The notes beneath the pieces are model-generated. The model saw nothing but the letters and a program-made list of their open reading frames with translations. It did not search any database and had not been told where the DNA came from. A stretch of DNA of 64,000 bases from Ylistrum balloti (Eukaryota), in the NCBI RefSeq assembly GCF_031769215.1, contig NW_026782845.1, positions 186,001 through 250,000 of the forward strand, written 5' to 3'. Shown here piece by piece: positions 1 through 64,000 of this stretch; the stretch's first letter is position 1, and each line of letters starts with the position of its first letter. The position numbers and the translations under genes were made by a program.

Positions 1-21
1 AACACACATACTAAAACCTAC

Positions 22-3000
22 CCGTTGAACTGTGACTGTTGTACTTTGTTTGTAGTTAGTTCTTGTTTTGGTTCCTCCTCTTTTATATCCATTGCTGGAA
101 ATCCCTGTTCCTCAAGGGTCAAAGTTCGTGGCGGGGTCATCATCCCAACATATGGTACTGTCTGGGGTGAAGGGAGGTTATCCATATCAAACAGTCGAAG
201 ATTCTCCTTAGCGCCAATGTGTTGGCCTTCACCTTCACAAAAGCAAAAAACAACACCATATTAAACTAGTTGCTCTTGGTTTCAATCTGTAATGTTTCTT
301 CATATCCTGTTTACACATTAACAAGTGCAATGCATCTATCAGATTGGCACCTTAAAAAACGTGACAATATATATCTGTAAGAAGGGATACACACACGTCA
401 TCTGCGTCAGTATTTTTTTTAATTATAGAGGAAATTTGAATAACAAGTGGTTACATTAAACCAACATTAACAATTGTAAAGCAATATTGTGATCAATGGG
501 AAATTGTCCACTGAAGGTAAATGTTATACAATCACAGCTTTACTTAGTGTTATTACATTAATAGTCATAATAAATTCTTTATATAAAGAGTGTTACAACA
601 TAGGCAACAGGGCAATGAAGAGATAAATATAGATACTGATGGGCTAATTATAGCATTTGAAGTATTCAGTGAAAAAGCAAATCTAACTGGCCTACAAGTT
701 TATAAACTAGATACGTTATTTTCATCATTATGAAAGTGATATACATGTAGTTTGAAAGTGTTTGAAATCAAAATTTCATGTGTGTGAAAACCAGTTACCA
801 GCAGTGTTTCCAATTACCCCTGAATGAGAGTACAAAACTCCCTAAATTTGTAAAATTCAAGAATTGTGCCCCTTGTTTTCAAGGACCTTCATATATGAAC
901 ACATTGAGGGGGTGAACTGTATTCTCAGTTTCAAAATACAAGGGAAAACACTTTATCAGTATATCAATGCCCTGTGCCATGATATAATGAGGTAATATAT
1001 GCCTTCACATATCTACTATCTTCAGTTTACTATCTACAGCAGCAACACATTCACTCTCTTTCTGTATGTAATATCATGCTTGTCAAATTTATACATTCAC
1101 AGTCAAAACAAATTTAAAATCCATACATTATTTTTATACACGTAATATAATGGAAAAGGAATAAACACAGGGTCAAAGTAATTTCAATTGAACCTGTGTA
1201 TAAAGGCCATTTAGTTTTAAAAGCATTCTTCTCTGCCCTCTTAAGTGGTCTTTATAGACAGGTTTGACTGTATATATATGGACAAAGTTTGAAATATGTT
1301 GAAGAGTGACATAAATATCAGACAGAAGATACATTTATCCTGATCTAGATATTGTATCATAGACTAAGATATCTAAGTCCATAGTTGTATATAGAGTGAA
1401 TGCATATTTGATATCAAAACCTTGTACAGCTTCTGGGCTTGGAATTGTCTCTGGAAAAAAGAACATTTTTCAAAAAATCTTGTGTATGTACAATGACAAA
1501 TAGAACATCACAGGATTTATATTTCCTTTGAATTATTGAAAAATTAGTGATGTACTTATCAAATGAACTGGATTAATTCCATTTTAAAGAATAGGAAATG
1601 TCTGCAAGTTACATGAATAACAGTGATTTTAAGGACTCTGATATTTTCCTCCTGGACTCATGCTTTTCAGGTGGGACTCACTCACATTTTGAGAGAACAC
1701 TGTATCTTTTATTACATTTGTATTGGGATTAATCAAACTCTTGGAACTGCCACTCACGACTTCCCTAAAAAAAAATCCTAGCAAAATCACTAAATAATCT
1801 CAGACCAATTTATAAAAATATATATATTCTGTCCCTGTAGTCTATAAAGACAGAGAGACATGGACATGTGCAATCAATGATTCCTCAAAGCATCTACAAT
1901 GTATTCAACCTTATACCTGTAATGATATACCAAAATAAACAAAATAGGTGAACAGGACCAGACAACGCCAATGAAGATCTTCTGGCGTTGTCTGGTCCTG
2001 TTCACCTATTTTATACCTATCCTTGGGTACCGGACTCTGTATTCCATCAGGGAATCCGCTGTGGAGTGTAACCGGACTTACCAGCCTTACCTCTTGGACA
2101 TTGGATCTCTTTTTCTTCGTATTCAAAATAAACAAAGTTTATTATTATTATATACCACACAAGAGGGTGTGGGATGTATACCTATTGTCCTAAAAGCATT
2201 GCTTTCAAAAACTTACCCCAAAAACTCAAAGTTTCACGAAGGACACCATGATTAATATGGTTGCCAGGGGAACCGTATAAACTCTCTGATTACTTATAAC
2301 CAGTGAGCTAAAAAGAGCAATTTTCAGTTGTTAATAATTTGGCAACAGGTTTCATGCTGTATCACCTGCAAGTAAGATCCTGTCAGGAACTGTCATATGG
2401 TGGGCACTGACATCAGTGGCGGTTGACTGGAATCCATGGGTGTCACCAACTTCATCCTTAATAGGGCCAAGTTTATGGGGCACCTGCATCTTATTACTTA
2501 TATCTGATATAAACTCTGGGTCATAGGTTGATGGCTGGACATCGCTGTAGTCAGAGGGCAAGCTCTGCAGATGAGTTTTACGGGGGGTGCCCTGTAATTA
2601 AATCAATATAGACATCAATGAATTGATAATCTCAGGTAGCTTAATATGATAATTTGAATCATTCTAAATTCAAAGATATAGATCGTTATACCAGTATTTG
2701 TAATTGTAAAATAAAAATAGTTACCATGTCTTTGGAACAAACACATGCAAAATTTGATCATGTACAGTTAAGTTTGAACGATGTCTACAAATTCTTTGAC
2801 AATGACACTTTAAATGATAAATCAAAGAAAGTCAAAATTATCCCGTGAAATTTTAAAGTTGAAAACCTACTTCTGGATGTTTTTAGTTCAGCTGGTATAT
2901 AATTTAACAATACTTTGAGCTAAAATCCCGACACCACAACATAATGTTACACATACCAAAAACATAGGGTAAAATTAGATTGTTGTATAGCAGCACAGGA

Positions 3001-4734
3001 ATCAGACATTTATAAAAAAAAAATGAAAGTTTGATTTAGGACACACAGTACACTAATAAGCACTCATTTCGGGCTTCTCAAAAGGTTTTGATGTCTCACA
3101 CAAACTCTATCACTGACTTACATCATACAAAAGACACTGTCAAGGCCTTAGCCACCCATTACTGATCTTCTTCCTTACATTGCTGTACATGCATGTAAGA
3201 TAGCCATGCGACCTTGCAACAGTGAACCTGAAAGTCCCACAGTGCACAATCCTCAGCATGATCTTATCTCTGTATCATAAAGGATCTACCTGACTGTATA
3301 AACTCATCGTAGACCTGTTTTTTCACAGATGACTGACTGTCACCTCTACTGAGGTATCAAGAGAAAGAAGATCACACTTCTTTTCTGACAAAGTTTCAAA
3401 TAACTAGAAATTTTAGGTAATACTTGATGCATCAATTTAGCAGTTGAGAAGTTACTGCCAAGAAATGCTATATACTAAGCATATAGTATCCAACACTGTC
3501 CACCAAAAGGTACCATCTAACCCCTATCTCCAGATCACTATCCCAGAGGATATTCAATGGAATCCAATCTAAGACATCAACAACATCTCTAGCAGATTCA
3601 GTGTACATGCCAATGTTTTGATGATTTGATCATTCTTAGTGTCAGTGCATGCCAAGGAATACACTTTTATAATTATAGCAACTTTTAAATCACAACAGAC
3701 ATAATTTGTCAATCTGTGTACATGTATGCACACAAGTGCAGCAGATGATCAATTTTAGCAACAGAAATAAAAGACTAACAAACGATGAACATAAAAAAAT
3801 CTTTCTTTGATAGAACAATGCTTGTGGCAATGACACCGTATGTACTCAGTCAAATCACTGAAACAGTCACATCAGTACTAAATGATCATAACAGTCAACT
3901 AAATCTGTTAAAATAATGTAAAATGACTAAATCCATTGATCTTCCATCTGTTTTGTGTATGTATGTACAATGTACTCTCTCACCCCTGCAAAAGTGTTTG
4001 GAATTTTGAGATATATAGCAGTGTAAATGACCTATATAAAATGTATAAATATCTTAAATTACAGTTGATGTACTTTAATATCTGGCATGAAACTCATAAA
4101 ATAATAAATATAAATTTTAGGATTAATTCATTATCTTGATATAATCGAGTCGTATAAAACACAAGTCTGTATACAATATACAATCTAGTTTATTATTCAC
4201 CAATTAGAAATGTCACAATGCTGCATAAATTTATGACAAGGTAAATAATTTCTTCCTAAAAGTTGTTTACTGAATGTGCTTGCTTCTTAGAAACCTGATG
4301 TAACGGTCGTCGCCATGACTAAATTTGCTTATACTAGGCTAATTTATGTTTCATATACAAATTTGTGTTTTTCCCCAAATGGATAATTACTACATGTCGG
4401 GACCCCCTATACGTCCGATGCTTATGACAGCAGGTTGAGAACATATTTGGATTTTAGAGGATGCACACAAACACTTATGTGTCCTCTCATCTCAGAGAAT
4501 GTAAATATCTGAGCTTATACACATAATTGTTCAAATGAAATATATTGTTTCCCGTCACGACAATGCATAAATAGCCAGAGGGAAAGTCATTGGCAGATTA
4601 GCAGGCCCTCGCGGTGAATGGGGGTCAAACGGACGGCGATCAACTCCTGGTCTGACATTATATTCACTTATCAACTGATCAATAAATGAGAATGTATAAA
4701 CGCAAACCTCATTGCTATCTGGGTGTCCGTTCAT
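22..4734 (-). CDS. MFF: Mitochondrial fission factor, 5' part; coding exons 4708..4734 (tentative), 2366..2591 and 22..232; gene continues beyond the left edge
   Basis: Spliced translation MNGHPDSNE|GTPRKTHLQSLPSDYSDVQPSTYDPEFISDISNKMQVPHKL...HMTVPDRILLAG|EGQHIG...MMTPPRTLTLEE. It carries the two MFF N-terminal repeats (MxVP-x-KL and MxVP-x-RI-x-x-AG) and the TPPRxLTL motif. GT-AG sites and phases (0,1,2) are consistent. The first exon is the least certain. Confidence 0.85.
1183..1272. mobile_element. Small palindromic Tc1/mariner-like MITE remnant
   Basis: The right end gtggtctttatagacaggtttgactgta is an imperfect inverted repeat of aattgaacctgtgtataaaggccat. A CAGT terminus followed by TA is typical of Tc1/mariner MITEs. 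Confidence 0.45.
3070..3620 (+). mobile_element. Highly decayed non-LTR retrotransposon (LINE) RT remnant in an MFF intron
   Basis: Broken reading frames resembling SKGFD-V-SH-KL (compare LINE SKAFDxVxH) near 3077 and an F-x-DDC-like motif near 3320; many stops and frameshifts. Confidence 0.4.
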
Positions 4735-4822
4735 GTTGTCGGTGCCTGTATTCAGAAAACTTATCCAATATTCATCAGGAAATCTCTGACATCTTCGAAC
4801 TACCTTTGTGCACAAATATTGA

Positions 4823-4870
4823 TGACGTCACATAAATGAAAAGAAAACGGAGGCGGATGTCATATTTCCG
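4823..4870. promoter_or_regulatory. Putative MFF promoter elements (CRE palindrome, ETS-like site)
   Basis: TGACGTCA at 4823..4830 and TTTCCGG near 4865, about 90-135 bp upstream of the proposed MFF ATG. Confidence 0.35.
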
Positions 4871-6271
4871 GACAATTCTTCTCTGTATCGTCTTTTGAAA
4901 ACTTTGTGATGTGATAATTGATGACTTAGATTTAGTGCAGCACTTAAATAAAAGTAACATGATTTTCTTAGGGGGATAAGGGATACGGTTAAGGCCATTT
5001 TATTGAGCGTCAGTCGACATGTAAATTATATAGCGTTTCTTCTTAGACAATTGTAGGAAATAGTATTTTTTTGGTGGGTATGAACCTTCAAAAGTCGGAC
5101 ATTATTTTCTGAAGAATATTGGTATTCGTATACACAAGCACGTTACAATGTCCAATATTTTCATGACTCGCTAGTGTTATTGGTGTCACATGACGGGCCT
5201 CGTTTGTGCAAATTTAGGATGATACGAATTTAATCAGAAAAAACCAAACCCACTGAAACATATATGTATATACAGATGTACATTGCATAGAAACCTTGAG
5301 TATATACATTAAAGTAAACAAATCATATACTTACAAACATCATCTTATATGTCTTCTTTCATATTTTTTATCACTGTGCATACAGTATATGTACGTCAAA
5401 TTGTGGATAAACGACCAAGTTATCTACATTACACCGATACATACACACTGTATGTCACTCGGACTATCGCGACGAATGTTTATATTTATCAATATTTGAT
5501 ATTACGGCTTAATATCTATAAATTGATGTGTCTGTTTACCCAACAGAGACTGTTAAGCTGGTTGCAATGGCTTGTGATATCATTATTAATTAGTTTTTAA
5601 TTAGAATATTTTATTACATTTCGAAATTCACTGTCCAAGCTTGACCGTAATACATCATAACACAGGTTTAATACTACATATATGCATATATATATATACA
5701 TGTATCATGTTTCCAATTAAAACCGTTAAGCTAATTGTCTTAGCAGTACAAAATGGCCACATGTACAATTACACGTTAGGAGAAGCTGTGATTGGTGAAG
5801 GTTCAGAGACATCTTTTAGCAACTTATGAACTCTTCTCCATACATAAAATTACAAATAATTAATATATTACACGTGACACATATTTATACTATAAATATA
5901 AAGATAAGTAATTCGTAGACGTACAATTGTAAGTTTAAATCATTTTGTCAAAAGGAGGAAAATATGAGATGATAGGATAGAAAGAAAAGAAGAGAAAAAG
6001 ATATACGTCTCTGATTTTATATAAATTCTATATCAATTCTTTATCAATTCTTTATCAATTCAGTGCCGACTACAAACAGTTTATGATTAGGTAGTGATTG
6101 TTTCACAAAGTGAGACCAATAACTAAATTCTAAGATTACAATTTCATGTTTTTCAAAAATTTCGATACATGTTAATCTTTTAAAAGATTATTCCGGAAAT
6201 TTTACCCTTTTTAATTATTATTTACCTTTCACTTCGGGTTAGTCTACGCAAATGGCGGGAAAATTCGAAAG

Positions 6272-9200
6272 ATGGCAGCAATGTCTACCGTGTGGTCTTT
6301 GAACCGCTACGCCAGATTTCGCCAACTACAGCAGACAGAGGGAGATACCGGGCCACCTTTTAAAGGAAGTTGGGAGGAGGTAACGCAATGTACTAGTGTG
6401 AAAAGAATCGATCTTCCTAATTTCCTTCACGCATTTTCTTTGCTGTTCCCGAATGCATCGATTTCGATGGGGGTTTTTTTTTCATATCGAAAAGTCATTT
6501 CCAAGTTTGCTCGTATATTAGTAACATTAAAAAAGGAAGGGCGACAACTTAAGCGGAGCTTTTCGTGTACATAGGCTCCTCATACATCTAGTTACTTTTC
6601 TACCAAACAGTGACGCTGTTACAAAGATGAAGTGTAAGGATATTTATACACGCTGCACGTATGTGTGAGCTGGGGATCGACTGTCCGAGGGATAGTCTGT
6701 TCTAAATGAGAAAATGTATTTAGGATGAAATGTGTTGACGAGTATACAGGGGCTATAAGCATGTTTCCAGCACTAATATCAGTATCACAAACCTCCTCCC
6801 CTCCCCCTTGAGAAAACATTGCATTTACATACAAAATGACTAGTATGGAGTATCGAGATTTGAAAAAAAAAAAATCTTTAAAGTAAATGTTGGTATCCGA
6901 CCGACATTGGTGCCCAAACGAAACCAGTAAGTTGTTCTCGCAACCAATGTCATTATATTTGACTTTTGTTTCTTCAATAGTATTGCGGGGACGAAAAACC
7001 ACTGAGAGCTGTACTTCACCAGGAAGGTCAATTTGTGCTGACGAGAGGTACAACGGTCATGGTAGGTTTCATTTTGAATATAGTGCTTTAAGTCCTTGTG
7101 TCCATGGTAGTACAGGTGACCTCGACCCCTCCATGTCCGAAAGGGAATCGAACACCGGTCACCGAGGTGAATGGCTAGCGTACTAGGATTGTGCCATCGA
7201 TCGCTCATATTTATGTGAATTTATATTTATTTTTACAGTTCAATATTGTCTATGATCAATTCATGCCCTACTTATGTATTAAGGGAGCTAATAAAATGAA
7301 ATGAGGCCAATGCGTAAATAAAAACAAATAAACGTGCACGTGATCATATATTTGTAACTTATATGGATGTTTGTACATTATCAGATAATGATGAATTATA
7401 CCAATACAATGCAGGAATCAATCCATTTGAGGACAGCTGGATCTTGGATTAGAGGGACGAGTAAGGGAGACAGTGTCCTGTTGGTATGCAAAATCAAGGT
7501 ATGCTGTGCTATTTGTAAGTTACCCTACATATCATAGTCTATCTACTTTGTGGCAGTATTTATATCGATAACATTAACAGACAAAACAGTGTGGTGGTTC
7601 AGTCACACACTCTTATTTCCATATTTCACTTTCCCAACAACAATTCCAAAGGTTCTAAAGGCGGATATGTCATTCAGAATAAGCTTTGCCACGTAATTAA
7701 AAAATGTTACGATATTAAAATTCCAATGACATGTGAACAAATGCTTTTAGTATATGAGTTTATTTTTAAAATGTCTATTTTCTGTGCCTATGTTATCGGT
7801 TTCAGGAAGAAACCCGCCGATTTAGAATGCAGTTTTCGAGCTGCAATGAACAAACAGATGTTAAGACATGTCAGGATTTCTCTGAAAAGATGTCTGCATA
7901 TTTTCCAATCAAAGTGCTTCAACTTGAAAAAGACATAAGAGAGGTGTGTTAGTGATGTCCCAAGTACTTTTAGCATTTTAAATCCAATAATAACAGAAGC
8001 TGAGGTACTATAATTGACCTACACCCGACCTATCGATCTACTTTCGATTAAATATCTTTGTGACTTAGTACCAAGCTGACCCAGCCTAATATTGACCTTG
8101 TCCCTAGCTGACATAACACCAAACTGGTCTAGCTAAGCTGGCGGTGTTTTAAAAACCAAACGTGACGTAAAATGTGCATAATCTTGCCCCAAACTGACCT
8201 AGTCAGGCAGGTGAAGCTTTACACCAAACGTGACATAATCAAGTGGGTGTTGTTTTATACCGCAATATGGCCTCTATAAAAGCTCCAGGATTTCTGTTGA
8301 AGATCAGCTTTCGCATCAGCGAAAAACAATACAATTTACCCGAGAGACGTCACCGTAGTAAAGATGTCGTTGACCATCAGTTTATTCGAAGCTGATGCAG
8401 GTTTGAGATAAGTTAAGGGGTATTTTAGATGTTGTTTTATATCCTAACTAGTAGGAAAACACTTTAAAATTCCTATGTAACTTTATGGGGGAAAAGAATA
8501 TTCTAACAAACCCGGCGTGAGTTCTCTCTGAGGGAAGACACTCTTCCTCAACTTATTGCGTCATCCATCTCACCAAAAATCTTCTGTAATTTCATTGTCG
8601 TCATTAAAACAAAACAAAGGCATGAATTCTGTTAGCGTTAAGGATGAAAAACCTGTTGTATGGTAATAGGCACATAACAGAACTAACTCTTTGATTGTTA
8701 AATGTCTCTTTAATAGTCTAAGATGACTGTCTTTGACTCCAGACCATCCTATATAAAATACTTTTCGAGCATAACGGCTCTCAAGATAGCATTTGAAAAG
8801 AGATTCGCGGTATATGTTGGGAAAACCGATGTTACATTTGATGAGTGGCACTTTCTGAAATGAGATGGTAATGCACATACGCGACCTAATGTAGAGTTGA
8901 TGTTTTCAGAATAAAGACACATGAGAGTTGTCTACAGTAATTATGTAACACATGTAAATCTATTATTTCCTTGGAGTGTACATGTAAAGTGCTGAAGACT
9001 GTTTTCCTTTATCTTGATTTGATGATTCGCGGTACAATCTCTTGGGGATTCGCGGTACAATCTCTTGGGGATTCGTGGTACGTTCTCTTGAGGATTCGTG
9101 GTCAATCTCTTGGGCATTTGATGATTCGCGGTACAATCTCTTGGGGATTCGCGGTACAATCTCTTGGGGATTCGTGGTACATTCTCTTGGGGATTCGCGG

Positions 9201-12144
9201 TTCAGTCTCTTGGGGATTCGTGGTACAATCTCTTGGGAATTCGCGGTACAGTCTCTTGGGGATTCGCGGTACAGTCTCTTGGGGATTCGCGGTACGGTCT
9301 CTTGGGGATTCGTGGTACAATCTCTTGGGGATTTGATGATTCGCGGTACAATCTCTTGGGGATTCGCGGTACAGTCTCTTGGGGATTCGCGGTACAATCT
9401 ATTTGGCATTTGATGATTCGCGGTACAATCTCTTGGGGATTCGCGGTACAATCTATTTGGCATTTGATGATTCGCGGTACAATCTCTTGGGGATTCGCGG
9501 TACAATCTCTTGGGGATTCGTGGTACAATCTATTTGGCATTTGATGATTCGCGGTACAATCTCTTGGGGATTCGCGGTACAATCTCTTTGGGATTCACGG
9601 TACAATCTCTTGGGGATTCGTGGTACAATCTCTTGGGGATTCGTGGTACAATCTCTTGGGCATTTGATGATTCGCGGTACAGTCTCTTGGGGATTCGCGG
9701 TACAGTCTCTTGGGGATTCGCGGTACGGTCTCTTGGGGATTCGTGGTACAATCTCTTGGGGATTTGATGATTCGCGGTACAATCTCTTGGGGATTCGCGG
9801 TACAGTCTCTTGAGGATTCGCGGTACAATCTCTTGGGGAATCGTGGTACAATCTCTTGGGGATTCGCGGTACAGTCTCTTGGGGATTCGTGGTACAATCT
9901 CTTGGGCATTTGATGATTCGCGGTACAATCTCTTGGGGATTCGCGGTACAATCTCTTGGGGATTCGTGGTACGTTCTCTTGAGTATTCGTGGTCAATCTC
10001 TTGGGCATTTGATGATTCGCGGTACAATCTCTTGGGGATTCGCGGTACAATCTCTTGGGAATTCGTGGTACATTCTCTTGGGGATTCGCGGTACAATCTC
10101 TTGGGGATTCGCGGTACAGTCTCTTGGGGATTCGTGGTACAATCTCTTGGGCATTTGATGATTCGCGGTACAGTCTCTTGGGGATTCGCGGTACAGTCTC
10201 TTGGGGATTCGCGGTACGGTCTCTTGGGGATTCGTGGTACAATCTCTTGGGGATTTGATTGGCAATCTTTGGGGATTCGCGGTACAGTCTCTTGATTCGC
10301 GGTACAATCTCTTGGGGAATCGTGGTACAATCTCTTGGGGATTCGCGGTACAGTCTCTTGGGGATTCGTGGTACAATCTCTTGGGCATTTGATAATTCGC
10401 GGTACAATCCCTTGGGCATTTGATGATTCGCGGTACAATCTCTTGGGGATTCGTGGTACAATCTCTTGGGGATTCGTGGTACAATCTATTTGGCATTTGA
10501 TGATTCGTGGTACAATCTCTTGGGCATTTGGTTTTTTTTGGTAATTCTCTTGAGAAATGATAGTTCGTGGTACACGCTTGGGGATTTGATGGTTCGTGGT
10601 ACAATGTACCGTTGGCTAATCTGTTTCTTGACAGGAATAATTCATGGTATGTTTTTCGGAAAATCATTTACCTCACGAGAAATTCATCACTAAATAAATA
10701 TTGTTTTCAAAAGGACTGACATTCTGCCTAAAAAAATATGTTGTGTCAAACTGGAAGTTACCTCCGTTGAGGTGAAGTATCATCAAATTTACCACAGTAT
10801 CTGCAATCATTCCACTACATTTCTATTCCACAAACATATATTTTCATAACAACATTTACTCAAAGTTTTATAAAACTTTCGAAGTAGGTATAAATGTATG
10901 TAGCAAATACTGAAAAAATAATTTAATCTGAAAGTTGAGGAGTATCTGTTATTCAGCCAAAAGCAAATTACAACACCCCAGATTTCAGGAATCAAGCAAA
11001 TTTTCTCAAAGTATTGTATTATATTATGTTATATTATATTATATTATAAGTTAAATGATGAAATTTATATTACATTATTATAGTAATACTTTCTTGAACA
11101 TAAAATTTTAGGTGTGAAATATGTCATTTGTGATACCATGGTAATATACTAATGATATATAACATTCTATACTGTTTCAGAACAAAAACAAAGAATCTGC
11201 TGAAAGACACGAGGCAAATCTCCAAGGGGAGGTTACTCTTTCGAAAATCGCCAAGGTTGGTATTTATCTTTAAGTTCTGACTGTCGATAAACTTAAATAA
11301 ATGTATATAGTACATACGACATGAACGCTATGTTTTAGAGAACAGCGGAGGTAGGAACATAACTTACGGCATGCAATCAAATGCACGTTAAGTACTTAGT
11401 CCGTTTCAAATAATATGCTCTGGTATATATACTGCATTTCAAACTTTACGTGGTTGTCAGGACTGAAATTGCTCTCTCTTGTATATTGTTGTTTTTCAGA
11501 ACTATTAACACGAGGTTCCGAATAAAATCAGGTACACTTCAAATGGTTTTTTGGTTAGAATGTATCAGTTAACGATATTAGTTGATATATTGGCGTCTTT
11601 CCATATTGTTATGCTTTTGTTATGTAGGCCTGAGTTGATGTGGCGACAGATGTACAAATACTTAAACTGGTAGTGAAAGTGAGAAACGAGTATATATTTC
11701 GCAAAAACGGCTATATCGTGCGAAAACTCTTATGAAAATAACTTCTAAACCTAAGACTACACGTGTACTAACAATTTCGAAAACAGTATACATACCGTTC
11801 ATGTTTACGGATTTTTTTCCAGAAAGTTAGAAGTTTTGAGCGAATCAAAACCGATTATAAAATGTGAATTAAGATATAACGAAAAAATATTGTAACAAAT
11901 GAATATAATACTTTTTAGATGTTGCATTTAATGTCTTATTTCTAGTATTAACATGACGTTTCGCATATTTTTAAAGGTTGTTACAAAAGAGGAAGAAGCC
12001 TCGTTCCCGGCAGCTTATCAAAACTGTTGTAATATACCGGGCGACCATTTAGAATTCATCTTACGTCTGTGTTTATCAGATCCAACATTTCCTGCATTTG
12101 TTGAACAAGTTGAACAAAAGTTGAATAAAATAAAGAACAACTGA
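6272..12144 (+). CDS. REC114: Meiotic recombination protein REC114, about 217 aa; exons 6272..6379, 6981..7061, 7415..7498, 7806..7943, 11181..11255, 11977..12144
   Basis: All introns are phase 0 GT-AG. Translation shows the REC114 signature motifs WSLNRYARF, ESIHL...WIRGTSKGDSVLL, RRFRMQF, GEVTLSKIAK and the C-terminal FILRLCLSDPTFPAFVEQVEQKL. Confidence 0.9.
9012..10620. repeat. About 1.6-kb minisatellite with a 23-bp unit GATTCGCGGTACAATCTCTTGGG and 31-bp variants (+CATTTGAT), in REC114 intron 4
   Basis: Directly visible tandem units. The six-frame ORFs here show 23-aa periodicity (three units). Confidence 0.95.
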
Positions 12145-12339
12145 AGATTAGAAATTTACTTATATATTGTCAGTAGATTTGTTTAACTCTTCAAATAAAA
12201 AAAAAACTCAAGTTCAGCGTTTTCAAATATATATATATAAAATGGTACGAGGTATGGCGTAAACGGATCCTAAATACATGTATGCCAGATGTGGTCATAT
12301 GTATCATTTTGGAAAATCAATCGCCCCATACTCTATTCA

Positions 12340-12960
12340 CAGTGTCATCGGCACCATGTGGTCCCCGCATTCATATTTACTTTACGTAAAAAGGAACCGA
12401 ATGTTTTGATGTGCATATTGCATGTACTAAAGGTAAACTTAAACTAATTGTTGATAAAACGTAGGATACCATAGCCCTATTGCTGAAAAGAATGCATTTT
12501 CTTGTTATTTACATCAGAGTAGCTAAACACTATGACCCCAAGACGATCAAGAATTGGTGACCGGCACTCGGAGTTGAAAATTTGTTCATAGTCTTGTGTG
12601 GTATTTAACACACTTCTGCAATTTGCATTAAAGATGTATGAGTGCGTCCGCAGAAGAGCATTTTAAACCTTTATCGTTATCTTGATGGTAATGGTTACGA
12701 AAAGATAACTGACATTTATTAAAAGCCGTCGGTAACATTAGTGAAAACTGTCATTGACGTTATATCCTCATTGAAATTGAATCATCTGATAATGATACTT
12801 TCTTACTGAAACATTTAGACATATTGAGGATAATCTTCTAACAGGAAAAGTAATCCATCATTGTGTTGTTGAGGTACAAGTGTAATAATTAGTCTTAGAC
12901 TGGCTCTGACAATACTGATTTGTTCATGCTAAGAAGTAATTGCAAAGAAAACGACAACAT
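12340..12960 (-). mobile_element. Decayed Penelope-like retroelement RT remnant (tentative)
   Basis: Collinear degenerate motifs on the minus strand: LRLII (compare RPII), GYNV..VFTNVT (compare SYDV.SLFTNVP), RAMVSYVLSTI (compare GxAMGSPLS) and TGGTGCC-GATGACACT (WCR[YV]DDT with a small deletion). Confidence 0.4.
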
Positions 12961-13540
12961 ATGAACGATCAATTTGTGAAGCTAAGAAGAGAAAATTCTT
13001 TATCCCGACGACGAGTAATACGGTTTCAACTTTGTGAATGATTCACTTACTAGGATAGACATTATGAGACAACCAATGAAACTTAATTTTTTGAAGCATT
13101 ATTTGATCCTATAAGCATATGGTATCTACATTAATTTGGAATCTCCTTTTCGATCTGATCTTACGTGCACTGCTTGCTAAAAGCTGGGAAAGATAAATCA
13201 GATATAGGGCGAACGATAAATTGAAGAGAAGCTTACTAGGCGAAGAACTGACACACCCAGATGAGGAATACGTAATCTTTTGACAGACTTGTTCAATATG
13301 ATGATACAATTCTTATTGTACGAATTTACGATAGGGATTATTTTATTTTTTTTGACATTCTTAATAATAATTTCTTACATTCACTGCCTGAAAAATGAAC
13401 CTGAAAATTTTAAATATGAAACACACACACACACACCCACTCCCCCCCACCCCCCAATCCAAAAGACACATGTGAATATGAATTACACCTCAATTCAAAT
13501 TTATAATTAGATACAGAAGAGCCAAATAATGAATTTACTG

Positions 13541-14333
13541 CATTATACAGCAGTTTCGTCCTTCTGGAACTCGTCAGTGATGCTACATCATACAGCAGTT
13601 TCGTCCTTCTGTAACTCGTCAGTGATGCTACATCGTCCTTCTGGAACTCGTCAGTGATGCTGCATCATACAGCAGTTTCGTCCTTCTGTAACTCGTCAGT
13701 GATGCTACATCATACAGCAGTTTCGTCCTTCTGGAACTCGTCAGTGATGCTACATCATACAGCTGTTTCGTCCTTCTGTTACTCGTCAGTGATGCTACAT
13801 CATACAGCAGTTTCGTCCTTCTGGAACTCGTCAGTGATGCTACATACAGCAGTTTCGTCCTTCTGGAACTCGTCAGTGATGCTACATCATACAGCTGTTT
13901 CGTCCTTCTGAAACTCGTCATTGATACTTACATCATACAGCTGTTTCGTCCTTCTGGAACTCGTCATTGATACTTACATCATACAGCAGTTTCGTCCTTC
14001 TGGAACTCGTCAGTGATGCTGCATCATACAGCAGTTTCGTCCTTCTGGAACTCGTCAGTGATGCTACATCATACAGCAGTTTCGTCCTTCTGGAACTCGT
14101 CAGTGATGCTACATCATACAGCAGTTTCGTCCTTCTGTAACTCGTCAGTGATGCTACATCATACAGCTGTTTCGTCCTTTTGTAACTCGTCAGTGCTACA
14201 TCATACAGCTGTTTCGTCCTTCTGTAACTCGTCAGTGATGCTACATCATACAGCTGTTCCGTCCTTCTGTAACTCGTCAGTGATGCTACATCATACAGCT
14301 GTTTCGTCCTTCTGGAACTCGGCATTGATGCTA
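13541..14333 (-). ncRNA. Tandem array (18 units, 45 bp) of minimal type I hammerhead ribozyme motifs
   Basis: Minus-strand unit TAGCATCA-CTGACGA-GTTCCAGAAGGAC-GAAA-C-(T/A)GCT-GTA-TGATG. It contains the hammerhead core CUGANGA/GAAA, stem II closed by G-C, a 2-bp stem III with a palindromic loop, a GUA cleavage triplet and stem I CAUCA/UGAUG. Confidence 0.85.
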
Positions 14334-14412
14334 AGGGCCTAAAGTTCGAAGCCTAGGAGGCGACTAAGGGGAATCCAAAGTGATGAAAAGGAAAGTCAAA
14401 ATATAGACGGGG
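14332..14412 (+). repeat. Dispersed repeat (TAAGGGCCTA... family), copy 1
   Basis: Aligns by eye with 39101..39180 (taagggccta...gcc.aggaggcga.taagg..aatccaaa.tgat...aagtcaaaat..agac). Confidence 0.7.
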
Positions 14413-17400
14413 CTTCAAGTCCACCAGCTGTGTCTACCACCTGCTATCTTAAACTTTGTACGAAGGTCATGCATGTAAATATAGCCTTTAAATACTTCCG
14501 ATTAAGATAAAGCAGTGCCAATTAATGAATTCAAACTGTTTCGTCCTTTTACATGTATGACAAGCCAGTACAATATCAAAAGGCCTTTGGCACCGCGGAG
14601 GCTATATCAAAACCGACCAAAAGAAATGCCTATATCTAGATTGAGAGATGCACAAGCTTAATAATGCAGTAAATCACGGTAACATGCATATAAGTGTATC
14701 TGATAATTTCCAAACAACATCAAATATATGCGTATATTCTGAACCGTGCTATTATTCCGACAATTTGAAACTTGACAAGCAGGTTAAGGCAACCTCGGCA
14801 AAAAGTCCACCAGCAATGTCTATCATATACAGTTTCTAAGGTTGTACATAATACACACAAGTCAATAGCACCATTCAATACAATTTTAGAATTAGATACA
14901 GTAGATCCAAGCAATGAATCATATAGCTGTTTCATCGAAAAACGCATTAAGGGTTTGTTCGTAAATGGCACTTTCTACAACAGAAAATGAATGATATAAC
15001 CGTTCATTTGTCCTTTCCCTTATACAGCTATATTTTTGACAGGAACAGTTCCCCTTGTCAACTTTCAGAGTGGAAAAAAACCTAGTTGGTCTGGTCTATT
15101 ATTCATAAAAGAATCAAATCTGAAACGATACCGAAAGTCAAAACTGTTTTTCGTGATCTTGAAGTTAGGGCCTTGTTAATAATTTAATAATATGTTTTTG
15201 TGTATGTAGATAAGATACAGCGTATCTTATAATTTGATCCTTGTTTAGGAACACTATTTGCATTTAATGTATACAAAATGACTAGACATGCTCTTTAAAA
15301 AGGATATATCATCCACATTTTCCGAAGACACAGTACGAGCTAATCATTCTGATTGCCACATAAAGATCGGGGCGTTTCTCGTTTGTAATGAAATCCTATA
15401 CTTCATATGAATCGATGTAAACATTATTATCAAATTGAGATCACCACCGTTTATCTTCGGTACGGTGGACCGAATAGCTACCACAAAAGCGACAAATAAG
15501 CCCTTATCACTGCTAGCGTAATTGTTTAAATTTTTCTATATTGAATTTTCCATTTCTGGATAAGAACATTAATACATCCCCAATCTTTCGTATTTACACA
15601 TCAGAGTTGATTTGATATTCAAGACTTTATTCCCATTATCACGATTTTCGTCCAAAAATCGTCAACTGACGCATAAACTTGTTTCCAAAGATATAGGCTA
15701 ATAAGAAGTATGGTGCAGTTTTACGTTTGTAAAGTGGTCTCATTGAGAAATATTCTGGTGGGTTTTTTTGTACGATAAAAAAAGCTGGACGTGTTTGGTG
15801 CTCGTTTGTATGCCTGTTGGTTCCGTTGTTGTATACTTTGTACTCATTTAAAAATCAGATGCTTTTTTAAAATTTTTTCAGGAATCTTCGCCTAAATCTA
15901 TATTTTGTTCATATTTTGCTCTAGTTTTATTGAATCTGAGTTTGGTTAATGATTATTTTGACATGGTGGAATTTTAATGTTTTTCTTTTTCTGTCATTAG
16001 TTAAAGCCTGGCAGAATTTTTCACACTCATTACAGAAACATTACATCTGGAACGTATGTGAAAGTATTATGGTCGACCTAATCTAATTTCTTTTTTCCCT
16101 GTTTAATTTAGATGTGTTTAATGTTCGCAAGGTAAGCTGGTTTTGTGATTATTTATGTTCTTTTTTGAGAATGTCACATTACCTCATTTGTTTTCCCAAG
16201 ATTTACATTGCTAGTGTTGTCGATTAAGCAGAAACCTACCTTTCTAGCACATGGTCTTATTTCCCTCGTGCCTTGTTAAGGTTATTTAAATCTTGATTTG
16301 TTGATATGTTGTCCTCGTGTCATCGATTTTTTAACATGCGAGTTGTTATTTCATGCTGTTTTTATGTAAGCATTGTTCCATTTCGAAATAACTAGATGCA
16401 AACAAGAATTAATTTTACATTACATATCAGGAATAATTTACATATTCGGTAATTTCAGACATTACATACCATATATTGATTGTTTTGTAAATGCATGATG
16501 AGATAAAATGTTAATCATTCTTTATCCTGGCAAAACCAAGTACTAAATTTTCATTACCGGACGTATGAACAAACAATTTTGTTTGATTTTTTAATATTTT
16601 TTTTAACTTAAAGTTGTTAATGTATTCGGCTGAAGAGTATTATCCATCATTACATTGCAACGTAGCATATTGATTACAAGAGTTATGGAAGGCAACATTA
16701 AGTACGCTACTTTGATAGTATTATTCTCAGGATTTACCGTAGAAAGAAATTTCATGCGCTTAGCAGAAGATATCTAATGTGATTACAGAATATGTCAGGG
16801 GTGCAAGTCATCTTTGAAGACAGATCGTCAGTTAACGTGTCAGCAAATCTGTATTTTGCATCTTCATTTTGGATGATGGCGTGTGTTAAGGAATTTGGAA
16901 TTAGTTTTATTATTGATATAGTTAAGGTAACGCCCTATTCGTTCGAAGATGTGCTCTTATTTTGAAGATATTCCAAGATAAAAGTCATCAGATAACAAGA
17001 CAGAAGAAAAACTGTGGGACTCAATATTGCGAGTTATCGAGAATCTTGAGTCGTGAAATTTCAAACTATCCTGAAAGCCTTTCAACAAATTTGTCTCAAT
17101 CCTTTACACGCATGACTGGGTAAAGGTTATCATGTTTGACCTATATTTGACCTTTTCCTTAGATCAGTATTTGCCTATCACAAAAGTTAAACGAGCGTAT
17201 CAATATTCGACTTACGTTCGTCGTGTACAAAGTCATAACAGTTAGACCTAAATTCAAAGCTCTCCTTTGGAAAACTTGGTCTTATGTTTCATGTACCATA
17301 TCAAGGGTCTTCTTGAGGTTATATTTTAATTGGGTTTAGTTTCTTTTGTTATATTGCTAGAAATTGCTATTTCGCTAAATATAATTTTCGATCTAATCTG

Positions 17401-18099
17401 GCATTATTTTGGTTACGCTTCTGATACTGTTATGTTTCCGAATAATAGTACAGTGATTCTCTGATGATTGATCGTTCGTTTTCATGATCAGCCAAGTTAT
17501 GTCCATTGATGTAGAGAAGAGGCTTACTGAGGTTTAGAATATCAATACGTCTGTAAGATATGGTTCTCCTTTTGTGCAGTTCCATGAAAATAATACATTA
17601 AACATTAGGTTGTGTGTTGACCAAAGAATGGAATACAATGTTATACATTCGTAACACAATTCATCAATCATAATGACATGACATTAATAGTCAAAATCAT
17701 GAGATGTGCTTAGTGAAACTTATCTTTTAAATGGAATAGATCACATTGCCGAGGATTAGACAGTAATCTCCCACGTGGTAGAAAAAAATCTGCCCTACAT
17801 TCAGGATAAATCACTAATCTCCGAGAAGGCAAACACATCTCTGTTGTACCCTAAAGTTAGGGAATGATTCCTTTATCTGCCCAACCCAACATAATTCAAT
17901 AAAACATAGATTAAATCGAATTTATTGATTAAGTGAAAGAGCTTGCTGCACAGGACGTACTTGTTCGAAAAAAAGATTAAGACATTCTATACTGTAGCAC
18001 TGATACTAGATATTATTGATGCTGTGCGCTTCTTGTATCTTCTACGAAATGATAACACCAGCGTTACCTTAAACTCTTGAATAACCTGAAACGAGGGAC

Positions 18100-18285
18100 T
18101 GTATGTGTGAAACGAAGGACGGTATGTCTGAAACTTGGGGTTGGTATTTCTGAAACGAGTTTGAGAATTTCTGAGACGAGGGTCGGTATCTCTGCAACGA
18201 GGGTCGGTATCTCTGCAACGAGGGTCGGTATCTCTGAAACAAGAGTCTGTATCACAGAACCGGAGGTCTGTTACTGAAACCAATG
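18100..18285. repeat. Short degenerate 21-bp tandem repeat (GAGGGTCGGTATCTCTGCAAC), probably internal to a non-autonomous TE
   Basis: Three near-perfect units plus degenerate flanking units. They produce the RDTDPRC-repeat ORF artefact. Confidence 0.7.
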
Positions 18286-19356
18286 TCGCGATGGAAATAA
18301 GGACTAGCTATGCAAGAGATCTTAAATGAATTGCACTTTAGGAACATGTGATTCATACGTGTATATAAGCATGTGTTCATGTACCTACCAAAACATGAAC
18401 AAAAGAAAGCTTCACACGGAGACTCCTGAAAAAGTACAAAGAGGATGGCATTTGAACCGCACGTTCAGCTAAGTAGCAAAATGAACTGATGTATTTTGTA
18501 AGTCATTGTATAATGTATATGTGAATGATATCAATTAATAAAATACACTGTATAGGTCAACTGAGACAAAGTCTCATGGTTATCTATTGCAATCTCCTTT
18601 TAACCGACATTGTCTGTCGATCGCCGTGCTATCGTAAAACATTTAACATTATTAACTTCTGAATATCCCTTGGACTGATTTCAATAAACTTTTGCAGAAA
18701 TCTTCCATGGCAACATGGCAAAAGATATACCAAAATTGTAGATTGTATGCCAACGATCTGATGGATAAAAATGACTAAGAACTTAAAAAACGTGCTCAAT
18801 ACTTGAATATGGTAGAATTAATACTTTTAATCGATGGAAGGGTGTACATGAGCTTTATCACAATTGTAACTTTCATGACCCCATAGTCGCAGGGAAGGGG
18901 TAAATTTTACTATATCTAAGTTTTTATGATACAAAATCATGCCAATTGTTCCTGTTTGTGATTTCACCATTTAGGCCCCTTTGTCTCTTTTTGTATAAAA
19001 ATATGGTGTTTCTTCTTTTATTTTGTCTATTTATTTGGTTTTTGTTTCTTTTTCATTGTGCTTGATTGTTTTTCGTTATCTGTCTTTTGGAGGGATATGG
19101 TGCGATTTTTGTACATACCAGACTAATTCTTAAGCGTTAAATATCGATAAGAATAAGTGAGATAAACATTCATATACAAAATGACCTTGGTATTACACCA
19201 TTCATATTGAAAACGAGAGATTAGTGTGCTTAAACGCAAGAAAAAATACGATCATTATTATATTGCAGTGTAATGCAATGCAGTCACACTGATTTTTATA
19301 TCTACGTAAGATGATTAACATGCACTCCTCCGCGTTCTCACCCTACACTCAAGCAT

Positions 19357-19387
<31 letters not shown>

Positions 19388-19728
19388 AAGACTTACCTGT
19401 CTATTTTCCTTTGTCTAAGTAACGTGCAGACAGCCTACCACTACGTGCAACTGTTCTTGTGTAAAATGGCCGTCGACTCAGTTCACTAGTAATGATAATG
19501 GATGAATATTGATATCAAATTGAAGCTGATTATACTTGAGTATTGTTGCAGAAGTCCTTTGATATTACTCAAAATGCGTTGCTAAATTGTATTTACCTGA
19601 TAATCATTTGATATGGGTATATTTATATATTAAGAATATAACAAGTTCAGAATAGATCAAGACTCCTTGATGCTGGGAAAGACAAGAAGATTTGGAAGGT
19701 TTTGACTGTTAAAGGCACCACGTTAAAG

Positions 19729-22565
19729 ATGAATTCATCAATTTATGCAAATATTTGTTATCAGTGTTATTCTGGCACCAAAGATCAGAACTACTTCCGG
19801 AAAGGTGTGTTGCAGGCTACCGCTATTTTCATGCTTATCCTAGCAACATTTGGATTGCTTTTTAATAGTTTGTTCATATACATTTTACTTACACACAATA
19901 TCGTGAAGACCAGAAACAATATTTACGTCATAACACTTTGTGTCTCAAGTATCATGATCGCAGTTCTTGTGGTTCCGACGCTTGGTGTGTCGTCGTTGGA
20001 GGATAAATGGGTGTTTGGAGAAGTTGGGTGTACGTTACATGGCTTTATCATGACAACGTTTGGACTTTTTCAAATATTTGTTCTCACCGCTATGTCGGTC
20101 GAAAAATATATCATAGTGGTCAGAAACCATTGGGACTCATTTGTGTCAAAAAAGGGGACCCGCTTCACCACTGGATTGTGTCTGGCGTTGGGGTGTTTAC
20201 TTGGGAGTTGTCCACTCTTTGGGTGGAACTCTTATAAACTGGAGCTTCAAAAAACGTCATGTTCCATTGACTGGGCCGATAAAAGTAGGAAAGCGCTTTC
20301 CTACACGTATCTACTGATTATAATTGGACTTGTGGTTCCTGTTTCGGTGATGCTTTTCTCGTATATAAATATATATTTCCAGGTAAGTAGGTACTCCATG
20401 TGTCACAAATACCTGTTTGATACAATTATTGTTCAATTGCGTGATTTAATCTTTATTTTTTAAAATCACATATAATTGCCTGCTATTTTCAACCTTAACT
20501 ATCATCTTATTCTGAGGCGGAGAAATTACACTCATTTCATGTTTAAAAAGTATTTTATGGCCATGCCAGGAACGAAGAAACGATCATCCTAAGGTAGTAA
20601 GGATGACAACCGAAGGCTGCGATTCCGAAAGTCCCCCTTTACACAACCGATGAATGATTATTTTGACTGTTCCACAGGTACAGTTGTACAATGTAGCAAC
20701 AAAGCAACTTTTAATACCATGATATATCGACGTAGAGAGAAATGTCGTTTGGCATACATAATGACAATATTAATTGAGTAACAAGCAAATTCATGGAATT
20801 TATATTCCAAGCTTTCCAAACATATTGTAAGTAAATATTTAGTGTTTATTATATTTAGGAAAGTTAGAGCACAGACACTGACCGACCAATGAAATGAAAG
20901 GATACCTAATTAGTATGCATATACATGAACAGATGATGCTGATTGCTAAACTCAGTCTTATGTGCCCTAATATGTATCTGCTGATCAAGTTTCATCTAAA
21001 TCGGATGATATTTGGGGAAGTTAGAACACGGAAACGAAAGTGTGACAGATAGACGGACGGATAGACAAACCCTAATTAATATTCCTCGTTTCGGTGCGGG
21101 GGATAATGAAAGTCAAACTTGGTAATGTAATGATCTGAAATGATATGATAAGAAAAGCATCGCTTTTGTGCTATTGAAATAATATTTTTGCTTTATTAAG
21201 ATTGGTGAGTCTTATGCCTATATATACAACTTACATATATTATGTTTAGACCATAAAAATATCTTACTGTTTGCATACAAATTTGGTCAATTATAGAGCA
21301 AGCTTTAGCATAACTTTTATTAATGATGAAACAGGTTCATATCTCTTGTGCACTTCTTTTCAAGCCAGGAGAAATGTTTTTTATGTCACCGGATCGACAG
21401 ATCGAGGCGTTTTGTCTGTCTGTTTGACTGTCTGTTCGTTTGGCTTTCATACTTGGAATGTGTGTTGCTTGTGACAAGACCTTTGCAGTGGTATCAATTG
21501 TTTTGACCATGTGAACTTGACGTGACGTTTGAAGGTGTATATAGCTGTCGAAGTAAAACTGTCAAATCATTATCACAATGAATACATAAATGTTTCCCAA
21601 AGTGTGTATGCAATAGGGCCTATTAGCACATGCCTTATGTTAAAAATATCTTTTGCAGATTAAAGGTCATATATTCAATTTACGCAAGGTGTTACGTAAC
21701 AGCGGGAAGTGTTATGCAAATATGCTGAAGAGAGAGGTCAAAGTCATCAAAACCATGTTTATTCTTGTTTGTAAGTATTTTCTTAATGGGAATATTCCAT
21801 GGCACCACTACCTTACTCCCTCTACCCCTCGACCTTTGACCTTCCTATTGTACTAGATAATTCTTCCCAAAATGTCGACATTCACCACTAAACATGCTTA
21901 TCATTAAGCATTAATTTAAAATTTTCATTAAATCGTCTGAAATACAAAGTTTGACATTTTGGTTATTATTCACATGTTTGATACTTGTGCTATATATTTA
22001 GATGTTCATAATATTCACGTTCCTGGTGTTTTCGGCGAAGTAGAAGACACTTATCATGTAGGAACGCATCACAGTCAATCTTCGTTAATTCGAAGTTGGC
22101 GGGACGTTGGGAAACTTCGAATTAAACGGGTTTCTTCGATATCACGAGTTTCGACTGTATGTCGTTCTCATTGTTGCATGTTAGTAAAACTGTTTTCTTT
22201 GTGTTATAGGTGCCTTCATTGTCTCCTGGGTTCCATACGCCACTATTTCTTTATATGCTATGTTCAACGATATCAGCTTAATGAACCCATTGCTTTATAT
22301 GTTGCCGACACTGTTCGCGAAAGCTTCTGTCATCTGGAATCCGATCATATATATGTTTATCAATAAGGCATTCAAAAATGCCCTTATGGAAAAAATACCA
22401 ATATTAAGGAAATGCCGCATATGTAAGCGTTCCAAAATACAGAACGAGCTTTTAAGTAATGAAACCATACCTAGCCCTACATATAGCAAAGATTCCAAAT
22501 CATATGATCACCGACACACAGTCAGAATGTCAAGTCCAACCCACGTTGCCATCACAATGCTGTAA
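19729..22565 (+). CDS. Opsin paralog 1 (rhodopsin-family GPCR, probably xenopsin-like), about 373 aa; exons 19729..20382, 21659..21770, 22210..22565
   Basis: 7TM profile; WVFGEVGC (Cys110 equivalent), EKY (DRY-like), YKLE..KTSCSIDW (Glu181/Cys187), PTLFAKASVIWNPIIY (retinal-binding Lys296 and NPxxY). GT-AG introns, phases 0 and 1. The subfamily assignment is inference. Confidence 0.92.
20930..21106. mobile_element. Helentron-associated/HINE-like non-autonomous element end
   Basis: GACAG/GACGG microsatellite-like run followed by a terminal stem-loop (attcctcg...gcgggggataa), the architecture known for bivalve Pearl/HINE-type elements. Confidence 0.45.
22075..22159. mobile_element. Right end of a Tc1/mariner-like MITE (...cgagtttcgactg + TA) in opsin 1 intron 2
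   Basis: Same terminal sequence as the element at 40211..41394. Confidence 0.5.
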
Positions 22566-25500
22566 TTTGTCAAGTCTCGTTTGTGCTAAGATCGACTGAT
22601 AGAACGGATGTCGAATCTAAACTATATGTGTGATTACAATTTGGTAATTTGCCAGGACTCATTTGTATGACCATCAATATATACAGAAAGGAAGTCTCTT
22701 CCGAAGTGACTAGTTACGTGCAGATGTTTCGCGTCAAGACCTGCCGAAATGCACTATACACGCGGTAAAGGTATGAATTTCCAGTTAAATATGCCTTTTC
22801 ACTAGTGTACGGCATCGAAACTCATTCAAACTTCCATCGATAGGCATTGAAACACTAATTCTTACTTATGTAGCTACAGTAAGTCTATGTGGCATCAAGA
22901 CCTGCCCAAACTACCATCGACAGGTGGTTGAAATGTCACGTCCCAATCTGGTGCTCATCAAGACATCCGGCCTACAGTAAGGACGCCGAGAACTGCACAT
23001 TCGGTGAAATCAAGCTACATGTACTTATACAGGAATTACCGACATCAACGTTAGGCTTTGTTAAAAATGAAAGTCTGACTTTTGTGGCCAGCAACTTACA
23101 TTTTATAGTACAGATGTTCTAGTGATTCAGCACTATCCTTAACCATGCATCAGGCTTTACTAATAACTAATCTACTACCATAAAAAAAGTAGTATTGATA
23201 TATAATATGTAATGTTCTCCCGTTCAATTATGACGTCACACAATCACTCTTAATACTACGTCACAGACATTGTATCTAGACAATTTATTAAGCATCATGA
23301 AGAATCAGGAATGAAAACTCTAATGCTTAATTCGCCGTGTTTTACTTTATTTTAATAATAATATATATCAAAATACTATTGATGTGTCAATGTAAATATA
23401 TGTACTTCTTGTCTTTTAAAGTTGCTGTTGAAATAATATATTCATATGTATAAATACGATTAAAGCATTCTCATTTTATCATTTTATCGTCAACCTCATA
23501 TAAACATTTCCTAAAAACTTGAACTTGAATGTTTTCTATTTCACATTCCGTTCCATTGGGGATTGAAAGAGTCTATTAATCTACAGTAACTGTATCATAA
23601 GGTTATACGTTTGTTCCATTTCACACCTTTACTTTCATTGGTAAAGATCTGATGAACTCTTCATCAACTTATGCTTAATATACGATATAATATGCAAATA
23701 ATTCATGTTGGCCCATTTCCCTCCACGTAATTCGTGATGCAGGCGAATTGTATTAATAAAGATTTGAATGTTCACTTGTGGGCACTATTTTCGTGGTATT
23801 TTGATTTCCACAATAACCAGAAATTTGTACAATATTGTAACTGTTTATTATTCCGTGGAAATGTGGATTCATTGATGATGAGTACCTACAAAACGAAATT
23901 AAACTATTTCAAAAATATTTTTATATTTGATACGTTTTGATGCTGTTTATATGTCATGTTGCAACAACTAAATAATGACAGGTAATCAGGCATTTCTTGG
24001 TTTCTGTTATTGTTTCATACCGGTTTCTAATAAGTACGTATATTAGACTAAAGCTAAACTTATTCTTGGGTTCTTGTCTCTTCGTACTTGGGCACGATAG
24101 CTAAGTCGGTTAGAGCGTTGACCTATGCAGTATCAGTCTGGTTAAAAATAAACAACGTGTACAGACTATTGCTGGAGCAGTTTATATTTTACATTCATAA
24201 AACATCAAATCTACTCAATAAAATCATCTTTTTTATACTGGTTTCCGATAAGAACGTACATGTATATTAAGTATATTAAAGTAAGATTAAAAAGGATAAA
24301 TGCTCAAATAGACTATGGCTATTGCAGTTTATCATGTTCAAACCATAAAACATCAAATCAAAATGATACAAAGGGAAAACATAAACTTGCCAGGAGTGAC
24401 AAACTAAGAAATACAGTTATGTAAATAAGGTGCAAAAATATTGACTATTTTACAAAATGTCCTTCAGTAAAGCATTATTGAATTGTGGTATTAATTAATA
24501 AAGAAGTTAGATCAAAGGATGGTGGACCTTATATATTTTACCACATGTTGACTGATTAATGACAGGTTTTCCGTTTCCGCAGCTCGTCAAGGCGATGTCT
24601 CACCGACGAACGATCTGGCGGTGTGAGGGGGTGAACTGCATCTCCCTTCACGGGCGGAGCCGTCTGCCAGGGTGTCCGGGTGTTGTGTAATTTAAAAAGA
24701 CCCTAGGCCTAATGGCGCATTAACTTGTCAGTGGCATAAATGATGTTAGCCTAGTTGATCCAATTGAATTCAGCCTGTAAGGTTGGATGGGGCAATGGGT
24801 TAGAAGGGGCGTACATATATTGATTTGAAATTAACGTAGTCTTAACGTCCATCATGTACTAATAAGATGTGTTTATCTTAACGCTATTCCTTAAACCACT
24901 GCATCGGCGTTATCGCACCTACTCTTCGAAGAGAAGAAACAGGATGGAAAGTTCTCACAAGAGCCACCGTTTGATATCCCGTCCGCCTGCCTACGGTTGT
25001 AGTTAATGGTTAGATCAGTGGCGGTGTAGTCATGGCTATCCCAACTTGAATTCTTTCCAAACATTCTGACTGTTTATAATTATGTGCGTAATTTGTGCAA
25101 ATGTGCTGATTAGAAGGGTTAAGAGAGGCTAAAAAAAGATGAGTTACGTTTAAATGGAAAAAAAGTTATGATAGAAAAAGAATCACTACACGGTTGGACT
25201 GGGTTAGGTTGTAAACCATTGATTAAAAGTAATAATGTGTTTATTCTAATTGGATAAATGTAGGGAAGAGATAGAAAAAAATTATATATCTATTCTTTCA
25301 TATACTCTATCATTTACTTTCCTCCCCGAAATTAGAATAAATGATGTTTAGAATGGAGTAAGAGAGGGGGCAGGAAGGATGGGGTCTTAGCCTTATTTGG
25401 TGTATGTGTGCCTGATTCTAGAGATATCAATTAAGTATATTACCTTTCTATTAAACCAAGACAACTGTAGTTTGATAAACAGACCTTTTTTATCATTTGA

Positions 25501-26995
25501 GGTTTATCTCAATTTGCCTCACTTTCGTTAAGTGAGTCCATGTGCCATTTGCCAAAATATTCAAATCGAATAAAGACTGTTTTTATTTTCATCGTACAAA
25601 GCAGACTCACTTAGATTCTGATGGAACATACATATAACATAGTCGACAACACAGTCCAACAGATATTTCTAATGAGGGAATTTTGCTGTTGTTATTTTGC
25701 ATACTTATAATTCGGATAGGAATGTATTTCCATTCAGCGTTAAATGCTTGGGACAGCTTCTGCAGGTTTGACAGCTGATTCTGACGTTTTCTCACGCATT
25801 ACTCAGGCGCACAAACAGGCTCAATTAGAAAAAAATCAGGTGATTTCAATGACCAGTCTAACACCTGCACATTATTCTGAATTCTGATGTAGGGAAGTTC
25901 TGCTGACTTGTGTACCTGTGCCTGCTCCTGTTGGAACATGGCGCCAACGTCATGTCTTCTCAGAATAGTAAAATCACTGGCCTTAAATTGTCATCCCGAG
26001 ATCTTATTCTGGTTCAAGTGCTATTTACAATGTACTACAACTAGTCTGGTACAATTTCTCTCATCAAAAAAGATGATGACCTTGTTTTATTTAAGCGACT
26101 AAACAATTCTTTTAATGGTAATGGAATAAGCGTAAAATTGATAAAAAACATAAGATTTGTTGAGTTCTGAGAAAATATGGAACAAGTATCATTATTATTT
26201 TTATGAAATGTAAACTAATATACATTAAGTTGCAGAAATCTTTGTGATTGGGGAGCTCTTCTGTTAATATGGATTTTACACGCCTGAATTATTTAAATTT
26301 TTAATGCAAACTATTGTTGCTGTTTTGTTCTATTGCATACACACTATTTTGTTATCACTTATTTCTTGGGATGCACCAAGAAAACAAAAGACCAAAAAGT
26401 GAATTACTTTTTCATACAAATTTCGAGTTAGATACAGTAGAGCTGAACATTGAATTAAACTACCTTTCTTTCTCGTTTGATATATGCTTAACCGTGCGAC
26501 GAATACATCGATAATTTTAAAAACTGACATCTGTTAACTACGTTGCAAATATTTTCAATAATCAATGCTTATCTTAGTTAAGGCTCAATGTTCAGCAAAT
26601 CATGATTTAATGGAACAACGTGCATTTTTTTACTTAACATTTTTCTCTAATAATCGTATCTTATAAATGATTCTTCACAAATCGCGTGGTTGGTGTGAAT
26701 TATAGTCATTTATGGATTTTTCTTAACCGCATTGTTGCGATCTGATGATCGATTTTCTTTTTCCCCCGGCATCTACGTCATTAAAAGGTGTTGTCACACC
26801 ATATAAAGACCTACCTAGTGCAGAGCAGTCTGCTAATAGCTAGTTAGTCGCCGAAACAACTTGAGAGGAGCGATTCTGTTTCAATTTGAATTGTAAAAGC
26901 ACATTTGGCACTTATCGTGATGCAATTGGGGAAATCTTATATATCTAAGTAATAATAACTCTGTTTCAGATACTTAAAAAAATCAACGTTTCAAG

Positions 26996-29900
26996 ATGAA
27001 CATATCAACATATACTCCAGAATATTTTGAGTGCAATTTTACGCAATCATTCAATGAAGCATTTAGGAGAGGTATGCTACAGGCAACTGCTATTTTCATG
27101 TTGATAGTTGGAATAGTCGGTTCATTATCCAATATCCTTTTTATTTACATCTTGCTGGAACAAAATATACGTAAATCACGGAACAATATCTATGTGATCA
27201 CTCTTTGCGTTGCTAGTATAATGATTGCAATCATCATTGTCCCTTCACTTGGTATCTCCTCACTGGCAGATGACTGGGTGTTTGGTGAATCAGGATGTGT
27301 TCTGCATGGATTTGCCATGACAACATTAGGTCTATTTCAAATCTTCATTTTGACAGTAATGTCATTCGAAAAGTACATCATTATGGCGAAGAAAAGCTTG
27401 GAGCGACTTTTATCCAGAACTGGAACAACTTATACTATTATAGCCTGTGTAATACTAGCACTGTTTCTAGGATGCTCTCCACTTCTCGGATGGAGCTCTT
27501 ATAAGTTGGAGGAACAAAAGACGTCCTGTACTATTGACTGGTCCGACCGCAGTCCGTCGGCTTTGTGTTACACGTTTCTCTTAATGGTGCTGGGACTTGT
27601 GCTTCCTGTTGCCATCATGCTTTTCTCGTACATCAATATTTTTCTCGTAGTAAGTATGTTTGCTTTACTTACAAATACACAGACAAAACGTATCTTTTAT
27701 GTATCTTTTATCGTTATGATAAGAGTATACATGCATTCACGTGATAAACACAACATAGCATATATAATTTATGTATAGATTTTTGTCCGCCTGATTGACT
27801 GCTCCGAAATTAAGCCAAATGCTTACCCATAATTTTGTTGGAAAAATAATTGGTAGACTGAAAGAAATATTACAATCTTAATATATATTTCATATTTTTT
27901 TGGTGAACTTCTAGAATATAGAATCTTCTAAGTTGTTTATCTATTCTTTCTATTTATTTATGTAGGAAAAGTAAAAAGACATCGCCTGTATAGATAATGA
28001 ACAATAATTATGCTTCCGTATGCTAGATACTAAAGATATACCTCAGTTCGTGAGTGGCAAAAAACACTTGTACACACGTATATCATAAATTATCAATATA
28101 CTACATTAAATATGTTAAATGAAATATTTAAATCTCCTTTGCATTATCAAAAATGTTGTAGAATGTCATAATTGTGTATTTTGAAACCTATTTCTGCGCA
28201 GCTATTTCGTGCCAGTTCCGAAGACAAATAATTGTCATTGTAATGTTTCAAATGTTCAATTTCCGATGAATGAACAAAATTCGTCTTTATTCCTTGTATT
28301 TAATCATCTGACGTGTTAACATATATAATGCAACTTTACAACCCGTGTTGTTAATTTTAGGAAAAAACAAATCTCAACTCAAAAATAAGTCTTTTTTTGT
28401 TCAAACCCGATTCACAATTTACCTTTTCCACTTCTTTCACTATTATTTTTCTTTTTACGTTGATAAATGTAAAAATCATAAACAAAGATTGCATTGCATT
28501 TTTTTTTTGTTTCTTCTGCAGATACGAACCCACAGGCACAAACTGGGTCAAACATTACGTAACAACGGTAAATGCTACGAAAATATGCTGAAAAGAGAAA
28601 TAAAGGTGATAAAAACAATGTTTATTCTTGTATGTAAGTATATGTTTTTGTTTATATACATAAAACTAAAACCTACTCCAATTTAGTGCTATAGGTAAAG
28701 TATAGTAAATTATTGAAATGGTGTAAATAGCCTTCATACTTCTTCAGAGAAAAAGAAGAAAAAAAATAATAAAAAAAAAACCAACTATAGAAATACTTAT
28801 AAACTGAAATGTAGGCTCTTATAATTTATCGAGAAGTATGTAGCATTTGGTAGTAGTACCTTTCGAACGTTATTCTCGAGGGAGTAATAACATGCACATG
28901 TATTGCTGTGGTGTATCGATTGCTTGTGTTTTAGCTCCTACATGTGTCACTTTGAATATGTATTGTACTTATATTGTACTAATTATCCTCTTTTAACTAA
29001 ATGGCAATGGTATGCTATATTGATATTTCAATTGGCTGCCATGTTCATGGTACTTTTGGTAATATTTTGCCCTAGTTTCATTGAGTGTAATGAAAATTCT
29101 GATTGCACGTCGGTATCATCTTTGTCAGTTTTATCCATATTTTCAAAACAACATTGCTTGAGACTCTTTTTACATATAGACTACAGTTGCATATGTGTAA
29201 TCTTGGTTATGATTTATTTCTTGGCAAAAAGGCACTACTCTTTGGCTGAATTAGGGTTGAATTTAAGAATGGTAAGCCTAAAGTTGGGAGGTTGAGGGGA
29301 ATTAGTCATAACATACCACACGGCTAGAGAGGAATTATCTCCGGTACTATCTGTATAGTATAAGACTGTAAAGTCAGAGTTCGAGCGTGGTTAGAATTAC
29401 GATGACTTTTGCTAACTAAAACATCATTTCGGACTAAAAACATTCCACTAGTTTTATTTTTGTTACATTTGTGACCGTGAAATATATGAATTTCTAAATT
29501 TGATAAGCACTTCGATCCTTCCTGATATCTAAGAAATCATAAATGATAGGAAGTTTCTAATTTCCACCTTTTGTAGTTGTGAACAACTACAGCATGTAGA
29601 TATTCCCAAATAATCCTGTTCAATGTGAATGTTAAATAAGCTGCTATTTTCCATATACATTAAATGTTTGTTTTCTATTTTGGTATTTGCAAATAGTTTT
29701 GTAAGCAGTCTTTACCAGATAACAGCATAATGTATTTGGATTACACGAGGCTTAATCCCCATAAAAGTCATTGTCATGTTGGCAAGCGTTAATATCTGAC
29801 GTCAAAGAACATGCTAATATTTTCCCGCTTTTTTCCCAACTGATTAACAGTATTCATTTTAAGATCGACATTTTCTAGCCTATTTACATTTTCTTTACAA

Positions 29901-30365
29901 ATACAATAAAAAATGCAATCCGTTTTTCTTTTAATGTAATATATCTTTTACTCTTATTACTAAATATATTTTTTACAAAGTAAGTTCATACTTTTTTTCG
30001 CAATTTACAAATATATGCTATCTTCTTATTGTGTTTCGTTTCGTCCGGCAGGTGCTTTCATTGTTTCCTGGCTCCCATACTCTGCCATTTCATTGTACGC
30101 AGTTTTTGATGACGTCACCATTAATCCCGTTTTGGGTATGCTGCCAGCTCTATTTGCCAAAGCGTCAGTCATCTGGAATCCGATTATATACATGTTCATC
30201 AACCAGTCCTACAAGAAAGTGTTAAAGGAGAAGATATCCCTGTATGCTCCGGCGGCTTGTACTAAATGTCAGTGTATATGCCTAAGGAGAGGCGACAACA
30301 CCGCTGCAGTGGGCGATACAGCGATTGCAGTCAACGGAAGTTTTATAATCGCTTACCATGAATAA
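26996..30365 (+). CDS. Opsin paralog 2 (probably xenopsin-like), about 359 aa; exons 26996..27649, 28522..28633, 30052..30365
   Basis: Coding exons 1 and 2 have the same lengths as paralog 1 (654 and 112 nt) and the same phases. Motifs WVFGESGC, EKY, YKLEEQKTSCTIDW and PALFAKASVIWNPIIY (Lys296). Confidence 0.92.
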
Positions 30366-30636
30366 CACTCTCATTATATAATAGCGACGAAACAGCGGCA
30401 GTGGGCGGAAGTTTTATTATCGCTTACCATGAATTACACTCTCATTATATAATAGCGACGAAACAGCGGCAGTGGGCGATACAGCGAAGGCAGTAGACGG
30501 AAGTTTTATTATCGCTTACCATGAAGTACACTCTCATTATATAATAGCGACGAAACAGCGGCAGTGGGCGATGTCACAAATACCGTCAACGGAAGTGTCA
30601 TAATAGATTACCATGAATAACATTTTCATTATATAG
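30306..30636 (+). repeat. Four-unit tandem repeat (92/71/92/about 76 bp) covering the opsin 2 C-terminus and stop codon
   Basis: Units start with GCAGTGGGCG at 30306, 30398, 30469 and 30561. Confidence 0.9.
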
Positions 30637-32975
30637 AATGTCAACGCACTTTTTTAACAAAATTTCCGTCTGGGATGTTCTATGTTGTATCCTAGTGGAA
30701 AATTTATGACTCCCAAGCAACTTGATATGTAAGCATAAATAATACTCACTTAATTTACAGCTCTTATTTCAATAGAAGTTCTACAACGGGTGGCAGCTGG
30801 TTATGATCGTTATCTAACACGAGTAATGAACAAACGAGAGTTCGAAAAGGATGATAATCAACTGCCACGAGTTATAGACCTTCTATCTACCATTACCTTT
30901 TAATGTAAAAATAGATAAATTGTGTACAACATTGTTTCGCCCCCATTAACACTTTCGCGTAAGAATACATCGTAAGTTGTCTAATTGGTTCACAAAATCG
31001 CTATAATTTGGAAGCAAAATACTTATTTATTCAGTAATCTTGTTTGGAAACATCCCGTAACATTAGCTCATTGCAACACGTTACAAAATTACACAAATTG
31101 TTAATCTTAAAAAAAGATAATTTGGGACTAGATTTTATTGCGGATAAGAGTAGTGCTTCGTCGCGGGAAAATGTGAATGCAGAAACGATTATGATGACGT
31201 GTAATTTTGGGGCTGAGTTTCTAACGCTCTTTGCGGTGTTTCCTTGGGACTCAGCTGTACATTGAAGTTGAAGATCATTTGATACTGAGATATTGTCGGA
31301 AATGGGGCGGGGTTCAGCGGTAGGCCTAGTTGACACAGTGACGATAGGGTCAGGGGAAATGTCAAACCTGTATCTTGATTCCGAAACGACATTGCCCGTC
31401 TCCAACCTTATATAAAAGATTGAGAAACCAGAACTACTGCATTTACCAATTACTATCCCCTTTCCTACTCCACAGTTTTACTGCATCACCGATCTTGACC
31501 GCCGGCAAGAGTGACAGGTCGTCACTGTCAGCCATGTTGATGATGGACAGCACTTGGCGAAAGTAGTTTAGGGTCACAGATCATGGTTGGGTCAAATGTC
31601 AATGCCTCGTCCTAACGATTTGGCTGTCACCAATAATACACGTGTGTATTTTGCGTATGAATAAACAATGGATATGGTGTTTAATAAATAGTCTGGACGT
31701 AAGATAATATTCGCAGGTTATGGTAGAAACAAAAGTAAAACTTTTCTTTTTAAAAACAATGAACAAAGTTCAACTTGTTACTATAGTCAGTCATAGACGT
31801 GTTTACGAGGAATACAAAAGAGTTACATCCATTCATGTTGAGTGACATGTCCATCGATAACGATGTTTCAAAAGTGCAACATTGTAGCCACATGGAAAGG
31901 GAAACGTTTGTCATTAGTAGACAGAATAAAACCCAACAACTGAATTCTAGTGTCCACCTTCATAATTTCCAATGATAAATCATCAATGATTTTCATGCAA
32001 ATATTGCTGTGACCTGCCCTATCGCTTGTTGTAATCGACCTTTAAAAATCAAATCACGAAAATTATTCAGATGAACGGTATGCTTTAAATAGTCTAGACA
32101 ATGCTTTTTCTGGCGATATAAATTTGGTATTATATTTATGTCATTTATAGATTGCTCTTTTAGAAAGTCGATGTTGATATTAATGTTGCTCCAAGTTCCT
32201 CTAACTTGACTAAACGCTAAGTGCATATGAACCCAAAACGTCACTATGATGTTGGTAGTGAAATGTATCAACGAGATCAATTTCTGTTAAGCCTGCACCT
32301 GGTAGGACATGATGAAATTAAGGCATGGAATAAGACATGATGTATTTTTAACAATAAAATCTGTGTATAGTTGACATAATTGCAAGTATCCATTTGTTAA
32401 ATTGAATATGAAACTGTTCTTGATGAGACCAACTCACAAAACGAAGACATTCCCTGAAAAACTGAATAGCGATAAGTCACTGGAAAGAGCTTTTAAATGA
32501 CGATTTTAACCCAAATTTTCCTGATGCCGGAAGGTTGGTTTGGTTATAAATTTTCAATGCCTGTCATCCACAGTGTTGTCGTTAAAAAACCTCATCTGAT
32601 TTATTGAACTTTTTCCACGTGAAAGTGTTCATCTCGGCAAAATATCCAGTAACCAGATATAAGTACTCACAAAAGGCAAAATAGGCCCTGTAGCACTACC
32701 TGGTGATGAGGACGTGCTGAGAATCATAGGCATTCACACTTATCTTATACGTGGTTCCCAGAAGCCTTTCTCTAAATTGGGGAAATCTTTGTCCATGGGA
32801 AACATGTCTAGAAGTATTTATTTCAATACCATGGTGAACATTCAGGCCAAACTAAAATCTGGTTTAGGATTTTTTGATAAATTTTTGGTAATATTCAAAA
32901 TACTGTACAAGGGATACACAAGTGAATAGCACCATTAAATACAAATTTAGTTAAGATGCAGTAGAGCCAAACAAT

Positions 32976-33215
32976 GAAGTACATCAGCTATTTCATCCTT
33001 CTAAGGCTGGTCTTATTTAACTCAATAATTTTAGTAAGACAATGTAAATATGTATCATTTAAGTCAATATTTTTAGTATGACAATGAATTAAACAATGAA
33101 TTAAAGTACGTCAGCTATTTCATCTTCTAAGGCTGGTCTTATTTAACTCAGTAATTTTAGTACGACAATGTAAATATGTATCATTTAAGTCATTATTTTT
33201 AGTGCGACGATGTAA
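32976..33215. repeat. About 130-bp tandem duplication
   Basis: The block aagtac.tcagctatttcatc...ctaaggctggtcttatttaactca... occurs twice. Confidence 0.8.
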
Positions 33216-35269
33216 AAATATGCGTTATATCTCCCTAACCACAACTGGTTTGCAATTATGTTATATCATCGCGGTTAGAGTTAAATCATGACTACGATAC
33301 ATGTTTGTACCAAGAAAATGTAAATTAATTATCAAAAACGAATAAATATTGTAATATGTTTTGTATTTCATTATTGTTTCACTTAACCTGATAGGTTACC
33401 ATGATGTAACAAATTAAATTCGTTAAATTATTGCACATGATCAGGGTTGGGGTTTGAGCATTGCTATCATATTTTGTTTTGTTTTTGTTTTATTATTATT
33501 TAATAAATATGAATAGGCTGTATTTGATATTTAATGTTCCTTTCTATTGCACATTTTATCTATTTCTCTCTAACCGCAGTCACATGCAATTATGTAACAA
33601 ATTTTTTCATCAAACCCTGATCATTTGAAATTATGTAACGAATTGAATTTAATGCATTTTTTTTAATAATCAAGGGTAACGTTTTGAACATGAATACTTT
33701 TGGTTCTATCCATCAAAAGGTTAGCTATATTTCATTTTTGTGTTCTTTTTTCTCGCAGATAGATCTTCATTTTCTCAAAAATTACCAATTCGTTACATAA
33801 TTGGATGTAGTAGCGGTTAATAATTAATGATGTATATGTCACAGATTTGTACCTAGAAATTACAATCTTCTCCTGAAAAGAGAAGAAATTCTGTTATAAA
33901 TGATTTACTGCAGTATTGTTTTGTCTCATCGCACATGGTAAGGGTTATAATTTTGAGCGTATTTATCATTGTTTTTCATTCGCTAAATGAAAGTAATTCA
34001 TATTTAATGTTTGATATTGCATTTTGTACCTATCTCTCACTAACTGCAATGACATGCAATTATGTAACGAATCATGATAAAGTGTCACGACACAGTTTTT
34101 AAGAAATTAAAAAAAATCTAAAACTTCCATTATTGTGTCGTTTATATAAAATAAAGGCTATTTTGGCTCAGTTCATGATTTTTTACCACTTTACGGAGCG
34201 AAAACTTTATTTTGTCGATTTGTCAAAAATGCACCCAGAAATTATGGAGGGTAGCATGTTTCTAGGGTCAAAATGTCGACAAAACAGCATAATTCTGCCA
34301 AAAAATACGTCGTTTTAAAGCGAATTCAATACCTTTTCCTGTGGTTTATAACGTATCTTATTTCATATAAGCATATAGAATAGATAACGAGTTAATATAA
34401 GAAAGATATGAAATGATACCTACAATTGGTACTTTACGCTTAACAATAACCAGAAAAGTGCAAATAAAAACGCTGAAATATTTTTTCTGCATTCTGTATT
34501 ATGTCCCAATGGCATGTAAACAAAAGAATTGGTCACATTTCCATATTCTAAATTTTAAAAAATAATGTGTTCTCCTCTCAAGAAATTTGAAAAACGTCTA
34601 AAATCGAAATCTGACCACTTTTATTACTATCCTTTGGATGAATATCAGGAATAACTTAACAATAGATTCACACAATTTAAAGCGATATTTTTAGAAACGA
34701 CCTTATAACATCTTCCATCTTGAAAATGTAACGAAATTATGCAATTATTTTTGTATCGAATATATTCGACCGTGCTCGGACACAGACGCCCAACTAGTAT
34801 GTTTATTCAAAACAATACCGAATTCGAAAATGATCAGAAGATGAGCGGTATGGATCGAGATCCCGCCGATAGCGGAGAAAACATTAAGTTATATTACATA
34901 TGTATCGCTATTTGTATTATAATTATAATTCATTGACGCTTAATATGTTTACATGTGAACAAAAGTGTGATATATATCTTTTAATAAAAATTAGAGGGAG
35001 ATTTTAAGGGAACGTTGGTTTGATTTTTATTGTTCAAATATGTTTTGTAATAATCTAGAAAAGAAAAAGAAGGGGAAAAACAAACAAACAAACAAACAAA
35101 CAAACAAACAAACAAACAACCCCCCCCAAAAAAAAACAACAACAAAAAAAAAAAAAAAAAATTCCGCGAGCCGGAGTGACACAACCGACCTACGGATAGC
35201 TTTTAACTAACTGTGTCTCTCTATAGGTAAATTTGTTTTTAGTTTTTAAAGATTATCATAACAGGTTAC

Positions 35270-35530
35270 AATGACCTTGCAAAGTCGTTTAATTTCACCT
35301 TCAGATATGTTGATGAGTCTCGTCTTTAAATAACAAGGCATTTATTGACTACGTCAATCATATGTATCATACAAATCTGGAAAGTTTCGACAGACTATTC
35401 TGCATCAACGGCTTATCTCGATCTTCTCCTACAACGAATGAAACATAGACAGCTCTACAATCAGCTGTATGATACACATAATGATTTCAATTTCCCTATT
35501 GTCAAATTTCTATCTCTGGACAACAATCTC
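35270..35530 (+). mobile_element. Penelope-like RT C-terminal fragment (pseudogenic)
   Basis: LAKSFNFTFRYVDE (FRYxDD motif) followed, across frameshifts, by SASTAYLDL and LYDTHNDFNFPIVKF, which match the PLE RT thumb region. Confidence 0.75.
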
Positions 35531-36675
35531 ATTGTGAAATATCTTATTTCTGTGTGTGATATGTGGCTGGACGTATTCGATGCTCGTTATTTTGCCTGTT
35601 GGTCCTGTTGTTGTGTACCTTGTTCTCATTTGGGAAAGTGGCATTACTAACATAGTTTGACCAGTATTTACTTTGCGGGTGTCCCCGACGAAGCAGAAGA
35701 CGTTTACTCTTCTGGAACACCTAGTAGACGCCTTACTTTCCTTGTACTTTTTAATGAGGCTCCTTGTAAATCTTTCTTTTGTTCATATTTCTTACTAGTT
35801 ATATTCAATTTTAGATTGTATTATGATTATGTTGACATGTTGGTACTGTTTATATATTTTCTATTATCGTTTTATTTTGCATTGCTATATGAAAGATGTT
35901 GAGCAGTCCTGATGAAAATCAGTGCCCACGATAATTTGAATACTAAACACAGACATGCTTGTCTTTTGTATGTTTTTAGTACCTGTTACGTGACTAAACT
36001 AAGTCATGCTGGATTTTTTTTTCAACCAATCATTTCAACGGAGTGAGTCAAACCCCGTATATTTGATTCGCTATTTTCTAAGATACCACACTTAACACAT
36101 ATCCCCAAATTAAATTCAGTATTTCCATTCATTTTCCCCAACAACTTTCCAAAGTGATTACAATGGCCACCACTACATGGATTCTCTCTAAACTCCTTCT
36201 TGTAAACTCTTCGTTTCCGCCAGTCTCGCGTGATTTTACTTTTGGTTGGTTAATAAAAAAACTTTTGATTTATGAAAATGAATATCATTTCTATGTTTAC
36301 GGAGAAGCAGAATCTGACTGAAGATATAATTATATGTATTTTACACCAACTTTAATAACAAAACTGAACTAACATCTAAGCTACTTTTGATGATCTCGCG
36401 ACCGCCATATTTCCGCAAGGTATCAAGAGAATGTTTGACATCTATATAAATACATGTCAACCCTTTACGTGAATTTGCCTCATGATGCAAGTGATCCTAG
36501 GTATCGCAGAACGAAACATGAGCAAGAACCAACACTGAGATTTTATGGTTATTTTTTGTCAAAATTTTGTTTTGCAGGAAAAAAATAAAGAAGCTCATAT
36601 ATATATTTAATATTTTAACGCAAAACGTTTAGTAGTGAGAACGTTAAAATCCGAGTACTGCTGAAATATGTACAT

Positions 36676-39600
36676 TTAAAGTAAATCTTCTTTGGATAGC
36701 ACAGGTGTCGTCCGCAATTCAACATGTATATGACTGCAGTGTTGATCAAATATCAAAATCTGGAAATGAAAATGACACCGTATGGTAATTTGCCAATACA
36801 ACCAAAATATCGTTTACAAAAAACAATAATTCATTGAAACGACTTTGTTTCTAATTGGTTTCAATAATTCTCACTCTTAAAGATTTGATAGAAAATCATG
36901 AAATCTATTCAACAACACAGAAGACATGCTCAGGAAATCATTGTCGTTTTCCGGATATATGTCACTGCTAAAATCAATCTTCTTCCACTAATATATTTGA
37001 CCTTCCCATCTTTATGCTTTATAAAGACTTTTAATCAATGTTTGCTGTGAAGATGACGATAATGATCCTGCAGTATTCGAAAGCGACAACTCTTTTGTTA
37101 CATATCCATAAGCTGTATATACCTTAATATTCTTAAGGATTGCAATATAGATTACTGTTAAAACATTAATTTTCATTAGTGAACCTTGTTAGCCAGATGT
37201 ATCCATAAACGTTAACGAGAATGTACATGTGTAGAAAACCATGAAATTTTAGCCCAACGAAAATACATTATTTTTACATTATCATATCATATTAAAGTGT
37301 CATGCTGTTTCCTTTTTTTCTTTAGTTGATATCATTGAAGGCTTTAGAGGGATTTTATATTTTCTGGTCTACCTCATTTTGATGTGATTTTAATCGAGTC
37401 TTTGGCAAATATAACGTCATCAGAGGTCCTTTGTTCCAGTATCGACCTAGGTTGAAACCGTTAATCACCACGAATCCCTTACACCAGTCCTAGAAAACAT
37501 AAACATCCAATTACTATTTTCTGGTTTACGTTTATCATCATATATGCGAAGATGTACATTTTAAACATAATTTAGCCATGTTTTTGGATCATTCACGAAC
37601 AGTTTCTAGTATATATATGTAAATATATGTTGAAATTTGATCACGTAAAATACATTGTAGCATTTCTTATCTACGCATGTAATATATGGAGTTAATTATC
37701 ACTTAATATAACAAGGGGTCAGAGGTCACCCGCCATATTGTTTTTATAATAAGTGGTGATCTGAACATAAATTATTAAAGTATTACACTAAGTTAATGAT
37801 TCTAATCAAGTTTGAATTATTTCCAATTAAACAATATTGCCAATTTTATTTCTTATACAAATTGTGATAAACTCCGTGGTCTAGAACGCAGTTTGGAGTG
37901 GCATCGTTATATCTTTCCAACAAGAATTATTGTATCATACTTTATTTGTGTCTTTAAAATTAATTTATCAAGTTTACTCCTCTTAGCACCACCTGGCAAG
38001 CTCTGCGGGGCTAGCTAAGGTAACTTCATTCAAACGGTCAAACTTTCATCCAGAAAATTCACATCATGTTCGCAATTTTCCAACGGCAACTAAACAAAAT
38101 CGTTTAAATGTTCAACTTTTTCATATAAAACAAACTTCACCCTCCACTACTAAAGGGAAGTTGAGATCCACGGGTCACACTTTGTGTTATGAATCATAAT
38201 ACCTATAATGTTCAATGGTATCATTTTCTTGCATGAACTATAGTAAACTTCACTTTAAGAAGAGGAGTATTGAAATTGAAACTTTTGATCTCTTTGTTCC
38301 TTAAATCAGAGTATCTTTGACGCACCACGCACGACGATAGCGACTAGAATAGGTAAAATGAAACTTCATTTCGGATGGCAGTGTCAGGTAGATTTTTTTA
38401 TCGCATGTAAAAAAACTCTGCACATCTGAAATACGGTGTGGAGTTTATAATCACTTAAAATAAAAAAAAAATTTTGATGTGGAGATTCTATTCACAAATT
38501 TAAGATGTGTTGCTGATTTTGTATTACAAAATATGAAATATTGTATGATGTTTCTTATCTACAAATATAAGATGCAATTTGAATTCACTAATCATCACAT
38601 AGAAAAGACATTGGATCCAGGTTTGGTAAGATCTGTTCAACATTTTCATTCAGAAAATATGAGGAAAAATTTTAAAAACCATCAGCTGCAGTCACATACC
38701 TTCATCCATAGGAACGTATCTGTTAAGTCACCGGTAATATCAAAGCGTCCTCTATATAGTGTTGGTGTTGTCCTGTTAGAATTCCCAAGAGTAGACCATG
38801 TACCATTCGCCTGCGTTCTACGAGCATTAAGTAAGGATAAACACACTTTAAACACAGAAGGAAACGCGCTGTTGTGTTGATAAATGTTTAATTTCACCAG
38901 AAACGTCTGTATCTGTCATGGTTTTGATTGAATAAGTCATTTGTTTTGTTAGATAATGTGCTGTGTTTGCCCAACCTATACTGATTGTACAAAAATCGTA
39001 CAAGTGAATTGCATCTTTAAATGATTTATAGTTACAGTAAAGATGTAAAGCCAAACATAAAGTAAACTGCATCACACACATGTGTCGTTCATCGACGACC
39101 TAAGGGCCTATATTTTGAGGCCAAGGAGGCGATTAAGGAAAATCCAAAATGATAACAAAAAAGTCAAAATCCAGACATGGAGGAGGAAACTGCCAAATAA
39201 TTAAATAAATTTCATAATTTTCATATATCAGATGATTTGATAATAGTGCCAAGTATCAACTATGTTTTGCTATTTCGTTTTAAAGAAAGTCATACTTCAT
39301 GTACGTCGTCACGTGACCATGCAGTATAACATTGTATTGTATGGGGACGTGTCAGTTACAACGCTGTCTTAGAAGGCCGTCACGTCAACATAATTTCCAC
39401 GTTTCACTATTTGCACTATTTTCCAGTATTGCTGTGCCATAGTATTGTGAAAAAATATTTGCCCCACATTAATATCACACCAACACCTCGGGTCAGATAA
39501 TTTTTACTTTATAGCAGGTAGGCATAGAATATCTCTATTTTATATTAGTATATAGTACATTACATATGATAAAATGTTAGCACAATAAAATATCCAGAGA

Positions 39601-42600
39601 ATCACATACACCGCTGTAAATTACGGGGCATAAATGATAAACAGAACAAGGTTCTCGTCCTTTGTTTATATCTGATGTCCAAGATTGGAACAAAAGACGC
39701 TTTCTCTTCCGAAACACCTGGTGTATTTTCAGAGTTTTCTGTGTAGACATTTGTTGTTTCTTTTTTTCAGTTTGGTATGACATATTGGTATTTTCTTGTT
39801 TTTTTAAGAACAGATTTTCAACGATTGTTGTCAGTATGTTTTTAAGGACGTTTTAAATGCTTACCTATTTAGAAAAGCCTCTGAGAAATCTAAAGGGTAT
39901 ATATTCCAGTTATGTATCGCTTGTCCATCCAAAAGAATGTCGGTATTGATACCTACCAAATAAATCATTATAATATTTAGATAAGTTATCAATATTATCA
40001 TTATATCATTTACGTTATCAGACATCCCTAGGAAATCGGTTTACTCGGAATCAGGTACCATAATAACAGTATAATTGTATCAAGATGTTGAATAGAGGTT
40101 CTTATACCACAACCAGCGAGATATTTATATCGTAGTTGACACGTTCTGGGTTTTCCACCAGTATACACACTTCCATACCCTAGTCAAAACAACCATGATG
40201 GTGACAAATACAGTCGAAACTCGTCATCTCGAAATTCAAGGGACAGTAGAAAATATTTCGAATTATCTGAAATTCAACTCAAACGAAGTGTATAAATAAG
40301 ACGATATCGGTTTCCTGACGTTGATTACGGTTGAAAGAAGTAGGGCTACGATAGCATGCAAACAGCGTAGTTTAATCTGTTTTTGAAAAGACAGTTAATA
40401 AACAAATGAATTTAATTCTTCTTTCTCCTTTTTTGTTTATTCATCCAAAAACAAAGCATGTAATAACAACTCCAATCAAATGCATTTGTACTCATGTCGT
40501 TCCTTCTCGCATACGTGTTCAGTATCCTTACTGACCATGCACATATATATCATATATTTTACGGGATGACAATAAAACGAAATTAAAATTTGCTTTCGAT
40601 ACGCCACAATAAACGATGTATAAAGCTATAGTTCATATAAATAGGACTTTATTACGAATAAATAAACATATGGAAAACGCGACGCTGGAAAATTTTTACC
40701 TGTTAAAAATATTGTACAAGCGCTAGACTGAACAAATCACACACAAATATAGACTCTATCCATGAAAAATGCTTTCAGAACTTCATTGTCCAAACACTAA
40801 ATCTAACAAAGTTCACGATCACAATCCCTTAGTGAGCAAGCTTAAAGTTAGTTTCTCTCGGAATTGTGTGGGGATCAGATTTCCGCTTTTCGTTTTTATC
40901 GTTCCTGAAAATGCACACAACCAAGCTAAATGTTTTCTTCATGTTTTGTGTAAAAGTTTTTTAACGAACATGAAAGTCACTGCTACATAATGGTGACACT
41001 ATTTAAGAAGACGAATATTTTAATTGGGTAATTAAACTGGCAATGAATCGTCACATACAAAGTGTGGTGTGCACGATGGACAACCGATACGCCGTTATTA
41101 GCCATATATTACGCACAGGTGAATTTCTACTTTGTGTTTGTATTGACTGATTTCGTTTGAAGACTTGCCGATGTTTTGGCAAACATATATTTCGAGATAA
41201 CGAGTGACTTTTCCTTTGCTTTACAATGAAAGGGACTGAAAATTCACTCCGTCTCAACCGAAATATCGACTTAATGCAATTCGAGTCATCCGAAGTAAAA
41301 TTACAAAGATATAGAAGGACAAAAATGGGGACTTAATACTTCGACTCAAACGGAAGTTCGACTCAAGCGATTTCGAGACAACGAGTTTCAACTGTATAAA
41401 AAAAATGTTAAGAGATTCATGAATATGTGTATCTTTAGTCCAATCTATATATAGTTTTAGGGATACAATTGTTATTTCATATTTTATATTGATTATTAAA
41501 TACTATCAATTTACTATATATAATATTTTCTCATATAACTAACATCATTGGTCACGTCAAAAGAAAAAGAAATTGATGTTAAGAAACGTTACAAACAAGA
41601 CACTGAATAATAATCAACAATAAAATATCTGTCTGAGATACACTGCATCAAACTGACTCTGCAAGACTTAAACAGACACAATACGAACGTACCCTTCCGC
41701 TGTTCATTAAAGAACTTGTATGGCATCATAGCGTAGTTGACACGACCTCGGTTTTCCACCAGTATTCCTAATTTCATATCCTAGTCAAAACAATCATGAC
41801 CATGACCAATATTGTAAACTTCAGTAATACTTCCTGTACATTTATTCATTTATTTTTCATTTTAAAACGCCATTAATAATTACACTTATCAAACAACTTA
41901 TTAAAAATCAGTTCCTATCAGTTTCCTAGTTTAGGAAAAAGCTCAGATGTAGAGGATTCTGTCGTGGTCTTGATTTCAAATGGGATGTGTAAATACGATG
42001 ACATGGTAAAAAATGTCTTGTAAAATCAATTTAAAAAATAATCTCTATATGCCATGGGTGAAACAGAATGAAGTGACAACGTCTTTGCTACTTGTGTGAG
42101 TTTTCATATGAATCCAGGTTCGTGTGAAAACAAGGATCAATTTCAGTATGGCGAAAGCAAAAGCATAATCCAATCAATTTACTACATGTAATGAATCTGA
42201 ATATGAAAACAATATTTATCTCATTACCTGTCCTTTTGTTGGAGGTGGAGGTATAGACACTGTGAGGTCGGGATCATTAGCATCATGTGTAGCCAGTGGA
42301 ATATCGTCCAAAAATATCTAGACAGTAGAGATAACTCTGTTTAACGACAACATTAAAACATATCAAATGAAAAAAACCGGTCTCAATTCTATTAAAAGAT
42401 TATATTTTTTTCCATTTTTATTTTCAGAATACGAAAACATTCCTTATTGTCCCTTATTGTTAGACTTAAACATATACATTAATGCAGATGTTTTCAAATG
42501 TATTGTCTAAAGGGAAAACATATTTTGAAATAATTGTTGTAGATTTACAAAAACGTAGGAAATGTTAAAGTCCCGTGTTAAAATATCTAAGTAATGGCAA

Positions 42601-43922
42601 TATTTCAACATGCTTACCAGCATTACTTTATCAGTGCAAATCAGCTTACTGATATCGTATTCGTATGAAAACGTGTACATTTGAAAGAATGAAAATCTAA
42701 CAACACCAGAGGAAAACAGCGAGAGGCAAAACGTTCAACAGACGTGGAAACAAATTCATTATCATATTGATGTCTGTTACAATAAATAAACAAAGAAAAT
42801 ATCAACATGTCGTCAGAAAGTTTATTGAAAGTCAAATTCCATGTAACTAGGAAAAAGTATAAGTAGAATAATAATTCATCAACGCCGTCCGCCATGTAAA
42901 TTTTGGTCATTGTAATAAAATATAAAAGTAACAAACACAAAGGAAGTTGATATTAATGGAATCTCGTGCTCAAATGCTACTCATTACACATGTTCTCATA
43001 TTTTGGAATCGTCTACATAACATTGCCTTTATAAAACAAATATGTTACTGAATAAGGACGGCTCACCTCATTTCTATCAGTAGGGGTGCTTTTGAAGGTG
43101 AGGTTCCCGTTATCCGATATTCGTGTAGAGTAGTAGATGTACCCAAAATTCTGTCCATAACCGTTGTCTTTCCACACCAGAGCTTCCATACAAATAGGAT
43201 CCACACTAGTAAGTGGATTCTGTTAAATAATGGAGTGTGCAAAAAGAAATCAGACCAGAATATATATTTTTAAACTCGAAAACAACATTGAATTGTAATA
43301 TCACTCATATAGATTTTGTATACCAATTTAAAATTAGCATTAGGTTTACAGCTATTCCGGAATGAATAACATGACTGCCTGTCCAGTTCTAAGAACCCTG
43401 AAAGCAGAGATTTCGATATCGAAATTACAGCATTAATGGTTTGTCCCGTTTTCAAACATTGGCGCGTTATACCATCTCAGCATATGTCTTTTAATACATT
43501 AGTTTAAATTCCATTTTAGAGTTTTGTCGCTAAAAAAGTTTTGGATTGCAGCACCATTGCATTACCAGGAAATATATCTCTGCAATATAATTGACCTACC
43601 TCCACAAAGCTGATGATCTCCTGAAGTCCCATGAAGTCCTGAATGGCGATTACCATTGGACCTAGATGATTTAAGACGCATGAGTATCTTCAGAAATATT
43701 TTTAAAAAAAGAACTCGCATAGCTATAACCCCATCACATTATCGTTTTTTATGTAAATCTATCGAGGGATTAATGTCTTGAAGGGATCTTGAAATCTCTT
43801 GTACACAAGGTATTTATTTCATAAGTGATCAAGGGCGAAATTCTACCTTTAACCTTGACCGTTGACCATGTGTAGACCTTGGTGATGCTATGGTGTGAAT
43901 TTGTCCATGGGTTCACGATATA

Positions 43923-43959
<37 letters not shown>

Positions 43960-46900
43960 TGCACAGACAAAATGAATACTATGTACTTTCTTACTGGAGT
44001 GAGTGGCATAATATCGTCATTTTATCTCAACACCCATCTGGCCCCCAACCCTCAAAAAAGCCTTACAGGAAGTCCCCCGAAAGGATACAGGGATATTTGA
44101 TAAACTATGATAAAGCTGGGTTAGGGTATATTGATGGTACTAGAGGATATATATGTTGGGCAAATCCTACAGCCGCATATTCAATTATATCAGGTTTACC
44201 GTTTGTTGCACAATCAAGCAATATGTTTTAAACACATACTGTTTAAACTTCGCAAGTTAGTTAGTTGTCAGATACACAAGATTTAAGACTCACAAAAAAG
44301 TAGAGAGTAATGAAAACTTTGAATGTAAGAACCGAGTGTTTCTTAAGGCTAAGCAACATCCCGCTTTATCTAAAGATAAAATTGTGGTCTGTCTGAATAA
44401 TGTCATCTTATCAAACTTTTCCTGACGAAAGTGACAATGTTGTCATCGAAACATCAAATGTATTTCCTTACAGATTGTGGTATAACAGTTTCCACTCTTA
44501 ATAATATTCTCTTGCATACAACAATTTTCATGCAAATGTAGTCATAACATTTTTGTTTTTAAGGTTAATATTCACATTTTGAATAGTTATCCTTTGAAAA
44601 TTTGAAGTGATATCAATTAAACAAAATGCAAAGTTATTGATCATAAGTATAACTTATATTTCTAAATCACTGTATCAATGTTTTATAATGCTTAATGGCT
44701 GTCAAACTCAGTAACTCAACTGTTGTGACTTTGATAATCATAATGAAATAAATGTATTCGATATTCACCTAGATAGCTATCTCTGTTTGTTGGTACAGGG
44801 TCAGGAATGGAAACATTGTCTGCAAGAAAGTATATTGGCAGTCGATATATGTTCAAACAGCACACCCTGAAGAAAGGCGTCCTGTGGTCAGAAAGAGATA
44901 GATTTATGTTGCATAAAACCAATATACCAAAGGTAGCCTAAATCGTCTGCAATAATTGCAATACAATGCATATGACTGACTGTCTGTAATTCTATCAATG
45001 CCTGAAATCGTTTGTTTAAATCATTCACAAGTAATAAGATCCTAAACATAAGAGCTATCAACATAACTACAAACAATAAAAACCCCTTTATCTCTTAATC
45101 TATCAGCTACTAAATTAGCTCCATTTTAATTTTTTTTTTCTAATTCATTATACAATTCACAGTTTATCAAAATCTCCTACATCTACCACCACATTACCTG
45201 TCTCATATTTTATAACTATCTACAAAAGTTTTTTTTTCAATTCATTGTAAACCTCCTATTTTAATGTGTATCCAAATATAAATTCCACAAATCATATTCG
45301 ACATTTTTGTTATAACTTGAAACATTTCTTTCAAAATCCACTCACTTAGGTAATTTTCAACACCAATTTGATATGGTTATTTGTTATTTCACCAGAGATG
45401 TGAACTTTAACGACGCAGTATAGTGTGGATTAGATAGCAATATCGTTCAAATTTTCGCTAAATGATATAATAAGTAAAAGGGACCTGGCCCCACTTGTAT
45501 AAAACATCTCAACTTGAGATTTCCTCAAGCCCAGATTTCCCTCAGCTAATATCTCCTTGAAAATATCTTGTATGAAAATTCCTCAAGGAATTTCAGGACA
45601 TCCTAGCCGATGCAAGCCGTTTTTGAGGAGATATCAGCTGAGGAAAATCTCGGCTTGAGGAAATCTCAAGTTGAGATGTCTTATACAAGTGGGGCCTGGT
45701 GATTACCTTGGGCTGATAGAGATATTGTTCGGATTAAATCTCTAGCGGCAAAATATTTCTGTGTCAGTTGTCCGTCCTCACTGACAAGTGTGTCATAATC
45801 TGAAATAGTTTTGTCATCATGAACCTATTCACCTGTCCATTGTAAAATTAAAAATAAGAACTGAATTAAAAAAACAGGAATGAAGATACGTATACATATG
45901 ATGAAACATATTTATCTTCGTAAAACGATTTAATATGATAATATTCATGTGCATTATGCTGAAAGTATTTTCAGAATTAATACCAATATATTCATAGTTT
46001 GTGTTGTGAAAGTTTTTAAGCTAAAGTTCAGATGACTACAGTAACCGCCATGAAACTTTTGTATTTAACATTGAATTATCTATATTGAGTATTGTTAAAT
46101 GTTTATAGTTAACATTAAAACACTTACATCAGATATGGTTAAACCTTTGCAGTTATCATTAAGATAGAAATCTTCAGTGTTGATATTTACACACACATAC
46201 TGTTTTGAAGAGTCAGCGAATAATTTCAAAAATTGCATTGAGCAAAATCTGAGTCCTGGGGGCGGTCAAATATTGGTACACTGAACACACAATTAACAAT
46301 TACAATTAACATGGATGCTTCATACCGTATGACGTCACGTCGGACTGATAACCATCTTTCTCAATGTTGGCTCCGGAAGTAAAGCCGAAGTTAGTTCCTC
46401 CGTGAAACATATAAACATTGACAGAGGCGCCATCATCTAATAAACTCTTTAGTGTATTTCTAAAGACTAAAATAAAGACAATAGACAATCTTTGTAGGTC
46501 CTGTATACAAGAATTATTTTAGTTTCCATTAAATACATTAATGCAATCAGCTAGGTTTACTGAGGGATGCATTTTCTAGAGAAATTGCTATTTAAATGTA
46601 CCGGTAGCAATATTGTATTTAAAGTTGCTGTAGCTGTGTTTTAGCGATTTGGTGATAAATTTCTAAAGTCGTCGAAGTCGTCATCACAAAATACTACTGA
46701 AAAAATCATTAATTTTCTTGGGGATTTATTAGGCTTGATTTCAATGTTTCAATCCAAGAATGCATATGATAACGAACTGTTAAAATAAGTTTTAAGTTAA
46801 AATAAGTACATTTATATTTCTCCATGAAATTAAATGCTCTCGAAAATTGAGCCCATTGACAATATATGATTTTTCAGTTTTGTTACTTTCAGGGATGAAA

Positions 46901-49504
46901 AATTCTTCAATGACTCTTTCAAAGAATTACACCGTTACAGTGTGATCAACACAGAGTTTTATATTGAATTTTGATAACTATGTACATATATTCCTAAACG
47001 AATTATTCAAAAGCGTTTATTATCTACCATAGCTAGCAGAGCAAAAATGTTCTCCCAGCAACTATTGTCAGAGTATTGTCCCGTGTCATCACTGAAGTGT
47101 TTTATTTCTCGGTATGAATTATATTATTGCATTCAGGGGCGTAGCTTCCATAGAAAGAAAAAGCACGGGCTAACACATAAAAAAAATCCATGCACAGAAT
47201 ATGTCGGACAAAATTACAAACTAAGGTTGAAAATAAATATCTAATAAATAAAAAAAATTTAGATATTTATTTATAAATAGACAATTGTTGAATAACTAGG
47301 CTTAGTGCTTTGCTTTCCGGAACTTTATACATGTCATACTATTCTACTTCTTACTATCATTTCAACGTTTCCGATTATAATGTTGTTAAAGTGCAAATTT
47401 TCAAAAAGAAGAAGGCTTCTGGATTACAAACGTCGATTGATAAGTTTTTCAAACAAAATAGAGTCTTTTATTTAGTCAGGGGTTGAAGTTCGTTGTTAAA
47501 TAAATAAAAAAACTGTCTCAGAAAACGATTCAAAACATCTTTGAAATCATGAAATTCATTTTCGGTCGGGGGGCTTCGCCCCTGGCATTCATACCGCTTT
47601 AGATACCTTTCGCTTGTGTGCATTTCCTTTGCTAGCTTTTAACAAAATACAAGACCCCGGTTTCTTTAACAAAAATGTATACTGTAAAGAGTTTTCTTGA
47701 TATGAGCTCTATTTTTCAATATTTTTAGGGTGAAAAATACAGATGTGACTTGAAAATAAGACATTTTTAAAGCAGTTTTATTTATAGTAACATAGTTTGA
47801 GTACGTGCTCTAAAATCGACAAATCAATCATGTTGCATATACAAACCATCTACAGCACGAGTATTGTGTCCTTGACCCCAGTGATCGAACCAGCCCGACC
47901 AGAACTCCGTGACCACCAATGGAAAGTCTTCGCTCATTCGCAGGATCTTTAGAAATAATCCGTATCCTTGGTGAATATCCGCAAAGTTGGCCGTCGGAAG
48001 GGCTTCTATTTCAGAAGTAAGCCATCATGTTATATACATATCTATTCATTGTATAACTACCCAGCTATTAGAGCAATAACACCTATTACATATCTTTTAA
48101 GACACACGTGTAAGATTTCCTGATGAGCTGTGCTTGGCGGAAGATTCCACGGTGTCGATTAAGAACTGAAGTTATGCGATGAATATAATCTGGCCATTTT
48201 ATATGACATTTATGAATCTTGTCATGAGGTTTGGTTCATTGAAAAGATCTACAACTCCTTTCCGAAATCTTATATAACGGAAACTGATGTCACATCCTCT
48301 ATGATACAAGTATATAGAACAGTAAAAAAATCATGATTGCATTACACATTCATTATTCAAACAGAAACTCTTTCATCAAGTTTTGTAGGAAAGAAAAATG
48401 AAATAAGGCGACCGCCAAACTACATACTTAACTGATACACACAGTGAGATAATATTAAGGAGGATATTGTACCTGTGTAAAACGGAGCACGATCTAAGCC
48501 TGACATATTGTACGCTAAGTAGCTGTCCGAGGTGAACAACATCTCCACAATACCATTCTTTAACAGCAACTGAAAGTTAAGTATATGAATGTTTAAATGC
48601 AGCAATTAACACATGACGTCTTTTATCTTGAAACTTTACGAAGTTCACTCGGAAAATTTGATATAGTTTTGTTCATTTCATACAAACAATGGTACGGTGT
48701 TATGTATCGAATTGCGTTTTACTTGCAGTTTAGGTATACATACATTTTGGGACTCCAAAAGGTTGATTTTCCCTTCGCATTTTATGTAATTTAAACCGGG
48801 ACACTTTCTTCCGGATTTGTTTTCTGTTTTTGTTTGTTTTGTTTTTTTTTTTTTACATATATTTGACTTATTTGTTCTTAAATATGAAAACATTTTGAAG
48901 ATTTCTTTTCATCAACTACAACCAAAAGCTTTGTTTAAGAAATGGCTCTATTTCCTGGTTGTAGCATATCTTAAACATTGACACAATGGAAACATTTTAT
49001 GTTAGTTATACTATACAAACAAGAAACGAAAATGTCGGTTGTCAGTTTTCAATACCTGTTTTAGGAAGGCCAGGTGTGAAACCTCGTTGCTGTAGGATCC
49101 AAACTCGTTCTCAACCTGCACTGCGATGATTGGACCCCCACGACTGAACTAAAATAGGTATAAATACGACGGCATTTTATATAACCCTGGTTTCCAATCA
49201 GTCCCCAGTAACTGNNNNNNNNNNNNNNNNNNNNNNNNNNNNNNNNNNNNNNNNNNNNNNNNNNNNNNNNNNNNNNNNNNNNNNNNNNNNNNNNNNNNNN
49301 NNNNNNNNNNNNNNNNNNNNNNNNNNNNNNNNNNNNNNNNNNNNNNNNNNNNNNNNNNNNNNNNNNNNNNNNNNNNNNNNNNNNNNNNNNNNNNNNNNNN
49401 NNNNNNNNNNNNNNNNNNNNNNNNNNNNNNNNNNNNNNNNNNNNNNNNNNNNNNNNNNNNNNNNNNNNNNNNNNNNNNNNNGATGAGGTATTGGTTCATG
49501 GTGG

Positions 49505-49560
<56 letters not shown>

Positions 49561-52500
49561 CAATGGTTCATGATGTTGATGATATTCTACAAAAATTCTA
49601 CAAAAAAGATAAAATACGTTTGTGAAGAAAGTGTGTCTTCGGCCATATGTATGTTAGAAATGGGTCTCCTTTTTGTCCTCGTAACATTGATTGAATTTTG
49701 ATAGTTATTTTGTTGACATGTTGGTATCTATTTTCTTGCTCTTGTAGTGACAATGTGTTCTATATATAACTGAGTGCCAGCATGAATGCCAATAAAACAG
49801 GCCAAAGATGTATATACATTGTAAAGGGCTATCTAACCTGGAGGTCTGCTACCTCTTTTAGGAGCCTTGTGAAATAGCGTTCTACAGCTTGAGTGTATCG
49901 TGGGTAGTTACTACGAACCGCCATGTTTGGATCCTTCAGAAGCCAGCTAACGAACAATAAAGCGACATGTATTATCACAAATCACTTGTTATTTCATATG
50001 TTATCAGTTATTAATGTTATTATCACAAGCACCTTATATCTCTATATTCATATATGACTATCACAGATCAGATGTCAAATAGTATTACAGTTTTTCCCTA
50101 GTTAATTTGAGTATCCAATGTAGATAATAGTGTCTTTAATAGTTTCTTTTCGAACAAACTTATCCACAAATATTGTTTTGCATCTGTCAACGGTGTCTTT
50201 TTCCAGTCACGAAGAATGAGGTATCTAACAACCAATTCCTTTTCTGTAATATGTTTAAGAGCGGATGTAGAACAGTTTTTCGATATTTTCAAATCAATTG
50301 AAATTTTTGTCATATTGAAAATCAAAACAACTTGATATCTCAGTATCATATAAATTTCCGTAACATGTTTATTTATCATTCAGTCGGAAATAGTGTAGGA
50401 CTTCGACGATCCCTACTCGGAACAGTTTGTGTATAGAGACGGATCGCTCTTGGTGTAGTTTTTTGTCCTTCAGCATAACGCTTCTATATATGTCAGGGGT
50501 CCCGTATGTTATTGAGTAAGGTAGTCACCATTTACCAGCGACACCACCTCAATTACTCAGCAAAAGAAAGCTTAGAAATAATAACTTGAAACTTGAAGTT
50601 TGAAAATGTATCACAGTTAACAGCACACCAAAGTGATTGTCGTCCTTAACATATCTGATCTTTCTTTTACAAAGTATTATCCAGATAGGATGTCCCTTAA
50701 AATTGTTCTCAGTTGTTAACTCAAAATATTATGTATCATACACCACTGGTATGCATAGAAAATAAATAGTTATTTATATTAACTTAAGATAAAACATTTA
50801 TGTATATGCATTTGAAAAGAATAAAATAAACACGACAAATGTATTCTGCTAACGTCAGCGGGATACATTTGTCGAAGTGATTTTATTCTTTTCAAATATA
50901 TCATCGATAAACAAAGTATCTTTAAGTAACATATACATATGTGTTTGATCGTAGATACAAAGAAAATATCTATACAAACCCTTTTTAAAATTCAATTTTT
51001 ACTAATCACACTTCACTTCAAAGAGTGCGTGGGTTCTTGCAATGTTTCCGTGTTGGAAGAGGTTATATTTTACGATGCGAACGAGAAAACGTACAGGTTA
51101 TGACAGAACATATCTTACCTAGGTAAACCGCCAAACTCCCACTCAGCACAGATAAAGGGTCCAGGTCGGAAACTTACATATAGATCAAGTTCGTGTGCAA
51201 TTTCGATAAAACGCCTAAAAAAGAAAGTTTTTTTTTCTTAATTAAGTTCCAGTTTCGTTTAAGATATTATAAAATGTGGAACTAAAGTAAATTTAAAAAT
51301 AATAAAAACCGAGACATTGTGGAATCTCTTAATTGTGTTTTTCAAACACCAGATAAATATGTAGACATGTCAAATTGATCGAAATAATCGATTTGTTTAT
51401 TTTCAAAGTGTGTGCTAATATTGTGACGTGGAAACCGAGGACCTTTATCAAAATATAGCATGGAAAGTGTGTGATAATATTCCGGGGTCCTTTTCCAACA
51501 CTGAATATGGAACAGGGATCGGACATAAAAAAGTACAAGGAATATATGTCATAATATTTCGGGTCCATTTTTCAACGTTGAATATGGAACCGGGTCATTT
51601 ATTAAAGCAAAGAATGTGTGTTAATATTCTGAGCTCTTTTTCAATGTTGAATAAGAAACCATGTGCTTTCACGACACCTCTTCGGACACTCGCCTATCTT
51701 CTTGCCCAGTCTGGGATTACACAATGCCTATTGATATAAGGCAGCTAAGGTTAACCCCACATTGGCTTTTTATTATAATTACTTAAAAAATAATCTTTTG
51801 TTCATTTTACGGTTTTTGTAACTGTAAGATATGTTTTTAATTTCATTTCATAAATAAATACAAAGTCACCCTCTCTGTAAGGTTGGCCTTTTCGTTCATA
51901 CTCATTGTTGTGTCGTTTCTTGTCGTAGTGTGCAGATACATAAATCTCTCTATTGTGTTCGAATTGGTGTCTTCAACAACTGTTTACAGTCCGCCAGCTT
52001 TGCGAAGTACGCGACTGTTCCCGACATCTTGTGTATCACAATACTCTTATTTCTTCTACATGTTCTAGCGTTTTACGCGCATGTGCATGAAAATGCTCTA
52101 ATATTTGCATGTGTGCAAAATTTTATCAATAGCTCCAAAAGATTTGGTTAACTTCTTTCAAAAGGCCATTCTTAATCCGTGTCATTTATTTTCTACTCTT
52201 ATCGGCACGGGTAACCAAACCTAACCTGTCTCTTTCTCTCTCAGTCTCCTTCCCTCCCCTCACCTCCCCTCAAACCAGACTTCCCACTCCGAACTGTATT
52301 TAAATATATTCTTTGATAAGTTTTGTAATATTTCAATTCATGGCCTTTACAATTTCTGTCTTCATGCCATATTATAAGTAAATTAGATAACTCAAGGAAA
52401 CAGATTTCTATAAGGTTTTTTTTTTTAAACTTGTTTCCGAATCCTATTCCAATGTACGTTATCTGTATTGTTATGTATGTGAAATGGAATAGGATAAAGT

Positions 52501-55500
52501 TTATATTAGAAGCCAGGATCATTTTGATGTCATAAAGGATGACATGTGTGTCATGATAGGGCCCTTCTTCAACATTGGATGTATCACTGGTATAATTGAT
52601 ACAATCAACACTACCAGAAATGCTCAGTGTCATGTTTAGGGTCCTCTTTCAACATTGAATTTAGAGCTGAGACCATCTTTTATGAAGAAATATGAGTCTA
52701 AATATTCTGGATTCCCTTTTCCATGTTATTTATGAAAATGAAATATCTTCTAAAGATGATTTATTTCTTTTGGGATATCAATATTACCACGCTTTAACCC
52801 ACGGATCAAGACAAATCTAAGGTAGTTACAGAGTCGGGGCACTTGTTCCAGTTGATATTACTTGACAGTTTGTGGTTATAGTGTTGGGATATCAACTTTT
52901 ATTTGACGAATTGACACCCGAGCTAGGACCCCTGGGACGAGGGATAATTCCGTGTGCAATTCTTCAGAATCCTACTCCTCCTGTAGTAATGATTAGATTT
53001 TGACGATTGGTTTCGGACCCCAAGGACGGGAGGGGTGGGCCCAATAGAGGAAATGCCTGGATTCTATCCTTAGTTGGTCTGAAGCATGCGTGGATGAAGG
53101 GAAATCAATTCTCTATAAACGTTGGGCATCGGCCATCTGGGGCGAGAGGGGCGGGGCCAAATAAGGAAAACAAATTCTTAAAACCTGTTGGAATAATTTA
53201 GTTTTGCCCAAATTTTATCTGAAGCATTTTCGGATGAATAGAATTTGATTTTGTACATCTGAAACACCGGGATCTGAACAGTTTGATTTGACCCCCGGGC
53301 TATGAGCCCTGGAACTAGGGATCTTCTTTAAGTTACTTATCTATCCATCTTACACTTACCCCCAAAAAGTTTTATGTACCTAATGTAGTCTAAGGACGAG
53401 GATATCGTCTGTATCAATGCTTTGACTATCGGGCTAACACTCCAGAGTCAATGCTTATTTCAGGTTTGCGTTTGGCTCTCAACAACCATCAACGCCACCC
53501 ACCACCCACCCCACCCTCTTCCCGCCCGCTCGTCACTCCATCATTCAACCCTCCCGCACTACCCTTCCCGACAAAAATCATGTAAGTTACGTGCACTGAT
53601 CAAAGTTAAATTCATCGCATAGAAAATAGCTTTTCGCACATTTATCTCAAATATATTTTCAAAATTTTCAAAGATTCCACCACTCCATAACTTATCTTCC
53701 ACTGAACCCATCTCTACTTTCTTAACAATTGTGCTTGCTTATGTTGGATTGATCTTAAGTTAAAATGCCAATTTAAATCGAAGTTACTATGTCTTTCAAT
53801 GGGAAACTCATTTTGACACAATATCTGCTCAGTAACTGGACTTCCTATGGACTGTTTATTGATCTCATGAATTATTTATTAAAAAATTACACCATAATCC
53901 CTTGACATGCAACAGACTGGCAGGGAGGAGAGCGGTAAGCCTCATCCAGCAATACCTTGTTGTGATAACGTTCGACGGGGGCTGGTCTTTTTACCACAAG
54001 AACTCGTTTTGTTATGTATTTATATTAGTTCATATTAACTTATGTTTCCTTCATTATTAGTTGACATGTAAGCCACTTTTGAAGCCTGCTTGCCAAAGGC
54101 TACACATATTCATAAATAAATCGTCGTATCAAGGTCACTATTACCATATATAGGAGATCGGTTTTCATGCGATAACTTTATAGTTTTCTTCGGACAATTA
54201 CCCTCAAATGTCATGCAGTGATTCCTTACCAAAGGGCTTGCTTAAGGTTGCTCTTCAGGTTTGAAGGTCAAAGGTCAATGTCACTGTTACTATAAATAGA
54301 AAAATTGTTTTCGTACAATAACGTCACCAAAGGTACTTGCTTGTGATTGATTTTCGTATCCGAAGGTCAAGGTCATTGTAGCTACAAAAAGGAAATTGAT
54401 TTTGTGTAATTACTTGATCTTTTTCTTTGGACAATTAGACTCAAACTTCATACATTGCTTCTTAACCTAAGGAACTTTTTGGAGATTGCTTTACAGGTGG
54501 GTTGTCCCTGTTCCTGTCATATTTGGAGCAAATCAACACTTTTTTTTTTATGAAATTCTAATTCTGCGCGTAATTGTAATATACGAGTCTATCCATTGGA
54601 TTCAGTTCGCTTCGACGTCATACATCTCATCTGTAACTCATCACATCTCTAACAAATGGACAAGCTATATGAATGGAATAAATACAATGAATATCTACGT
54701 CTATTGTTCCATAAAACACATCTCCAGAAACCTTGCTGGGCAAGGGGAATTACTGTTTATTTGTAAATTATTTCAATATAAATGTGTGTCTTGATAAAAT
54801 GAGCTAGGTCTTGACAATATGACAAAGACAAATTTGACGTTACGTATAGCCGTGTTCAGGTATGTTATACGCATTCAACAAACATCTGCTAGGTCAGACA
54901 CTGTGCCCTTGTTAGGATTTACAGTGCTTTTCACTGACTAGACATTACCTCAGATTCAGGCGACCCGTAAACTGAAACTCTCCAGGATAGACTTCGTGTA
55001 GATTCCATGGCACGTATCTGAAGGTACAGAAAACACGGATAGGAGAACAATGCTGTAACTCTGCCTTAAAACCAAAGCAAAACAGCAGAGTAGAAACGAC
55101 AGAAATGCATGGATGATTTCCAAGTGCAGGAGTAGTAAAATACATTCAGGAAGAATAAGTTTCTTCTGCTTCATGGACGAAACCCTATCAGTGTGCGGTT
55201 ATACTGGTATATATACCCTATCCGGGTGCGGTTACACACGTATAAACCCTATCCGGGTGCGGTTACACTCGTATAAACCCTATCCGGGTGCGGTTACACA
55301 CGTATAAACTCTATCCGGGTGCGGTTACACACGTATAAACCCTATCCGGGTGCGGTTACACTCGTATAAACCCTATCCGGGTGCGCTTACATGGACGAAA
55401 CCCGCCATGTAGAAACAAAACAATGTCATAATATGAGTGTGCGGTTTCACTCGTATAAACCCTATCCGGGTGCGGTTACACTCGTATAACAAACTGGTGT

Positions 55501-56228
55501 TGTTGTGTCCCTGTATTTTGCATAAACCCTATTCCAGTTGCTTTCGATACCATGTGTCATGTCTCGCAAATGCTGTAACGATTCAGCAACAACCAGTTAC
55601 TGCAAGGTGACCCCCCCCCGCCCCCCGAACACAAAACGACCCTGACTGTTTAGGAGGCTATAACTATGGAAACAAAATATCTATGTACTCTTCTGTATAT
55701 TTGAATTTATATGTAATTGTGGATGTTCATCTAGTTTCATTACCCGGATAGATAATGAAACTGTGATTTATAGCGTGAGGAACGTTTATAGGAAAATTAC
55801 TACCGGTCACTATTTTCACGCGTCTTAATATTTCACGGATCAAATTTTCGCGATCATAAAAATGACCCGCGAAAATAATTGGCTATACTGTAGTTAATTA
55901 TGTCCTGTCGTCCATGTACTTACACAGTTACAGTGTTCAAACCACAGGCTTTCAGCTGCTTCAATCGTTCATGCCAATACTCTGGTAAAATTCGAAAATA
56001 ATGGATGCTTCCTCCGAGGAGTTGGAAAGGTTTCCCATTGAGATAAAACTGTCTTTTGGAAAAAGTCAAACTGGAATTACTAACATATGGAATACCAGGT
56101 GGAGAGCGGGTCGTCATTGGGTGTTCAGTAGGCACGAGGAAACGTCTGTGTGGTACATCCTGATCGCCTATATCACTTCGAACACAAATTATTGACACTA
56201 AACCGAACAAAGCAAGATATAAATCCAT
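36676..56228 (-). CDS. GH35 beta-galactosidase (GLB1L2/3-like), about 670 aa, 18 coding exons: 55924..56228, 54949..55017, 51119..51214, 49838..49946, 49056..49148, 48473..48569, 47847..48005, 46326..46466, 45707..45799, 44769..44819, 43600..43661, 43067..43219, 42228..42317, 41693..41780, 39865..39952, 38700..38817, 37373..37489, 36676..36759
   Basis: All junctions are GT-AG with matching phases and sum to 2013 nt. Motifs [42 protein letters not shown] (acid/base Glu), [13 protein letters not shown] (nucleophile Glu), [21 protein letters not shown] and NGFNLGRYW. The N-terminus is hydrophobic and signal-peptide-like. Confidence 0.95.
39101..39180 (+). repeat. Dispersed repeat (TAAGGGCCTA... 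family), copy 2
   Basis: Homologous to 14332..14412. Confidence 0.7.
40104..40210 (-). pseudogene. Degenerate duplicate of beta-galactosidase exon 14 (pseudo-exon)
   Basis: Acceptor ttgactag is followed by [25 protein letters not shown], versus the real exon [16 protein letters not shown]. About 30 nt of upstream intron were also copied. Confidence 0.75.
40211..41394. mobile_element. Tc1/mariner-like non-autonomous element with TIRs and TA flanks
   Basis: TA|cagtcgaaactcgtcatctcgaa ... ttcgagacaacgagtttcaactg|TA. Confidence 0.6.
45488..45695. mobile_element. Foldback MITE, 208 bp, about 70-bp TIRs, CTG target-site duplication (PIF/Harbinger-like)
   Basis: Left arm gccccacttgtataaaacatctcaacttgagatttcc... 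versus the reverse complement of the right arm: 4 mismatches in about 70 nt. CTG lies on both sides. Confidence 0.85.
49215..49481. other. Assembly gap (267 N)
   Basis: Run of N inside beta-galactosidase intron 4. No exon is missing from the spliced CDS. Confidence 1.
49503..49560. repeat. (GAT)n microsatellite
   Basis: Roughly 19 consecutive GAT/ATG units next to the gap. Confidence 0.95.
50810..50897. repeat. Nested inverted repeat (hairpin) element
   Basis: atttgaaaagaataaaat...cgacaaatgtat pairs with atacatttgtcg...attttattcttttcaaat. Confidence 0.85.
55172..55490. repeat. 31-bp tandem repeat (ATAAACCCTATCCGGGTGCGGTTACAC(A/T)CGT)
   Basis: About 7 units plus about 1.5 more after an interruption. 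The main block is bounded by the direct repeat CATGGACGAAACCC. Confidence 0.9.
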
Positions 56229-57439
56229 TATTTCAAGCTTTGTGAAACCTTCCTATTCAAACATTCCGACATCAATCTACATCAAAGCAAATGAAACTCG
56301 CTATAACAGTTATTTACAAAGATGGTATAAGATTACGTAGTTACTTTCAAGATAAGACCAACGATCATTTCATAATCAAATGTAGGTCAAACTCTCCTAT
56401 GACAGCGATCCGTTCTATAAGACAATATTAACTTCAATAACCAAACTTTGACAAAACAATTCTTTATCTTTTGAACTCGCAAGTCAGCTGATATATTACG
56501 TCAGTAATATTTAAGTGTGACCTATGGCACACCGCAGTCAATACATTTACAATTTAGCCCCTTGGAATCATTGACAAGTCCAGGAATGAATGAACAACTG
56601 TATGCTGGTTAGGGGGTTGTGCTTTGTCTCTATCTCACCTAATTTCTTATTACAACGCGATATTAATTTGTGTTCCTTTTATACAATATCCGACTACACT
56701 CTTTATCATTACCATATTTCCTGGCTTAAATCTAGCTGTGTGTTCCTTACATTTACCTTTATTTTTCTTTTTTATTGTTTCGAACAGTTAGAACAAATTT
56801 TTTTAGCCTGTGGTTAGGATGAAAATCACTTGAAATCACTTTTACATATACTGTGCTAAGCATATGTATGCTTCATCTCAAACCGAAATCATAAAACATC
56901 AATTTATTTAAGTAACAAGAAAAAATTTCTACAAGATGATATGGCCAAATTGTTTACTAAATTCTAGTTCAATATTGCGGAGACAGAGTAAAACATTTAC
57001 ACATAATGGATGTAGAATCGAAACAAATATGAACAGGTGTTCTGGAGCGGTAAGCGTCTTCTGCGTCAAGGACGAAACCCCGTTGATGGTCTTTAGTTTC
57101 TTGTTTTAGAAGTTGTATACCCAAAAATAAGATAAAAAATATATGAACTGCAAATAAGTATTTGTACACGTGTATATACACTCTGTCAGGCGATGACGTC
57201 ATTGGGAAGGGACACGTCGCGTTTCTTCGCTTAGCATGGGTAGGCGTGTAATACAAGAACGGCGATTCTACGTTAATTGTCCTGAAGAGACCGGCATTAT
57301 ACAGTTTGAAATGAGAGCAAAATTCCTCCGAAAGTGGAAAGGTATGGGGCATACAAGTGTAGGTGCTCCGCATTACCCAAACAAGTTAATGAGAGTTTAA
57401 GATACCATGACATCATTTTCCTGGATTCGTTTGACTTAC

Positions 57440-57545
57440 CTTTGATTTTTACATAAAGATACAAATGAAATTGGTATGAATTGATTTTGTTTGTTCCTCG
57501 GCGTGTACCGCCAACCTATATCATGACGTCAGAACGTATATAAAT
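57440..57545 (-). promoter_or_regulatory. Putative beta-galactosidase promoter and non-coding first exon
   Basis: Consensus minus-strand donor AG|GTAAGT at 57440/57439, TGACGTCA at 57524..57531 and a TATA-like run at 57537..57544. Confidence 0.4.
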
Positions 57546-58399
57546 AGCACACAAAACGTCAACGCACAAAAACAGATCGATCAGTCGTTGCTGCGCGCTG
57601 AATTCTCTCAATTTCTTGAAGCACTGACAAGTTTACCCATTTTTTTCGGTGTTTTATTTCCTTGATGCTTTCAATCGAGAATGTCATTTTGGCATATGTA
57701 AGCTTTGCTCTTTCCAGACACATGTCTAACTCATATTATGATGCCTTGCGGTGATATATATAAAATATCTAATACTATTTGACAGTATGATGTACTAATT
57801 ACCTGTTATGTACATTTTGTAGGTCCTCTGTACCCTCAAGTCCGTGCGTTATCCTGTGCTAGATATTTCGTGTATAAAACAAGATTTGATGCAACAGAGA
57901 AAAAAATCTTCCGGAAGTGGAGCATAGATGCTGTCTGCACTTCCGGAAGTCAATGTTAATAACAATGTTAATAGCAATTTGATTAACGCAGGCGGAAAGC
58001 GTCTATATCCACATCTGATATTTACATACAACATAGCATCAAAGACTTTGCTTATGAAAAGTACCGATCATATTAATTAAAAATCATACATTATGTTATT
58101 GAATGCTCATCCAATAGATGTTTAAATGTCCTGACAGTTATGCTTTTATAACGCGAACACGTAACCCATTCCATACGTCAATAAACTGACAGTAAAATTT
58201 CTCGTGGGTTTTGCATTACATTGACTTTTTGCAGTTTCAATAACCTCGAATTCTTTCATCTTTCGTTGGTATCAAAGATAAGCGGGTTTCAGGTAACTCT
58301 TTCGTCTAGATGATTTTTAGATATTTTAGACAGTTATGAAACCTCCTATCATTCATCTCTGCTTCAAAGTCGGGACCTGTGGCTTCTGTAGTCGTTCCC

Positions 58400-60300
58400 C
58401 ATCTGATCATTCTTTAAATCCTGGTATTAGCTTGGTGGCTTTTCGCGGTATATTTTCTATCAATTGAATATCTTTTATTTTGTAGGGGTCCCATGCTGCA
58501 TCTTCAATGTGTGGTCTAACCAATGCTTTAAATAATTGTTTCAACATTAGTTTCATCCACGTGTATAAAAGATATTCTGATAAGGCTTTGTTGACGGAAA
58601 TGATCATATGGTTTCGGAAATTTAATCTATCATCAACCATCACACTCAAGTCTTTTTTTCAGTTTCAATATTTTCTAAACTTTTAGTTTCACCATTCTGT
58701 TCTTTCAAATGGTATGTTCTTTCTGTTTGTCCTAATTTTCTCACAAGTAGTGCTTTACATTTATTAGGGTGAAATTATGATAACTTATCATTCGACCATT
58801 TTTGCAGTTGATCCAAATCCTTTTGTTGAATATTTCAGTCGTCCTTATTTTACGTTATAATTTCGTGCAGCAGCAAAAAGGAGACATGTGGATGTAATAC
58901 TCCATGGCAAATCGTTGACATAGACGACAGATAAAATTGGCTCAGTGTACATCCCTGTGGAATACCACCGAGTACATTGCGATTTCTTTTTTTTGATAAC
59001 GAACCATTTACTGTATATGGTCCAATTCCACATTTGTTTAAGCTTGTGTTTGAGGCGAAGATGATGAGGAACCTTATCAAAAGCCTTCGTTAAGTCCATA
59101 TACATATATATATTTGAAAAGAATAAAATCAAAACGACAAATGTATTCCGTTTTCAGGCTTAACGGCCATCTTCAGACGATACATTTATTATAACGTCTT
59201 AGTAACGACATTGTTAACATCGATATTCTCTTCTGAGTCCAACATAACAGTTGTATGATACTGTTTAATTAATTGTTTGGTTCTACTGTATTTCAACCTA
59301 AATTATGAAAAGGTGTCATTCCCTTGTCTTTTGTACAATCCTAGTCCAATCTTCCAGAACCATCAACATCAAGCGACTTGTTGGTCTTCCAGGAATGAAT
59401 CTGAATTGCTAAACGGATTATTTTCCATCAAATATAATACAATTTTATCTTGGATGAGCTTTTCCATTGCCTTTACTAGGATACTTGAGACTTTGGCGAT
59501 TATTCTCTGGGTCCAATTTGGGTCGTTTTGGTATATGGCTATAGTATTAGTGTAACAGAGGTCAAGCTAAAGAGAAGTTCTTTCCAGCCGAGTGGTGTAT
59601 TGCGGGTAGTATTTTACCAGGGTTACACTTCTCTCTAGCCGAGTGGTATATTGCGGCTAGTATTTTACCAGGGTTACATACTCCCCCTCCAGGAAATAAC
59701 TCATCCTCGAGTTTCCAGGGGTTACATTAGCATCTTTCCAAAATTAGTGATAATTTTCCTTCGATGATTTTTTTTAGATATTATTTTCAGATGTTTGCGT
59801 AGGATGTCTTTAAGTTCTTTCAGTGTTTTTGGGTGCATATCATCAAGGCCGCATGATTTCTTACTTTCCAGTTCTAGTAGGTATCTTTTTTATCTGTTGC
59901 TCTTTAGAAAGTGCTTCATGAAAAAGTTGAACGAACTTCGTTTTCAAATTTTGGCATTTCGCCTGGTGGTTCCACCGTGAAGAAGTTTCACTAAAACATC
60001 TGCTTTATCTGCATCGCATGTAGCTACCTGTACCTCGTTCTTATTTAATCTCTTCATTATGTCCCCAAATACCTTACCTTGATTTTCGTTTTTCATTTAT
60101 GTATTTTCAGAAGCACTTTGACCGTTCTTTTAATGTTGTTTGCTATATATCCCCCGAATCCTTCCTTGCTTTCCGTGTCTCCCATTTAACCTGATTTCTA
60201 TACCCCTAGTATTTTTTTTCTGCCTGAAGATTTTGTTTCCATGTATCGAGTCTATGCCCTTTTGTTTCCCTGGTACATTTGTAACATCATCACTTAGTGT
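58400..60300 (-). mobile_element. Decayed CR1/L2-type LINE ORF2 (RT), interrupted by an insertion at about 59100-59700
   Basis: Minus-strand motifs KSCGLDDMHPKTLKEL, DLTKAFDKVPH, GIPQG, VMVDDRLNF and LFKALVRPHIE...IQLIENIPRKATKLIPG, with stops and frameshifts. Confidence 0.85.
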
Positions 60301-60926
60301 AAGTTTTCTTGAATTCTTTGGAGTATTTCTTTTCTTTGGTATAAATATATCCATTCTTCTGAATTCGTTTGACTTACTTAAGATTTTTTTCAGTTATTCA
60401 TGGAATGACGACACAACATATCCTCTAGTACACTAAACGCCACCGAATTAAGCGTTCGGTCACTCGATATACCATAAGGCGTCATATTGTTATAATTTTA
60501 ACCAACATTTCTGTGTTTCATTTTTCTGTATACTTTCATCAACAAAATTTTATTTTTGTATATAAGCTTCGCTCTTTCCATTTGCTCCCTGGCTCATATT
60601 ATTTACAGGTCCGTCCCCGATTTGTGTCTGAACCAGTAAAAAGGACCGACCGCGGTTCGTCCGCATAATCGAACTTGCCGGTAAACAGAAATTATATATA
60701 GTTCACTCTGTTCGTCTAAAGCACTATAATCACGACAAAGCTATTCAGGTTATGTTCATTCAAGTCTTCTGTGCGCTTAACAAGCATGTCATAATGTTTT
60801 TTACATGGAGCATCTTAATAACCTGGGTAAATAACATCATGGACGAAGAAATGGATAACAGAGTTTGTTTACATACACGTGTTCGTAAATTCTGATTGTA
60901 TTTGACGAGTAGGATCGCGAAAAAGA

Positions 60927-63352
60927 ATGACACAATCAATAGTTGTTCAAGGTGAGTCGCTTTGCCCTGAGGAGACGCAACCGATTAATATGGCGCTAAC
61001 TCTACTTCTTTCAGATAATAATAACCAACTGCAACAGGTTGAAGGTTTTGTCATATATGGTTGGCTTCGACAAGAAACGGAGAGAAACATAATCTATAAT
61101 GGAATGAGGAAATTGATGATTTAAAAAAAGATGATATGACAGCTGATAAAGTTTCTGGTAGAAGTATAACCCAATCATAATCCCTTCTTGGATTCCTCCT
61201 TAAGACTCATTTATATAGGAGGTTTTGCAACGAGAGACATTGTCAAATGTCCGCGATCAATGAGTCTCAAATAGGAATAAATTAAATTCATCATTGGTCC
61301 AGGGTCATACAAGATCAGTGTTCACAAACAGCAAGCTTGCTTATACCACTGCTGTTAACTGTATCAATAGTCACTTATTATGACATGGTACTACTACTGC
61401 ATGTGCAGCTGTTGATTTTATACTGATTCTGAAATACAGAACTGAAATACATTCTTTAATTCCTGTTGATATTTTGAATACAGTTAATGAGAATCTGTTG
61501 TGTATTAGTGAGTCTTTTTTTTATATTTCAAATACAGTTAATGAGAATCTGTTGTGTAATAGTGAGTCTTTTTTATATTTCAAATACAGTTAGTGAGATT
61601 CTGTTGTTTGTGATAGCGAGTCTTTTTTATATTTCAAATACAGTTAATGAGATTCTGTTGAATGTGAAAGTGAGACCTTTTTTGTAGTTGGACAGTGTGG
61701 GAATCAGATTGGCTGTAGATTCTGGGACTTGGCATTACGAGAGCATGCAGCTGTTAACAAGGTAGGCACAAACTGATTCATACTCATGATATAGTTTTTT
61801 TTTATACCTTCCATAGTGTACAAAGATATTTTAAATAATTAGAGCTTGTTAAAATCACTGACCAATCATGCATCATTGTGGTGTAGTAAACCTGAAGACA
61901 GTGTTAGTAAATTCAGCCTAAAAACTTGGTTAATCATTGATAATCTATATATTTAAGGACCTAATTAAACTGGTAGACAAAACCATCAATGACTTTTGGG
62001 ACTCAGATATTTGAGTCGAGGACTCCACCTTTCCTGTTGCACTATCTCAAATTTTGAGAACCTACTGTATCTCTTACTATTGGGACTCATCAAGTTTATG
62101 TTCTGGACTCACCTGAAAAAATCTTACGAAAATTTCTGAACCATTGATTATACATTAATGCTGAAATCAGTGACATGACAAATGTTTGCTCATGGAAAAT
62201 ATGCTTCACAATAACTGAGCTTATGTATATAAGGATTTTGAAACAGACATGAAATATATTTTCAATTTTTCATCATTAAGTCTCTGTTTTATTTCTGTCC
62301 TGTATACTTCACCTCTCATCAATTTTCTTTTCTTATCTAATAATAAAGGATAATTTTTCTGATTAAGTGTCATCACTAAATCATCACACATAAAATTTCA
62401 CAGTGCATGATTTAAAAATATATACCATATAATATGAACTTTATTTACTTTTCAACATTTGCGAAACAAGCCATCAGCTTGTATTAATCGTTCTTGTTGG
62501 CCCAGATAGATGCACACTAAGGGTCTTACTGTGGCAGAAAAGGGGATTACCTGGGGAAAACCCACATGGTTGAGCAGGTGACCCATACATACCTTCTTAC
62601 ATCTTTTCCGGGAATCGAACCCTAGACGGTTACGCGAAAGGCGAATGCCGTACCACTGTGCCTCTCAACCACCATATCAAAGAAATGAAAATCTATTCAT
62701 GGAAGGGTTTATGTTTTTCCTATAAAAAGGCATCTTGGTGAGGCGATGTGTCATTTATCAAAAATAGGTTATACTTTGACCTACATTTTGACCTTTGAAC
62801 AAATCAGAGGAAAAGCTTATCAAGGCTCCATCCCTTGCATTACTAGTCACTGGAATCTTTGTGAGACGGTATGTTATGTATCAAAAGTAGATCATTTTGA
62901 CCTACATTTTGGCTTTGACCTCTAGCAAAGAAACATTGCCTTGACTTTATCTCCTACATTACTGTTCGCTGAAACTGTATATTTTGGGTATGCCTTCTCA
63001 TTAGTGAGGCGATGTGTCGTATCTGAAAAGTAAGTTGCACTTACTTACATTGACTGTACATCAAAGGAAAATTTTGTTCGAGCTGTATCTCACACACTAC
63101 TATAGTCACTGAAACTTCTTACTTGGGGCTTGGGTTCACTCACAGTGCATTTTTTACATGCAATTCATATTTGATGGGGGACTAATTTACTGAACTGGCT
63201 TTTATCTTAAAATGCATTTGTTGATATTTCAGAGCGGATTGTATGATGAATCTATTGGAAGTTTTTTTAGAAATGTTGACTCGCGCTATGATGATCCAAC
63301 AGACATCCCATTAGGGACAGGGAGAGGAAAGATCAGGTCGCTGAAAGCCAGG
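60927..63352 (+). CDS. TUBE1: Tubulin epsilon chain, 5' part; exons 60927..60951, 61688..61761, 63233..63352; continues beyond the right edge
   Basis: Spliced translation MTQSIVVQ|VGQCGNQIGCRFWDLALREHAAVNK|SGLYDESIGSFFRNVDSRYDDPTDIPLGTGRGKIRSLKAR is the diagnostic epsilon-tubulin N-terminus. GT-AG junctions. Confidence 0.95.
61476..61665. repeat. 52-54-bp tandem repeat, about 4 units, in TUBE1 intron 1
   Basis: Repeated aatacagttaatgagaatctgttg...gagtcttttttatatttca. Confidence 0.9.
62520..62666 (-). mobile_element. tRNA-derived SINE fragment
   Basis: The minus strand has A-box-like GGCACAGTGGT and B-box GGTTCGATTCC about 30 nt apart, followed by a non-tRNA tail. No cloverleaf forms. Confidence 0.65.
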
Positions 63353-63569
63353 GTAAGTCTACAGTTGTATACTCTCATACAGAATATTTGAATTATTTGA
63401 AGAGTTAGGCCCCTTTGTATCAACATTGTGGGCCTAAATGTTATCAATTTATTTCTAGATTTCAAGGAGGAAACTTTATCAGTATAATTACACAGCTGTG
63501 TATATACTTTAAAGACATTCTTGCTGTAGCTTCCTGTAGCTAAAGTTTGAAAATCTTATTCTCTGGTTG

Positions 63570-64000
63570 AGAGTCTCCTTACCCTTGAGTTGAGAGTCTT
63601 TTTACCTTCGCCTTATCCTGGGGTTGAGAGACTCCTTACCCTAGGGTTGAAAGTCTCTTTTCCCTTGGGTTGAAAGTCTCCTTACCCTTGGGTTGAGAGT
63701 CACCTTACCCTGGGGTTGAAAGTCTCCTTACCCTTGGGTTGAAAGTCTCCTTACCCTGGGGTTGAAAGTCTCCTTACCCTAGGGTTGAAAGTCTCCTTAC
63801 CCTGGGGTTGAAAGTCTCATTACCCTGGGGTTGAAAGTCTCCTTACCCTGGGGTTGAAAGTCTCCTTACCCTGGGGTTGAAAGTCCCCTTACCCTGGGGT
63901 TGGAAGTCTCCTTACCCTTGGGTTGAAAGTCTCCTTACACTTGGGTTGAAAGTCACCTTACCCTCGGGTTGAAAGTCTCCTTACTGTAGGGTTGAAAGTC
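63570..64000. repeat. 23-bp minisatellite (CCTTACCCTGGGGTTGAAAGTCT) in TUBE1 intron 3, running off the window edge
   Basis: More than 15 directly visible units. Confidence 0.95.

What the first reader, a model, noticed from the sequence alone, without database searches (positions are those of the whole stretch)
13541..14333. A satellite made entirely of hammerhead ribozymes: 18 head-to-tail 45-nt minimal type I HHRs
Seen in sequence: on the minus strand each unit reads GCAUCA-CUGACGA-GUUCCAGAAGGAC-GAAA-C-(A/U)GCU-GUA^UGAUG. The catalytic core is complete, stem I (CAUCA/UGAUG) flanks it exactly, the G10.1-C11.1 pair is present and the triplet is GUA. Several units have the self-complementary stem III ACAGCUGU, and the others have ACUGCUGU. 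Established knowledge: minimal type I hammerheads with very short, palindromic stem III are associated with Penelope-like elements and can cleave as dimers (double hammerheads). Inference: here the ribozyme is essentially the whole repeat unit with only about 3 nt of spacer. A minus-strand transcript could self-process into 45-nt monomers or oligomers, possibly circularisable, like an ultra-minimal retrozyme. It could also act as a multi-site cleavage cassette for antisense read-through toward the REC114 3' end. Most variation falls in the stem II loop (GGA/GTA/GTT/GAA) and stem III loop, while a few units have broken cores (CAAUGACGA, GGAA, one deletion).
Basis: partly seen in the sequence, partly recalled or inferred. 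Interest (0 to 1): 0.92.

Follow-up and report, generated by a model that had tools for sequence, protein, structure and literature searches.

The report
Hammerhead-ribozyme minisatellite in a scallop
A 0.8-kb stretch of scallop DNA is 18 head-to-tail copies of a 45-base self-cutting RNA motif, most likely a mobile element's ribozyme expanded at the DNA level and now drifting; the repeat unit shrunk to the ribozyme alone is unusual.

Summary
Window 13541-14333, minus strand, holds 18 tandem 45-bp units, one cut to 32 bp. Each unit is a hammerhead ribozyme (HHR) plus a 3-nt linker. Eleven units keep a complete core and stems; seven are broken.

The genome is the scallop Ylistrum balloti. The array lies between REC114 and two opsin genes, antisense to both. 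The syntenic Argopecten locus has no HHR.

The array fills, in phase, the ribozyme slot of a short dispersed HHR-bearing element that resembles a retrozyme. Both arms recur beside a single decayed slot at 38990-39180.

In an array the workable fold is type III, built across neighbours. Stem I is closed by UAG, and stem III forms between successive ACNGCUGU palindromes. A type I dimer of adjacent units would be a pseudoknot with 3-nt linkers.

Several results argue against selected function here:
- Mutations do not spare the core.
- A stem III-weakening U variant fills half the units.
- The predicted HHR fold probability is at most 1e-4.
- A 45-nt circle is predicted to be unstable.

Verdict: a real HHR-derived minisatellite, most likely a neutral DNA-level expansion. 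First readers noted the same 45-bp arrays on other pieces of this genome; those notes are unchecked. I found no published description of such an array.

The parts
13541..14333 (-). 45-bp tandem array of 18 hammerhead units. Each unit is a 3-nt linker, stem I 5' arm CAUCA, core CUGACGA, stem II, GAAA, the ACNGCUGU helix III element, cleavage triplet GUA and stem I 3' arm UGAUG.
13715..13765 (-). Best-scoring type III hammerhead formed across two neighbouring units. Stem III has 6 bp plus one U.U mismatch, stem I is 5 bp closed by UAG, and stem II is 4 bp. An equal hit lies at 13847-13897, and one with a perfect 7-bp stem III at 14206-14256.
   Evidence: 40.2, 40.2 and 39.0 bits; HHR fold -8.0 against MFE -8.6 kcal/mol
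14244..14333 (-). The two units at the 5' edge of the array, both with broken cores: u0 (C3 to A, A6 to C) and u1 (A13 to G).
   Evidence: 67.9 and 71.8 bits
13885..13975 (-). Two adjacent units (u8, u9) that share C3 to A, a 1-nt insertion in the linker and a C to U change in stem I. They look like a locally duplicated dead pair.
13631..13662 (-). Truncated 32-nt unit. A 13-nt deletion removes GAAA, helix III and the cleavage site.
   Evidence: 30.3 bits
14334..14570 (-). Unit B of the host element. It has a decayed hammerhead (about 14535-14590, core reads CUGGCUUG) followed by a 237-nt tail. The tail's last 75 nt form the left arm abutting the array.
   Evidence: (tail B positions 163-237 match 39103-39176 at 80%, E 6e-13)
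14571..14960 (-). Unit A of the host element. It has a hammerhead relic (only the GAUGAAACAGCU part is recognisable) plus a tail, and lies about 390 bp from unit B.
   Evidence: weak hit at 14917-14973
13470..13540 (-). Right arm (tail C). It directly follows the last unit, is homologous to the tails after relics A and B, and is cut short after about 75 nt.
   Evidence: (84% to 14875-14919)
13421..13455 (-). (G)n(GT)n microsatellite where the right arm ends.
   Evidence: read directly
38990..39180 (-). Single-slot copy of the same element: left arm, one decayed ribozyme slot ending in GAUGCAG, then right arm. It shows what the locus looked like before the array expanded.
32916..33170 (-). Two decayed copies of the hammerhead 3' half, about 131 bp apart; the downstream one is followed by the right arm. 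A further right-arm fragment lies at 26400-26456.
11974..12138 (+). Last coding exon of the REC114-like gene, convergent with the ribozyme strand and 1.4 kb from the array.
   Evidence: 78% identity to the Argopecten REC114-like exon
19732..20385 (+). First large coding exon of the downstream opsin (7tm_1), 5.4 kb from the array.

Best explanation
The array is a minisatellite born from the hammerhead module of a short, non-coding, dispersed element of the scallop Ylistrum balloti. That element resembles a metazoan non-LTR retrozyme.

Origin. At this locus the 45-nt module (3-nt linker plus complete ribozyme) was duplicated in place, between the element's left and right arms, and grew to 18 units. 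Growth was by DNA-level processes: slippage at the YAG trinucleotides bracketing the ribozyme or at its hairpin and palindrome, followed by unequal exchange. The in-phase position between both arms is shown. The mechanism of growth is inferred.

Action if transcribed. A minus-strand transcript would let neighbouring units cooperate. UGAUG-UAG-CAUCA closes stem I, GUUC/GGAC forms stem II, and the ACNGCUGU element of one unit pairs with that of the previous unit to give a 5-7 bp stem III. The result is a type III-like hammerhead that would cut after GUA and release 45-nt pieces. Sequence competence is shown for about 10 junctions. Cleavage is inferred, not shown.

Current state. The units appear to be drifting rather than maintained, so this copy is most likely a by-product without a host function.
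For: - Array and motif are real.
- Both flanks continue the host element in phase. The left arm matches 39103-39176 (80%, E 6e-13). The right arm matches the tails at 14875-14919 and 32916-32997. The copy at 38990-39180 has a single decayed slot between the same arms.
- Relics A and B lie 390 and 237 bp apart, within the 150-450 bp reported for metazoan retrozyme repeats and close to the mussel's 350-390 bp (PMC7229834).
- Signs of DNA-level growth: runs of identical neighbours (u1-u3, u5-u7, u8-u9); all four haplotypes of the two common polymorphisms; degenerate edge units.
- The window holds several other minisatellites with periods 21, 23, 31 and 71-92 bp.
- Bivalve genomes are known for short arrays carried inside non-autonomous elements, and a palindrome near the unit junction has been proposed as a hotspot (PMC7492417, PMC3879986).
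- Drift: core positions mutate as often as the rest (3 of 12 against 6 of 33 columns), and there are three disruptive deletions.
- The derived U variant at 15.3 weakens stem III in half the units.
- The HHR fold is never the MFE, and its ensemble probability is 1e-4 or lower even for nascent chains.
- A four-unit minus-strand transcript has z = 0.0 against shuffles.
- The feature is absent from the syntenic Argopecten interval, and the core motif is absent from 76 kb of three other scallop loci.
Against: - The repeat unit coincides exactly with a complete ribozyme. First-reader notes, which are unchecked, report the same 45-bp period at many other loci of this genome, with up to about 105 copies. 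Independent neutral births would not be expected to repeat the same phase.
- Eleven of 18 cores are still intact, and the two common polymorphisms sit only at non-core positions.
- With about 12 mutational events, the test for core sparing has little power.
- Nearest-neighbour folding ignores hammerhead tertiary energy and co-transcriptional kinetics.
- Relics A and B are so decayed that the tandem-retrozyme reading of the host element rests mostly on the tails. Their RNAs are not unusually structured (z -0.91 and -0.13).
Confidence: 0.68

Rival explanations
1. Adaptive duplication inside the mobile element. A single retrozyme-type hammerhead with a 2-bp helix III cannot cut alone. Duplicating the module places a partner 45 nt away and creates a self-sufficient type III-like ribozyme. 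Element copies carrying two or more modules would then process better and spread, and long arrays would be an overshoot of that advantage.
For: - Neighbouring units give Rfam Hammerhead_3 hits that beat the type I reading (40.2 against 28.2 bits). Their geometry matches the RF00008 consensus: 7-bp stem III, 5-bp stem I with a triloop and 4-bp stem II.
- Canonical metazoan HHRs are stated to need a second copy nearby (PMC4209133).
- Unchecked notes mention arrays with shared flanks at other loci.
Against: - Two units would be enough, so 18 are unexplained.
- The stem III-weakening U variant has spread through the array.
- Cores decay at the neutral rate.
- The predicted fold probability is very low because a 17-nt G.U-dependent quasi-palindrome at each junction pairs between neighbours.
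Confidence: 0.15
2. Ultra-minimal retrozyme. The 45-nt unit is itself the mobile agent. Transcripts self-cleave into 45-nt monomers, these are circularised, and a Penelope-type reverse transcriptase copies them by rolling circle. The resulting multimeric cDNA seeds arrays around the genome.
For: - The unit equals one closed three-way junction with no spare nucleotides.
- The same period is reported at many loci in unchecked notes.
- Rolling-circle models are proposed for non-LTR retrozymes (PMC7229834; bioRxiv 10.64898/2026.07.22.740005).
Against: - At this locus the array is in phase with both arms of a longer element, and its ends are not at the cleavage site.
- A 45-nt circle is predicted to be essentially unstructured, and the closed HHR fold is unfavourable at +3.3 to +3.9 kcal/mol. 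[quoted passage not shown]
- The variant pattern is blocky rather than uniform.
- No array-derived sequences turned up in protein or metagenome collections.
Confidence: 0.08
3. Host-level regulatory cassette. The array cuts antisense transcripts running from the opsin side toward the REC114 3' end.
For: The geometry fits. The ribozyme strand is convergent with REC114 and lies 1.4 kb beyond its stop codon.
Against: - The syntenic Argopecten interval, with the same gene order, has no hammerhead and no 45-bp repeat.
- Cores are decaying.
- There is no evidence of transcription.
- The same arrays are said to occur at unrelated loci.
Confidence: 0.03
4. Chance resemblance. The array is an ordinary minisatellite whose unit merely looks like a hammerhead.
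For: All Rfam scores are below the gathering thresholds. The copies are not independent, so the array counts as one observation.
Against: - All 12 invariant core positions plus the three core-adjacent pairs are present in one 45-nt unit.
- E is 3e-5 for the whole window.
- The same element family carries hammerhead relics at other places in the window.
- Bivalves are known hosts of HHR repeats (PMC7229834).
Confidence: 0.02

Closest known systems
Metazoan non-LTR retrozymes, for example the Mytilus galloprovincialis 350-390 bp repeats (Cervera and de la Pena 2020, PMC7229834)
   Same: - Bivalve host, AT-rich and non-coding.
- Tandem or dispersed repeats that carry a hammerhead with a 4-bp helix II and a 2-bp helix III capped by a palindromic tetraloop.
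- The host element here has units of about 237 and 390 bp.
   Different: - The array monomer is 45 bp, roughly a quarter of the smallest reported retrozyme (about 170 nt). It contains nothing but the ribozyme.
- Neither the array RNA nor the neighbouring units are predicted to be highly self-paired.
- No circular RNA data are available.
Classical hammerhead satellites: newt satellite 2, Schistosoma Sm-alpha, cave-cricket pDo500
   Same: Tandem genomic repeats in which every monomer encodes a hammerhead. Helix III is weak, so multimeric transcripts are needed for cleavage.
   Different: Those monomers are about 330-500 bp, with the ribozyme as a small part. Here the ribozyme is the whole monomer, and neighbouring units share their helix III strands.
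Penelope-like element pLTR minimal hammerheads (Cervera and de la Pena 2014, PMC4209133; Lunse et al. 2017)
   Same: Palindromic helix III region and the logic of dimer-dependent cleavage.
   Different: - PLE min-HHRs have a long helix II (7-8 bp), an extra unpaired base before helix II and often no loop 3.
- They lie in pLTRs next to an RT/GIY-YIG ORF.
- None of these features is seen here.
Double-hammerhead processing of multimeric viroid-like RNAs (Forster et al. 1988, as cited in PMC4209133)
   Same: The active helix III exists only when two ribozyme copies lie on one transcript.
   Different: Here the copies are immediately adjacent. One nested type III fold forms per pair of neighbours, and each helix III strand can serve either its upstream or its downstream ribozyme, but not both at once.
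Tandem-repeat-containing non-autonomous elements of bivalves (DTC84 and pearl MITEs, Cg_HINE Helentrons; PMC3879986, PMC7492417)
   Same: A short central array sits between conserved arms that recur at other loci. A palindrome lies near the unit junction. A microsatellite lies close to one array end.
   Different: Terminal inverted repeats, Helitron-type ends and target-site duplications were not examined at this locus. The repeated module is a ribozyme.

Membership tests
Hammerhead ribozyme (Rfam clan CL00010) | Invariant core C3 U4 G5 A6 N7 G8 A9, G12 A13 A14, A15.1-U16.1 and H17 | tested here: met
   Complete in 13 of 18 units. u0, u1, u8 and u9 carry core substitutions and u15 lacks the 3' half. 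Two of the 13 have stem I deletions, leaving 11 intact ribozymes.
Hammerhead ribozyme (Rfam clan CL00010) | Three helices with standard pairs next to the core (G10.1-C11.1, U1.1-A2.1, A15.1-U16.1) | tested here: met
   Read directly. The criteria are those of Perreault et al. 2011 (PMC3088659). Helices are I 5 bp, II 2-4 bp, and III 2 bp within one unit or 5-7 bp across neighbours.
Hammerhead ribozyme (Rfam clan CL00010) | Score at or above the Rfam gathering threshold | tested here: not met
   RF00008 best 40.2 against 48.5. RF00163 best 28.2 against 34. E-values are still 1e-6 to 1e-3.
Hammerhead ribozyme (Rfam clan CL00010) | Self-cleavage after H17 | not testable with these tools
   This needs in vitro transcription. 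Thermodynamic prediction gives the HHR fold a probability of 1e-4 or less, but that model ignores tertiary contacts.
Metazoan non-LTR retrozyme | Tandem repeats of about 150-450 bp, each with a type I hammerhead | tested here: not met
   The array period is 45 bp. The host element's units A and B (390 and 237 bp) fit the size range, but their ribozymes are decayed.
Metazoan non-LTR retrozyme | Monomer RNA that is highly self-paired | tested here: not met
   z-scores are -0.13 (unit B) and -0.91 (unit A). A four-unit array transcript has z = 0.0, and the 45-nt circle has an MFE of -0.5 to -1.4 kcal/mol.
Metazoan non-LTR retrozyme | Expression as small circular RNA | not testable with these tools
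   No transcriptome data were reachable. Searches with the array's open frames found nothing.
Penelope-like element pLTR hammerhead | Location in the terminal repeat of an element encoding RT and GIY-YIG | tested here: not met
   None of the 16 ORFs of 120 aa or more that were scanned against Pfam (of 24 listed; the other eight were not scanned: six overlap the 23-bp minisatellite and two span the N run) hits RT or GIY-YIG; only 7tm_1 is found.
Penelope-like element pLTR hammerhead | Min-HHR architecture: helix II of 6-8 bp, a bulged base before helix II, minimal or absent loop 3 | tested here: not met
   Helix II is 4 bp with no bulge, and helix III is 2 bp with a 4-nt loop. The descriptor is from PMC4209133.
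Bivalve tandem-repeat-containing non-autonomous elements | A central array between arms that recur at other loci | tested here: met
   The left and right arms recur around a single slot at 38990-39180. Right arms also occur at 14875-14919, 32916-32997 and 26400-26456.
Bivalve tandem-repeat-containing non-autonomous elements | Defined element termini with a target-site duplication or Helitron-type ends | not tested
   The outer ends of the element could not be fixed from the few decayed copies in this window.

The most novel reading that the evidence does not exclude
The 45-nt unit is the smallest self-sufficient retrozyme-type replicator. Tandem duplication has turned a partner-dependent type I hammerhead into a chain of type III hammerheads. 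These cut themselves into ribozyme-sized RNAs, which are recopied by reverse transcriptase, possibly by rolling circle. The copies reinsert or convert resident ribozyme slots, and this would explain why the same 45-bp period recurs at many loci of this genome.
Probability: 0.08. Interest if true: 0.88.

Novelty: new variant of a known kind. Interest (0 to 1): 0.52.

Why it matters
Hammerhead-bearing satellites and retrozymes are known, but their monomers are 150-500 bp and the ribozyme is a small part of each. Here the monomer is the ribozyme and nothing else.

This gives a natural example of how tandem duplication converts one hammerhead topology into another. A type I motif with an unusable 2-bp helix III becomes, with its neighbour, a type III motif with a 5-7 bp helix III. 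Such a route has been proposed for permuted ribozymes only by analogy (PMC10085705).

The case also links ribozyme-bearing mobile elements to the way bivalve genomes breed short satellites inside non-autonomous elements.

If the arrays prove to be transcribed and processed, they would set a lower size limit for retrozyme-like RNAs. They would also offer a compact natural multi-cleavage cassette. If they are not, the case is a useful warning: a complete ribozyme motif in many copies can be a neutral product of DNA repeat dynamics.

Tried and rejected
1. Fishing for related arrays through their open reading frames. Because 45 = 15 codons, three frames stay open.
   - The search for homologous proteins with the minus-frame ORF and the plus-frame ORF gave no hit.
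   - phmmer against 1.84 billion representatives gave only low-complexity look-alikes.
   - The best candidate, P0012, was fetched as L003. It is a 48-bp repeat without a hammerhead.

2. Scans of public collections.
   - Exact scans for the stem II/core string found nothing in metagenome or viral contigs.
   - A looser stem I/core pattern gave 9 single hits, none followed by the 3' half of the core.
   - These collections hold little animal DNA, so the blank says little.

3. Non-coding alignment between the Ylistrum and Argopecten intergenic regions, tried in order to delimit the insertion. Only the REC114 exon aligns.

4. Coding potential of the array. There are no Pfam hits and no homologues, so this was rejected.

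5. A weak model hit at 46552-46597. Read directly, it is not a hammerhead.

6. Literature searches for a ribozyme-only satellite, for scallop hammerheads and for the unit sequence itself found nothing relevant. Lunse et al. 2017 is not held in the library.

7. A type I double hammerhead between adjacent units. Rejected on topology, since it is a pseudoknot with 3-nt linkers. This is inference, not computed in 3D.

Full report
**What is there.**
The minus strand of window 13541-14333 is a head-to-tail array with a 45-bp period. A covariance model built from ten intact units recovers exactly 18 units. Seventeen are 42-45 nt as matched by the model and one is a 32-nt stump. Nothing elsewhere in the 64 kb is significant.

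Read 5' to 3', each unit consists of:
- a 3-nt linker (UAG, twice CAG);
- CAUCA;
- the core CUGACGA;
- a 13-nt stem II hairpin;
- GAAA;
- the element C-N-GCUG-U;
- the cleavage triplet GUA, whose GU is the 3' end of that element;
- UGAUG.

All invariant hammerhead positions and the three core-adjacent pairs are present. Rfam places 12 hits on this strand and none elsewhere in the window. They are significant by E-value (1.4e-6 in 3 kb, 3e-5 in 64 kb). All lie below the curated gathering scores.

**Which hammerhead?**
The best Rfam hits are to the type III model (34.6-40.2 bits) and not to type I (20.8-28.2 bits). In those alignments stem I is the hairpin UGAUG-UAG-CAUCA. Stem III is formed between the C-N-GCUGU of one unit and the AC-N-GCUG of the next.

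This is the only nested way for adjacent units to supply the long helix III that a 2-bp helix III with a palindromic tetraloop cannot give alone. A type I double hammerhead of adjacent units would need crossing helices bridged by 3 nt. I regard that as sterically implausible; this is inference from the known Y-shaped fold.

Each helix III strand is shared by two potential ribozymes, so only alternate ribozymes can be folded at one time. Ten junction-defined ribozymes are canonical. Their stem III has 7, 6 or 5 pairs, depending on whether position 15.3 of the two partners is A or U.

**State of the units.**
Eleven units are intact in the type I reading. The others fall into three groups:
- core substitutions: u0 (C3, A6), u1 (A13), and u8 with u9 (a shared C3 change);
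- 3-nt deletions in a stem I arm: two cases;
- a 13-nt deletion removing the 3' half: u15.

Nine columns carry substitutions. Three fall in the 12 invariant core positions and six in the other 33, so the core is not spared. The two common polymorphisms are at stem II position 10.4 (C9, A7, U1) and at 15.3 (U9, A7). All four combinations occur, often in runs of identical neighbours.

The decayed relatives elsewhere in the window carry A at 15.3. U is therefore probably derived, and it weakens stem III.

**Folding.**
For isolated 52-nt junction segments the hammerhead fold evaluates at -1.2 to -10.4 kcal/mol, against an MFE of -6.3 to -13.8. It comes within 0.6 kcal/mol of the MFE only at two junctions.

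In multi-unit contexts, and in nascent chains ending just as stem III is completed, its ensemble probability is 1e-3 or lower (1e-4 or lower for nascent chains). The main competitor is a 17-nt junction segment, UGCUGUAUGAUGUAGCA. It is a G.U-dependent quasi-palindrome on this strand only (duplex -14.4 kcal/mol, against -5.6 for the complement) and it pairs between neighbouring junctions.

A four-unit minus-strand transcript is no more stable than shuffled sequence (z = 0.0). A 45-nt circle has an MFE of only -0.5 to -1.4 kcal/mol, with the closed three-way junction at +3.3 to +3.9.

These numbers omit tertiary stabilisation and folding kinetics. They argue against efficient cleavage but do not exclude it.

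**Context.**
An opsin ORF in the window is 100% identical to a Ylistrum balloti protein, so the genome is this scallop. The gene order is:
- REC114-like, plus strand, last coding exon 11974-12138;
- the array, minus strand;
- two opsins, plus strand.

The same gene order exists in Argopecten irradians (L001). Its interval has no hammerhead and no 45-bp repeat. The 52 kb fetched from Pecten maximus and Mizuhopecten yessoensis also lack the core motif.

**The host element.**
Directly 5' of the array lies a 237-nt segment, unit B. It begins with a decayed hammerhead, and its last 75 nt recur at 39103-39176. Further 5' lies a 390-nt unit A with another relic. Directly 3' of the last unit lies a tail shared with the sequences that follow relics A and B and with copies at 32916-32997 and 26400-26456.

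The copy at 38990-39180 shows the undisturbed arrangement: left arm, one decayed ribozyme slot ending in GAUGCAG, then right arm. The array therefore occupies the ribozyme slot of a short dispersed element, in phase at both ends. It begins with the slot's UAG linker. It ends with UAAUG-CAG before the right arm.

The unit sizes fit metazoan non-LTR retrozymes (150-450 bp; mussel 350-390 bp; PMC7229834). The ribozyme architecture fits the canonical metazoan type described in PMC4209133, not the Penelope min-HHR. None of the 16 ORFs of 120 aa or more scanned against Pfam (of 24 in the window) carries an RT or GIY-YIG domain. Units A and B are not predicted to be unusually structured. I therefore call the host retrozyme-like, not a proven retrozyme.

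**Most likely history and mechanism.**
The in-phase flanks, the blocky variant pattern, the degenerate edge units, the neutral-looking mutation spectrum and the several other minisatellites in the same window point to in-place tandem amplification of the ribozyme module at the DNA level.

Bivalve genomes are known to carry many short arrays inside non-autonomous elements, and a palindrome near the unit junction has been suggested as a hotspot (PMC7492417, PMC3879986). The hammerhead supplies such features: the CAGCTG palindrome and the TGATG/CATCA inverted repeat.

If the minus strand is transcribed, neighbours could form type III hammerheads and cut after GUA. That step is inferred.

**Open question.**
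First-reader notes from the same scan report the same 45-bp ribozyme arrays on other pieces of this genome, with up to about 105 copies and some with shared flanks. They also report a dispersed family of about 230 bp, retrozyme-like pairs, and minisatellites born inside other mobile elements.

These notes are unchecked, and the sequences could not be reached with the tools. If they hold, either an array-bearing element spreads, or the ribozyme module is a recurrent hotspot, or an RNA-mediated route exists. The flanks at this locus argue against the last as the origin here.

**Literature.**
Searches of the held library found hammerhead satellites and retrozymes with monomers of 150-500 bp, Penelope min-HHRs, and bacterial clustered hammerheads. 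They found no satellite whose monomer is the ribozyme alone, and no scallop hammerhead. The library is incomplete, so this is not proof of novelty.

Noticed in passing
window 9023-10605: A 1.5-kb minisatellite with a 23-bp unit (about 65 copies, 46/77/100-bp higher-order periods). It lies upstream of the last REC114-like exons, presumably in an intron, and creates many overlapping spurious ORFs.
   Followed up: partly
window 63611-64000, 55180-55391, 18086-18253: Further minisatellites with 23-bp, 31-bp and 21-bp units. The window is generally rich in short arrays.
   Followed up: no
window 30335-30635: A tandem repeat of 71-92 bp whose unit contains GCGACGAAACAGCGGCAG, reminiscent of a hammerhead 3' half. 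No CUGANGA partner was seen and there was no Rfam hit.
   Followed up: partly
window 32980-33170 (minus strand): Two decayed copies of the hammerhead 3' half, about 131 bp apart; the downstream one is followed by the right arm. This suggests a shorter tandem variant of the same element family.
   Followed up: partly
window 13421-13455: The host element's right arm ends at a (G)n(GT)n microsatellite. Some Penelope-like elements are reported to insert at (CA)n or (C)n repeats (PMC8557442), and bivalve MITEs link arrays to a microsatellite (PMC3879986).
   Followed up: no
window 19732-22562 and 26978-30236; L001, L002, L013: Two tandem opsin paralogues (melanopsin-like / Gq-rhodopsin-like) lie next to REC114. 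The arrangement is conserved in Argopecten irradians, and the opsin pair is also present in Pecten maximus and Mizuhopecten yessoensis.
   Followed up: partly
L001 18678-21048: Argopecten irradians carries a 29-bp minisatellite of about 82 copies between the two opsin genes. It is unrelated to the hammerhead array.
   Followed up: no
window 13628-14342, both strands: Because 45 is a multiple of three, the array keeps three frames open and yields ORFs of 85-130 aa. These have no homologues or Pfam domains, but gene callers could mistake them for repeat proteins.
   Followed up: yes
   Followed up: no
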